Source: Squalus acanthias (taxonomy: Eukaryota). From it: a stretch of 64,000 bases of DNA. Each line of letters starts with the position of its first letter. Position 1 is the first letter of the stretch. Of this stretch, positions 1 to 64,000 are shown piece by piece. The notes under the pieces are model-generated. The model saw nothing but the letters and a program-made list of their open reading frames with translations. It had not been told where the DNA came from and made no database searches. The translations under genes and the position numbers were made by a program. The DNA is taken from positions 124,001 through 188,000 of the forward strand of contig JASTWF010000418.1 of assembly GCA_030390025.1 (NCBI GenBank). The letters are read 5' to 3'.

Positions 1-299
1 AGGCATTAGTGGGCGGTGAGAGATCAGGCCCACCTTGGAGCCCCCCAGTTAATCGCCCCCCAGTTAATCGCCCCCCAGACTGGGGGGACAGCGAGATCAG
101 CCCCTCACTCAGAGCCCCCCAGTTAATCACCCCCCAGACTGGGGGGAACAGTGAGATCAGCCCCTCACTCGGTGCCCCCCAGTTAATCGCCCCCCAGACT
201 GGGGTGAACAGCGAGATCAGCCCCTCACTCAGAGACCCCCAGTTTACCGGCCCCCCAGTTAATCGCCCCCCAGACTGGGGGGGAAGAGCGAGAGGAGCC

Positions 300-1988
300 T
301 GTAGGATATAGTGTACCTGTAGGATTTAGTAAACATTGTTAAGATTTTGTAACCATTATTAAGTAAGTATAATATGTGAAATTGTATGTTAAAAACCTAA
401 AACGCCTGTATAAAATGGCTGGGAAGCAAAGCATGATGGTAAAATTAAGCCAACATTATGTTAACTGGGAGAATAGTGCTGAGTTGGTGTAGATTTTCTG
501 TTATATTAAAAACAAGAAGCCAGTGAAGGACAAAGCATTAATTAAGTCTCAAAGTAAGACAAAGGGGTAGAAATTAGGTCACGCCCCATTTGGGGTGCAA
601 ATATCGTCTGGACGCAAATATTAGCGCCTGGCGCTAATTATCGGCACTGACTGGAAACTTCACTTTTACCGCCCCGGGAGGTGAGTGGAGCGCTAAATCA
701 GGCGCTGCACACCTGTCTTAAGGCGCAAAGGCCAAGGAGTGAGGCGCTACCTCAGAGCGCTGGCGAAGCTCATGTAATGTCAGTCAGCAATGGAACACAC
801 ACACAATGGCACGGGCCAGTTCTTAAAGGGGATGGTTAATCTTGCTTTCCATCCACATCCTGTTCATTGCAGCCTTTAATCTCGGCCTGGAGAGACTGGC
901 ACATCAAATGTGCTGGAAAGAACAATGGAGAGTACCAGGCAAAGAGCTCAGAGTGCAGCTCCCACAATCTCTGCTAAATCGATACAAGGAATGGCAAATC
1001 AAAATGAACCTGCAAAGTGCTGCTCAGTACCCAAAACTCCTTCACACAACGTTGAATCTCTCCAGAAGTCTCTCCCTCTCTCTCTCAGAATGCGTAGTTC
1101 AAAAATGCCACCAACAATAAAAGACAGGAAGAGGCCCCCTTTAAATAGCGCCCCCCCCAGCCCCACAGCGATTGATAGCGTTCCAGTCTTCTGGTCGTTG
1201 GATGCGCCAGGCGGTAAGGCAGGGGGCGCCACTCAATTTCCGCTCCGGGGCGCCACAAGGGCGTTGCACCATGGAATGACGTCACAATCTGCGCGCGCAG
1301 GTGGTCGCAGCGGTAAAGTTTAGCGCCGCCGCACAATCTCTAGTTAAGTTCCCGAGCGGCGCAAACATCGCTGCGCCCGGGCGTTAGCGGCTTTGCGCCC
1401 CATTAGCGCCCTCTTAAGGCGCTAACGGGAGGCGCAACCAACTGAATTTTTACCCCAAAGGGTTTTCAATACCGAACATCCCTCATCGCTGAAGTTTCAG
1501 ACCAGTCTAGATAATGGGCTGTGGGAAAGGCAAAAGACCTCCGTCTTAATTCATGGGAAGTCCGGCTATGTGCAAGATCTCAAACTCAAAGTTCACAGCA
1601 GAATAGGGGAGGGAATCATAGACCGTACTTGTGAAGGTCAGCATGGTGAGATAGCCCAAGCAGCTGCCAGTTGCTATGTATTTTGAAAGGGAAAAAAAAG
1701 GTATAAAGGAACAGCTATTGAACACTGAAAGCAGTGCGAAACCAGAGGTCGAGAAGCTTCAGTCAACAGAACACAGCAAGAGAATAAAGAGACCGCGCCG
1801 CAGTCACTCGGAAGGAACGCCAGGGTTCAATGAACAGACGGCGACTATCTTCTTGTTAAGTATTACTTCTTTATACTGGATGTTTAATGTTTAATAAACC
1901 TGTTTTACTGATACACAATATACCTGGACCCAGAGTGGTTTGTGTCATAGAAACACGGACAAATTAATTCAGAGCTTTAAAAGCTACA
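300..1988 (+). mobile_element. Candidate solo LTR (about 0.8 kb) interrupted by a MITE; second copy at about 40145-41833
   Basis: Termini TGTAG...CTACA, AATAAA near the 3' end, and it interrupts the 60-bp minisatellite. TSD is not clean. Confidence 0.5.
564..1456. mobile_element. Non-autonomous DNA transposon (MITE, PIF/Harbinger-like); copy at 40409-41301
   Basis: TIR GGGGTAGAAATT / AATTTTTACCCC with a 3-bp AAA direct repeat on each side. No transposase. Confidence 0.75.
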
Positions 1989-1994
1989 AGACCC

Positions 1995-2460
1995 ACCTCA
2001 GAGCCCCCCAGTTAATCACCCCCCAGACTGGGGGGAAGAGCGAGATCAGCCCCTCACTCAGAGCCCCCCAGTTAATCGCCCCCCAAACTGGGGGAAACAG
2101 CGAGATCAGCCCCTCAGTCAGAGCCTCCCAGTTAATCACCCCCCAGACTGGGGGGAACAGTGAGATCAACCCCTCACTCAGAGCCCCCCAGTTAATCGCC
2201 GCCCAGACTGGGGGGAAGAGCGAGATCAGCCCCTCACTCGGAGCCCCCCAGTTAATCGCCCCCCAAACTGGGGGAAACAGCGAGATCAGCCCCTCACTCA
2301 GAGCCTCCCAGTTAATCACCCCCCAGACTGGGGGGAAGAGTGAGATCAACCCCTCACTCAGAGCCCCCCAGTTAATCAGACCCCAGACTGGGGGGAAGAG
2401 CGAGATCAGCCCCTCACTCGGAGCCCCGCAGTTTACCGGCCCCCCAGATTGGGGGGAACA
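1995..2460. repeat. 60-bp minisatellite with CCCCCCAG-a-CTGGGGGG hairpin (also 20-290, about 39865-40135 and about 41840-42305)
   Basis: Direct reading. Confidence 0.9.
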
Positions 2461-2798
2461 GCGTTGGGGGGGTTTCTGACGTCTGGGTTGTGATTCCGCG
2501 GGGGCTCATTAACGACAATCGCGGGAACCCGCTGGATTGAAATGGGGGGGGTGGGGGGGGGCCGGGGAGGAGCGCCCCTCGCGATCTGTTCCCCGGGTCA
2601 CAAACCTCCCCTCCCCTCCCCCGGTGACTGGGAGCCAAGCCCAGGGGTTAACCCACTAAACCTTCAACCCCCAACTCTCTAATCCCAGCACAAATCTCCA
2701 CCTCAATCCCCCAGCCCAATTCAACCTCCCTAACCCCCGAACCCTCGCTGCCCCCCCGCCCCCCCCCCCCAACAACCCCCAGCAGTCCAGACACTCAC

Positions 2799-3116
2799 CT
2801 CTGGTCCTGATCTCCTTGACGATCGGTTGGGTCAGCGTCTGGTGTGAGACGACACACTGGTACTTGTCCACATCCACCCAGTCTCGACCCCTGACCTCCA
2901 GCTGACTGACGGTGGTGTACCGAGCCGCGGGGTCTCGGGACAGAGGCTGCTCGGTGATTCCCGACCTCACTCGTCTTCCGTCCGAGAACCAGGAGATCCG
3001 CACACTGGGGGGGTAGAATCCGCTGACTAGGCAGAGCAGGGGGGTGAAACCGTTCTCCGATATCTCCCCCGGGGGCGGGTAATGAAGCTGGACCGAGGGA
3101 GGAGAGGACGATGGCA
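2799..3116 (-). CDS. Copy A exon 3: C1-set domain C1 (gene continues beyond the window start)
   Basis: 318 nt. One amino-acid difference from copy B (PAARY vs PADRY). Confidence 0.93.
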
Positions 3117-3649
3117 CTGGAACAAGAATCAAGGGGTCAGTCACTGGCCCGAGTGTCTCTGGCCCAGAATCGAGGGGTCAGTCACTGACCTCAGTGTGTC
3201 TGGCCCAGAATCGAGGGGTCAATCACTGACCTCAGTGTGTCTGGTACAGAATCGAGGGGTCATTCTCTGACCTCTGATCTCACAATCACATATATCACAA
3301 GAACAGTGTGCGTGACTAGAGGTCTATAAAGATCGTGAGCTTTTCTTTTAGCAGAGAGGGACAAGGACGAAAGGTTCGACGATGGTTAGGTCTCTACCCA
3401 CAGGATAAACGGGGTTAATTGTGTTTACTTCTCTGCTTGGTTGAGCACATTAAAAGGTTTAAGTTGAAACCATATTTGGCATCAGATTCGAATTCTCTGA
3501 CACAGGGCAATGGGACTAAGGAGGGAGCTCGGTCAGAGAGAGGGCACGGGGGCGATGGGCTAAATTTCCTCGTCTGCTGTAAAATTCTCTCACTTTATGA
3601 TCCTTGAGTCACAGATATAAACAACAAACTCTAGGATACTTGGAATTCC

Positions 3650-4430
3650 CACTACAGGTTCTTCCCCTGTGGGACTCCTCACTCCCAAAACTGTTCGAAT
3701 CTTCACCCTGAAACTGTGGGGACTCCTTGACCTCAAAACTGTAGGATTCTTCACCCCCCAAACTGTGGGACTCCTCTTCCCCAAACTGTGGGACTCTTCA
3801 TCCCCCAAACTGTGGGACTCCTCTACCATAAGACTGTAGGATTCTTCACCTCCAAATTGTGGGACTCCTCATCTCCGAAACTCTGGTACTCCTCACCTCC
3901 CAAACTCTGAGACTCCTCACCTTCAAACCAATGGAATCCTCATCTCCAATTATTGGGACTCCTCACTCCCAAAATTATTGGTTCTCTCACCTCAAAAGTG
4001 TCGGTCTCCATGACCACCAAACTGTTCAACTCTTCACCCCCAAACTGTGAGTCTCCTCACCCCCAAAACTCTGGGACTCCTTACCCCCAAACTGTGGGAC
4101 ACCTTCCTTCCAAACTCTGGGACTCCTTACCCACAAACTGTGGGACTCCTCACCCCCAAACTGTGGGACTCCTCACCCCCCAAACTCTGGGATGCGGCAC
4201 CCCCAAAACCCTGGGACTCCTCACCACCAAATTGTGGGACTCCTCACTTCCAAACTTTGGGACTCCTCAACCCCGCAAACTGTGGGGACTCCTCACCACC
4301 AAACTGTAGGACTCCTCAACACCAAACTGTGGGACTGCTCACTTCCAACCTCTGGGAGTCCTCGCCCCCAAACTGTGCTACCTTTCACCCCCAAACTGTT
4401 GGACTCCTCACCCCCAAATTCTGTGACCCC
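3650..4430. repeat. Degenerate 24-bp minisatellite (caaactgtgggactcctcaccccc) in the V-C1 intron (copy at about 43496-44276)
   Basis: Direct reading. Confidence 0.85.
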
Positions 4431-4614
4431 TCATCTCTCTAAATTGTCCCTTTGTCCTAAAATCAGCTGGTCTTGGCGTAACTCCAAACCACCGTTCCCT
4501 GAACTGCCTCATCTGATGTCCTCCACCCTCCAAGCTTGGCTGTGGGCCATCGACTGCCCGTTCCCATTCCACCCCTCCCTTGCCCCCAAACGGGTTTCGG
4601 ACGAGCTCCCCTAC

Positions 4615-4995
4615 CGGCCTCGACCTTCAGTGTAGATCCACAGCCGCACCAATCTGTCGTGTTCTTGTCTCCCAGGTGGTCTGTCATTTGGCAGAAGTAC
4701 TTGGTGGAATCTTGCTGCGTGGCATTAGCGATCCGCAGAGACATCTGCTTTCGGCCAAAGTTCTTCTCGGCCACGTAATGGTGAGCTTTCCCAGCCACGA
4801 AGATGGGGACCTGTGACTTGGGGCTCCAGTACACCAGCTGCTTCATGGCCCCAGTGCCAGGGGGGACGTAACCCCAGATCAAGTACCGGTCGTCTGTCTT
4901 GCGGGAGAATCGGCACTCCATCGTGACCGACTCGCCCTCCCGGACGCTCATTAATGTGGACGAGAATCGGAAGTTCCCACCGCAGGAGGTGAGCC
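4615..4995 (-). CDS. Copy A exon 2: joined VJ-type V domain
   Basis: 381 nt with the same splice sites as copy B. Four amino-acid differences from copy B. Confidence 0.93.
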
Positions 4996-5116
4996 CTGAA
5001 AATAGAGAGAGAGACACAACTCGTGAATCCTCCCACCAAAGATAACTCAGGAAATGTAGGACGGTCGCAGCTAAGGCTGCACTTTGACATTGGTCAAGGT
5101 AAAGCTTGGTACAGAA

Positions 5117-8100
5117 CCTTGGTTAGACCACACTTGGAGCAATGTGCCCAGTCCCGGTCTCCATATACCTTGGATAGACCACACTTGGAGCACTGTGCAC
5201 AGTCCCGGTCTCCACATACCTTGGATAGACCACACTTGGAGCACTGTGCACAGTCCCGGTCTCCACATACCTTGGTTAGACCACACTTGGAGCAATGTGC
5301 CCAGTCCCGGTCTCCATATACCTTGGATAGACCACACTTGGAGCAATGTGCCCAGTCCCGGTCTCCACATACCTTGGATAGACCACACTTGGAGCAATGT
5401 GCCCAGTCCCGGTCTCCACATACCTTGGATAGACCACACTTGGAGCACTGTGCACAGTCCCGGTCTCCATATACCTTGGATAGATCACACTTGGAGCAAT
5501 GTGCACAGTCCCGGTCTCCATATACCTTGGATAGACCACACTTGGAGCACTGTGCACAGTCCCGGTCTCCACATACCTTGGATAGACCACACTTGGAGCA
5601 CTGTGCACAGTCCCGGTCTCCACATACCTTGGATAGACCACACTTGGAGCACTGCACACAGTCCCGGTCTCCACATACCTTGGATAGACCACACTTGGAG
5701 CACTGTGCACAGTCCCGGTCTCCACATACCTTGGATAGACCACACTTGGAGCACTGTTCACAGTTATGGTTTCCATATACCTTGGTTAGACCACACTTGG
5801 AGCAATGTGCCCAGTCCCGGTCTCCATATACCTTGGATAGATCACACTTGGAGCACTGTGCACAGTCCCGGTCTCCACATACCTTGGATAGACCACACTT
5901 GGAGCACTGTTCACAGTTATGGTTTCCATATACCTTGGTTAGACCACACTTGGAGCAATGTGCCCAGTCCCGGTCTCCACATACCTTGGATAGACCACAC
6001 TTGGAGCAATGTGCACAGTCCTGGTCTCCATATACCTTGGTTAGACCACACTTGGGGCAATGTGCATAGTCCCGGTCTCCATATACCTTGGTTAGACCAC
6101 ACTTGGAGCACTGTGCACAGTTCTGGTCTCCACATCCCTTACTTAGACCACACTTGGAGCACTGTGCACAGTTCTGGTCTCCACATCCCTTAGTTAGACC
6201 ACACTTGGAGCACTGTGCACAGTTCTGGTCTCCACATCCCTTACTTAGACCACACTTGGAGCACTGTGCACAGTTCTGGTCTCCACATCCCTTAGTTAGA
6301 CCACGCTTGGGGCACTGTGCACAATTCTGGTCTCCACATACCTTGGTTAGACCACGCTTGGAACTCCGTGCACAGTTCTGGTCTCCACATCCCTTAGTTA
6401 GACCACGCTTGGAGCACTGTGCACAGTTATGCTCTCCATATACCTTGGTTAGACCACACTTGGAGCACTGTGCACAGTTCTGCTCTCCATATACCTTGGT
6501 TAGACCACACTTGGAGCAATGTGCACAGTTCTGCTCTCCATATACCTTGGTTCGACCACACTTGGAGCGCTGTGCACAGTTCTGGTCTCCATATGCCTTG
6601 GTTAGACCACACTTGGAGCACTGTGCACAGTTAAGGTCTCCATTTAAAAAAATATATATTTTATTCGTTTATGGGATCTGGGCGTCGCTGGCAAGGCCAG
6701 CATTTATTGTCCATCCCTAGTTGCCCTTGAGAAGGTGGTGGTGACTCAATTTCTTGAACCGTTGCAGTCCGTGTGGTGATGGTACTCCCACAGTGCTGTC
6801 AGGGAGGGAGTTCCAGGATTTTGACACAGCGACGATGAAGGATCGGCCGATATACTTCTAAGTCAGGATGGTGTGTGACTTGGAGGGGAACTTGGAGGTG
6901 GTGGTGTTCCCATGTGCCTGCTGCCCTTATCCTTCTCGGTGGAAGAGGTCGCGGGTTTGGGAGGTGCTGCTGAAGAAGTCTTGGCGAGTTGCTGCAGTGC
7001 ATCTTGTAGATGATACACACTGCAGCCACGGTACGCCGGTGGCGGAGGGAGTGAATGTTTAAGGTGGTGGATGGGGTGCCAATCAAGCGGGCTGCTTTGT
7101 CCTGGATGGTGTCGAGCTTCTTGAGTGTTATTGGAGCTGCACTCATCCAGGCAAGTGGAGAGTATTCCATCACACTCCTGACTTGTGCCTTGTAGATGGT
7201 GGAAAGGCTTTGGGGAGTCAGGAGGTGAGACACTCGCCACAGAATACCCAGCCTCTGACCTGCTCTTGGTGCCACAGTATTTATGTGGCTGGTCCAGTTA
7301 AGTTTCTGGTTAATGTTGACCCCCAGGATGTTGATGGTGGGGGATTCGGCGACGGTAATGCCATTGAATGTCAAGGGGAGGTGGTTAGATTCTCGCTTGT
7401 TGGAGATAGTCATTGCCTGGCACTTCTGTGGCGCAAATGTTACCTGCCACTTATCAGCCCAAGCCTGAACGTCGTCCAGGTCTTGTTGCATGCGGGCATG
7501 GACTGCTTCATTATCTGTGGAGTTGTGAATGGCGCTGAACACTGTGCAGTCATCAGCGAACATCCCCATTTCTGACCTTATGTTGGAGGGAAGGTCATTG
7601 ATGAAGCAGCTGAAGATGGTTGGGCCGAGAACACTCCCCTGAGGAACTCCTGCAGTGATGTTCTGGGGCTGTGATGATTGACCTTCAACCACCACAACCA
7701 TCTTCCTTTGTGCTAGGTATGACTCCAGCCAGTGGGGTAGACCACACTTGGAGCTAGTTCTGGTCTCCACATCCCTTGGTTAGACCACACTTGGAGCAAT
7801 GTGCACAGTTCTGCTCTCCATATAACTTGGTTAGACCACACTTGGAGCACTGTGCACAGTTCTGTTCTCCATATACCTTGGTTAGACCACACTTGGAACA
7901 ATGTGCACAGTTCTGCTCTCTATATAACTTGGTTAGACCACACTTGGAACAATGTGCACAGTTCTGCTCTCCATATAACTTGTTTAGACCAGACTTGGAG
8001 CACTGTGCACAGTTCTGTTCTCCATATACCTTGGTTAGACCACACTTGGAGCACTGTGAACAGTTCTGTTCTCCATATACCTTGGTTAGACCACACTTGG

Positions 8101-8130
8101 AGCAATGTGCACAGTTCTGGCCTCCATATT
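5117..8130 (+). repeat. 51-bp satellite derived from CR1 ORF2 (copy at about 44964-48030)
   Basis: Unit ccttggttagaccacacttggagcactgtgcacagttctggtctccatata encodes LVRPHLEHCAQFWSPYT. It runs directly into CR1 sequence at 8130. Confidence 0.92.
6650..7735 (-). mobile_element. CR1-group non-LTR retrotransposon 3' fragment (second family) inserted in the 51-bp satellite; copy at about 46497-47584
   Basis: [36 protein letters not shown]. The copy B version carries frameshifts. Confidence 0.88.
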
Positions 8131-8880
8131 ACAAAAAAATACAGAAAGGCATTGAAGAAGGTGCAATAAAAATTTACAAGGATGATGCCAGAACTGAGAG
8201 GTTATACTTATCAGGAAAGACTGAACAGGCTAGGGCTCTTTTCTCCAGAAAAAGAGAAGGCTGATAGAGGTCTTTCAAATTATGAAACGGTTTGATAGGG
8301 TAAACAGAGACAAAATGTTTCCACTTGCAGAGGAGACCAGAACTAGTTGACATAAATATATGATAGTCACTAAGGCGATTGACAAAAGAACTAGAGGCAA
8401 CCTGAGGAAAAGCTTCAATACGCAGCGAGTGATTAGGATCGGGAATGCACTGCTTAATGGGGCGATGGATACAGACTCAATAGTGGCCTTCAAAAGGGAA
8501 TTGGATAAATACTTGAAGGAGAAAACATTGCAGGGATCTGGGGAATGAGCGGGCAGAATGGGACTAACTGGGTTGCTCTTAGAAAGAGCTGATGCAGACT
8601 CGATGGGCTGAATGGCCTCCTTCTGTGCTGTACTATTCTACGATTCTAATAAATTGAAGAAGGAATTCAGGAGAAACTTCTTTACCCAGGGAGTGCTGAG
8701 AATGTGGAACTCGTCACCACAGGGAGTGGTTGAGGCGAATATCACAGAGGTCTTTAAGGGGAGGCTAGATAAAGACATGAGGGAGAAAGGAATAGCAGCT
8801 TATGCTGGTAGGGTGAGATGAAGAGGGGAGGGAGAAGGCAGCATGGAGCAGTTGGGCTGAATGGCCTTTTCCTGCTCGAT
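8130..8880 (+). mobile_element. Degenerate CR1 3' fragments in the leader-V intron (copy at about 48030-48780)
   Basis: RRNFFTQ..VxxWN-type peptides and a CR1 3' UTR. Confidence 0.75.
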
Positions 8881-8912
8881 AAACTCAATGTAATTCTCGA
8901 TGTAAACCTTAC

Positions 8913-8958
8913 CAGCCAGGAGGAAGATGTGGACAGAGAGTGAAATCACCGACTTCAT
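8913..8958 (-). CDS. Copy A exon 1: signal peptide
   Basis: Identical to 48813-48858, with donor GTAAGG. Confidence 0.85.
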
Positions 8959-9064
8959 GTTGGGAGGAGAGCTGACACGACACATCCTTCTCAACGGCTG
9001 GAGTCCGATCTTCTGGTCCTCGCACACACCCCCTTTCAGAGCGAGTCAGCCTCTGTCCTTCCTC

Positions 9065-9214
9065 TCCATTCATTGGTCACCAGTCCCGGACACAGTTTCC
9101 TGTGTGTGATTGACAGGCTGAGGGACTTCCCTCATTAGCCAGAGGTGGTGAGGCTGGAGACTGAGGCTGGGCACAGCGGAGGGCACTGGGCAACGAGAGC
9201 GGACCCTGCCCTCC
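9065..9214 (-). promoter_or_regulatory. Putative proximal promoter of copy A
   Basis: Same motifs as copy B, with GGGACTTCCC at 9122-9131. This 150-bp block is repeated at 11194-11343. Confidence 0.5.
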
Positions 9215-12200
9215 CCTCAGACCCTCTGACCCTCAGTCCCTCTGACCCTCAGTCCCACTGACCCTCAGTCCCTCTGACCCTCAGTCCCTCTGGCCCTCAG
9301 TCCCACCGACCCTCAGTCCCTCTGACCCTCAGTCCCACTGACCCTCAGTCCCACTGACCCTCAGTCCCACTGACCCTCAGTCCCTCTGACCCTCAGTCCC
9401 ACTGACCCTCAGTACCACTGACCCTCAGTCCCTCTGACCCTCAGTCCCTCCGAACCTCAGTCCCTCTGACCCTCAGTCCCTCTGACCCTCAGTCCCTCTG
9501 ACCCACAGTCACTCTGACCCTCATTCCCTCTGACACTCAGTCCCTCTGACCCTCAGTCCCTCTGACCCTCAGTCCCTCTGACCCTCAGTCCCTCTGACCC
9601 TCATTCCCTGTGTCACCCAGTCCCTCTGACCCTCATTCTCTCAGACCCTCAGTCTCTCTGACCCACAGTCCCACTGACCCTCAGTCCCTCTGACCCTCAG
9701 TCCCTCTGTCCCTCAGTCCCACTGACCCTCAGTCCCTCTGACCCTCAGTCCCTCTGACCCACATTCTCTCTGACCCTCAGAACCTCTGACCCTCAGTCCC
9801 TCTGACCCTCAGTCCCTCTGACCCTCAGTCCCACTGACCCTCACTCCCTCTGACCCTCAGTCCCACTGACCCTCAGTCCCACTGACCCTCAGACCCTCTG
9901 ACCCTCAGTCCCACTGACACTCAGTCCCACTGACCCTCAGTCCCTCTGACCCTCAGTCCCACTGACCCTCAGTCCCTCTGACCCTCAGTCCCACTGACCC
10001 TCACTCCCTCTGACCCTCAGTGCTTCTGACCCTCAGTCCCTCTGACCCTCAGTCCCTCTGAGAATCCGTCCCTCTGACCCTCAGTCTCACTGACCCTCAG
10101 TCCCTCTGACCCTCAGTCCCTCTGACCCTCATTCTCTCTGACCCTCAGAACCTCTGACCCTCAGTCCCTCTGACCCTCAGTCCCTCTGACCCACATTCTC
10201 TCTGACCCTCAGAACCTCTGACCCTCAGTCCCTCTGACCCTCAGTCCCTCTGACCCTCAGTCCCTCTGACCCTCATTCTCTCTGACCCTCAGACCCTCTG
10301 ACCCTCAGTCCCTCTGACCCTCAGTCCCTCTGACCATCAGTCCCACTGACCCTCAGTCCCTCTGACCCTCAGTCCCTCTGACCCTCAGACGCTCTGATCC
10401 TCAGTCCCTCTGACCCTCAGTCCCTCTGACCCTCAGTCCCACTGACCCTCAGACCCTCTGACACTCAGTCCCTCTGACCCTCAGTCCCTCTGACCATCAG
10501 GCCCTCTGACCCTCAGTCCCTCTGACCCTCAGTCCCTCTGACCCTCAGTCCCACTGACCCTCCCTCCCTCTGACCCTCAGTCCCTCTGACCCTCAGTCCC
10601 TCTGACCCTCAGTCCCTTGACCCTCACTCCATTGACCCTCAGTCCCTCTGACCCTCAGTCCCTCTGACCCTCAGTCCCTCTGACCCTCAGTCCCTTGACC
10701 CTCACTCCATTGACCCTCAGACCCTCAGACCCTCTGACCCTCAGTCCCTTGACCCTCACTCCATTGACCCTCAGACCCTCTGACCCTCAGACCCTCTGAC
10801 CCTCAGACCCTCTGACCCTCAGTCCCTCTGACCCTCAGTCCCACTGACCATCAGCCCCTCTGACCCTCAGTCCCTCTGACCCTCAGTCCCTCTGACCCTC
10901 AGTCCCACTTACCATCAGTGCCCACAGTCAGTCACTGACCAGCTCCCTGAGAGCGGCCGCAAGGGTAATCAAGACGATGGAGAGGCTCCTCCGATCACTG
11001 TCAGTCCGTCTCACTCTCGCTCTGTTTACATCAGCTGTCCCGTGAGAGGGAAGATTCCGGAAATCACCAGAAGTTTCACTGTTGCTCAAAGAGGGAAGTG
11101 ATTCACAAATAACGGAGACCAAAATAAATCGAAAGGGCACGAGATTTTTTATTGGCTGAGTGAGATAATGCTGTCCAAACCGAAGCATTCCTGTCCATTC
11201 ATTGGTCACCAGTCCCGGACACAGTTTCCTGTGTGTGATTGACAGGCTGAGGGACTTCCCTCATTAGCCAGAGGTGGTGAGGCTGGAGACTGAGGCTGGG
11301 CACAGCGGAGGGCACTGGGCAACGAGAGCGGACCCTGCCCTCCGCTCAGTCCCACTGACCCTCAGTCCCACTGACACTCAGTCCCTCTGACCCTCAGTCC
11401 CTCTGACCCTCAGTCCCTCTGACCCTCAGCCCCTCTGACCCTCAGTCCCTCTGACCCTCAGTCCCTCTAACCCTCACTCCCTCTGACCCTCAGTCCCACT
11501 GACCCTCAGTCCCTCTGACCCTCAGTCCCACTGACCCTCAGTCCCTCTGACCCTCAGTCCCACTGACCCTCAGTCCCTCTGACCCTCAGTCCCTCTGACC
11601 CTCAGTCCCTCTGACCCTCAGTCCCACTGACCCTCAGTCCCTCTGACCTCACTCCCACTGACCCTCAGACCCTCTGACCCTCAGTCCCTCTGACCCTCAG
11701 TCCCACTGACCCTCAGTCCCTCTGAGCCTCAGTCCCTCTGACCCTCAGTCCCTCTGACCCTCAGTCCCACTGACCCTCAGTCCCTCTGACCCTCAGTCCC
11801 TCTGACCCTCAGTCCCTCTGACCCTCAGACCCTCTGACCCTCAGTCCCACTGACCCGCAGTCCCTCTGACCCTAAGTCCCTCCGACCCTCCCTCCCACTG
11901 ACCCTCCCTCCCACTGACTCTCAGTCCCTCTGACCCTCAGTCCCTCTGACCCTCCCTCCCACTGACCCTCAGTCCCTCTGACCCTCAGTCCCTCTGACTC
12001 TCAGTCCCTCTGACCCTCAGTCCCTCTGACCCTCCCTCCCACTGACCCTCAGTCCCTCTGACCATCAGTCCCTCTGACCATCAGTCCCTCTGTCCCTCTG
12101 ACCCCCATTCCCTCTGACCCTCAGTCCCTCTGACCCTCAGTCCCTCTGACCCTCAGTCCCTCTGAACCTCAGTCCCTCTGACCTTCAGTCTCTCTGACCC

Positions 12201-12690
12201 TCAGTCTCACTGACCCTCAGTCCCTCTGACCCTCAATCCCTCTGACCCTCAGTCCCTCTGAACCTCAGTCCCTCTGACCTTCAGACCCTCTGACCCTCAG
12301 TCCCTCTGACCCTCAGTCCCTCTGACCCTCAGTCCCTCTGACCCTCCGTCCCACTGACACTCAGTCCCTCTGACCCTCAGTCCCTCTGACCCTCAGTCCC
12401 TCTGACCCTCAGTCCCACTGAACCTCAGTCCCTCTGACCCTCAGTCCCTCTGACCCTCAGTCCCACTGAACCTCAGTCCCTCTGACCCTCAGTCCCACTG
12501 ACCCTCAGTCCCACTGACCCTCCCTCCCTCTGACCCTCAGTCCCTCTGACACACAGTCCCTCTGACCCTCAGTCCCTCAGTCCCTCTGACCCTCAGTCTC
12601 ACTGACCCTCACTCCCTCTGACCCTCACTCCCTCTGACACTCACTCCCTCTGACCCTCAGTCCCTCTGACCCTCAGTCTCTCTGACCCTC
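9215..12690. repeat. 16-bp minisatellite (TGACCCTCAGTCCCTC)n upstream of copy A, split by the unique island
   Basis: Direct reading. Confidence 0.95.
10925..11343 (-). promoter_or_regulatory. Copy A-specific unique island with a duplicated promoter block inside the 16-bp array
   Basis: 11194-11343 duplicates 9065-9214. Adjacent 10925-11193 has TGTTTAC, CAGCTG, GGAAGT, CCGGAAAT, AGTTTCACT and CCAAT motifs. Confidence 0.45.
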
Positions 12691-12694
12691 TCAG

Positions 12695-13840
12695 TGTAGT
12701 GCTCCCTCAGTACTGCCCTCCGACAGTGCAGCGCTCCCTCAGTACTGACCCTCCGACAGTGCAGTGCTCCCTCAGTGCTGCCCCTCCAACTGTGCAGCGC
12801 TTCCTCAGTACTGCCCCTCCGACAGTGCGGCGCTCCTTCAGTGCTACCCCTCCAACAGTGCAGCACTCCCTCAGTACTGCCCCTCCGACAGTGCAGTGTT
12901 CCCTCAGTACAGACCCTCCGACAGTGCAGCACTCCCTCAGTACTGCCCCTCCAACTGTGCAGCGCTCCCTCAGTACTGCTCCTCCAACAGTGCAGCGCTC
13001 CCAGAGTACTGCCCCTCCGACAGTGCAGTGCTCCCTCAGTACTGACCCACCAACAGTCCAGCGCTCTCTCAGTACTGCCCCTCCGACAGTGCGGTGCTCC
13101 CTCAGTACTGCCCCTCCGACAGTGCAGTACTCCCTCAGTACCGCCCCTCCAACAGTGCGGTGCTCCCTCAGTACTGCCACTCCGACAGTGCGGCGCTCCC
13201 TCAGTACTGTCCCTCCGACAGTGCAGCGCTCCCTCAGTACTGCCTCTCTGACAGTGCAGCACTCCCTCTGTACCGCCCCTCCGACAGTGCGGTGCTCCCT
13301 CAGTACTGCCTCTCCGAGAGTGCGGCACTCCCTCAGTACAGCCCCTCCGACAGTGCGGCGCTACCTCAGTACTGCCCCACTGACAGTTCGGTGCTCCCAG
13401 AGTACTGCCCCTCCGACAGTGCAGTGCTCCCTCAGTACTGACCCTCCGACAGTCCAGCGCTCTCTCAGTACTGCCCCTCCGACAGTGCGGTGCTCCCTCA
13501 GTACTGCCCCTCCGACAGTGCAGCACTCCCTCAGTACCGCCCCTCCAACAGTGCGGTGCTCCCTCAGTACTGCCACTCCGACAGTGCGGCGCTCCCTCAG
13601 TACTGTCCCTCCGACAGTGCAGCGCTCCCTCAGTACTGCCTCTCTGACAGTGCAGCACTCCCTCTGTACCGCCCCTCCGACAGTGCGGTGCTCCCTCAGT
13701 ACTGCCTCTCCGAGAGTGCGGCACTCCCTCAGTACAGCCCCTCCGGCAGTGCGGCGCTACCTCAGTACTGCCACTGAGACAGTGCGGCGCTCCCTCAGTA
13801 CTGCCACTGAGACAGTGCGGCGCTCCCTCCGTACTGACCC
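12695..13840. repeat. 33-bp minisatellite (ctccctcagtactgcccctccgacagtgcggcg); shorter copy at about 54870-55295
   Basis: Direct reading; explains the repetitive ORFs here. Confidence 0.92.
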
Positions 13841-13879
13841 TCATTCCCTCTGACCCTCTCCTCCCCTCAGTCCCGCCAA

Positions 13880-16800
13880 CCGTTTCCACAGCCCTCTGGG
13901 GCAGAGAATTCCAAAGATTCACCACCCTCTGAGTGAAGAAATTCCTCCTCATCTCAGTCTAAAATGGCCGACCCCTTATCCTGAGACTATGCCCCCTAGT
14001 TCTGGACTCTCCAGCCAGGGGGAAACAACCTCTCAGCATCTACCCTGTCAATCCCCTTCAGAATCTTGTATGTTTCAATGAGATCACCTCTCATTCTTCT
14101 AAACTCCAGAGAGTATAGGCCCATTCTACACAATCTCTCATCATAGGACAGCCCTCTCATCCCAGGAATCAATCTAGTGAACCTTCGTTGCACTGCCTCC
14201 AAGGCAAGTATATCCTTCCTTAGATAAGGAGACCCAAACTGTGCACAGTACTCCAGGTGTGGTCTCACCAAGGCCCTGTACAATTGTAGCAAGACTTCCT
14301 TACTCTTATACGCCAACCCCCTTGCAATAAAGGCCAACATGCCATTTGCCTTCCTAATTGCTTGCTGTACCTGTATGCTAGCTTTCTGTGTTTCCTGTAT
14401 GAGTGAATACACCTGAATCTCTCTGAACACCAACATTTGAAAATTTCTCACCATTTAAAAAAATACAGTTTTTCTATTCATCCGACCAAATTGAATAACC
14501 TCACCTGTCCCCTCTGGTTCTTTTGTCAAATACCTTAAACCTGTGCTCTCTGGTGTCCGACCCTCCTGCCACTGGAAACAGTTTCTCCTTATTTCCTCCA
14601 TCAAAACCCTTGTTGATTTTGAACACCTCTATCAAATCTCCCCTTAACCTTCTCTGCTCTGAGGAGAACAACCCCAGCTTCTCCAGTCTCTCCACATATC
14701 TGAAATCATTCTTCCCTGGGACGCTCCCAGTAAATTTCCACTGCACCCTCTCTGGAATTTTTTGAGGCTGTAACTGGTAGAATAGATAAGGGAGAACCAG
14801 TAGATGTGGTGTATTTGGACTTTCAGAAGGCTTTCGATAAGGTCCCGCATAAGAGATTAGCGTGTAAAGCTAAGGCACATGGGATTGGGGGTAAGGTACT
14901 GACTTGGATAGAGAACTGGTTGGCAGACAGGAAGCAAAGAGTTGGAATAAACGGGTCTTTTTCCGAGTGGCAGGCAGTGACTAGTGGGGTACCGCAGGGA
15001 TCGGTGCTAGGACCCCAGCTATTCACAATATATATTAATGATCTAGACGAGGGGACTAGATATAATATCTCTAAGTTTGCAGACGACACAATGGGTGAAA
15101 CTAGAACTAGGGGGCATAGTCTTAGAATAAGGGGCTGCTCTTTCAAAACTGAGATGAGAAGGAACTACTTCACTCAGAGGGTGGTAGGTCCATGGAATAT
15201 GCTGCCCCAAAAAGCTGTAGAAGCTACATCATTACATAAATTTAAAACAGAAATAGACAGTTTCCTAGAAGTAAAGGGAATTAAGGGTTACGGGATGCGG
15301 GCAGGAATTTGGACATGAGTCTAGGTTCGGATCGGTCATGGCCCTGTGGGTAGCTTAGCGGGCCCAGGGGCCGTGTAGCCTGATCCTGCTCCTATTTCGT
15401 GTGTCCAATTCTGTTAGGTTCAGGAGATGGTTCTGTGATAGTAGATTGGCGGTTAGGATCAGATCAGCCATGATCTTATTGAATGGCGGAGCAGGCTCGA
15501 GGGGCCAATTTGCCTACTCCTGCTCCTATTTCTTATGTTCTTATGTTCTTATTAAAGCTGGGTGGGCGTGTGTGCTGTGAGGAGGATGCAGAGAAACTCC
15601 AGTATGATTTGGACAGGTTGGGTAATTGGACAGATGCATGGCAGATGCAGTATAATGTGGATAAATGCGAGGTTATCCACTTTGGTGGCAAAAACAGGAA
15701 GACAGATTATTATCTGAATGGCAATAGATTGGGAAAAGGGGAAGTGCAACGAGACCTGGGAGTCCTTGTGCACCAGTCACTGAAGGTAAGCATGCAGGTG
15801 CAGCAGGCGGTTAAGAAGGCAAATGGTATGTTGGCCTTCATAGTGAGAGGATTCGAGTACAGGAGCAAGGATGTCTTGCTGCAGTTGTACAAGGCCTTGG
15901 TGAGACAACACCTTGAGTATTGTGTGCAATTTTGGTCGCCTTATCTGAGGAAGGATGTTCTTGCCATGGAGGGAGTTCAGCAAAGATTCACCAGACTGAT
16001 ACCTGGGATGGCAGGAATGACGTATGAAGAGAGATTGGGTCGATTAGGCTTATATTCGCTAGAGTTTCGAAGAATGAGAGGGGATCTCATTGAAACTTAG
16101 AAAATTCTAACAGGACTAGACAGAGCAGATGCAGGAAGGATGTTCCCGATGGCGGGGGAGTCCAAAACCAGAGGCCACAGTCTAAGGACAAGGGGTAAGC
16201 CATTTAGAACTGAGATGAGGAGGAATTTCTTCACCCAGAGAGTGGTGAACCTGTGGAATTCTCTACCACAGAAGGCAGTTGAGGCCAATTCATTAAATAT
16301 ATTCAAGAAGGAGTTAGATATATTTCTTAAGGCTAAAGGGATCAAGGGATATGGGGAGAAGGCAGGGACAGGGTACTGAGTTTGGATGATCAGCCATGAT
16401 CTCATCGAATGGCGGAGCAGGCTCGAGGGGCCGAATGGCCTACTCCTGCTCCTATCTTCTATGTTTCTATGTTTCTGCCCAGAATTGGACTCAGTGCTCC
16501 AGTTGGGGCCTAACCAGTGATTTGTAAAGGTTCAGCATAACTTCCTTGCTTTTGTACTCTCCGCATCTATTAATAGACCCAAGGATCCTGTATACATTTT
16601 TAACAACCTTCTCAAATAGTCCTCCCATCTTCAAAGACTTGTGTACGTACACGCCCAAGGTCTCTCTCTTCCTGCACACTCTTTGAAATTGTATCATTTA
16701 GTTTATATTGCCTCTCGATTCTTCCGACCAAAATGTATCACTTCGCACTTCTCTGCGTTAAACTTCATCTGCCATGTGTCTGCCCATTCCACCAGCCTGT

Positions 16801-17622
16801 CTCTGGCCCCCTGAAGTCTGCTACTATCCTCCTCACTGTTGACTACATTTCCGAGTTTTGTATCATCTACAAACTTGGAAATGATGCCCTGTAGACCCAA
16901 GTCTAGGTCATTAATATATATCAAAAAGAGCAGTGGTCCTAATACTGACCCCATGGGGGGACACCACTGTATACTTCCCTCCAGTCTCAAAAAACAACCG
17001 TTCACCACAACTCTCTGCTTTCTGTCTCTTAGCCAATGTTGTTATCCATGTAGACACTGTCCCTTTAATCAGAGAGTTTTTACTTTTTTCGACTCTTAGG
17101 CGCAAGAATTGTAAGTGTTTTCTGCGGGCGGAAGGTCTCCAAAAAACGGAACTCTCCACCTGCAGAGCCCCAACTCCCGGGCAGGCGGAGGATCTGTCAA
17201 GAGCTTTCTTGATAGATGGGAAATGCCGGTTTCCAGCGCCTGTGCAGTGCATGCCTAAAACCGGCATTTCTGTTGGCCCTACGGGTGAGTACACAGCGCG
17301 TACACACCCGTAGGGAACGAAATTTCTGCCCCAATATCTCTCTGCAGCCTCTTTGCGTCCTCCTCACAGCTTACTTTCCATCCTAACTTTGTATCATCAG
17401 CTAACTTGGATACGTTACATTCAGTCCCTTCATCTAAGTCATTAATATAGATTATAAATAGCTGAGGCCCAAGCACTGATCCTTGCGGGACCTCACTCGT
17501 TACAGCCTGCCAACCTGAAAAAGTCCCGTTTATTCCTACTCTCTGTTTTCTGTCCGTTAACCAATCCTCTATCCATGGTAATATAATACCCCCAATCCCA
17601 TGAGTCCTAATTTTGTGCATAA
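13880..17622. mobile_element. Cluster of nested and fragmented CR1 pieces in both orientations
   Basis: Several partial RT ORFs: 13996-14454 (-), 14501-14746 (-), 14806-15318 (+), 15483-16379 (+), 16491-17008 (-), 17279-17677 (-). Confidence 0.85.
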
Positions 17623-17889
17623 TAGATAGGCGGCAGGAGGTTTTGGTGAGGACGATTGGGTATAAATCAAAGATCACAGGAACATGGGCAGTAGGAAGCA
17701 GTTTAATGGGTTATCAGTTGCAGGAATAGCGCACAGATTGTTAATGTCGGGAACTGGTCATAGGAGGGAGTTTAATGGGATAATATCTGGGATTGGCACT
17801 GGGTTAGGGGTGGGATTGGGTGAGTGAGATGGTGGGTGGGTGAGATGGTGGGTGGGTGGGTGAGATGGTGGGTGGGTGAGATGGTGGGT

Positions 17890-18535
17890 GGGCGAGTTCG
17901 ATGCCGGGTGGGTCAGTTCGATGCCGGGTGGGTGAGTTCGATGCCGGGTGGGTGAGTTCGATGCCGGGTGGGTGAGTTCGATGCCGGGTGGGTCAGTTCG
18001 ATGCCGGGTGGGTGAGTTCGATGCCGGGTGGGTGAGTTCGATGCCGGGTGGGTGAGTTCGATGCCGGGTGGGTGAGTTCGATGCCGGGTGGGTGAGTTCG
18101 ATGCCGGGTGGGTGAGTTCGATGCCGGGTGGGTCAGTTCGATGCCGGGTGGGTCAGTTCGATGCCGGGTGGGTGAGTTCGATGCCGGGTGGGTGAGTTCG
18201 ATGCCGGGTGGGTGAGTTCGATGCCGGGTGGGTGAGTTCGATGCCGGGTGGGTGAGTTCGATGCCGGGTGGGTGAGTTCGATGCCGTGTGGGTGAGTTCG
18301 ATGCCGGGTGGGTGAGTTCGATGCCGGGTGAGTGAGTTCGATGCCGGGTGGGTGAGTTTGATGCCGGGTGGGTGAGTTCGATGCCGGGTGGGTGAGTTCG
18401 ATGCCGGGTGGGTGGGTGAGATGGTGGGTGGGTGAGTTCGATGCCGGGTGGGTGAGTTCGATGCCGGGTGGGTGAGTTCGATGCCGGGTGGGTCAGTTCG
18501 ATGCCGGGTGGGTGAGTTTGATGCCGGGTGGGTGA
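17890..18535. repeat. 20-bp minisatellite (GGGTGAGTTCGATGCCGGGT)n, about 31 units
   Basis: Direct reading. Confidence 0.95.
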
Positions 18536-18825
18536 GTTATGTTACAAGGATAGGTTTAATGATCCGAAAAGTCTATTGTTCAAGCAGCTTCCTACTCCAT
18601 TGATCTCACAGGCAGTAATGAGCAGTGGAGGATGCTGGATCTGTCGAGAATGTTCAGCCGATGTGTATCCGGGATTTGCTGAAATCTCGTCCTTAATACG
18701 TCACGTGACCTGTTCACTGAAATGAAAAGAAATGAGTTTCAAAATGAGCCGGAGACCTGAACAGGTAAAAGTGTCGCTAAAACCACCAGCGATCTTCCTA
18801 CTGATTGCAATTCAAGCAGTGTGTC

Positions 18826-19500
18826 GACACACCAACCTCACACCAGGCATGTACAGGTGTGTGTTACACACCAACCTCACACCAGGCACGTACAGGTGTG
18901 TGTTACACACCGTGCGCACACCAGGCATGTACAGGTGTGTGTTACACACCGAGCTCACACCAGGCATGTACAGGTGTGTGTTACACACCAACCTCACACC
19001 AGGCATGTACATGTGTGTGTTACACACCGTGCGCACACCAGGCATGTACAGGTGTGTGTTACACACCAACCTCACACCAGGCACGTACAGGTGTGTGTTA
19101 CACACCGACCTCACACCAGGCATGTACAGGTGTTTGTTACACACCGAGCTCACACCAGGCATGTACAGGTGTGTGTTACACACCAACCTCACACCAGGCA
19201 TGTACAGGTGTGTGTTACACACCGAGCTCACACCAGGCATGTACAGGTGTGTGTTACACACCAACCTCACACCTGGCACGTACAGGTGTGTGTTACACAC
19301 CGACCTCACACCAGGCATGTACAGGTGTGTGTTACACACCAACCTCACACCAGGCATGTACAGGTGTGTGTTACACACCGTGCTCACACCAGGCATGTAC
19401 AGGTGTGTGTTACACACCGTGCTCACACCAGGCATGTACAGGTGTGTGTTACACACTAACCTCACACCAGGCATGTACAGGTGTGTGTTACACACCGAGC
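18826..19500. repeat. 39-bp minisatellite with CAGGTG and an internal palindrome GGTGTGT-gtt-ACACACC
   Basis: Direct reading, about 17 units. Confidence 0.93.
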
Positions 19501-19537
19501 TCGCAACACAACGAGCTCACGCCAGGCATGCGTGCTC

Positions 19538-21445
19538 CCACAGTGCTGTTCGGGAGGGATTTCCAGGATTTTGACCCAGCGACGATGAAGGATCGGCGAT
19601 ATATTTCTAAGTCAGGATGGTGTGTGACTTGGAGGGGAACTTGGAGGTGGTCGTGTTCCCATGCGCCTGCTGCCCTTGTCCTTCTAGGTGGTAGAGGTCG
19701 TGGGTTTGGGAGGTGCTGCCGAAGAAGCCTTGGCGAGTTGCTGCAGTGCATCTTGTAGATGGTACACACTGCAGCCACGGTGCGCCGGTGGTGGAGGGAG
19801 TGAATGTTTAAGGGGGTGGATGGGGTGCCAATCAAGCGGGCTGCTTTGTCCTGGATGGTGTCGAGCTTCTTGAGTGTTGTTGGAGCTGCACTCATCCAGG
19901 CAAGTGGAGAGTATTCAATCACACTCCTGCCTTGTGCCTTGTAGATGGTGGAAAGGCTTTGGGGAGTCAGGAGGTGAGACACTCGCCGCAGAATGTATAT
20001 TTGGATTTCCAAAAGGCATTCGATAAGGTGCCACATCAAAGGTTATTACACAAGATTAGGGCTCATGGGGTTGGGGGTAATATAGTAGCATGGATAGAGG
20101 ATTGGTTAACGGACAGAAAACAGAGAGTAGGGATAAACGGATCTTTTTCAGGTTGGCAGGCTGTAACTAGTGGATCAGTGCTTGGGCCTCAGCTATTTAC
20201 AATCTATATTAATGACCTAGATGAAGGGACCGAGTGTAATGTATCCAAGTTTGCTGATGATATAAAGCTAGGTGGGACAGTGAGCTGTGAGGAGAACACA
20301 AAGAGTCTAAAAGGGATATAGATAGACTGAGTGAGTGGGCAGTAAGGTGGCAGATGGAGTATAATGTAGGGAAATGTGAGGTTATTCACTTTGGTAGGAA
20401 GAATAGAAAAACAGAATATTTTTTAAATGGTGAGAAACTTTCAAATGTTGGTGTTCAGAGGGATTTGGATGTCCTTGTGCAAGAAACACAGAAAGCTAGC
20501 ATTGCAGGTACAGCAAGCAATAAGGAAGGCAAATGGCATGTTGGCCTTTATTGCAAGGAGGTTGGAGTACAAGAGTAAGGAAGTCTTGCTACAATTGTAC
20601 AGGGCCTTGGTGAGACCACACCTGGAGTACTGGGCACTGTTCTGTTCTCCTTATCTAAGGAAGGATATACTTGCCTTGGAGGCGGTGCAACGAAGGTTCA
20701 CTAGATTGATTCCTGGGATGAGAGGGCTGTCCTATGATGAGAGATTGAGTAGAATGGGCCGATACTCTCTGGAGTTTAGAAGAATGAGAGGTGATCTCAT
20801 TGAAACATACAAGATTCTGAGGGGGATTGACAGGGTAGATGCTGAGAGGTTGTTTCCCCTGGCTGGAGTGTCTAGAACTAGGGGGCATAGTCTCAGGATA
20901 AGGGGTCGGCCATTTAAGACTGAGATGAGGAGGAATTTCTTCACTCAGAGGATTGTGAATCTTTGGAATTCTCTGCCCCAGAGGGCTGTGGATGCTGAGT
21001 CTTTGAGTATATTCAAGGCTGAGATAGATAGATTTCTGGACTCTCGGGGAATCAAGGGATATGGAGATCGGGCGGGAAAGTGGAGTTGAGGTCGATGATC
21101 AGCCATGATCTTATTGAATGGCTCGAGGGGCCGTATGGCCGACTCCTGCTCCTATTTCTTATGTTCTTATGTTCTTAGAATACCCAGCCTCTGACCTGCA
21201 CTTGTAGCCACAGTATTTATGCAGCTGGTCCAGTTAAGTTTCTGGTCAATGGAGCCCCCTAGGATGTTGATGGTGGGGGATTCGGCGATGGTAATGCTTT
21301 TGAATGTCAAGGGGCGGTGGCTAGATTCTCTCTTGTTGGAGATGGTCATTGGCTGGCACATGTGGGGCACATATGTTACTTATCACTGATCAGCCCAGGC
21401 CTGGATGTTATTCAGCTCTTGCTGCATGTGGGCATGGACTGCACC
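19538..21445. mobile_element. Minus-strand CR1-group fragment interrupted by a plus-strand CR1 (about 19994-21175)
   Basis: The minus-strand element breaks at cgccgcagaat (19993) and resumes at agaatacccagcc (about 21177). The inner element has RT motifs and a (TTCTTATG)n tail. Confidence 0.85.
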
Positions 21446-21510
21446 AACATTAAGAGGTATAGCACCAGGAGTCGGACCAGCAGATGTGGAGCAGGACTCA
21501 CTCTACTGAA

Positions 21511-22895
21511 CAGTAGTGTCCCCACTGAGCACTGTAGATACCAGCAGAGGGCACCCCACATCACCCAAACTGTTCACAGCAATGTCCCCACTGAGCACTG
21601 TAGACACCAGCAGAGGGCCCCCTACAGCACCAAATCCCGACAGCACCAAAACCATTCACAGCAGTGTCCCCACTGAAAGCTGTAGACACCAGCAGAGGGC
21701 ACCCCACATCAACCAAACCATTCACAGCAGTGTCCCCACTGAACACTGTAGACACCAGCAGAGGGCGCCCTACATCACCCAAACTATTCACAGCAGTGTC
21801 CCCATTGAACACTGTAGACACCAGCAGAGGGCACCCTACATCACCCAAACAGTTCACAGCAGTGTTCCCATTGAACACTGTAGACACCAGCAGAGGGTAC
21901 CCTACATCACCCAAACTATTCACAGCAGTGTCCCCACTGAACACTGTAGACACCAGCAGAGGGCACCCCACATCACCCTGACTATTCACAGCAGTGTCCC
22001 CATTGAACACTGTAGACACCAGCAGAGGGCACCCTACATCACCCTGACTATTCACAGCAGTGTCCCCACTGAACACTGTAGACACCAGCAGAGGGCGCCC
22101 TACATCACCCAAACTGTTCACAGCAGTGTCCCCACTGAACACTGTAGACACCAGCAGAGGGCACCCCACATCACCCTGACTAATAACAGCAGTGTCCCCA
22201 CTGGACACTGTAGACACCAGCAGAGGGCACCCTACATCACCCAAACTGTTCATAGCAGTGTCCCCACTGGACACTGTAGACACCAGCAGATGGCGGCCTA
22301 CATCACCCAAACTCTTCACAGCAGTGTCCCCACTGAACACTGTAGACACCAGCAGAGGGCGCCCTACATCACCCTGACTATTCACAGCAGTGTCCCCATT
22401 GAACACTGTAGACACCAGCAGAGGGCACCCTACATCACCCAAACTATTCACAGCAGTGTCCCCACTGAACACTGTAGACACCAGCAGAGGGCACCCTACA
22501 TCACCCTGACTATTCACAGTAGTGTCCCCATTGAACAGTGTAGACACCAGCAGAGGGCACCCTACATCACCCAAACCATTCACAGCAGTGTCCCCACTGA
22601 ACACTGTAGACACCAGCAGAGTGCGCCCTACCTCACCATTACTATTCACAGCAATGTCCCCATTGAACACTGTAGACACCAGCAGAGGGCACCCCACATC
22701 ACCCTGACTATTCACAGCAGTGTCCCCATTGAACACTGTAGACACCAGCAGAGGGCACCCTACACCACCCTGACTATTCACAGCAGTGTCCCCACTGAAC
22801 ACTGTAGACACCAGCAGAGGGCGCCCTACATCACCCAAACTGTTCACAGCAGTGTCCCCATTGAACACCATAGACACCAGCAGAGGGCACCCTCC
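21511..22895 (+). repeat. 66-bp tandem repeat, about 21 units, each with a CTCF-core-like motif CCAGCAGAGGGC(A/G)C
   Basis: Unit approx. ttcacagcagtgtccccactgaacactgtagacaccagcagagggcgccctacatcacccaaacta. By my count 18 of 21 units match CCASYAGRKGGCRS exactly. Confidence 0.9.
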
Positions 22896-22964
22896 AGCAC
22901 CCAATTCAATCTTTGCACAAAACCTGTGATGGTGTGAGACTCGCCCCCTTCTGTTCTGCTGGTT

Positions 22965-23250
22965 AGAGAGACTCAGAGCCTCCCTTTCTCCTGGTCTGAG
23001 TCTCGGCCCCTCCCTTTCTGCTGGTCTTAGACTCGGCCCCTCTCTTTCTCCTGGTCAGTGAGACTCGGCCCCTCCCTTTCTGATGGTCAGTGAGTCTCGG
23101 CCCCTCCCTTTCTGATGGTCAGTGAGACTCGGCCCCTCCCTTTCTGATGGTCAGTGAGTCTCGGCCCCTCCCTTTCTGATGGTCAGTGAGTCTCGGCCCC
23201 TCCCTTTCTGCTGGTGTGAGTCTCGGCCCCTCCCTTTCTGCTGGTCTGAG
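22965..23250. repeat. ~31-33-bp minisatellite in the presumed 3' UTR
   Basis: Repeats of gagtctcggcccctccctttctgatggtcagt just downstream of the stop codon. Confidence 0.8.
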
Positions 23251-23270
23251 CTGGACATTGAAATCCGAAG

Positions 23271-23356
23271 CTACCTCTTCTGATCCAGCGATGGGATGGT
23301 CTCCATTTGAAGTTCACCCTGTGGCCAGAGACTGTTTCTCTGCATTCGGTAACTGC
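23271..23356 (-). CDS. Copy B terminal cytoplasmic exon (S/G-SYRMQRNSLWPQGELQMETIPSLDQKR*)
   Basis: Strong acceptor tttttcctcttctcttccctcacctgcAG. Phase-1 reading gives 28 residues, then TAG at 23273-23271. Confidence 0.7.
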
Positions 23357-23436
23357 CTGCAGGTGAGGGAAGAGAAGAGGAAAAATATCGGCTTCAGTTT
23401 ATCAGGAAAATCACACTGAGATCAGTCCCAATGGCC

Positions 23437-23985
23437 TTGATCTACCTGTCTGTGTACCTGGTGTCAGATCCACCTGTCTGTGTACCTGGGGACTGATCCA
23501 CCTGTCTGTGTACCTGGGGACTGATCCACCTGTCTGTGTACCTGGGCTCTGATCCACCTGTCTGTGTACCTGGGCTCTGATCCACCTGTCTGTGTACCTG
23601 AGGTCTGATCCACCTGTCTGTGTACCTGGGGTCAGATCCACCTGTCTGTGTACCTGGGGTCAGATCCACCTGTCTGTGTACCTGGGCTCTGATCCACCTG
23701 TCTGTGTACCTGGGGACTGATCCACCTGTCTGTGTACCTGGGGTCAGATCCACCTGTCTGTGTACCTGGGCTCTGATCCACCTGTCTGTGTACCTGAGGT
23801 CTGATCCACCTGTCTGTGTACCTGGGGTCAGATCCACCTGTCTGTGTACCTGGGGTCAGATCTACCTGTCTGTGTACCTGGGCTCTGATCCACCTGTCTG
23901 TGTACCTGGGGTCTGATCCACCTGTCTGTGTACCTGGGGTCAGATCTACCTGTCTGTGTACCTGGGGTCAGACCTACCTGTCTGT
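23437..23985. repeat. 28-bp minisatellite (gatccacctgtctgtgtacctggggtca) in the last intron
   Basis: Direct reading, about 19 units. Confidence 0.93.
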
Positions 23986-24017
23986 CTGTGTGTTCTTTGT
24001 GAGATAAGACCACTCAC

Positions 24018-24041
24018 TGTAATTACCGGACTGTAGTCGGA
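24018..24041 (-). CDS. Copy B candidate cytoplasmic mini-exon (VRLQSGNY)
   Basis: 24 nt, frame-preserving, with a strong donor A|GTGAGT. The acceptor (ttagcAG, or ttAG 3 nt upstream) has a weak pyrimidine tract and the upstream intron is only about 67 nt. Confidence 0.5.
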
Positions 24042-24108
24042 CTGCTAATTGCACAGTGATTTCCTCTAGTTCATTCCCGTTACACCCCCTCACACACTCC
24101 GAACCTAC

Positions 24109-24246
24109 CCTTTCTCTTCTGCCTGCAAGTCCTGATGCTGTGGGAAACGCTCAGGATGATGACTGTGTAGACGATCAGCCCGCAGACCGCGAGGAGAATC
24201 CAGAGCCAGGCCCAGTCCCCGAGCTCTCCCCTCAATATCGAGGGCC
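24109..24246 (-). CDS. Copy B transmembrane exon
   Basis: Acceptor ctgcttccccacAG, 138 nt, phase 1-1. GPSILRGELGD-WAWLWILLAVCGLIVYTVIILSV-SHSIRTCRQKRK: a hydrophobic helix followed by a basic stop-transfer cluster. Confidence 0.85.
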
Positions 24247-24539
24247 CTGTGGGGAAGCAGAGGTTGAGAGGTGAGCGTGCTCCACATCTTGAAACCCCCT
24301 TAACATTCAGCAATCTGCTCAGGGTTATCTGGAGCGCAGAGTGGGGAGTTATTCAGCCGTGGGAGGGCGGAGATGGTTGGACCCCCCCCCCACCGCCCCC
24401 TCTTTTCAGAGGAGTGGGTGGGAGGAACATTCACCTCGTCAGCCCGTGGCCAACACACGGGCGAGATGTGGCTCGGGGGCCTGGGTCGGTGCTGAAAGAC
24501 ACTGAAAATAGCCCACCAGAAATCTTCAGGAGCCAGTAA

Positions 24540-26600
24540 CAAGCTTGACTGTCCCAGGGATTGTGTCCTTACATAACAGAGAGGGTTGATGAGGGTAGTG
24601 CGGTAGATGTCATATATCTGGACTTTCAAAAGGCGTTTGATAAAGTACCACATGTTAGCAAAATTTAAGCCCGTGGGATTAAAGGGACAGTGGCAGCATG
24701 GATTTGCCGAGGGGACAGAAAGCAGAGAGTAGTGGTGAACGGTTGTATTCCAGACTTGGGGGGAGTACACAGTGGAGTCCCCCAGGGGTCTGTATTGGGA
24801 CCACTGCTCTTTTTGATATATATTAATGACCTGGACTTGGGTATACAGGGCATCATTTCATAGTTTCTCGATGATACAAAACTCGGAAATGTAGTAAACA
24901 GTGAGGAGGATAGTAACAGACTTCAGGAGGACACAGACAGACTGGTGGAATGGGCAGACACGTGGCAGATGAAGTTTAATGCAGAGAAGTGTCAAGAGAT
25001 ACATTTTGGTAGGAAGAATGAGGAGAGGCAATATAAACTAAAGGGTACAATTTGAAAGGGTGTGCAGGAACAGAGAGACCTTGGGGGTGTCCGTACACAA
25101 GTCTTTGAAGGTGGCAGGGCAGGTTGAGGAAGCGGTTAAAAAAGCATACAGGATCCTCGGGGGAGAAATTCGGTATCGCCCCGTTTGGGGCGCGATTATC
25201 GGCCGGGTGCAAAGTTTAGCGCCTGGCGATAATTATCGCCTCCGACTGCAAACTTGGCTTCTATCGCCCCTGGATGTGATCGGAGCGCTAAATCAGGCGC
25301 TACACACCTCTCTTAAGGCGCTTACGCCGAGAGCGAGGCGCTAACTCAGAGCGCTGGCGAAGCTCATGTGATGTCAGTCAGCAATGGAACACAGACACAC
25401 TGGCGCCGGCCAGTTCTGAAAGGGGAGGGTCGATCTTGCTCTCCATCCACACCCTGCTCATTGCAGCCTTGAATCGCTGCCTGGAGAGACCTGTACCTCA
25501 AATCTGCTGGAAAGAACAATGGAGAGACCCAGGGAAAGAGCTCAGAGTGCAGCCCCCACAGTCTCTTCTAAATCGATGCAAGGAAGGTCAAATCAAAATG
25601 AACCTGCAAGGTGCTGCTCAGTACCCAAAACTCCTTCACACAGCATTGAATCTCTCCAGAAGTCTCTCTCTCTCAGAATGCGTGGTGCAAAAATGTCGCC
25701 GACAAAAAAAGGCAGGAAGCGGTCGCCTTTAAATAGCGCTCCCCCAGTCCCTTCCCGACTGCAAAACGCTCCCCTCAACTTGTCGTTGCTAGCGGCAGGC
25801 GGAAAGGCAGGGGGCGCCACTCAATATCCGGTCCGGGGTGCTACCGGGGCATTGCACGCTCGACTGATGTCACGATCTGCGGGCGCAGGAGATCGTGGCG
25901 GTAGTGTTTAGCGCGTCCGCAAAATGTCTGGTCAATTTCGCGAGCGGCGCAAACATCGCCACGCCCGGGCGCTAGTTGCTTTGCGACCCATTAGCACCCT
26001 CTTAGGTGCAAAGCAACTGAATATATCCCCCCTTGATTTTATAAATAGAGGCACAGAGTACAAAAGCAAGGAAGTTATGCTAAACCTTTATAACACACTG
26101 GTTAGGCCTCAGCTGGAGTATTGTGTCCAATTCTGGGCACCGCACTTTAGGAAGAACATCAAGGCCTTTGAGAGGGTGCAGAGGAAATTGACCAGAATGG
26201 TACCGGGGATGAGGGACTTCAGTTACGTGGAGAGACTGGAGAAGCTGGGATTGTTCTCCTTGGAGCAGAGAAGGTTAAGGGGAGATTGACCAGAATGGTA
26301 CCAGGGATGAGGGACTTCAGTTACGTGGACAGACTGGAGAAGCTGGGATTGTTCTCCTTAGAGCAGAGAAGGTTAAGAGGATATTTGATGGAGGCGTTGA
26401 AAATCATGGAGGGTTTTGATAGAGTAAATAAGGAGAAACTGTTTCCCGTGGCAGCAGAATACTTGCAGGGGAAACATTTTCAGGGCTATGGGCAAAGAGC
26501 AGGGGGGAGTGGGACTAATTGGAGAGCTCTTTCAAAGAGCCGGCACAGGCATGATGGGCCGAATGGCCACCTCCTTCTGTGCAGGTACTATGACACTATG
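24540..26600 (+). mobile_element. Degenerate CR1 fragment containing a MITE
   Basis: Frameshifted RT motifs on both sides of the MITE. Confidence 0.8.
25159..26031. mobile_element. Diverged member of the same MITE family, inserted into a CR1 fragment
   Basis: TIR GGGGGAGAAATT / AATATATCCCCC and internal similarity to 564-1456. CR1 coding sequence resumes on both sides (CTC/CTT flanks). Confidence 0.75.
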
Positions 26601-27553
26601 ATCTCTGTCCTGCCTCCATGAAAGGCCACATCCAGACTGACCTTTGAAGACTTAAAAAGCAATTAAAGTGGAGACAAGGGTGTCTAGAATTTCAACCGCC
26701 CGTAAGAACTTTATTATCTGGGTCACATTCCAAGGTATCTTTTAATCAGCGTTCAGCAGTTTGAGTGAACGATTGAGGAGGCAGCTTACACATGTTTACC
26801 TTAGGATAGATAACCAATCAGTGAAGGTGCATGCGGGCCAAGATCCAATCAGGTTGCAGGAATGAATTGTGCATGAGGCTGCCATGTGTATTGTAATGTA
26901 TAAAAATGTAGTGTTTGCTGTAACAATTTGGAGAAGTCTGTCTAAAGACAGAGCAGACTGTCTCCCCACCGGTGTAATAAAGACAGCTTGATTATCGATC
27001 TGAAAACCTTGTGTCGAGTGTTGGTTTAAAATACTCCACAACAGGACCTTCACCACAAGGACTGCAGCGGTTCAAGAAGGCGGCCCACCACCACCTTCTC
27101 AAGGGCAATTAGGGATGGGCAATAAATGCCGGCCTTGCCAGCGACGCCCACATCCCAGGAACGAATTAAAAAAAGAGGAACTGAAACCTACGCTGGTGGA
27201 GCAGAAGGAATGGGGGACGAGGAGAAGGATGTTGGAGGAGCGATGGGAGGGCGCAGGGTTTTTTTTAGGAAGGTTGTCACAGACGAAAGGCACGGGGAGG
27301 ATACGGAGGGAGGCGATCGCCAGGGTAAGAGTTTTGAGGTGAGTGGAGCTAGGAGCCTGGGGAGGGTTGGAGAGGACACGGGGCGGTGGGAGAGTGGGAA
27401 GACGTGGGCCATTGGGGGTTTGGGATGAGTTGGAGTTTGCCCAGGTCGGGTTGAGGAGACAGCCCGGAGAGGACTGCGGAGTGACCGGCGAGCGAGTCAC
27501 GACGCGCGAGGACCGGGGAGAAGCTCCACCCCCCTCACCAGAGGCTTCTTCAC

Positions 27554-27877
27554 CTCGCTCCTTCCTGAGCACCCGTTCCACCAGTTCTTTCGAGGACCGG
27601 TGTCCCACCACACAGGAGTAGCTCTGGCCCCTCTCCCAGGCTTCCGACGGGACGGAGAGCTGGCTGACGGCGCCGAAGGTCCCGTTGCTGTCTGGGGTCA
27701 CCGGGAAGGTGGTCCTTCCGCTTGTGACCTCGCTGCCCTGGGCTCTCCAGGTCAAGTACACGTCTCCAGGGTAGAAACCGGACACAAAGCAGGCCAGAGT
27801 TGTCGTCCCATCGTTGAGGGAACCCTCCCGCTGTCCCACTTCCAAGGTGCGTATTTCAGGGCTCTTCACCAGCTGGG
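27554..27877 (-). CDS. Copy B exon 9: C1-set domain C7 (duplicate of C5)
   Basis: 324 nt (alternative donor would end at 27539). Identical to C5 in protein except L/V after GFYPGD. Confidence 0.9.
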
Positions 27878-28059
27878 CTGAAATCACAACAGGAATGGGT
27901 TTAGAAATCCCGGGAGGTGTAGAGAATTTCACTCCCCAGGTCCTGGGAGTCCCCCCATCTGGGACTGCAAACCATCCAGTGAATCACATCCCTCATCAAT
28001 CCCACATCAAAGACCATCTCCTGCTAATCTATTCATCACACCAGATCCCCTACCACTCC

Positions 28060-29030
28060 CATTGTAGCCCATCCCTCTAGTCCCCTAACTCTCCCATCGA
28101 AGACCATCCCTCTAGTCCCCAACCTCTCCCATTGAAGCCTATCCCTCAGACTCCCTAACTCTCCCATTGAAGCCCATCCCTCTAGTCCCCTAACTCTCCC
28201 ATCGAAGACCATCCCTCTAGTCCCCAACCTCTCCCATTGAAGCCTATCCCTCAGACTCCCTAACTCTCCCATCGAAGCCCATCCCTCTAGTCCTCTAACT
28301 CGCCCTTTGAAGCCCATCCCTCTAGTCCCCTAACTCTCCCATTGTAGCCCATCCCTCTAGTCCCCTAACTCTCCCATTGAAGCCCATCCCTCCAGTCCTC
28401 TAACTCTCCCATCGATGCCCATCCCTCTAGTCCTCTAACTCACCCATCGAAGCCAATCCCTCTAATCCCCTAACTCACAGATCGAAGCCCATCCCTCTTA
28501 TCCTCTAACTCTCCCATCGAAGCCCATCCCTCTAGTCCCCTAACTCTCCCACTGAAGCCCTTCCCACCAGTCCCTTAACTCTCCCATCAAAGCCCATCCC
28601 TCTAGTCCCCTAACTCTCCCATCGAAGCCCATCCCTCTAGTCCCCTAACTCTCCCATCGAAGCCCATCCCTCTCGTCACCTAACTCGCCCATCAAAGCCA
28701 ATTTTTCTAGTCCCTTAACTCTCCCATCAAAGCCCATCCCTCTAGTCCGCTAACTCTCCCATCAAAGCCCATCCCTCTGCTACCCTTAATCTCCCATCGA
28801 AGCCCATCCCTCTAGTCCTCTAACTCGCCCTTTGAAGCCCATCCCTCTAGTCTTCTAACTCTCCCATCGAAGCCCATCCCTCCAGTCCTCTAACTCTCCC
28901 ATCGATGCCCATCCCTCTAATCCCCGAACTGTCCCATCGAGGCCCATCCCTCTAATCCCCTAACTCTCCCATCGAAGCCCATCCCTCTAGTCCCCTAACT
29001 CTCCCATCGAAGCCCACCCCTCTAGTCTCC
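28060..29030. repeat. 35-bp minisatellite (cccatcgaagcccatccctctagtcccctaactct); paralogue at about 32310-32910
   Basis: Direct reading. Unit number differs between the two duplicate cassettes. Confidence 0.9.
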
Positions 29031-29137
29031 CCACCCTAACCAGTTCCCCCTCACACATGCCGCCCTCCCCTACCCCAACCCCACCTCCCCTCCCCCTACC
29101 CTCTCCACCCCGCCCCCTGCCCCGATCGCTGACTCAC

Positions 29138-29458
29138 CGTCTCCTGCAGTGATCGTGCTGGTTACTGGGGTTGTCAGGGCCTCGTGTGTAACCTCACAGG
29201 TGTAACTGGCCCCCGAACCCCAGTCCTCCCCGGACACCGTCAACTCACTCCTGGACCTGTAGGTCCCGTCCGGGTTGGCAAGGCACGGCAGAGCCTGGGA
29301 GCCGCCGCCCACCTCCGACTCCGCACCGATCCACCGGAAGGATATCGTATCCGGGTAGAACCCAGTGGCGGCGCAGGCCAGCGTGGCGGTCTGATTGGTC
29401 AGAATCTCCTGGATCGAGGGAGGGACGAGGCGGACGGACGGAGGGGAGGGGGAACGGG
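29138..29458 (-). CDS. Copy B exon 8: C1-set domain C6 (duplicate of C4)
   Basis: 321 nt with intact splice sites. Identical to C4 in protein except I/V near the C-terminus. Confidence 0.9.
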
Positions 29459-29589
29459 CTGAGGGGGGAAAACAAAACATGGATTAGGAGCCAGGAATCT
29501 GCGGGAATGAACTCAACGTCACCTGAGGTCCAGAGAGAGAGCTGAAGGGTCCTCGCTCTCTGATGGGCAGTGGGTCAGAAAGGAGAGTC

Positions 29590-30410
29590 ATGGCTTTATT
29601 AATAGAGGCATAGAGTACAAAAGCAAGGAAGTTAAGCTAAACCTTTTATAAATTACTGGTTATGCCTCAACTGGAGTCTGGTGTCCAATTCTGGGCACCA
29701 CACTTTAGGAAGGATGCCAAGGCCTTGGAGAGGGTGCAGAGGAGATTGACCAGAATGGTACCAGGGATGAGGGACTTCAGTTACGTGGAGAGACTGGAGA
29801 AGCTGGGGTTGTTCTCCTTAGAGCAGAGAAGGTTAAGAGGAGATTGACCAGAATGGTACCAGGGATGAGGGACTTCAGTTACGTGGAGAGACTGGAGAAG
29901 CTGGGGTTGTTCTCCTTAGAGCAGAGAAGGTTAAGGGGAGATTGACCAGAATGGTACCAGGGATGAGGGACTTCAGTTATGTGGAGAGACTGGAGAAGCT
30001 GGGGTTGTTCTCCTTGGAGCAGAGAAGGTTAAGAGGAGATTTAATCGAGGTGTTGAAAAACATTAATGGTTTTGATAGAGTAAATAAGGAGAAACTGTTT
30101 GCAGTTGCAGGAGGGTTGGTAAGCAGAGGACACAGATTAAGGTAATTGGAAAAAGAACCAGAGGGGAGATGAGGAAACATCTTTTTACGCAGCGAGTTGT
30201 TGTGATCTGGAACGCGCTGCCTGAAAGGGCAGTGGAAGCAGATTCAATAGTAACTTTGAAAAGGGAATTGGATAAATACTTGAGGGGGAAAAATGTACAG
30301 GGCTGTGGGGAAAGAGCAGAGGAGTGGGACTAATTGGAGAGCTCTTTCAAAGAGCCGGCACAGGCACGATGGGCCGAATGGCCTCCTTCTGTGCGGGTAC
30401 TACGATACTT
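29590..30410 (+). mobile_element. CR1 3' fragment with an internal ~99-bp segment in triplicate
   Basis: [33 protein letters not shown] is encoded three times in tandem. Confidence 0.85.
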
Positions 30411-30492
30411 CGATCTCTGTCCTGCCTTCTAAATCCAGAGTGGGAAAGGGAGGGAGTTGGGGTTAAGAGTTAGAGGTTGAGGTAAGGAGTTA

Positions 30493-31205
30493 CCTGACTG
30501 CCTTTCATCACACCTCGGCAGAGAAACCATCAGGTCAGCCAGGAAGGCACCACATCAAAGACATAGCAAGATACAACTGAGACAATGAGGTGGGGTCACA
30601 GGGGTCTGCTGTCCTTGACTTCAGCAGTCAAGGACATTCAGACTCGGATCTGCGGGTAAGCGTTCTCCAAGGCGGCCTTCGAGACACACGACAACGCAAA
30701 ATCATCGAGCAGAAACTGATCGCCAAGTTCCGCACCCATGAGGACGGCCTCAACCGGGATCTTGGGTTCATGTCACGCTACATGTAACCCCACCTGACGT
30801 AGAGTCATCCAGACTCCAGTCGTCGTTGGCTTGTTCACAGAAGTGATTTCCAGTAAAAAAAAGTAAAAATTTTAAAGTTTATGGTTTTCCATACAGACGG
30901 CATTTGACACATTAGATCCCCTGTGACCCCACCTCATTGTCTCAGTTGTATTTTGCTGTGTCTTTGATATAATGTCTTCCTGACCTGATTGTTTCTCTGC
31001 TGAGGTGTGACGAAAGGCAGTCAGGAAGATTAACTGTAGTCGTCTGACATTGTACGCTACACAGGCATTGTTCTCTGTCTATATATGCTTTGCCGATTCG
31101 TGTTCCTTCACTTCACCTGACGAAGGGGCAGCAGCTCCGAAAGCTTGTGATTTCAAATAAAACTGTTGGACTATAACCTGGTGTTGTGCGACTTCTCACT
31201 TTTTT
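30493..31205 (+). mobile_element. Penelope-like element remnant (GIY-YIG C-terminus, inverted repeat, hammerhead motif)
   Basis: Peptide DLRVSVLQGGLRDTRQRKIIEQKLIAKFRTHEDGLNRDLGFMSRY; ~115-bp inverted repeat (30493-30607 vs 30914-31025); CTGACGA...GAAA core followed by AATAAA. Confidence 0.8.
31113..31150 (+). ncRNA. Minimal type I hammerhead ribozyme motif (Penelope-associated)
   Basis: TCAC (stem I) - CTGACGA - A - GGGGC agca GCTCC (stem II) - GAAA - GC - TT - GTGA (stem I'). Stem III is reduced to the palindrome AAGCTT. Confidence 0.75.
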
Positions 31206-31816
31206 TAAGTCAGAGCAGACTGTCTCCCCACCGGTGTAATAAAGACAACCTGACTATCGATCCGAAAACCTTGTGTCGAGTGTTGGTTTAAAATACTCCA
31301 CAACAGGACCTTCGCCACATGGACTGCAGCGGTTCAAGAAGGTGGCTCACCACCACCTTCTCAAGGGCAATTAGGGATGGGCAATAAATGCCGGCCTTGC
31401 CAGTGACGCCCACATCCCAGGAACGAATTTAAAAAAAGAGGAACTGAAACCTACGCTGGTGGAGCAGAAGGAATGGGGGACGAGGAGAAGGATGTTGGAG
31501 GAGTGATGGGAGGGCGCAGGGTTTTTTTAAGGAAGGAGGTCACAGACGAAAGGCACGGGGAGGATACGGAGGGAGGCGATCGCCAGGGTAAGAGTTTTGA
31601 GGTGAGTGGAGCTCGGAGCCTGGGGAGGGTTGGAGAGGACACGGGGCGGTGGGAGAGTGGGAAGACGTGGGCCATTGGGGGTTTGGGATGAGTTGGAGTT
31701 TGCCCGGGTCGGGTTGAGGAGACAGCCCGGAGAGGACTGCGGAGTGACCGGCGAGCGAGTCACGACGCGCGAGGACCGGGGAGAAGCTCCACCCCCCTCA
31801 CCAGAGGCTTCTTCAC

Positions 31817-32140
31817 CTCGCTCCTTCCTGAGCACCCGTTCCACCAGTTCTTTCGAGGACCGGTGTCCCACCACACAGGAGTAGCTCTGGCCCCTCTCCC
31901 AGGCTTCTGACGGGACGGAGAGCTGGCTGACCGCGCCGAAGGTCCCGTTGCTGTCTGGGGTCACCGGGAAGGTGGTCCTTCCGCTTGTGACCTCGCTGCC
32001 CTGGGCTCTCCAGGTCAAGTACAGGTCTCCAGGGTAGAAACCGGACACAAAGCAGGCCAGAGTTGTCGTCCCATCGTTGAGGGAACCCTCCCGCTGTCCC
32101 ACTTCCAAGGTGCGTATTTCAGGGCTCTTCACCAGCTGGG
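31817..32140 (-). CDS. Copy B exon 7: C1-set domain C5
   Basis: 324 nt, gatttcAG / GTGAAG. An alternative in-frame donor G|GTGAGG would end the exon at 31802. CFVSGFYPGDLYLTW, YSCVVGH. Confidence 0.9.
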
Positions 32141-33015
32141 CTGAAATCACAACAGGAATGGGTTTAGAAATCCCGGGAGGTGTAGAGAATTTCACTCCCC
32201 GGGTCCTGGGAGTCCCCCCATCTGGGACTGCAAACCATCCATTGAATCACATCCCTCATCAATCCCCCATCAAAGACCATCTCCTGCTAATCTATTCATC
32301 ACACCAGACCCCCTACCTCTCCCATCGAAGCCCATCTCTCCGGCTCCCTACCTCTCCCATCGAATCCCATCCCTCTAGTCCCCTAACTCTCCCATCGATG
32401 CCCATCCCTCTAGTCCCCTAACTCTCCCATCGAAAACCATCCCTCTAATCCCTGAACTCTCCCATCGAAGCCCATCCCTCTAGTCCCCTAACTCTCCCAT
32501 CGAAGCCCATCCCTCCAGTCCTCTAACTCACCCATCGAAGCACATCCCTCTAGTCTCCTAACTCTCCCATCGAGGCCCATCCCTCTAATCCCCTAACTCG
32601 CCCATCGAAGCCCATCCCTCTAGTCCCCTAACTCTCCCATCGAAGCCCATCCCTCCAGTCTCCTAACTCTCCCATCAAGGCCCATCCCTCTAGACCACTA
32701 ACTCTCCCATCGATACCCATCCCTCTAATCCCCTAACTCTCCCATCGAAGCCCATCCCTCCAGTCCTCTAACTCTCCCATCAAAGCCCATCCCTCTAGAC
32801 ACCTAACTCTCCCATCGAAGCCCATCCCTCCTGTCCCCTAACTCTCCCATCGATACCCATCCCACTAATCCCCGAACTCTCCCATCGAAGCCCACCCCTC
32901 TAGTCTGCCCACCCTAACTAGTTCCCCCTCACACATGCCGCCCTCCCCTACCCCAACCCCACCTCCCCTCCCCCTACCCTCTCCATCCCGCCCCCTGCCC
33001 CGATCGCTGACTCAC

Positions 33016-33336
33016 CGTCTCCTGCAGTGATGGTGCTGGTTATTGGGGTTGTCAGTGCCTCGTGTGTAACCTCACAGGTGTAACTGGCCCCCGAACCCCA
33101 GTCCTCCCCGGACACCGTCAACTCACTCCTGGACCTGTAGGTCCCGTCCGGGTTGGCAAGGCACGGCAGAGCCTGGGAGCCGCCGCCCACCTCCGACTCC
33201 GCACCGATCCACCGGAAGGATATCGTATCCGGGTAGAACCCAGTGGCGGCGCAGGCCAGCGTGGCGGTCTGATTGGTCAGAATCTCCTGGATCGAGGGAG
33301 GGACGAGGCGGACGGACGGAGGGGAGGGGGAACGGG
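33016..33336 (-). CDS. Copy B exon 6: C1-set domain C4
   Basis: 321 nt, ccccctcAG / GTGAGT. PPSVRLVPPS, CAATGFYPDTISFRW, YTCEVTH, plus an extra Cys in ALPCLA. Confidence 0.93.
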
Positions 33337-33729
33337 CTGAGGGGGGAAACAAAACATGGATTAGGAGCCGGGAATCTGCGGGAATGAACTCAACGTCACC
33401 TCAGGGAGGCTGGAGGACAAATCACGGCCCAGAGAGAGGGGCTGAAGGGTCCTCGCTCTCTGATGGGCAGTGGGTCAGAAAATGACCTCTCTCCCTCGGG
33501 AACCTGCAGATTCTACAAAGTAGTTACAGCACAGAAACAGGCCATTCGGCCCAACTGGTCCATGCCGGTGTTTATGCTCCACTCGAGCCTCCTCCCACCC
33601 TTTTCATCAAACCCCAACAGAATATCCTTCTACCCCTTTCTCCCTCTTATACTTACCTGTTTCCCCTTAAATGCATCTCTGCTTTTCATCTCCTTGTGGT
33701 AACGAGTCCCACCTTTTCACCACTCTCTG

Positions 33730-34700
33730 GGTAACCCAGGTATATGGAGACCAGGACTGTGCACAGTGCTCCAAGTGTGGTCTAACCAAGGTATATGGAG
33801 AACAGAACTGTACACAGTGCTCCAAGTGTGGTCTAACCAAGGTATATGGAGACCAGAACTGTGCACAATGCTCCAAGTGTGGTCTAACCAAGGTATATGG
33901 AGACCAGAACTGTGCACAGTGCTCCAAGTGTGGTCTAACCAAGGTCTATGGAGACCAGAACTGTGCACAGTGATCCAAGTGTGGTCTGACCCAGGTATAT
34001 AGAGACCAGAACTGTGCACAGTGCTCCAAGTGTGGTCTAACCCAGGTATATGGAGACAAGAACTGTGCACAGTGCTCCAAGTGTGGTCTAACCAAGGTAT
34101 CTGGAGACCAGGACTGTGCACAGTGTTCCAAGTGTGGTCTAACCAAGGTATATGGAGACCAGAACTGTGCACAGTGCTCCAAGTGTGGTCTAACCAAGGT
34201 ATGTGGAGACCAGGACTGTGCACATTGCTCCAAGTGTGGTCTAACCCAGGTATATGGAGACCAGAACTGTGCACAGTGCTCCAAGTGTGGTCTAACCAAG
34301 GTATATGGAGACCAGGACTGTGCACCGTGCTCCGAGTGTGGTCTAACCCAGGTATATGGAGACCAGAACTGAGCACAGTGCTCCAAGTGTGGTCTAACCA
34401 AGGTATATGGAGACCAGAACTGTGTACAGTGCTCCAAGTGTGGTCTAACTAAGGTATATGGAGACCAGGACTGTGCACAGTGCTCCAAGTGTGGTCTAAA
34501 CCAGGTATATGGAGACCAGGACTGTGCACAGTGCTCTAAGTGTGGTCTAACCCAGGTATATGGAGACCAGAACTGTGCACAGTGCTCCAAGTGTGGTCTA
34601 ACCAAGGTATATGGAGACCAGAACTGTGCACAGTACTCCAAGTGTGGTCTAACCAAGGTATATGGAGACCAGGACTGTGCACAGTGCTCCAAGTGTGGTC
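33730..34700 (-). repeat. Second 51-bp CR1-derived satellite, opposite orientation
   Basis: Same unit reverse-complemented, about 19 copies. Confidence 0.92.
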
Positions 34701-34757
34701 TGAAGGCGTGATCTAGCCTGGGGACCCTCGGTTGTGTATCAATCGCACGTCACTGAC

Positions 34758-35075
34758 CTTCGCTGCGGACCTGTGTCCTGATTGGCTCAGCCAGTGTCCG
34801 GTGAGACACCAGGCAGGTGTAGAGTGATCCTCTTGTCCACTGCGAGCTGGAGGCGGTCAGTCTGCTGATCAGGGTATAACTCCCGTCCGGTTGGATGGAG
34901 GGGCCGGTGTCCGCGAAGCCTGAACTGACCGGCTGACCGTCCACCTCCCAGGAGAGCGAGATGTTCCGCGGGTAGAAACCGGTGGCTCCACAGGTGAGCT
35001 TGACCTCGCTCCCGGCCGCGATCTCCTCAGGAGGAGGGCGGTGGAGGAAGGTGGAGGGAGGCTGCGGAGAGCGCA
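34758..35075 (-). CDS. Copy B exon 5: C1-set domain C3
   Basis: 318 nt, ctctctcctttgcAG / GTCAGT. CGATGFYPRNISLSW, DGSYTLISRL, YTCLVSH. Confidence 0.93.
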
Positions 35076-35215
35076 CTGCAAAGGAGAGAGTTAAACATTG
35101 TGAAGATCATTCTCCGGGTAATATCACTTTGAACAAACGCCCATTTATCTCGGCCCGTTGACACAGTAACACCTCCCAAGGTGCTTCACAGGAGCGATTA
35201 GCAAACAAAACATTC

Positions 35216-36710
35216 GATGGAATCTGGAACTGTACCCATGGATTGGAGGGTAGCTAATGTTACCCCACTATTCAAAAAGGGTGGTAGAGAGAAAGCGGGG
35301 AATTACAGACCGGTAAGCCTGACATCGGTAGTGGGGAAAATGCTAGAGTCCATTATAAAGGATGTAATAGCTGAGCATTTGAAAAACAGTGACAGGATCG
35401 GACAAAGTCAACATGGATTTACAAAAGGTAAATCGTGCTTGACTAATCTACTGGAATTTTTTGAGGATGTAACTGGGAAAATAGATAAGGGAGAACCAGT
35501 AGATGTGGTGTATTTGGACTTTCAAAAGGCTTTCGATAAGGTCCCGCATAAGAGATTAGCGGGTAAAGTTAAGGCACATGGGATTGGGGGCAAGGTATTG
35601 ACTTGGATAGAGAACTGGTTGGCGGACAGAAAGCAGAGAGTAGGAATTAATGGGTCTTTTTCCGAGTGGCAAGCAGTGACTAGTGGGGTACCGCAGGGAT
35701 CGGTCCTTGGACCCCAGCTATTCACAATATACATTAATGATCTAGATAAGGGAATTAAATGTAATATCTCCAAGTTTGCAGATGACACAAAGCTGGGTGG
35801 GAGTGTGTGCAGCGAGGAGAATAGCGAGAAACTCCAGGATGATCTGGACAGGTTGGGTGAGTGGGCAGAAGCATGGCAGATGCAATATAACGTGGATAAG
35901 TGCGAGGTTATCCACTTTGGTGTCAAAAACAGAAAGGCAGACTATTATCTGAATGCCAATAGATTGGGAGAAGGGGAAGTGCAACGAGACCTGGGTGTCA
36001 TTGTGCACCAGTCGCTGAAAGTAAGCATGCAGGTGCAGCAAGCGGTGAAGAAGGCAAATGGTATGTTGGCCTTCATAGCGAAAGAGTTTGAGTATAGGAA
36101 CAGGGATGTCCTGCTGCAGTTGTACAGGGCCTTGGTGAGACCACACCTTGAGTACTGTGTGCAGTTTTGGTCGCCTTATCTGAGGAAGGATGTTCTTGCC
36201 ATGGAAGGAGTTCAGCGAAGATTCACAAGGCTGATACCTGGGATGGCAGGAATGACATATGAGGAGAGATTGGGTCGATTGGGCTTATACTCACTGGAGT
36301 ATAGAAGAATGAGAGGGGATCTCATCGAAACATATAAAATTCTGACAGGTCTGGACAAACTAGATGCAGGAAGAATGTTCCCGATGGTCGGAGAGTCCAG
36401 AACCAGGGGTCATAATCTACGGATAACGGGTAAACGATTTAGGACAGAAATGAGAAAGAATTTCTTCACCCAGAGAGTAGTGAACCTGTGGAATTCTCTA
36501 CCACAGAAGGTAGTTGAGGCGAAGTCATTAAATATATTCAAGGATAAGTTAGATATATTTCTTAAAGCTAAAGGTATCAAGGGATATGGGGAGAAGGAAG
36601 GTACAGGGTACTGAGTTTAGATGATCAGCCATGACCTCATCGAATGGCGGAGCAGGCTCGAGGGGCCGAATGGCCTACTCCTGCTCCTATCTTCTATGTT
36701 TCTATGTTAT
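35216..36710 (+). mobile_element. Young 5'-truncated CR1 LINE (465-aa open RT frame)
   Basis: RT motifs, 3' UTR hairpin region and TTCTATGT tail. Confidence 0.95.
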
Positions 36711-36905
36711 GTTTCTAACCCGTGCTGTACCTGCCCTGGGAGTGTTTGATGGGACAATATGGAGGGAGCTTTACTCTGTATCTAACCTGTACTGCACCTG
36801 CCCTGGGAGTCTTTGATCGGACAGTGTAGAGGGAGCTTTACTCTGTATCTAACCCGTGCTGTACCTGCCCTGGGAGTGTTTGATGGGACAGTGTAGAGGG
36901 AGAGG

Positions 36906-39265
36906 GTGTTGTGTAATGAGGAAGGACTAATCAGCAATCTTGTGGTACGAGGCCCCCTGGGGAAGAGTGACCATAGTATGGTGGAGTTCTACATTAGGAT
37001 GGAGAAGGAAACATTTAAGTCAGAGACCATGGTCCAGAACTTAAATAAGGGCAACTTTGAGGGTATGAGGCGTGAATTGGTGAGGTTAAATTGGCAAGCG
37101 ATATTTAAGGGGCTATCAGTGGAAGGGCAATGGCAGACATTTAGAGATCGCATGGATGAACTACAACAATTGTACATCCCGGTCTGGCGTAAAAATAAAA
37201 AAGGGAAGGTGGCTCAACCATGGCTAACAAGGGAAATCAGGGATAGTATTAAAACCAAGGAAGTTGCATACAAATTGGCCAGAAGTAGCAGCAAACCCGG
37301 GGACTGGGAGAACTTCAAAACTCAGCAGAGGAGGACGAAGGGTTTGATTAGGACAGGGAAAATAAAATATGAAAGGAAGCTTGCAGAGAACATTAAAATG
37401 GACTGCAAAAGCTTCTATAAATATGTAAAAGGAAAGAGGTTAGTAAAAACAAACGTAGGTCCCCTGCAGTCGGAAACAGGGGAAGACGTAATGGGGAACA
37501 AGGAAATGGCTGATCAATTGAACAAGTACTTTGGTTCGGTGTTTACTGTGGAGGACACACACAACCTGCCGGAAATAAAAGGGGTCAGAGGATCTGGTAA
37601 GAGGGAGGAGCTAAGGGAAATCCTTATTAGTCGGGAAAAGGTATTGGGAAAATTGATGGGACTGAAGGCTGAAAAATCCCCGGGGCCTGATGGTCTGCAT
37701 CCCAGAGTACTTAAGGAGGTGGCCTTGGAAATAGTGGATGCATTGACGATCATTTTCCAACATTCCTTAGACTCTGGATCAGTTCCGATGGAGTGGAGGG
37801 TGGCCAATGTAACCCCTCTTTTTAAAAAAGGAGGGAGGGAGAAAGCTGGGAATTATAGACCGGTCAGCCTGACATCGGTCGTGGGTAAAATGATGGAAGC
37901 AATTATTAAAGATGTCATAACAGACCAATTTGAAAGTGGCGACATGATAGGTCCAAGTCAGCATGGATTTGTGAAAGGGAAATCATGCTTGACAAATCTT
38001 CTGGAATTTTTTGAGGATGTTTCCAATAGGGTGGACAGGGGGGAACCAGTAGATGTGGTGTATTTGGACTTTCAGAAGGCCTTCGACAAGGTCCCACACA
38101 AGAGATTGGTGAGCAAAGTTAAAGCACATGGGATTGGGGGTAATGTGTTGACGTGGATTGAGAACTGGTTGGCACACAGGAAACAAAGAGTAGGAGTAAA
38201 TGGGTACTTTTCAGAATGGCAGGCAGTGACCAGCGGGGTACCGCAGGGTTCGGTGCTGGGACCCCAGCTGTTTACATTATATATTAATGATTTGGACGAA
38301 GGGATTAAATGTAATATCTCCAAATTTGCGGATGACACTAAATTGGGAGGCAGTGTGAACAATGAGGAGGATGCTAGGAGGCTACAGAGTGACTTGGACA
38401 GGTTGGGTGAATGGTCAAATGTATGGCAGATGAAGTACAATGTGGATAAATGTGAGGTTATCCACTTTGGTGGTAAAAATAGAGAGGCGGACTACTACCT
38501 GAATGGTGGCAGATTAGGGAAAGGGGAGGTGCAACGAGACCTGGGCGTCATGGTACATCAGTCACTGAAGGTGGGAATGCAAGTGCAGCAGGCAGTCAAG
38601 AAAGCAAACGGAATGATGGCCTTCATAGTAAGGGGATTTGAGTACAGGAGTAGGGAGGTGATGCTGCAGTTGTACAGGGCCTTGGTGAGGCCACACCTGG
38701 TGTATTGTGCGCAGTTTTGGTCTCCTAACTTAAGGAAGGACATTCTTGCTATTGAGGGAGTGCAGCGAAGGTTCACTAGATTGATTCCTGGGATGGCCGG
38801 TCTGACATATCAAGAAAGATTGGGTCAACTGAACTTGTATCCTCTGGAGTTCAGAAGAATGAGGGGGGATCTTATAGAGACATTTAAAATCCTGACTGGT
38901 TTAGACAAATTAGATGCGGGCAGAATGTTCCCAATGTTAGGGAAAACTAGAACCAGGGGTCACAGTCTAAGGATTAAGGGGAAGCAATTTAAGACTGAGC
39001 TGAGGAGGAACTTCTTCACCCAGAGAATGGTGAATCTATGGAATTCTCTTCCACAGAAGGTTGTTGAGGCCAGTTCGCTAAATATATTCAAAAGGGAGTT
39101 AGATATAACACTCACAACTAGGGGGATCAAGGGGTATGGCGAGAAAGCAGGAATGGGGTACTGAGCTAGCATGTTCAGCCATGAACGCATTGAATGGCGG
39201 TGCAGGCTCGAAGGACCGAATGGTCTACTCCAGTACCTAGTTTCTATGTTTCTATGTTTCTATGT
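36906..39265 (+). mobile_element. Young 5'-truncated CR1 LINE (ORF2 linker + RT, 752-aa open frame) in the C2-C3 intron
   Basis: [41 protein letters not shown] and a (TTCTATGT)n 3' tail. It splits a ~67-bp minisatellite. Confidence 0.95.
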
Positions 39266-39493
39266 ATCTAACCCCGTGCTGTACCTGCCCTGGGAGTGTT
39301 TGATGGGACAGTGTGGAGGGAGCTGTACTCTGTATCTAACCCCGTGCTGTACCTGCCCTGGGAGTGTTTGATGGGACAGTGTAGAGGGAGCTTTACTCTC
39401 TATCTAACCTGTGCTGTACCTGCCCTGGGAGTGTTTGATGGGACAGTGTGGAGGGAGCTGTACTCTCTATCTGAGGGATGAGGTGTATCTTAC

Positions 39494-39814
39494 CGTCATG
39501 TTTGCTGAGGGTCTGTGTCAGCGGAGTTGTTGAGGAAAGGTGTTTGACCAGACAGGTGAAGATTGATCCTGAATCCCATTCCCGGACAGGGACCTTTAAC
39601 GTGCTGCTGGAACTGTAGCTCCCATTCTCGTGTTGCGTTGTGTGGCCAGGCTCCGAGGAGAAGGATGTCTGGCGGTTATTGATGAGCCAGGTGAAGGAGA
39701 TCTTCCTGGGGTGAAATCCGACTGCCTGACACCCCAATGTGGCCGTCCTGTTAGTGTCCATTTCATCGTAGGTGGGGGGTAGGACGTAGACGCTGGGAAC
39801 CGTAGGGTATCGGG
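39494..39814 (-). CDS. Copy B exon 4: C1-set domain C2
   Basis: 321 nt, ctccAG / GTAAGA. PSVYVLPP, CQAVGFHPRKISFTW, NGSYSSSSTL, W-DSG, FTCLVKH. Confidence 0.93.
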
Positions 39815-42644
39815 CTGGAGATCCACCGGAGAGACAACGGAATGAAGGCATTAGTGGGCGGTGAGAGATCAGGCCCACCTTGGAGCCCCCCAGTTAATCG
39901 CCCCCCAGTTAATCGCCCCCCCAGACTGGGGGGACAGCGAGATCAGCCCCTCACTCAGAGCCCCCCAGTTAATCACCCCCCAGACTGGGGGGAACAGTGA
40001 GATCAGCCCCTCACTCGGTGCCCCCCAGTTAATCGCCCCCAGACTGGGGTGAACAGCGAGATCAGCCCCTCACTCAGAGACCCCCAGTTTACCGGCCCCC
40101 CAGTTAATCGCCCCCCAGACTGGGGGGGAAGAGCGAGAGGAGCCTGTAGGATATAGTGTACCTGTAGGATTTAGTAAACATTGTTAAGATTTTGTAACCA
40201 TTATTAAGTAAGTATAATATGTGAAATTGTATGTTAAAAACCTAAAACGCCTGTATAAAATGGCTGGGAAGCAAAGCATGATGGTAAAATTAAGCCAACA
40301 TTATGTTAACTGGGAGAATAGTGCTGAGTTGGTGTAGATTTTCTGTTATATTAAAAACAAGAAGCCAGTGAAGGACAAAGCATTAATTAAGTCTCAAAGT
40401 AAGACAAAGGGGTAGAAATTAGGTCACGCCCCATTTGGGGTGCAAATATCGTCTGGACGCAAATATTAGCGCCTGGCGCTAATTATCGGCACTGACTGGA
40501 AACTTCACTTTTACCGCCCCGGGAGGTGAGTGGAGCGCTAAATCAGGCGCTGCACACCTGTCTTAAGGCGCAAAGGCCAAGGAGTGAGGCGCTACCTCAG
40601 AGCGCTGGCGAAGCTCATGTAATGTCAGTCAGCAATGGAACACACACACAATGGCACGGGCCAGTTCTTAAAGGGGATGGTTAATCTTGCTTTCCATCCA
40701 CATCCTGTTCATTGCAGCCTTTAATCTCGGCCTGGAGAGACTGGCACATCAAATGTGCTGGAAAGAACAATGGAGAGTACCAGGCAAAGAGCTCAGAGTG
40801 CAGCTCCCACAATCTCTGCTAAATCGATACAAGGAATGGCAAATCAAAATGAACCTGCAAAGTGCTGCTCAGTACCCAAAACTCCTTCACACAACGTTGA
40901 ATCTCTCCAGAAGTCTCTCCCTCTCTCTCTCAGAATGCGTAGTTCAAAAATGCCACCAACAATAAAAGACAGGAAGAGGCCCCCTTTAAATAGCGCCCCC
41001 CCCAGCCCCACAGCGATTGATAGCGTTCCAGTCTTCTGGTCGTTGGATGCGCCAGGCGGTAAGGCAGGGGGCGCCACTCAATTTCCGCTCCGGGGCGCCA
41101 CAAGGGCGTTGCACCATGGAATGACGTCACAATCTGCGCGCGCAGGTGGTCGCAGCGGTAAAGTTTAGCGCCGCCGCACAATCTCTAGTTAAGTTCCCGA
41201 GCGGCGCAAACATCGCTGCGCCCGGGCGTTAGCGGCTTTGCGCCCCATTAGCGCCCTCTTAAGGCGCTAACGGGAGGCGCAACCAACTGAATTTTTACCC
41301 CAAAGGGTTTTCAATACCGAACATCCCTCATCGCTGAAGTTTCAGACCAGTCTAGATAATGGGCTGTGGGAAAGGCAAAAGACCTCCGTCTTAATTCATG
41401 GGAAGTCCGGCTATGTGCAAGATCTCAAACTCAAAGTTCACAGCAGAATAGGGGAGGGAATCATAGACCGTACTTGTGAAGGTCAGCATGGTGAGATAGC
41501 CCAAGCAGCTGCCAGTTGCTATGTATTTTGAAAGGGAAAAAAAAGGTATAAAGGAACAGCTATTGAACACTGAAAGCAGTGCGAAACCAGAGGTCGAGAA
41601 GCTTCAGTCAACAGAACACAGCAAGAGAATAAAGAGACCGCGCCGCAGTCACTCGGAAGGAACGCCAGGGTTCAATGAACAGACGGCGACTATCTTCTTG
41701 TTAAGTATTACTTCTTTATACTGGATGTTTAATGTTTAATAAACCTGTTTTACTGATACACAATATACCTGGACCCAGAGTGGTTTGTGTCATAGAAACA
41801 CGGACAAATTAATTCAGAGCTTTAAAAGCTACAAGACCCACCTCAGAGCCCCCCAGTTAATCACCCCCCAGACTGGGGGGAAGAGCGAGATCAGCCCCTC
41901 ACTCAGAGCCCCCCAGTTAATCGCCCCCCAAACTGGGGGAAACAGCGAGATCAGCCCCTCAGTCAGAGCCTCCCAGTTAATCACCCCCCAGACTGGGGGG
42001 AACAGTGAGATCAACCCCTCACTCAGAGCCCCCCAGTTAATCGCCGCCCAGACTGGGGGGAAGAGCGAGATCAGCCCCTCACTCGGAGCCCCCCAGTTAA
42101 TCGCCCCCCAAACTGGGGGAAACAGCGAGATCAGCCCCTCACTCAGAGCCTCCCAGTTAATCACCCCCCAGACTGGGGGGAAGAGTGAGATCAACCCCTC
42201 ACTCAGAGCCCCCCAGTTAATCAGACCCCAGACTGGGGGGAAGAGCGAGATCAGCCCCTCACTCGGAGCCCCGCAGTTTACCGGCCCCCCAGATTGGGGG
42301 GAACAGCGTTGGGGGGGTTTCTGACGTCTGGGTTGTGATTCCGCGGGGGCTCATTAACGACAATCGCGGGAACCCGCTGGATTGAAATGGGGGGGGTGGG
42401 GGGGGGGCCGGGGAGGAGCGCCCCTCGCGATCTGTTCCCCGGGTCACAAACCTCCCCTCCCCTCCCCCGGTGACTGGGAGCCAAGCCCAGGGGTTAACCC
42501 ACTAAACCTTCAACCCCCAACTCTCTAATCCCAGCACAAATCTCCACCTCAATCCCCCAGCCCAATTCAACCTCCCTAACCCCCGAACCCTCGCTGCCCC
42601 CCCGCCCCCCCCCCCCAACAACCCCCAGCAGTCCAGACACTCAC

Positions 42645-42962
42645 CTCTGGTCCTGATCTCCTTGACGATGGGTTGGGTCAGCGTCTGGTGTGAGACGACA
42701 CACTGGTACTTGTCCACATCCACCCAGTCTCGACCCCTGACCTCCAGCTGACTGACGGTGGTGTACCGATCCGCGGGGTCTCGGGACAGAGGCTGCTCGG
42801 TGATTCCCGACCTCACTCGTCTTCCGTCCGAGAACCAGGAGATCCGCACACTGGGGGGGTAGAATCCGCTGACTAGGCAGAGCAGGGGGGTGAAACCGTT
42901 CTCCGATATCTCCCCCGGGGGCGGGTAATGAAGCTGGACCGAGGGAGGAGAGGACGATGGCA
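42645..42962 (-). CDS. Copy B exon 3: C1-set domain C1
   Basis: 318 nt, phase 1-1, ttgttccAG / GTGAGT. PPSVQLHYPP, CLVSGFYPPSVRISW, YQCVVSH. Confidence 0.93.
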
Positions 42963-44461
42963 CTGGAACAAGAATCAAGGGGTCAGTCACTGGCCCGAGT
43001 GTCTCTGGCCCAGAATCGAGGGGTCAGTCACTGACCTCAGTGTGTCTGGCCCAGAATCGAGGGGTCAATCACTGACCTCAGTGTGTCTGGTACAGAATCG
43101 AGGGGTCATTCTCTGACCTCTGATCTCACAATCACATATATCACAAGAACAGTGTGCGTGACTAGAGGTCTATAAAGATCGTGAGCTTTTCTTTTAGCAG
43201 AGAGGGACAAGGACGAAAGGTTCGACGATGGTTAGGTCTCTACCCACAGGATAAACGGGGTTAATTGTGTTTACTTCTCTGCTTGGTTGAGCACATTAAA
43301 AGGTTTAAGTTGAAACCATATTTGGCATCAGATTCGAATTCTCTGACACAGGGCAATGGGACTAAGGAGGGAGCTCGGTCAGAGAGAGGGCACGGGGGCG
43401 ATGGGCTAAATTTCCTCGTCTGCTGTAAAATTCTCTCACTTTATGATCCTTGAGTCACAGATATAAACAACAAACTCTAGGATACTTGGAATTCCCACTA
43501 CAGGTTCTTCCCCTGTGGGACTCCTCACTCCCAAAACTGTTCGAATCTTCACCCTGAAACTGTGGGGACTCCTTGACCTCAAAACTGTAGGATTCTTCAC
43601 CCCCCAAACTGTGGGACTCTTCTTCCCCAAACTGTGGGACTCTTCATCCCCCAAACTGTGGGACTCCTCTACCATAAGACTGTAGGATTCTTCACCTCCA
43701 AATTGTGGGACTCCTCATCTCCGAAACTCTGGTACTCCTCACCTCCCAAACTCTGAGACTCCTCACCTTCAAACCAATGGAATCCTCATCTCCAATTATT
43801 GGGACTCCTCACTCCCAAAATTATTGGTTCTCTCACCTCAAAAGTGTCGGTCTCCATGACCACCAAACTGTTCAACTCTTCACCCCCAAACTGTGAGTCT
43901 CCTCACCCCCAAAACTCTGGGACTCCTTACCCCCAAACTGTGGGACACCTTCCTTCCAAACTCTGGGACTCCTTACCCACAAACTGTGGGACTCCTCACC
44001 CCCAAACTGTGGGACTCCTCACCCCCCAAACTCTGGGATGCGGCACCCCCAAAACCCTGGGACTCCTCACCACCAAATTGTGGGACTCCTCACTTCCAAA
44101 CTTTGGGACTCCTCAACCCCGCAAACTGTGGGGACTCCTCACCACCAAACTGTAGGACTCCTCAACACCAAACTGTGGGACTGCTCACTTCCAACCTCTG
44201 GGAGTCCTCGCCCCCAAACTGTGCTACCTTTCACCCCCAAACTGTTGGACTCCTCACCCCCAAATTCTGTGACCCCTCATCTCTCTAAATTGTCCCTTTG
44301 TCCTAAAATCAGCTGGTCTTGGCGTAACTCCAAACCACCGTTCCCTGAACTGCCTCATCTGATGTCCTCCACCCTCCAAGCTTGGCTGTGGGCCATCGAC
44401 TGCCCGTTCCCATTTCCACCCCTCCCTTGCCCCCAAACGGGTTTCGGACGAGCTCCCCTAC

Positions 44462-44842
44462 CGGCCTCGACCTTCAGTGTAGATCCACAGCCGCACCAAT
44501 CTGTCGCATTCTTGTCTCCCAGGTGGTCAGCCATTTGGCAGAAGTACCTGGTGGAATCTTGCTGCGTGGCATTAGCGATCCGCAGAGACATCTGCTTTCG
44601 GCCAAAGTTCTTCTCGGCCACGTAACGGTGAGCTTTCCCAGCCACGAAGATGGGGACCTGTGACTTGGGGCTCCAGTACACCAGCTGCTTCATGGCCCCA
44701 GTGCCAGGGGGGACGTAACCCCAGATCAAGTACCGGTCGTCTGTCTTGCGGGAGAATCGGCACTCCATCGTGACCGACTCGCCCTCCCGGACGCTCATTA
44801 ATGTGGACGAGAATCGGAAGTTCCCACCGCAGGAGGTGAGCC
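44462..44842 (-). CDS. Copy B exon 2: complete V-set domain with germline-joined J-like strand
   Basis: Acceptor tctctctattttcAG, 381 nt, donor G|GTAGGG. Motifs: VTMEC (B-strand Cys), LIW, SLRI, DSTRYFC, then WCGCGSTLKVE (G-x-G-S/T-x-L-x-V). Confidence 0.93.
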
Positions 44843-47800
44843 CTGAAAATAGAGAGAGAGACACAACTCGTGAATCCTCCCACCAAAGATAACTCAGGAA
44901 ATGGAGGACGGTCGCAGCTAAGGCTGCACTTTGACATTGGTCAAGGTAAAGCTTGGTACAGAACCTTGGTTAGACCACACTTGGAGCAATGTGCCCAGTC
45001 CCGGTCTCCATATACCTTGGATAGACCACACTTGGAGCACTGTGCACAGTCCCGGTCTCCACATACCTTGGATAGACCACACTTGGAGCACTGTGCACAG
45101 TCCCGGTCTCCACATACCTTGGTTAGACCACACTTGGAGCAATGTGCCCAGTCCCGGTCTCCATATACCTTGGATAGACCACACTTGGAGCAATGTGCCC
45201 AGTCCCGGTCTCCACATACCTTGGATAGACCACACTTGGAGCAATGTGCCCAGTCCCGGTCTCCACATACCTTGGATAGACCACACTTGGAGCACTGTGC
45301 ACAGTCCCGGTCTCCATATACCTTGGATAGATCACACTTGGAGCAATGTGCACAGTCCCGGTCTCCATATACCTTGGATAGACCACACTTGGAGCACTGT
45401 GCACAGTCCCGGTCTCCACATACCTTGGATAGACCACACTTGGAGCACTGTGCACAGTCCCGGTCTCCACATACCTTGGATAGACCACACTTGGAGCACT
45501 GCACACAGTCCCGGTCTCCACATACCTTGGATAGACCACACTTGGAGCACTGTGCACAGTCCCGGTCTCCACATACCTTGGATAGACCACACTTGGAGCA
45601 CTGTTCACAGTTATGGTTTCCATATACCTTGGTTAGACCACACTTGGAGCAATGTGCCCAGTCCCGGTCTCCATATACCTTGGATAGATCACACTTGGAG
45701 CACTGTGCACAGTCCCGGTCTCCACATACCTTGGATAGACCACACTTGGAGCACTGTTCACAGTTATGGTTTCCATATACCTTGGTTAGACCACACTTGG
45801 AGCAATGTGCCCAGTCCCGGTCTCCACATACCTTGGATAGACCACACTTGGAGCAATGTGCACAGTCCTGGTCTCCATATACCTTGGTTAGACCACACTT
45901 GGGGCAATGTGCATAGTCCCGGTCTCCATATACCTTGGTTAGACCACACTTGGAGCACTGTGCACAGTTCTGGTCTCCACATCCCTTACTTAGACCACAC
46001 TTGGAGCACTGTGCACAGTTCTGGTCTCCACATCCCTTAGTTAGACCACACTTGGAGCACTGTGCACAGTTCTGGTCTCCACATCCCTTACTTAGACCAC
46101 ACTTGGAGCACTGTGCACAGTTCTGGTCTCCACATCCCTTAGTTAGACCACGCTTGGGGCACTGTGCACAATTCTGGTCTCCACATACCTTGGTTAGACC
46201 ACGCTTGGAACTCCGTGCACAGTTCTGGTCTCCACATCCCTTAGTTAGACCACGCTTGGAGCACTGTGCACAGTTATGCTCTCCATATACCTTGGTTAGA
46301 CCACACTTGGAGCACTGTGCACAGTTCTGCTCTCCATATACCTTGGTTAGACCACACTTGGAGCAATGTGCACAGTTCTGCTCTCCATATACCTTAGTTC
46401 GACCACACTTGGAGCGCTGTGCACAGTTCTGGTCTCAATATGCATTGGTTAGACCACACTTGGAGCACTGTGCACAGTTAAGGTCTCCATTTAAAAAAAT
46501 ATATATTTTATTCGTTTATGGGATCTGGGCGTCGCTGGCAAGGCCAGCATTTATTGTCCATCCCTAGTTGCCCTTGAGAAGGTGGTGGTGACTCAATTTC
46601 TTGAACCGTTGCAGTCCGTGTGGTGATGGTACTCCCACAGTGCTGTCAGGGAGGGAGTTCCAGGATTTTGACACAGCGACGATAAAGGATCGGCTGATAT
46701 ACTTCTAAGTCAGGATGGTGTGTGACTTGGAGGGGAACTTGGAGGTGGTGGTGTTCCCATGTGCCTGCTGCCCTTATCCTTCTCGGTGGAAGAGGTCGCG
46801 GGTTTGGGAGGTGCTGCTGAAGAAGTCTTGGCGAGTTGCTGCAGTGCATCTTGTAGATGATACACACTGCAGCCACGGTACGCCGGTGGCGGAGGGAGTG
46901 AATGTTTAAGGTGGTGGATGGGGTGCCAATCAAGCGGGCTGCTTTGTCCTGGATGGTGTCGAGCTTCTTGAGTGTTATTGGAGCTGCAACTCATCCAGGC
47001 AAGTGGAGAGTATTCCATCACACTCCTGACTTGTGCCTTGTAGATGGTGGAAAGGCTTTGGGGAGTCAGGAGGTGAGACACTTGCCACAGAATACCCAGC
47101 CTCTGACCTGCTCTTGGTGCCACAGTATTTATGTGGCTGGTCCAGTTAAGTTTCTGGTTAATGTTGACCCCCAGGATGTTGATGGTGGGGAATTCGGCGA
47201 CGGTAATGCCATTGAATGTCAAGGGGAGGTGGTTAGATTCTCGCTTGTTGGAGATAGTCATTGCCTGGCACTTCTGTGGCGCAAATGTTACCTGCCACTT
47301 ATCAGCCCAAGCCTGAACGTCGTCCAGGTCTTGTTGCATGCGGGCATGGACTGCTTCATTATCTGTGGAGTTGTGAATGGCGCTGAACACTGTGCAGTCA
47401 TCAGCGAACATCCCCATTTCTGAACCTTATGTTGGAGGGAAGGTCATTGATGAAGCAGCTGAAGATGGTTGGGCCGAGAACACTCCCCTGAGGAACTCCT
47501 GCAGTGATGTTCTGGGGCTGTGATGATTGACCTTCAAACACCACAACCATCTTCCTTTGTGCTAGGTATGACTCCAGCCAGTGGGGTAGACCACACTTGG
47601 AGCTAGTTCTGGTCTCCACATCCCTTGGTTAGACCACACTTGGAGCAATGTGCACAGTTCTGCTCTCCATATAACTTGGTTAGACCACACTTGGAGCACT
47701 GTGCACAGTTCTGTTCTCCATATACCTTGGTTAGACCACACTTGGAGCACTGTGCACAGTTCTGTTCTCCATATACCTTGGTTAGACCACACTTGGAACA

Positions 47801-48812
47801 ATGTGCACAGTTCTGCTCTCTATATAACTTGGTTAGACCACACTTGGAACAATGTGCACAGTTCTGCTCTCCATATAACTTGTTTAGACCACACTTGGAG
47901 CACTGTGCACAGTTCTGTTCTCCATATATCTTGGTTAGACCACACTTGGAGCACTGTGCACAGTTCTGTTCTCCATATACCTTGGTTAGACCACACTTGG
48001 AGCAATGTGCACAGTTCTGGCCTCCATATTACAAAAAAATACAGCGAGGCATTGAAGAAGGTGCAATAAAAATTTACAAGGATGATGCCAGAACTGAGAG
48101 GATATACTTATCAGGAAAGACTGAACAGGCTAGGGCTCTTTTCTCTAGAAAAAGAGAAGGCTGATAGAGGTCTTTCAAATTATGAAACGGTTTGATAGGG
48201 TAAACAGAGACAAAATGTTTCCACTTGCAGAGGAGACCAGAACTAGTTGACATCAATATATGATAGTCACTAAGACGATTGACAAAAGAACTAGAGGCAA
48301 CCTGAGGAAAAGCTTCAATACGCAGCGAGTAATTAGGATCGGGAATGCACTGCTTAATGGGGCGATGGATACAGACTCAATAGTGGCCTTCAAAAGGGAA
48401 TTGGATAAATACTTGAAGGAGAAAACATTGCAGGGATCTGGGGAATGAGCGGGGAGAATGGGACTAACTGGGTTGCTCTTAGAAAGAGCTGATGCAGACT
48501 CGATGGGCTGAATGGCCTCCTTCTGTGCTGTACTATTCTACGATTCTAATAAATTGAAGAAGGAATTCAGGAGAAACTTCTTTACCCAGGGAGTGCTGAG
48601 AATGTGGAACTCGCTACCACAGGGAGTGGTTGAGGCGAATATCACAGAGGTCTGTAAGGGGAGGCTAGATAAAGACATGAGGGAGAAAGGAATAGCAGCT
48701 TATGCTGGTAGGGTGAGATGAAGAGGGGAGGGAGAAGGCAGCATGGAGCAGTTGGGCCGAATGGCCTTTTCCTGCTCGATAAACTCAATGTAATTCTCGA
48801 TGCAAACCTTAC

Positions 48813-48858
48813 CAGCCAGGAGGAAGATGTGGACAGAGAGTGAAATCACCGACTTCAT
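48813..48858 (-). CDS. Copy B exon 1: signal peptide (MKSVISLSVHIFLLA-G) of a non-rearranging V-C1 Ig-superfamily receptor
   Basis: ATG at 48858, 15 mostly hydrophobic codons plus 1 nt, then donor G|GTAAGG. This is the phase-1 split leader typical of Ig/TCR genes and it is in frame with the V exon. Confidence 0.85.
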
Positions 48859-48959
48859 GTTGGGAGGAGAGCTGACACGACACATCCTTCTCAACGGCTG
48901 GAGTCCAATCTTCTGGTCCTCGCACACACCCCCTTTCAGAGCGAGTCAGCCTCTGTCCT

Positions 48960-49115
48960 TCCTCTCCATTCATTGGTCACCAGTCCCGGACACAGTTTCC
49001 TGTGTGTGATTGACAGGCTGAGGGACTTCCCTCATTAGACAGAGGTGGTGAGGCTGGAGACTGAGGCTGGGCACAGCGGAGGGCACTGGGCAGCGAGAGC
49101 GGACCCTGCCCTCCC
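48960..49115 (-). promoter_or_regulatory. Putative proximal promoter of copy B
   Basis: Unique sequence about 100-250 nt upstream of the ATG. Contains CCAAT, an ETS-type ACAGGAAA and a kB-type GGGACTTCCC (49022-49031). No TATA box or octamer seen. Confidence 0.5.
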
Positions 49116-52100
49116 CTCAGACCCTCTGACCCTCAGTCTCACTGACTCTCAGACCCTCTGACCCTGAGTCCCACTGACCCTCAGTCCCACTGACCCTCAG
49201 TCCCACTGACACTCAGTCCCACTGACCCTCAGTCCCTCTGATCCTCAGACCCTCTGACCCTCAGTCTCTCTGACCCTCAGTCCCTCTGATCCTCAGTCCC
49301 ACTGACCCTCAGTCCCACTGACCCTCAGTCCCTCTGACCCTCAGTCCCTCCGATCATCAGTCCCTCAGACCCTCAGTCCCTCAGTCCCTCTGACCCTCAG
49401 TCCCTTGACCCTCACTCCCTTGACCCTCAGTCCCACTGACCCTCAGTTCCTCTGACCCTCAGTCCCACTGACCCTCAGTCCCTCTGACCCTCAGTCCCTC
49501 AGTCCCTCTGACCCTCAGTCCCTCAGTCCCACTGACCCTCAGCCCCACTGACCCTCTGACCTTCTGACCCTCAGTCCCTCTGACCCTCAGTCACAATGAC
49601 CCTCAGTCCCTCTGACCCTCACTCCATCTGACCCTCACTCCCTCTGACCCTCAGTCCCTCTGATTCTCAGTCCCTCTGACCCTCACTCCCTCTGACCCTC
49701 AGTCCCACTGACCCTCAGTCCCACTGACCCTCAGTCTCACTGACCCTCAGTCCCTCTGACCCTCAGTCCCTCTGATCCTCCCTCCCTCTGACCCTCAGTC
49801 CCACTGACCCTCAGTCGCACTGAACCTCAGACCCTCTGACCCTCAGTCCCTCCACACAGACCCTCTGACCCTCAGTCTCACTGACCCTCAGTCCCACTGA
49901 ACCTCAGACCCTCTGACCCTCAGTCCCTCTGACCCTCAGTCCCTCCGAACCTCAGTCCCTCTGACCCTCAGTCCCTCTGACCCTCTGTCCCTCCGACCCT
50001 CAGTCCCACTGACCCTCAGTCCCTCTGTCCCTCTGACCCTCAGTCCCTCAGTCCCTCTGACCCTCAGTCCCTTGACCCTCACTCCCTTGACCCACAGTAA
50101 CTCTGACCCTCAGTCTCTCTGACCCTCAGTCTCATTGACCCTCAATCCCTCTGACCCTCACTCCCTCTGACCCTCAGTCCCTCCGACTCTCAGTCCCATT
50201 GACCCTCAGTACCATTGACCCTCAGTCGCTCTGACCCCCAGTCCCTCTGACCCTCAGGCCCTCTGACCCTCAATCCCTCTGACCCTCAGTCCCTCTGATC
50301 ATCAGTCCCACTGACCCTCAGTCCCTCTGACCCTCAGTCCCTCTGACCCTCAGTCCCATTGACCCTCAGTCCCTCTGACCCTCACTCCCTCTGACCCCCA
50401 GTCCCTCTGACCCCCAGTCCCTCTGACCCTCAGGCCCTCTGACCCTCAATCCCTCTGACCCTCAGGCCCTCTGACCCTCAATCCCTCTGACCCTCAGTCC
50501 CACCGACCCTCAGTCCCACTGACACTCAGTCCCTCTGACCCTCAGTCCCTCTGACCCTCAGTCCCTCTGATCATCACTCCCTCTGACCCTCAGTCCCACT
50601 GACCCTCAGTCCCTCTGACCCTCAGTCCCTCTGACCCTCAGTCCCAATGACCCTCAGTCCCTCTGACCCTCAGTCCCTCTGACCCTCAGTCCCAATGACC
50701 CTCAGTCCCTCTGACCCTCAGTCCCACTGACCCTCAGTCCCTCTGACCCTCAGTCCCAATGACCCTCAGTCCCTCTGACCCTCAGTCCCTCTGACTCTCA
50801 GTCCCTCTAACCCTCAGTCCTTCTGACACTCATTCCCTCTGTCATCACTCCCTCTGACCCTCAGTCCCACTGACCCTCAGTCCCTCTGACCCTCAGTCCC
50901 TCTGAACCTCAGTCCCTCAGACCCTCAGTCCCTCTGACCCTCAGTCCCACTGACACTCAGTCCCTCCGACACCCAGTCCCTCTGACCCTCAGTCCCTCTG
51001 ACCCTCAGTCCCACTGACCCTCAGTCTCACTGACCCTCAGTCCTTCTGATCCTCAGTCCCACTGACCCTCACTCCCACTGACCCTCAGTCTCACTGACCC
51101 TCAGACCCTCTGATCCTCAGTCCCTCTGATCCTCAGTCCCTCTGATCCTCAGTCCCACTGACCCTCACTCCCTCTGACCCTCAGTCCCTCTGACCCTCAG
51201 TCCCTCTGACCCTCAGTCTCACTGACCCTCAGTCCCTCTGATCCTCTGTCCCTCCGACCCACAGTACCTCTGACCCTCACTCCCTCTGACCCTCAGTCCC
51301 TCTGACCCACAGTCTCACTGTTCCTCAGTCCCTCCGACCCTCAGTCCCATTGACCCTCAGTACCATTGACCCTCAGTCCCACTGACCCTCAGTCCCTCTG
51401 ACCCTCAGTCCCATTGACCCTCAGTACCATTGACCCTCAGTCCCTCTGACCCTCAGTCCCTCTGACCCTCAGTCCCACTGACCCTCAGTCCCTCTGACCC
51501 TCAGTCCCTCTGACCCTCAGTCCCATTGACCCTCAGTCCCTCTGACCCTCACTCCCTCTGACCCCCAGTCCCTCTGACCCTCAGTCCCTCTGACCCTCAC
51601 TCCCTCTGACCCCCAGTCACTCTGACCCTCAGTCCCTCTGACCCTCAGTCTCTCTGACCCTCACTCCCTCTGACCCTCAGTCCCACTGACCCTCAGTCCC
51701 ACCGACCCTCAGTCCCACCGACCCTCAGTCCCATTGACCCTCAGTACCATTGACCCTCAGTCTCTCAGACCCACAGTCCCACGCACCCTCCGTCCCTAAG
51801 TCCCTCTGACCCTCACTCCCTCTGACCCTCAGTCCCTCTTAAACTGAGTCCCACTGACCCTCAGTCCCACTGACCCTCAGTCCCTCTGGACCTCAGTCCC
51901 TCTGATCCTCAGTCCCACTGACCCTCAGTCCCACTGACCCTCAGTCCCTCTGGACCTCAGTCCCTCTGATCCTCAGTCCCTCTGACCCGCAGTCCCTCTG
52001 ACCCTCAGTCCCTCTGACCCTCAGTCCCACTGACCCTCATTCACACTGACCCTCATTCCCTCTGACCCTCAGTCCCTCTGACCCTCAGTCCCTCTGACCC

Positions 52101-54870
52101 ACAGTCCCTCTGACCCTCAGTCAGACTGACCCTCAGTCCCTCTGACTCTCAGTCCCTCAGACCCTCTGACCTTCAGTCCCACTGACGCTCAGTGCCACTG
52201 ACCCTCAGACCCTCTGACCCTCAGTCCCTCTGACACTCAGACCCTCTGACCCTCAGTCCCTCTGACCCTCAGTCCCTCTGACCCTCAGACCCACTGACCC
52301 TCAGTCCCTCTGACCCTCAGTCCCACTGAAACTCAGTCCCTCTGACCCTCAGTCCCACTGACACTCAGTCCCTCTGACCCTCAGTCCCTCTGACCCTCAG
52401 TCCCTCTGACCCTCAGTCCCGCTGACCCTCAGTCCCGCTGACACTCAGTCCCGCTGACCCTCAGTCCCTCTGACCCTCAGTCCCTCTGACACTCAGACCC
52501 TCTGACACTCAATCCCACTGACACTCAGTCCCACTGACCCTCAGTCCCTCTGACCCTCAGTCCCACTGACACTCAGTCCCTCTGACCCTCAGTCCCTCTG
52601 ACCCTCAGTCCCACTGACACTCAGTCCCACTGACCCTCAGTCCCTCTGACCCTCAGTCCCTCTGACCCTCAGTCCCTCTGACCCTCAGTCCCTCTGACCC
52701 TCAGTCCCACTGACACTCAGTCCCTCTGACCTCAGTCCCTCTGACTCTCAGTCCCTCTGACCCTCAGTCCCTCTGACCCTCAGTCCCTCTGACCCTCAGT
52801 CCCTCTGACCCTCAGTCTCTCTGACCCTCAGTCCCTCTGACCCTCAGTCCCTCTGACCCTCACTCCCTCTGACCCTCAGTCCCACTGACCCTCAATCTCT
52901 CTGACCCTCAGTCCCACTGACCCTCAGTCCCTCTGACCCTCAGTCCCACTGACACTCAGTCCCTCTGACCCTCTGTCCCTCAGACCCTCAGTCCCTCTGA
53001 CCCTCAGTCCCACTGACACTCAGTCCCTCTGACCCTCAGTCCCTCAGTCCCTCTGACCCTCAGTGCCACTGACCCTCAGTCCCTCTGACTCTCAGTCCCT
53101 CTGACCCTCAGTCCCACTGACCCTCTGACCCTCACTCCCTATGACACTCAGACCCCCTGACCCACAGACCCTCGGAACCTCAGACCCTCGGACCCTCAGT
53201 CCCACTGACCCTCTGACCCTCAGTCCCTCTGACCCTCAGTCCCACTGACCCACAGACCCTCGGAACCTCAGACCCTCGGACCCTCAGTCCCTCTGACCCT
53301 CAGTCCCACTGACCCACAGACCCTCTCACCCTCAGTCCCTCTGACCCTCAGTCCCACTGACCCACAGACCCTCGGAACCTCAGACCCTCGGACCCTCAGT
53401 CCCTCTGACCCTCAGTCCCACTGACCCACAGACCCTCGGAACCTCAGACCCTCTGACCCTCAGTCCCTCTGACCCTCAGTCCCTCCGACCCTCATTCCCT
53501 CTGACACTCAGTCCCTCTGACCCTCAGTCCCTCTGACCCTCAGTCCCACTGACCCTCAGTCCCTCTGACCCTCAGTCCCACTGACCCTCAGTCCCTCTGA
53601 CCCTCAGTCTCTCTCACCCTCAGTCCCTCTGACCCTCAGTCTCTCTGACCCTCAGTCCCTCTGACCCTCAGTCCCTCTGACACTCAATCCCACTGACACT
53701 CAGTCCCACTGACCCTCAGTCCCTCTGACCCTCAGTCCCACTGACACTCAGTCCCTCTGACCCTCAGTCCCACTGACACTCAGTCCCTCTGACCCTCAGT
53801 CCCTCAGACCCTCAGTCCCTCTGACCCTCAGTCCCACTGACACTCAGTCCCTCTGACCCTCCGTCCCTCAGACCCTCAGTCCCTCTGACCCTCAGTGCCA
53901 CTGACCCTCAGTCCCTCTGACCCTCAGTCCCTCTGACCCTCAGTCCCTCTGACCCTCAGTCTCTCTGACCCTCAGTCCCTCTGACCCTCAGTCCCTCTGA
54001 CCCTCACTCCCTCTGACCCTCAGTCCCACTGACCCTCAGTCCCTCTGACCCTCAGTCCCACTGACCCACAGACCCTCTCACCCTCAGTCCCTCTGACCCT
54101 CAGTCCCACTGACCCACAGACCCTCGGACCCTCAGACCCTCGGACCCTCAGTCCCTCTGACCCTCAGTCCCACTGACCCTCAGACCCACTGACTCTCAGT
54201 CCCTCCGACCCTCAGTCCCACTGACCCTCAGTCCCACTGACCCTCAGACCCACTGACCCTCAGTCCCTCTGACCCTCAGTCCCTCTGACCCTCAGTCCCT
54301 CTGACCCTCAGTCCCACTGACCCTCATTCCCTCTGACCCTCAGTCCCTCTGACCCTCAGTCCCACTGATCCTCAGTCCCACTGACCCTCAGTCCCACTGA
54401 CCCTCAGTCCCACTGTCCCTCAGTCCCTCTGACCCTCAGTCCCTCTGACCCTCATCCCACTGACCCTCATTCCCTCTGACCCTCAGTCCCTGTGACCCTC
54501 AGTCACTCTGACCCTCAGTCTCACTGACCCTCAGTCCCTCTGACCCTCAGTCCCTCTGACCCTCAGTCCCTCAGTCCCTCTGACCCTCAGTCCCTCTGAC
54601 CCTCAGTCCCTCAGTCTCTCTCACCCTCAGTCCCTCTGACCCTCAGTCCCTCTGACCCTCAGTCTCTCTGACCCTCAGTCCCTCTGACCCTCAGTCCCTC
54701 TGACCCTCAGTCCCACTGACCCTCAGTCCCTCTGACCCTCAGTCCCTCTGACTCTCAGTCCCTCTGACCCTCAGTCCCTCTGACCCTCAGTCCCTCTGAA
54801 CCTCAGTCCCTCTGATCCTCAGTCCCTCTGACCCTCAGTCCCTCTGACCCTCAGTCCCTCTGACCCTCAC
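49115..54870. repeat. 16-bp minisatellite, about 5.7 kb and uninterrupted, upstream of copy B
   Basis: Direct reading. Confidence 0.95.
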
Positions 54871-55491
54871 AGTGCAGTGCTCCCTCAGTACTGCCCCTCC
54901 AACTGTGCAGCACTTCCTCAGTACTGCCCCTCCGACAGTGCGGCGCTCCTTCAGTACTGCCCCTCCAACAGTGCAGCACTCCCTCAGTACAGACCCTCCG
55001 ACAGTGCCGCGCTCCCTCAGTACTGACCCTCTGAAAATGCAGCGCTCCCTCAGTACTGCCCCTCCGATAGTGCTGTGCTCCCTCAGTACTGCCCCTCCGA
55101 CAGTGCGGTGCTCCCTCAGTACTGCCCCTCCGACTGTGCGGTGCTCCCTCAGTACTGCCCCTCCGACAGTGCGGTGCTCCCTCAGTACTGCCCCTCCGAC
55201 TGTGCGGTGCTCCCTCAGTACTGCCCCTCCGGCAGTGCGGCGCTCCCTCAGTACTGCCACTGAGACAGTTCGGCGCTCCCTCAGTACTGACCCTCATTCC
55301 CTCTGACCTTCTCCTCCCCTCAGTCCCGCCAACCGTTTCCACAGCCCTCTGGGGCAGAGAATTCCAAAGATTCACAGCCCTCTGAGTGAAGAAATTCCTC
55401 CTCATCTCAGTCTAAAATGGCCGACCCCTTATCCTGAGACTATGCCCCCTAGTTCTAGACTCTCCAGCCAGGGGAAACAACCTCTCAGCAT

Positions 55492-57856
55492 CTTGGACTG
55501 GGTACTGTGCAATGAGAAGGGACTAATTAGTAATCTTGTTGTACGGGGACCCTTGGGTCAGAGCGATCATAACATGATCGATTTCTCACTCGAAATGGAG
55601 AGCGAAGAAATTGACTCAGAGACTAAGGTCCTGAATTTAAACAAGGGGAATTATGATGCCATTAGACGGGAACTGAGTAGGTCTGATTGGACAACGTTCC
55701 TGGGAGGACTGGAGGTAGATAAACAATGGCAAGCATTTAAAGATAGAATGACAACATTGCAAAAATTGTTTATACCAATCTGGCATAAAAGGAAATCTAA
55801 AAAGGTGACTCAACCGTGGATAACAGGGGAAATTAGAGACAGCATAAAATCCAAAGATAGGGCGTATAAAATAGCCAAAAAAAGCGCCAGAGCGGAAGAT
55901 TGGGAACAGTTTAAGATAGAGCAAAGGAGGACAAAGGGCTTAATCAAGAGGGGCAAAATAGCTTACGAAAGCAAGCTGGCGGAAAATATAAAAACTAACT
56001 CCAAAAGCTTTTATAAGTATATCAAGAGGAAAAGACTGGTGAAAACCAAAGTTGGTCCATTGCAGTCAGATACGGGGGAATATATAACGGGAAATAAGGA
56101 AATGGCAGACCAACTAAATGCATACTTTGGGTCAGTCTTTACGAAGGAAGACACAAAAAACCTCCCTGGGATATCGGGAAAAATAGGGACATTGGCAAAG
56201 GAGGAACTGACGCAAATCAATATCTCTAAGGATATGGTGTTAAGGAAGCTAAAGGGATTGAAGGCGGACAAATCCCCAGGGCCTGATAACATGCATCCTA
56301 GGGTACTGAAGGAGGTGGCCCTAGAGATAGCGGATGCACTAAGTATGATTTTTCAGAATTCATTAGACTCGGGAACAGTGCCCATGGATTGGAGGGTAGC
56401 TAACGTTACCCCACTATTCAAAAAGGGGGGTAAGGAAAAAGCAGGTAATTACAGACCTGTAAGCCTTACATCAGTTGTGGGCAAAATGCTGGAGTCCATC
56501 ATTAAGGATGAAATAGCGGAGCACTTAGCAAATGGGGACAGGATAGGACAGAGTCAACATGGATTTACAAAGGGTAAATCGTGCTTGACTAATCTATTGG
56601 AATTTTTTGAGGGAGTAACTAATAAAATAGATGGGGGAGAGCCAGTAGATGTGGTGTACCTGGACTTCCAAAAGGCCTTCGACAAGGTCCCACATAAAAG
56701 ATTAGCATGGAAAATTGAAGCTCATGGGATAAAGGGGAAAGTATTGACGTGGATAGAGAACTGGCTGTCAGATAGAAAACAGAGAGTTGGAATAAACGGC
56801 TCATTTTCTGAATGGCAGGCAGTAACAAGTGGGGTACCACAGGGATCTGTCCTGGGTCCCCAGCTGTTCACAATTTACATTAATGACCTGGATCAGGGAG
56901 TCGGATGCAGCATTTCCAAATTTGCAGACGACACTAAACTAGGAGGGGGGGTGGGCTCAGAGGAGGAGACCAGGAAGCTCCAGAGCGATTTGGACAGACT
57001 GGGTGATTGGGCGGATAAATGGCAGATGCACTATAATGTGGACAAGTGCGAAGTTATCCACCTTGGGTGCAGGAACGGGAGGGCAAATTATTATTTAAAT
57101 GGCAATAAATTGGGAGAGGGGGAAGTACAGAGAGACCTGGGTGTTCTTGTACACCAGTCACTGAAGGCGAGCATGCAGGTGCAACAGGCGGTCAAGAAGG
57201 CAAACGGTATGCTGGCCTTCATAGCAAAAGGGTTGGAATACAGGAACAGGGATACCTTGCTGCAGCTGTACAGGGCACTGGTGAGACCACACCTCGAGTA
57301 CTGTGTACAGTTTTGGTCGCCTCATCTGAGGAAAGATGTTCTTGCCATGGAGGGGGTGCAGCGGCGATTCACCAGGCTGATACCAGGAATGGCGGGATTG
57401 ACCTATGAGGAGAGACTATGTAGTTTAGGGATGTACACACTGGAGTTTAGAAGATTGAGAGGGGACCTCATAGAAGTGTATAAAATTCTGACAGGTCTAG
57501 ACAGACTAGATGCAGAAGGAATGTTTCCCTTGGCGGGTGAGAACAGAACTAGAGGACATAATTTAAGGATAAGGGCTAAACCATTTAGGACAGAAATGAG
57601 GGGGAATTTCTTCACTCAGAGGGTGGTGAACCTGTGGAACTCATTGCCACAGAGGGCAGTGTACGCCAGCTCATTAAATATATTTAAGAGGGAATTAGAT
57701 ATATTTCTACAGGCAAAAGGGGTTAAGGGTTACGGAGAGAAGGCGGGGACGGGATACTGAATTGGAGGATCAGCCATGATCTCATTAAATGGCGGAGCAG
57801 GCTCGAAGGGCCGGATGGCCTACTCCTGCTCCTATCTTCTATGTATCTATCTATGT
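55492..57856 (+). mobile_element. Young 5'-truncated CR1 LINE, present only in copy B
   Basis: Open ORF2 to 57760. It interrupts cagcatc|taccctgtcaatcc, which is contiguous at 14034-14054 in copy A. Confidence 0.95.
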
Positions 57857-60800
57857 ACCCTGTCAATCCCCTTCAGAATCTTGTATGTTTCAATGAGATC
57901 CCCTCTCATTCTTCTAAACTCCAGAGAGTATTGGCCCATTCTACACAATCTCTCATCACAGGACACCCCTCTCATCCCAGGAATCAATCTAGTGAACCTT
58001 CGTTGCACCGCCTCCAAGGCAAGTATATCCTTCCACAGATAAGGAGACCAAAACTGTGCCCAGTACTCCAGGTGTGGTCTCACCAAGGCCCTGTACAATT
58101 GTAGCAAGACTTCCTTACTCTTATACTCCAACCCCCTTGCAATAAAGGCCAACATTCCATTTGCCTTCCTAATTGCTTGCTGTACCTGTATGCTAGCTTT
58201 CTGTGTTTCCTGTATGAGTGAATACACCTGAATCTCTCTGAACACCAACATTTAATAGTTTCTCACCATTTAAAAATATTCTGTTTTTCTATTCTTGCGA
58301 CCAAATTGAATAACCTCACCTGTCCCCTCTGGTTCTTTTGTCAAATACCTTAAACCTGTGCTCTCTGGTGTCCGACCCTCCTGCCACTGGAAACAGTTTC
58401 TCCTTATTTCCTCCATCAAAACCCTTGTTGATTTTGAACACCTCTATCAAATCTCCCCTTAACCTTCTCTGCTCTGAGGAGAACAACCCCAGCTTCTCCA
58501 GTCTCTCCACATATCTGAAATCATTCTTCCCTGGGACGCTCCCAGTAAATTTCCACTGCACCCTCTCTGGAATTTTTTGAGGCTGTAACTGGTAGAATAG
58601 ATAAGGGAGAACCAGTAGATGTGGTGTATTTGGACTTTCAGAAGGCTTTCGATAAGGTCCCGCATAAGAGATTAGCGTGTAAAGCTAAGGCACATGGGAT
58701 TGGGGGTAAGGTACTGACTTGGATAGAGAACTGGTTGGCAGACAGAAGCAAAGAGTTGGAATAAACGGGTCTTTTTCCGAGTGACAGGCAGTGACTAGTG
58801 GGGTACCGCAGGGATCGGTGCTAGGACCCCAGCTATTCACAATATATATTAATGATCTAGACGAGGGGACTAGATGTAATATCTCTAAGTTTGCAGACGA
58901 CACAATGGGTGAAACTAGAACTAGGGGGCATAGTCTTAGAATAAGGGGCTGCTCTTTCAAAACTGAGATGAGAAGGAACTACTTCACTCAGAGGGTGGTA
59001 GGTCCATGGAATATGCTGCCCCAAAAAGCTGTAGAAGCTACATCATTACATAAATTTAAAACAGAAACAGACAGTTTCCTAGAAGTAAAGGGAATTAAGG
59101 GTTACGGGGAGCGGGCAGGAATTTGGACATGAGTCTAGGTTCGGATCGGTCATGGCCCTGTGGGTAGCGTAGCGGGCCCAGGGGCCGTGTAGCCTGATCC
59201 TGCTCCTATTTCGTGTGTCCAATTCTGTTAGGTTCAGGAGATGGTTCTGTGATAGTAGATTGGCGGTTAGGATCAGATCAGCCATGATCTTATTGAATGG
59301 CGGAGCAGGCTCGAGGGGCCAATTTGCCTACTCCTGCTCCTATTTCTTATGTTCTTATGTTCTTATTAAAGCTGGGTGGGCATGTGTGCTGTGAGGAGGA
59401 TGCAGAGAAACTCCAGTATGATTTGGACAGGTTGGGTAATTGGACAGGTGCATGGCAGATGCAGTATAATGTGGATAAATGTGAGGTTATCCACTTTGGT
59501 GGCAAAAACAGGAAGACAGATTATTAGCTGAATGGCAATAGATTGGGAGAAGGGGAAGTGCAACGAGATCTGGGAATCCTTGTGCACCAGTCACTGAAGG
59601 TAAGCATGCAGGTGCATGGCATGTTGGCCTTCATAGTGAAAGGATTCGAGTACAGGAGCAAGGATGACCTGCTGCAGTTGTACAAGGCCTTGGTGAGACA
59701 ACACAGAATCACAGAATCCCCACAGTGCACATAGAGGCCATTTCGGCCCATCGAGCCTGCACCGACACATATCCCACCCTATCCCCGTAACCCCACCTAA
59801 CACTAAGGGTCAATTTATCATAGCCAAATCAACCTAACCCCGCACATCTTTGGACTGTGTAAGGAAACCGGAGCACCCGGAGGAAACCCACGCAGACACG
59901 GGGAGAATGTGCAAACTCCACACAGACAGTCACCCGAGGCCGGATTCGAACCCAGGTCCCTGGCGCTGTGAGGTAACAGTGCTAACCACTATGCCACCGT
60001 GTTACACCTTGAGTATTGTGTGCAGTTTTGGTCACCTTATCTGAGGAAGCATGTTCTTGCCATGGAGGGAGTGCAGCGAAGATTTTCCAGACTGATACCT
60101 GGGATGGCAGGAATGACGTATGAAGAGAGATTGGGTCGATTGGGCTTGTATTCGCTAGAGTTTCGAAGAATGAGAGGGGATCTCATTGAAACTTATAAAA
60201 TTCTAACAGGACTAGACAGACCAGATGCAGGAAGGATGTTCCCTATGGCGGGGGAGTCCAGAACCAGAGGTCACAGTCTAAGGATAAGGGGTAAGCCATT
60301 TAGAACTGAGATGAGGAGGAATTTCTTCACCCAGCGAGTGGTGAACCTGTGGAATTCTCTACCACAGAAGGCAGTAGAGGCCAATTCATTAAATATATTC
60401 AAGAAGGAGTTAGATATATTTCTTAAGGCTAAAGGGATCAAGGGATATGGGGAGAAGGCAGGGACAGGGTACTGAGTTTGGATGATCAGCCATGATCTCA
60501 TCGAATGGCGGAGCAGGCTCGAGGGGCCGAATGGCCTACTCCTGCTCCTATCTTCTATGTTTCTATGTTTCTGCCCAGAATTGGACTCAGTGCTCCAGTT
60601 GGGGCCTAACCAGTGATTTGTAAAGGTTCAGCATAACTTCCTTGGTTTTGTACTCTCCGCATCTATTAATAGACCCAAGGATCCTGTATACATTTTTAAC
60701 AACCTTCTCAAATAGTCCTCCCATCTTCAAAGACTTGTGTACGTACACGCCCAAGGTCTCTCTCTTCCTGCACACTCTTTGAAATTGTATCATTTAGTTT

Positions 60801-62033
60801 ATATTGCCTCTCAATTCTTCCGACCAAAATGTATCACTTCGCACTTCTCTGTGTTAAACTTCATCTGCCATGTGTCTGCCCATTCCACCAGCCTGTCTCT
60901 GGCCCCCTGAAGTCTGCTACTATCCTCCTCACTGTTGACGACATTTCCGAGTTTTGTGTCATCTACAAACTTGGAAATGATGCCCTGTAGACCCAAGTCT
61001 AGGTCAGTAATATATATCAAAAAGAGCAGTGGTCCTAATACTGACCCCATGGGGGAACACCACTGTATACTTCCCTCCAGTCTCAAAAAACAACCGTTCA
61101 CCACAACTCTCTGCTTTCTGTCTCTTAGCCAATGTTGTTATCCACGTAGACACTGTCCCTTTAATCAGAGAGTTAGAACATAAGATAAGAACGTAAGAAA
61201 TAAGAGCTGGAGTCGGCCATTTGGCCCCTCGAGCCTGCTCCGCCATTCAATGAGATCATGGCTGATCTTCTAGCTCAACTCCACCTTCCCGAACTAGCCC
61301 CATATCAATATTCAAAAATCTATCGATCTCTGTCTTGAATATACTCAACGACTGAGCCTCCACAGCCCTCTGGGGTAGAGAATTCCAAAGATTCACCACC
61401 CTCTGAGTGAAGAAATTTCTCCTCATCTCAGTCCTCAATGGCCGACCCCTTATTCTGAGACTGTGACCCCTGGTTCTAGACTCCCCAGCCAGGGGAAACA
61501 TCCTCCCTGCATCTACCCTGTCAAGCCCTGTAAGAATGTTATATGTTTCAATGAGATCACCTCTCATTCTTCTAAACTCCAGAGAATATAAACCCAGTCT
61601 ACTCAATCTGTCCTCATAGGACATTCCCCCCATCCCAGGAACCAGTCTGGTGAACCTTCGTTCACTCCATCTAAGGCAAGTATATCCTTCCTTAGGTAAG
61701 GAGACCAAAACTGTACACAGTACTCCAGGTGTGGTCTCACCAATGCCCTGTATAATTGTAGAAAGACTTCTTTACTCTTGTACTCTAATCCTTTTGTCAC
61801 AAAAGCTAACATACCATTTGCTTTCCCAATTGCTTGCTGTACCTGCATGTTAACTTTCTGTGATTCATGTACAAGGACACCCAGGTCCCTCTGAGTGCAA
61901 ACATTTCCCAGTCCCTCACCATTCAAAAAATATTCTGCTTTGTTGTTTTCCCTACCAACGTGGATAACTTCCCACTTCCCCACATTGTATTCCATTTGCC
62001 ATGTTCTTGCCCACTCAGTCAACCTGTCTAATA
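57857..62033. mobile_element. Copy B cluster of nested CR1 fragments (homologous to about 14041-17075, plus an extra minus-strand CR1 at about 61176-62033)
   Basis: Partial RT ORFs in both orientations, collinear with copy A. Confidence 0.85.
59703..60003 (-). mobile_element. tRNA-derived V-SINE (HE1-like) inserted into a CR1; absent from copy A
   Basis: Minus strand shows A box TGGCATAGTGG, B box GGTTCGAATCC, V-SINE core GTGTGGAGTTTGCACATTCTCCCCGTGTCTGCGTGGGTTTCCTCCGGGTGCTCCGGTTTCC and a CR1-type tail (GATTCTGT)2. Possible ACAC target duplication. Confidence 0.88.
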
Positions 62034-62995
62034 GACCCAGAAATTCCGATCGCAGGCCTCCCGCGGGCGGAGGGCTGCCATCTGGAAAAATCTCTCGCCT
62101 GGACCGGAGGGCTCCCGGGAGGCGCAGAGTTCGGCTGCTGGGCCTCTCCAAACTGTCGGTGCGCGGGGCCCACGTATCCCAGAGGCACAGGCGGTTCACA
62201 GCGTCCCTGGGATCACGTGGGCCATGGGGAGCCAATCAGAGAAGGGAATCTCCCTTCATACATTTGACAGGAAGACCTGTCAAATATATGAATAGAGATC
62301 ACCCCCAAAACATAGTAATGTTGAGGCTGCCGCGAAACACGAAGTAAGGCTGAATCCATGTGTGTTAAACAAGAGACTTTTTAATCACTGCATGGCACAA
62401 AATGGCTGCACAGAAAAGCTCCCAGAATTCTCTGGGCAAACCCTGAGGCCCCGCCCACTCCTGCCTTAAAGGTAAGGTGCCTTAAAGGGAAGGTGCTGGA
62501 TATTTGTCCACGGACGGAAGAGTGGACAATGCCCGTTTAGGTGGCGATCCGCCACAGTAAAACTTCAATAAATTTTTAAAAAATCACATTTTTAAAATGA
62601 ATTTAAATTACAATAAATTAAGTATTTTAAACAAAAATTTTATTTTGTGAAAAAAATTATTGAAGTTTTTAACGGGGCTAAAAATAAACTTACCTTTCTT
62701 TAAAGTATTTTTAAATGATAAATCAGTGGAAATTTTTTTTTTTTACTTTTTTCAACTCTTAGGCGCAAGAATTGTAAGTGTTTTCTGCGGGCGGAAGGTC
62801 TCCAAAAAACGGAACTCTCCCCCCGCAGAGGCCCTGCTCCCGGGCAGGCGGAGGATCTGTCAAGAGCTTTCTAGATAGATGGGAAATGCCGGTTTCCAGC
62901 GCATGCGCAGTGCATGACTAAAACCGGCATTTCCGTTAGCCCTACGGGTGAGTACACAGCGCGTACACACCCGTAGGGAACGGAATTTCTGCCCC
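62034..62995. mobile_element. MITE with related TIRs inside a CR1 fragment (only its right part survives in copy A, about 17075-17332)
   Basis: GACCCAGAAATTCC ... GGAATTTCTGCCCC, flanked by AATA on both sides. Confidence 0.6.
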
Positions 62996-63245
62996 AATAT
63001 CTCTCTGCAGCCTCTTTGTGTCCTCCTCACAGCTTACTTTCCATCCTAACTTTGTATCATCAGCTAACGTGGATACGTTACATTCAGTCCCTTCATCTAA
63101 GTCACTAATATAGATTGTAAATAGCTGAGGCCCCAGCACTGATCCTTGCGGCACCTCACTCGTTACAGCCTGCCAACCTGAAAAAGTCCCGTTTGTTCCT
63201 ACTCTCTGTTTTCTGTCCGTTAACCAATCCTCTATCCATGGTAAT

Positions 63246-64000
63246 ACATAGAAACATAGAAAATAGGTACAGGAGTAGACCATTCGGTCCTTCGAGCCTG
63301 CACCGCCATTCAATGCGTTCATGGCTGAACATGCTACCTCAGTACCCCATTCCTGCTTTCTCGCCATACCCCTTGATCCCCCTAGTTGTGAGTGTTATAT
63401 CTAACTCCCTTTTGAATATATTTAGCGAACTGGCCTCAACAACCTTCTGTGGAAGAGAATTCCATAGATTCACCACTCTCTGGGTGAAGAAGTTCCTCCT
63501 CAGCTCAGTCTTAAATGGCTTCCCCTTAATCCTTAGACTGTGACCCCTGGTTCTAGTTTTCCCTAACATTGGGAACATTCTGCCCGCATCTAATTTGTCT
63601 AAACCAGTCAGGATTTTAAATGTCTCTATAAGATCCCCCCTCATTCTTCTGAACTCCAGAGGATACAAGTTCAGTTGACCCAATCTTTCTTGATATGTCA
63701 GTCCGGCCATCCCAGGAATCAATCTAGTGAACCTTCGCTGCACTCCCTCAATAGCAAGAATGTCCTTCCTTAAGTTAGGAGACCAAAACTGCGCACAATA
63801 CTCCAGGTGTGGCCTCACCAAGGCCCTGTACAACTGCAGCATCACCTCCCTACTCCTGTACTCAAATCCCCTTACTATGAAGGCCATCATTCCGTTTGCT
63901 TTCTTGACTGCCTGCTGCACTTGCATTCCCACCTTCAGTGACTGATGTACCATGACGCCCAGGTCTCGTTGCACCTCCCCTTTCCCTAATCTGCCACCAT
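63246..64000 (-). mobile_element. Young CR1 3' end, nearly identical to the 36906-39265 element; absent at the copy A site
   Basis: ORF 63339-63974 matches the C-terminus of 36906..39164 with few changes. The copy A site at about 17583 is uninterrupted. Confidence 0.92.

Follow-up and report, generated by a model that had tools for sequence, protein, structure and literature searches.

UrIg2 is presented, in the available part of PMC12227049, as a gene with a split leader, a single VJ exon, many C1-set exons and a transmembrane (TM) exon, whose V domains pair through their A and G strands (PDB 9DMX) and are 50–60% identical between species, and which is expressed in gill and liver rather than lymphoid tissue. 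The same part of that paper links UrIg2 to IgH, TCR alpha/delta and PSMB5, reports conversion among its C domains, names two UrIg lineages, presents UrIg as the MHC-linked paralogue, secreted and conserved, and gives in table S1 a single UrIg2 gene per species for three sharks and, for stingray, two genes together with a C-only model. UrIg2 has been put forward as the nearest living relative of the gene that the RAG transposon entered.

Tandem germline arrays of IgSF genes are known from KIR, CD33-related Siglecs and NITR, which are shaped by conversion, with mosaic ligand-side domains and varying domain number. The array described here is unlike these in being built of VJ and C1-set domains, which, together with tandem clustering, it has in common with the germline-joined light- and heavy-chain clusters of shark Ig and with Ig/TCR. 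It is set apart from Ig/TCR by a window V that lies far nearer UrIg2 (188 bits versus ~37 for the best Ig/TCR matches), and no heptamer-nonamer (RSS-like) motif was found around either V exon of the window.

Identity of the window gene

The window, the whole 64,000-nucleotide stretch of spiny dogfish DNA that was analysed, contains a duplication in which positions 1–10922 are repeated at 39846–50805, with one V exon in each copy (genes L001 and L004). The best PDB match of the window V was 9DMX (nurse shark UrIg2, E 1e-54), with the next match at 3.5e-8; it was 61–79% identical to four shark/ray UrIg2 proteins versus only 35% to UrIg, which likewise has C1-set domains behind a lone VJ exon, and it fell in a UrIg2 clade with support of 100/99. 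The L001 exon gave a Pfam V-set match, and the closest database protein was sevengill shark P0002 (V 79% identical), whose domain order is that of L004, V followed by seven C domains and TM.

The exon organisation was likewise that of UrIg2, with a split leader (exon 8958–8913 in L001, a counterpart in 7/7 copies, peptide identical), a single 381-nt VJ exon with AG/GT borders in all seven copies, a G-strand cysteine pair (C116, C118) and loop sequon (N111-x-T113) invariant in all seven, and multiple C1-set exons with a duplicated membrane-proximal C pair, followed by TM and cytoplasmic exons. Three differences were found: the presence of seven V and six TM exons in this assembly and the repetition of a membrane-distal (C1-C2) pair, which are unlike UrIg2 as published in the available part of PMC12227049 (the repeated pair being undescribed there), and the lack, in the array C1 exons, of the C1 interchain cysteine present in nurse shark UrIg2. 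Judged by similarity and exon plan, the window gene is UrIg2, a non-rearranging shark VJ-C1 gene. The suggestion of the earlier note that its V is germline-encoded without RAG is supported by the joined VJ exon in every copy and by the result of the RSS search around both window V exons. Inspection by eye of the predicted cytoplasmic tail gave no ITIM or ITAM.

The tandem array and its exons

Seven close V matches and six TM matches were found in the genome, all on one unplaced contig (C3243, 416,886 bases), on which scans gave no other Ig-type exon and no proteasome match. Complete genes carry 7 (L007), 7 (L003), 15 (L002), 7 (L004) and 17 (L001) C exons, while L005 and L006, the latter inverted, are cut by the ends of the contig, and a 3′ fragment adjoins its sole gap (500 N). 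In the one assembly used, the UrIg2 genes and fragments of this tandem array number at least eight. Since the six distinct V sequences among the seven copies exceed two alleles, at least three loci are present. The genes hold 1, 2, 2, 5, 6 and at least 4 (C1-C2) modules, five further modules of L001 following outside the window, and differences in stalk length stem mainly from the number of these membrane-distal pairs, producing predicted ectodomains of 8 to 18 Ig domains.

Frames were open in all 73 exon copies examined (7 V, 21 C1, 20 C2, 5 C3, 10 C4 and 10 C5), exon borders were AG/GT and intact wherever printed, and the leader-to-V distance varied from 2.6 to 8.6 kb among copies. The possibility that V is a decaying pseudogene exon was rejected, as every one of the seven V copies keeps an open frame and the variable residues tend to fall outside conserved positions. 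Relative to the available part of PMC12227049, the copies or fragments (at least eight), the range of 7 to 17 in the C domains of complete genes and the contrast between V and C are new, from one assembly; a literature search, whose coverage lay outside the 2023 UrIg paper, found no report of such a UrIg2 array.

Features of the window and of its two UrIg2 genes (L001 coordinates for pair comparisons; X6 and X7 are read sets)
Feature	Position	Strand	Remarks
Near-identical block of both window copies	1..6548	.	Starts ~225 bases ahead of window
L001 first C1-set exon	2799..3116	-	X6 loose end matches 3087-3116, 1 mismatch
Likely conversion tract, widest L003/L004 interval without substitution	4566..5022	.	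L001 coordinates
L001 single VJ exon (H72, K98, T104, T112)	4615..4995	-	AG/GT, open frame, V-set, 9DMX; X6 covers exon, stops at borders
Six L001/L004 pair differences	4660..4779	-	4660-4684 alleles common to other copies; 4701 and 4779 private to L001 in assembly
L001 leader exon	8913..8958	-	X7 loose end matches 8914-8941
Predicted cytoplasmic exon	23271..23356	-	~28 residues, one tyrosine; splice predicted
Transmembrane exon	24109..24246	-	Donor inferred from sequence
L004 seventh C exon	27554..27877	-	99% copy of fifth
L004 sixth C exon	29138..29458	-	99% copy of fourth
L004 fifth C exon	31817..32140	-	Resembles nurse shark C3
L004 fourth C exon	33016..33336	-	Resembles nurse shark C2
L004 third C exon	34758..35075	-	C1-like
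L004 second C exon	39494..39814	-	
L004 C1 exon	42645..42962	-	
L004 VJ exon (R72, R98, A104, A112)	44462..44842	-	Identical to L003 V
L004 leader exon	48813..48858	-	

An element at 10930–11060 was also considered as the leader and rejected in favour of the spliced leader exon. Also upstream of the leader, a non-coding element, possibly promoter sequence, is duplicated (window 9059–9211, 11150–11340 and 10930–11060), with up to three extra copies ahead of some genes. Two long open frames at 35202–36614 and 36897–39164 (+; 470 and 755 aa) lie antisense in the L004 intron between the second and third C exons, and resemble LINE reverse transcriptase.

Differences between the two window copies

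Global alignment of the L001 V exon (4995–4615) with that of L004 (44842–44462), both on the minus strand, gave exactly six differing nucleotides, at 4660, 4661, 4682, 4684, 4701 and 4779, confirming the count made in the earlier note. With V residues numbered from the first full codon (4993), the changes from L001 to L004 are H72R, K98R, T104A (ACA/GCT) and T112A, with N111 silent (AAC/AAT), so that the four replacements listed there (H/R, K/R and two T/A) and the retention of the N-x-T sequon in both copies were reproduced. The statement that changes concentrate in the CDR3-equivalent stands for T104A and T112A, but these are only two of the four replacements, since a structure model of low confidence (pLDDT 65) places K98 on the F strand and H72 immediately ahead of strand D.

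The flanks had been described as almost identical introns, and this was true of the rest of 1–6548, where L001 and L004 differ by four 1-nt indels and four substitutions, of which 2824 and 2924 fall within the C1 exon and 3774 and 5057 within introns, and where a 51-bp array at 5116–6548 is identical in both. The near-identity ends at 6548, however, upstream of which 5/1071 and 13/772 sites differ within the same leader-V intron. For this pair, 6/381 sites differ in V versus 4/6167 in the rest of 1–6548 (Fisher p 6e-6), and the result of a scan test was 0/200,000, or p 0.0016 once near-adjacent sites were merged; the clustering of differences in V is beyond chance for L001 and L004.

Diversity and gene conversion across the array

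The excess of V divergence over introns, on which the earlier argument was built, disappeared once all seven copies were compared, with pi of 0.021 in V and, for the introns on either side, 0.022 and 0.023; this is an outcome that the earlier note had itself named as speaking against its reading. Pi was 0.020–0.026 in the leader intron and 0.003–0.010 on the C side (some segments without one or two copies), and the L001/L004 V divergence of 1.6% was below the family mean of 2.1%. The oddity of this pair is likely to be its recently homogenised flanks, not its V.

L004 and L003 differ at 0/381 sites in V, and at 4/170, 4/115 and 41/1071 in flanking segments, whereas L004 and L001 differ at 6/381 in V, and at 0/170, 1/115 and 5/1071 in the same flanks. 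The L003/L004 run at 4566–4931 ranked first among tracts when six copies and 137 sites were put to a permutation test (global p 0.0008), from which L006 was left out, a copy that lacks two intron segments; with all seven copies and 75 sites, the same tract was not significant (global p 0.18), and three other tracts were. Four gametes were present at 224/465 informative site pairs, requiring a minimum of 10 recombination intervals, although some of the incompatibilities could be recurrent mutation. At 4660/4661 and 4682/4684, the alleles of L001 are those of L002, and the alleles of L004 are those of L003, L005 and L007, so that four of the six pair differences are alleles common to several copies. 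Because L003 and L004 share an identical V within differing flanks, and because of these four shared alleles, gene conversion is the likely cause, and the patchy conversion offered as one option in the earlier note is thereby supported. The six-nucleotide cluster is probably a gene-conversion patch in V, within a tandem UrIg2 array, seen against flanks that probably became alike recently, and its appearance as a CDR3 hotspot mostly reflects conversion between copies as seen in this single pair. No literature on gene conversion in nonrearranging shark paralogs was found.

The array would have arisen by unequal crossing-over, which would also have altered how many (C1-C2) modules the stalks hold, with short conversion tracts shuffling V alleles among copies, and the flanks of L001 and L004 were likely homogenised between the two copies recently. 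Either the L004 V would have been taken from an L003-like donor, or the 4660–4701 block of L001 from an L002-like donor, each direction needing two events, and the alleles private to L001, at 4701 and 4779, would need new mutation or an unassembled donor. By likeness to 9DMX, the products may be disulfide-linked membrane homodimers of differing heights and slightly different V surfaces.

Read evidence

Contigs from four read sets served as read evidence, in which rare variants are dropped and phase is unreliable beyond ~31 bases; one DNA run may come from the very sample that was assembled. Both alleles at 4660/4661 were present in X5, and both at 4701 in X1. The L001 allele at 4682/4684 was present in X5, X6 and X7, its alternative being carried by 4/7 assembled copies and merely inferred in the reads. 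H72, the L001 allele at 4779, was found in 1/7 copies and 0/4 read sets, and is present in the assembly, unconfirmed by reads. The 1-nt insertion at 4566 (44413 in L004) was in none of the four read sets; relative to L001, the L004 insertions at 44413, 46988 and 47423 double the adjoining base, and are possibly long-read errors.

X6 continues from the V exon into the C1 exon, and X7 into the leader exon, and from these junctions the UrIg2 family is likely transcribed and spliced; no run is recorded as RNA, and the RNA-like character of X6 and X7 is a guess. Variants typical of L006 and L007 occur in X7, and the allele combinations of X6 and X7 match no assembled copy, within the limit on phase given above.

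Selection on the V and C domains

Replacement and silent changes stood at 17:4 in V versus 35:39 in the C exons (p 0.007), in unmatched samples of 7 copies for V and 5–21 for the C sets. piN/piS was 0.94 in V and 0.20–0.40 in C at similar synonymous pi (V 0.022, C 0.020–0.028), and V drifts faster at the protein level than the stalk C domains. V itself showed no departure from neutral expectation (p 0.80), and its replacement density overall was not above that of introns (p 0.43–0.86). At codons that vary in other species, 14/159 replacement sites segregate versus 45/1039 neutral sites (ratio 2.0, p 0.028), replacement density there being 1.7–2.0 times neutral over the intron references, with p 0.12 when the nearest introns were used.

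Fifteen V residues vary across the seven copies, 3/13 in the CDR3-like loop versus 12/113 elsewhere, giving no enrichment in the loop in this sample of seven (p 0.19), and the twelve non-loop residues lie scattered at either end of the V domain. Positions invariant across species were hit by 2/15 variable residues versus 45/95 (p 0.022), with conservation classes resting on four proteins from other species. Residues 7–19 and 113–126 are invariant among the seven copies, and, as a post hoc observation, no variable residue lies in the A or G dimer strands. In homologues of window 4413–5110 and in the C1 exons, variable sites within 3 bases of each other were commoner than expected by chance, at 12/20 in V and 12/18 in C1, which was not so in C2 (7/23), and near-adjacent clustering gave p 0.005 in C1, 0.02 in one intron/leader stretch, 0.07 in the V flanks (weak) and 0.70 in C2. 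A tandem-mutation signature specific to V was rejected, since C1 and the intron/leader stretch cluster too. Near-adjacent substitution clusters can inflate selection tests, and multinucleotide changes reportedly mislead such tests (10.1101/165969).

Diversifying selection focused on the CDR3-equivalent, as proposed in the earlier note, was not upheld by the lack of loop enrichment, the intron-like diversity of V and its piN/piS. What survives is weaker, namely more replacements in V than in C (p 0.007) and the 1.7–2.0-fold density at variable codons (p 0.12 or 0.03). The V pattern fits relaxed constraint, and mild diversifying selection is possible: V would still be purged of changes where other sharks and rays show conservation, and elsewhere would tolerate, and may mildly favour, replacements, while the C domains are under clear purifying selection.

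Alternative explanations

Selection might keep V alleles differing across the whole V surface, with conversion as its vehicle, which would add to the conversion explanation; this is conceivable, if on balance rather unlikely. The replacement excess of V over the C exons and the doubled ratio at codons variable in other species speak for it, as do, in the available part of PMC12227049, the three residues that differ between stingray paralogues (fig. S2), aligning to 81, 82 and 106 in the same two loops, and the mere 50–60% identity of UrIg2 V between species. It is opposed by an overall piN/piS of 0.94, by a replacement density not above introns overall and at p 0.12 against the nearest ones, by near-adjacent clusters that occur in V, C1 and introns alike, and by a diversity that does not peak at V, the leader intron being equally diverse. 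Narrowing this selection to the CDR3-equivalent as a ligand-binding loop makes for a very doubtful reading. Four of the six pair differences do fall in codons 104–112, and 3/13 loop residues vary family-wide, but this is no enrichment, a further twelve variable residues lie scattered at either domain end, both loop changes are T/A, both residues at 112 are found in other species, and the available part of PMC12227049 names no UrIg2 ligand.

An assembly artefact, with two haplotypes set in tandem or paralogous reads mixed during polishing, could produce identical flanks and a V mosaic, and would be in keeping with an unplaced, repeat-rich contig with a gap, the suspect 1-nt insertions in L004 and the absence of H72 from all four runs. 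It is nevertheless quite improbable, as the alternative alleles turn up in several further samples, L006- and L007-type variants in X7 among them, copies differ in module number and in leader-to-V distance, and all 73 examined exon copies are open, with borders intact where printed. Shark Ig hypermutation yields tandem mutations, and the near-adjacent substitution pairs resemble these, so that somatic AID-type mutation was considered as the source of the V differences; this is extremely unlikely, given that the same alleles recur across genomic copies and different samples, that clustering is not specific to V, and that UrIg2 is expressed in gill and liver rather than lymphoid tissue (PMC12227049, available part).

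With conversion among copies as the preferred reading, UrIg2, as a presumed present-day relative of the pre-RAG antigen-receptor gene, may in the lineage of this shark form a multigene receptor family of at least eight membrane genes, in which stalks range from 7 to 17 C domains and V alleles, mildly favoured to be unlike, are exchanged through short conversions, amounting to a germline repertoire without RAG, a proposal that is speculative and, taken whole, unlikely. The near-identical copies, natural V variants and differing stalk lengths are reagents with which binding of V to variable ligands, or to itself, can be tested.

Other UrIg-like loci in the genome

Three single-exon VJ genes, with C1-set exons after them, were observed on contig C3, at 132,095,163–465 (-), 132,113,832–114,194 (+) and 158,845,306–614 (-), comprising loci L044–L050, L054 and L055; the third V looks frameshifted. 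A proteasome scan was of no help in placing contig C3 or C3243. The two V exons that were compared are 38–47% identical to UrIg2 proteins and 40–44% to the UrIg of the same genome, form a branch of their own (support 84/83), and have sawfish UrIg2 (42%) as their sole database match. No literature was found under the name 'UrIg3', and, beside the two lineages named in the available part of PMC12227049, the C3 genes are possibly a third. A further locus at C336:67989–76716 (L051, L052) holds a V exon and two C exons, and is likely the UrIg orthologue, its V matching by eye the nurse shark UrIg of fig. S2 in the available part of PMC12227049.

Follow-up and report, generated by a model that had tools for sequence, protein, structure and literature searches.

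A 66-bp minisatellite located just 3' of a shark UrIg2 gene carries 21 co-oriented CTCF-type cores, 18 of which match the CTCF consensus, and we favor, with moderate confidence, the reading that this array is an incidental, probably CTCF-bindable one-way extrusion barrier that would have arisen from one captured and amplified site. All counts below refer to a 64-kb window, the whole stretch of DNA that was analyzed, and the coordinates of its main features are collected in Table 1.

TRF reported 20.9 copies of the 66-bp unit with 85% matches, and anchoring on the CTCF-type core resolved the array into 21 units with a mean pairwise identity of 91%, spaced 66 bp apart in 19 of 20 cases and 82 bp apart in the other. 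The CpG observed/expected ratio of the array is 0.08, and several other arrays in the window are equally low. The pattern CCASYAGRKGGCRS was employed as the CTCF consensus and scanned as a pattern match; it occurs 18 times in the window, in every case on the + strand and within the array, in agreement with the original prediction that 18 of 21 units match exactly. The accompanying statement that each 66-bp unit carries the sequence CCAGCAGAGGGC(A/G)C is slightly overstated, given that this exact sequence is present in 17 of the 21 units, the rest being one variant and three one-base misses of the consensus, at 21607, 21887, and 22613. The variant, which had been predicted to fit the consensus and does so, is the core of unit 13 (22283-22296, +) and differs by three changes. 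No core contains a CpG at positions 2-3, where CCA is read in all 21. Shuffling of the whole window gave a mean of 0.06 consensus matches compared to 18 in the real window, but this figure makes the array look more surprising than it is, all 21 motifs having been copied from a single seed, and the whole-window shuffle was rejected as proof of significance, repeat units not being independent of one another. Two smaller details of the array were also observed. The three tolerated changes in unit 13 occur together and may reflect conversion from another locus, and they bring this core close to a YY1 site. A degenerate core-like 14-mer at 21477-21490 (+), 64 bp to the left of the first unit, has the change G9T in common with unit 13.

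By its exon structure and protein matches, the gene beside the array is shark UrIg2, a non-rearranging antibody-like receptor. Copy B of this gene consists of 11 minus-strand exons, running from 48858 to 23271 with canonical phase-1 junctions, and encodes an uninterrupted protein of 965 aa made up of a leader, a single-exon VJ domain, seven C1-set domains, a transmembrane segment, and a short tail. The best PDB match for the V exon is nurse shark UrIg2 (9dmx, E 2.1e-54; the next match has 1.4e-10), which is the first match for the C5 domain as well, while the best database match for the V exon is a Heptranchias protein with 79% identity (3 matches among 27 candidates). All ten exons tested align in order to Heptranchias P0001, with the duplicated pair fitting either copy. 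The features that define UrIg2 are present: a split leader (46-nt exon), a 381-nt single VJ exon, phase-1 junctions, multiple C1 exons with a duplicated pair, transmembrane and cytoplasmic exons, and a best match to UrIg2 rather than to Ig or TCR. Apart from the two UrIg2 copies, no gene was identified in the window, and thus no member of the IgH/TCRad/PSMB5 complex. The split leader, single-exon VJ, duplicated C1 pair, and transmembrane region with short tail are likewise those of published UrIg2 (PMC12227049; 9dmx). The last two C1 exons of copy B are a duplicate of the preceding two, and both the number of C1 domains and the duplication of the last pair are as in Heptranchias P0001, in contrast with the nine C1 domains of nurse shark UrIg2 (PMC12227049). 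Relative to the nurse shark protein, the form described here seems to have two extra unique domains after C1. In a domain-by-domain comparison, C5 here matches nurse shark C3, and C4 resembles nurse shark C2 by eye.

A second copy of the gene, copy A, is partly contained in the window. The segment 1-8129 repeats at 39846-47978 with 99.5% identity over 8.1 kb, a level that implies recent duplication, and further upstream the copies remain homologous, with interruptions by LINEs, as far as about 17.6 kb for copy A and 63.2 kb for copy B. Judged by this identity, copies A and B are recent tandem duplicates and not an old system of clonally expressed clusters, and the duplication (1-17600 versus 39846-63250) may even be a false haplotype duplication. 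The position expected for an array belonging to copy A falls outside the window. The two near-identical tandem copies differ from the arrangement of UrIg2 in PMC12227049, which lists one locus per shark; in Table S1 of that paper, UrIg2 is represented by one locus in each of three sharks and by two to three models in stingray. The V exons of copies A and B were also found to differ at 6 nucleotides, resulting in 4 amino-acid changes, and their upstream regions differ by several LINE insertions.

Table 1. Coordinates of the array, the UrIg2 exons, and related repeats in the 64-kb window.
Feature	Position	Strand	Basis or detail
66-bp minisatellite, 21 units	21510..22904	+	TRF, core anchoring
21 co-oriented CTCF-type 14-bp cores	21541..22890	+	First core 21541-21554, last 22877-22890; 18 exact, 3 with one mismatch
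32-bp minisatellite between stop codon and CTCF-motif array	22934..23246		Likely 3' UTR; without consensus match
UrIg2 copy B last coding (cytoplasmic) exon	23271..23356	-	Stop 23273-23271; 37% identity over 19 aa to Heptranchias tail
UrIg2 copy B transmembrane exon	24109..24246	-	Exon model; Heptranchias alignment
UrIg2 copy B seven C1-set exons	27554..42962	-	42962-42645, 39814-39494, 35075-34758, 33336-33016, 32140-31817, 29458-29138, 27877-27554
UrIg2 copy B single-exon VJ domain	44462..44842	-	9dmx E 2.1e-54; Pfam V-set; 79% to Heptranchias P0001
UrIg2 copy B leader exon (split leader)	48813..48858	-	Exon model
UrIg2 copy A 5' part	2799..8958	-	Leader 8958-8913, V 4995-4615, C1 3116-2799; remainder left of window
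Amplified CR1 ORF2 minisatellites (51-bp, 98-bp)	5116-6642, 7756-8129, 33732-34701, 26180-26385, 29738-30041		

The array and exon coordinates agree with the placement originally proposed, a co-oriented tandem array of CTCF motifs just 3' of the gene and between its two copies, with the motifs pointing into copy B: all cores are on the + strand, and copy B lies to their right on the minus strand. Motif orientation is given here relative to the strand customarily taken as forward for CTCF. The distance from the copy B stop codon is 380 bp to the last core and 366 bp to the TRF end of the array, close to the roughly 400 bp originally given, and the start codon of copy A lies 12.5 kb from the array. 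Such a dense co-oriented cluster of cores on the 3' side of UrIg2 could act as a block to loop extrusion, because the CTCF orientation code is followed at TAD borders in skate, which have inward-facing CTCF motifs (PMC10115646).

Several units of the array are probably bound by CTCF where chromatin is open, as predicted from their sequence. The CTCF motif is common to lamprey, chicken, and mammals (PMC5504073), and strong loss of CTCF binding upon methylation is reported only for a CpG at core positions 2-3 (PMC5694663). The upstream (ZF9-11) motif is absent from the array at spacings of -17 and -18, where the mean number of matches to the published optimum is 2.8 and 1.6 of 9; this motif is present in only about 6,000 of 48,137 ChIP peaks (PMC10287918). 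Outside the array, the 64-kb window contains no CTCF site with one mismatch or fewer on either strand, and thus no convergent, reverse-strand partner at that threshold, and five CTCF-like sites with two mismatches; partners could lie beyond the window. The two-mismatch sites at 9173, 11302, and 49073 (+) are located about 215 bp upstream of the UrIg2 starts and in an extra promoter copy, and are not convergent partners because they share the strand of the array. The repeat-dense surroundings could be heterochromatic.

Tandem repeats account for 25,374 of the 64,000 bp (40%) and fall into 20 families, with units totaling 710 bp. When the units of these 20 families were shuffled, a seed matching the consensus arose in 9 of 30,001 shuffles, and a third-order Markov model gave 9e-4, placing the probability of a seed match by chance at 3e-4 to 9e-4 per window. 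For comparison, 30-50 thousand CTCF sites per 3-4 Gb, an assumed density with which the 41,421 CTCF peaks of lamprey are in line (PMC5504073), would give 0.007-0.012 captures of a real site per window, although the ratio of capture to chance obtained in this way is an upper bound, as only some real sites match the strict consensus and the site density is assumed. Given how rare a seed match is by chance, the seed is more likely to have originated as a captured real CTCF site. A seed match is rare per window, yet expected now and then in a genome-wide scan, and both the chance and the capture route will produce such arrays somewhere in the shark genome.

That arbitrary DNA gets amplified in this window follows from the 51- and 98-bp families, 2 of the 14 tested (CR1 profile, one array each), which are amplified pieces of CR1 LINE ORF2, and simple tandem repeats are described as abundant on small shark chromosomes (PMC10620051). 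Long spurious ORFs result from the 51-bp and 98-bp minisatellites. The 66-bp unit had no match to the CR1 ORF2 profile that found these arrays, and a CR1 ORF2 origin suggested by a collinear-looking alignment was rejected, its score of 35 being equaled by 89 of 300 shuffles; derivation of the unit from a dimer of a 33-mer was rejected as well (p=0.73). When the satellite was sought elsewhere by way of mis-predicted proteins, one + frame of the array had no match among 8,000 scored candidates of 218-695 aa, and the 43 matches of the open minus-strand frame, all 20-34% identical, are read as periodic-composition noise, which is weak evidence on dispersal of the satellite. By eye, no nonamer was seen in the 66-bp unit at 12/23 spacing from RSS-like heptamers.

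Comparison of the units with one another gave mixed indications on whether the core has been constrained. In these counts two columns were partly masked, in the tails of unit 2, which has a 16-bp duplication inside it, and of the last unit. Taken per site, the core is no cleaner than its surroundings: 5 of its 14 positions are variable compared to 25 of the other 52 (Fisher p=0.30), 26 of the 66 windows along the unit are as clean, and singletons occur at 1.7% both within the core (5/294) and elsewhere (18/1073). From singletons only, 17.1 intact units would be expected neutrally, and 18 are seen (p=0.44). The kind of change found gives a different impression. The sole recurrent core allele, A13G, is present in 6 of 21 units and is tolerated, compared to 11 recurrent alleles in the other 52 sites, and 3 of the 6 core alleles are tolerated where 14-17% would be expected (p=0.04-0.07, rising to 0.15-0.2 when unit 13 is counted as one event). 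Under column permutation, about 10 broken units are expected and 3 are found, with p=0.053, 0.031, and 0.082 in three versions of the test. A binomial test based on the divergence rate of the flank gives p=0.0004 for 18 intact units, but this test is invalid because a few recurrent columns drive the flank rate, and the column permutation is its fair version. When the consensus mask was moved stepwise through the unit, 13% of its positions overall did as well as the core; among positions that do not overlap the core, the share was 1%. The core sits in the best-conserved third of the 66-bp unit, whose cleanest stretch starts about 10 bases 5' of the core, and the 5' flank is conserved like the core itself.

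In the reading we favor, a 66-bp unit lying a few hundred bases beyond the stop of UrIg2 would have captured one CTCF site a single time, and the minisatellite expansion that affected this whole region would have multiplied it about 21-fold. The 21 copies on a single strand go back to one seed, more likely a real CTCF site that already existed than a match at random, and the co-orientation of the copies needs no further cause, because tandem copying produces it automatically. CTCF would be expected on several units in open chromatin because the core is canonical and without CpG at the methylation-sensitive positions 2-3. Under the usual orientation rule, by which cohesin is stalled according to CTCF motif direction, cohesin that comes from the side of gene B would be halted at the array, and a local boundary or the anchor of a stripe could form there, lying between the copy B 3' end and the copy A promoter. 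The barrier would then be a by-product, or the amplified job of an ordinary site, rather than a device evolved for clonal receptor choice. Several observations count against this reading, including the missing upstream motif, the lack of a reverse-strand partner elsewhere in the window, and a per-site variability of the core that is not below that of the rest and would fit an inert repeat too, while the borderline permutation p values (0.03-0.08) lean toward a selected element. In addition, transcription can displace CTCF, and it may run through the array when UrIg2 is on, because neither AATAAA nor ATTAAA occurs on the gene strand from the stop to 20552.

Were the array simply an inert minisatellite, its CTCF-like 14-mer would be a chance match or a dead relic, packed in nucleosomal or heterochromatic DNA and without effect on folding or expression. 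This would be in keeping with the 40% tandem-repeat content of the window, in which the array is one family among 20, with singleton rates that are equal inside and outside the core, with a number of intact units close to the neutral expectation, and with the three of six core alleles that break the consensus. The A13G/G13A difference is a CpG-CpA change that deamination would explain, and a genome-wide scan covers many windows, so events of about 1e-3 occur. We nevertheless consider an inert array somewhat unlikely, in view of the canonical core without CpG at positions 2-3, the scarcity of broken units under column permutation, and the assumed site density, under which a chance match is less likely than the capture of a real site by a factor of roughly ten. 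At the opposite end, selection might have kept the array as a strong one-way 3' boundary of UrIg2, one that, like the Igh 3'CBEs, shields a gene expressed in gill and liver from neighboring antigen-receptor chromatin or closes that chromatin off. Tandem co-oriented CTCF sites are reported to act as insulators (PMC7087399; PMC7826415), the position on the 3' side with motifs facing the gene fits, no recurrent allele breaks the core, broken units number 3 rather than about 10, and in four species UrIg2 lies outermost among the genes listed for the AgR complex (Table S1, PMC12227049). However, the per-site tests are null, 13% of sliding placements equal the core and the 5' flank is conserved to the same degree, the window holds no partner motif, and units that are 91% alike point to a young or homogenized array. 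The nearest listed Ig/TCR gene is, moreover, about 2 Mb away in stingray and 4.5 Mb in great white and catshark (Table S1, PMC12227049). Taken together, we regard maintenance by selection as distinctly unlikely.

The array may also be transcribed together with UrIg2, because poly(A) signals are lacking beyond the stop: none of 12 variants occurs on the gene strand between the stop (23271) and 21221, and the first AATAAA, at 20552, lies in a LINE 2.7 kb past the stop. It could therefore be imagined to act at the RNA level, within a terminal exon, 3' UTR, or termination zone, as a roadblock to Pol II, as an element of 3'-end processing, or as mere UTR filler. The array has no special RNA fold (z -0.67) and no Rfam match, and a structured RNA or RNA family was rejected for it on these grounds; non-canonical 3' ends are possible, and we give an RNA-level role a slim chance. 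Lastly, the original prediction had joined to the boundary the purpose of setting each gene cluster apart so that tandem receptors could be expressed independently or clonally. The geometry of that proposal stands, with a dense co-oriented cluster facing the gene from its 3' side and located between two copies of an antigen-receptor-like gene, but the purpose finds no support in the gene. UrIg2 is described in PMC12227049 as a paralogue of UrIg that does not rearrange and is linked to the IgH/TCRad complex, with expression that is highest in gill, followed by liver, and as 'not expressed by lymphocytes'; it is mostly a single locus in sharks (Table S1, PMC12227049), and the two copies here are recent duplicates with 99.5% identity. 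Clonal expression as the purpose of the array is highly improbable.

With its CTCF motif in the unit and its common polarity, the array is nearest in kind to the CTCF-bearing tandem repeats, on the criterion of the DXZ4/FIRRE/ICCE type. Like DXZ4, FIRRE, and ICCE, its units carry CTCF motifs of common polarity, a property that at Dxz4 sets contact direction (PMC6985041, PMC6125249 for the class; PMC6985041 for Dxz4). Those repeats, however, are X-linked, combine paired YY1 sites with allele-specific hypomethylation, and carry motifs that are conserved among mammals (PMC6985041, PMC6125249), and the DXZ4 unit measures 3 kb, compared to a unit of 66 bp and 1.4 kb in all for the shark array. Nearest in scale are the alphaherpesvirus repeats, in which CTCF motifs are multiplied in short units of variable copy number (PMC3192842); these are viral and have been shown in part to bind CTCF and to insulate, whereas the shark array occupies a vertebrate chromosomal locus and consists of predicted sites with a canonical 14-bp core. 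The mouse Igh 3'CBEs, ten consecutive CTCF sites insulating the locus end (PMC7826415), offer a further parallel, as CBE orientation at Igh sets stripe direction (PMC11876664), and in both cases many CTCF motifs lie 3' of an Ig-superfamily gene of antigen-receptor type and face inward. With 18 exact matches and 3 near ones spread over 1.35 kb, the shark cluster has more than the ten or so motifs of such a super-anchor and is co-oriented toward the locus from its 3' side, with all cores on the + strand and the gene on the minus strand, and it could work in a similar way. The Igh 3'CBEs, however, close a megabase locus that rearranges and has a 3' regulatory enhancer; their occupancy is proven, and their deletion has phenotypes (PMC7826415, PMC11876664). 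The shark cores are candidate sites that a minisatellite repeats every 66 bp, and the gene whose stop lies 0.4 kb away does not rearrange. We do not file the array as an Igh 3'CBE, because the gene is non-rearranging, no partner motif is in view, and the CTCF sites are candidates.

If bound, the array would represent a natural and very dense CTCF barrier in a shark, with one site per 66 bp and variable copy number, in which minisatellite expansion would have made a strong boundary from one site, and it would offer a simple test of site number against insulation. It is plausible that the array is a local element belonging to a known kind. Conservation of the array at UrIg2 across elasmobranchs would, in addition, be informative about the partitioning of the shark antigen-receptor complex, a matter that the UrIg2 paper leaves to unspecified chromatin regulation (PMC12227049); its main text contains no mention of CTCF, insulator, or satellite. 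The strongest form of this idea, a conserved elasmobranch super-anchor built from a minisatellite 3' of UrIg2, with the motif selected while the unit turns over, has in our view little prospect of being correct. It would stand at the edge of the antigen-receptor complex, beside the gene that has been put forward as most closely related to the RAG-invaded ancestor, and would be a counterpart of the Igh 3'CBE boundary, of independent or ancestral origin, in which copy number would tune insulation. No earlier report of CTCF arrays at shark antigen-receptor genes was found in the literature covered, which was mostly non-subscription.

Two further sequences in the region between and around the UrIg2 copies were observed. 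The segment 18540-18716 (-), which occurs once in the window, has a strong acceptor-like site at 18716, a 40-codon open frame, and an ATTAAA near 18560; it is possible that this is an orphan terminal exon between the copies, and the candidate exon (18714-18595) was without protein match. At 10914-11345 (-), within the 16-bp satellite of copy A, there is a second copy, of about 150 bp, of UrIg2 promoter-proximal sequence. This second copy is absent upstream of copy B. It is fused to a unique 273-bp stretch that ends in an ATG and a strong splice donor at 10913, and could possibly represent an alternative first exon or part of another gene.
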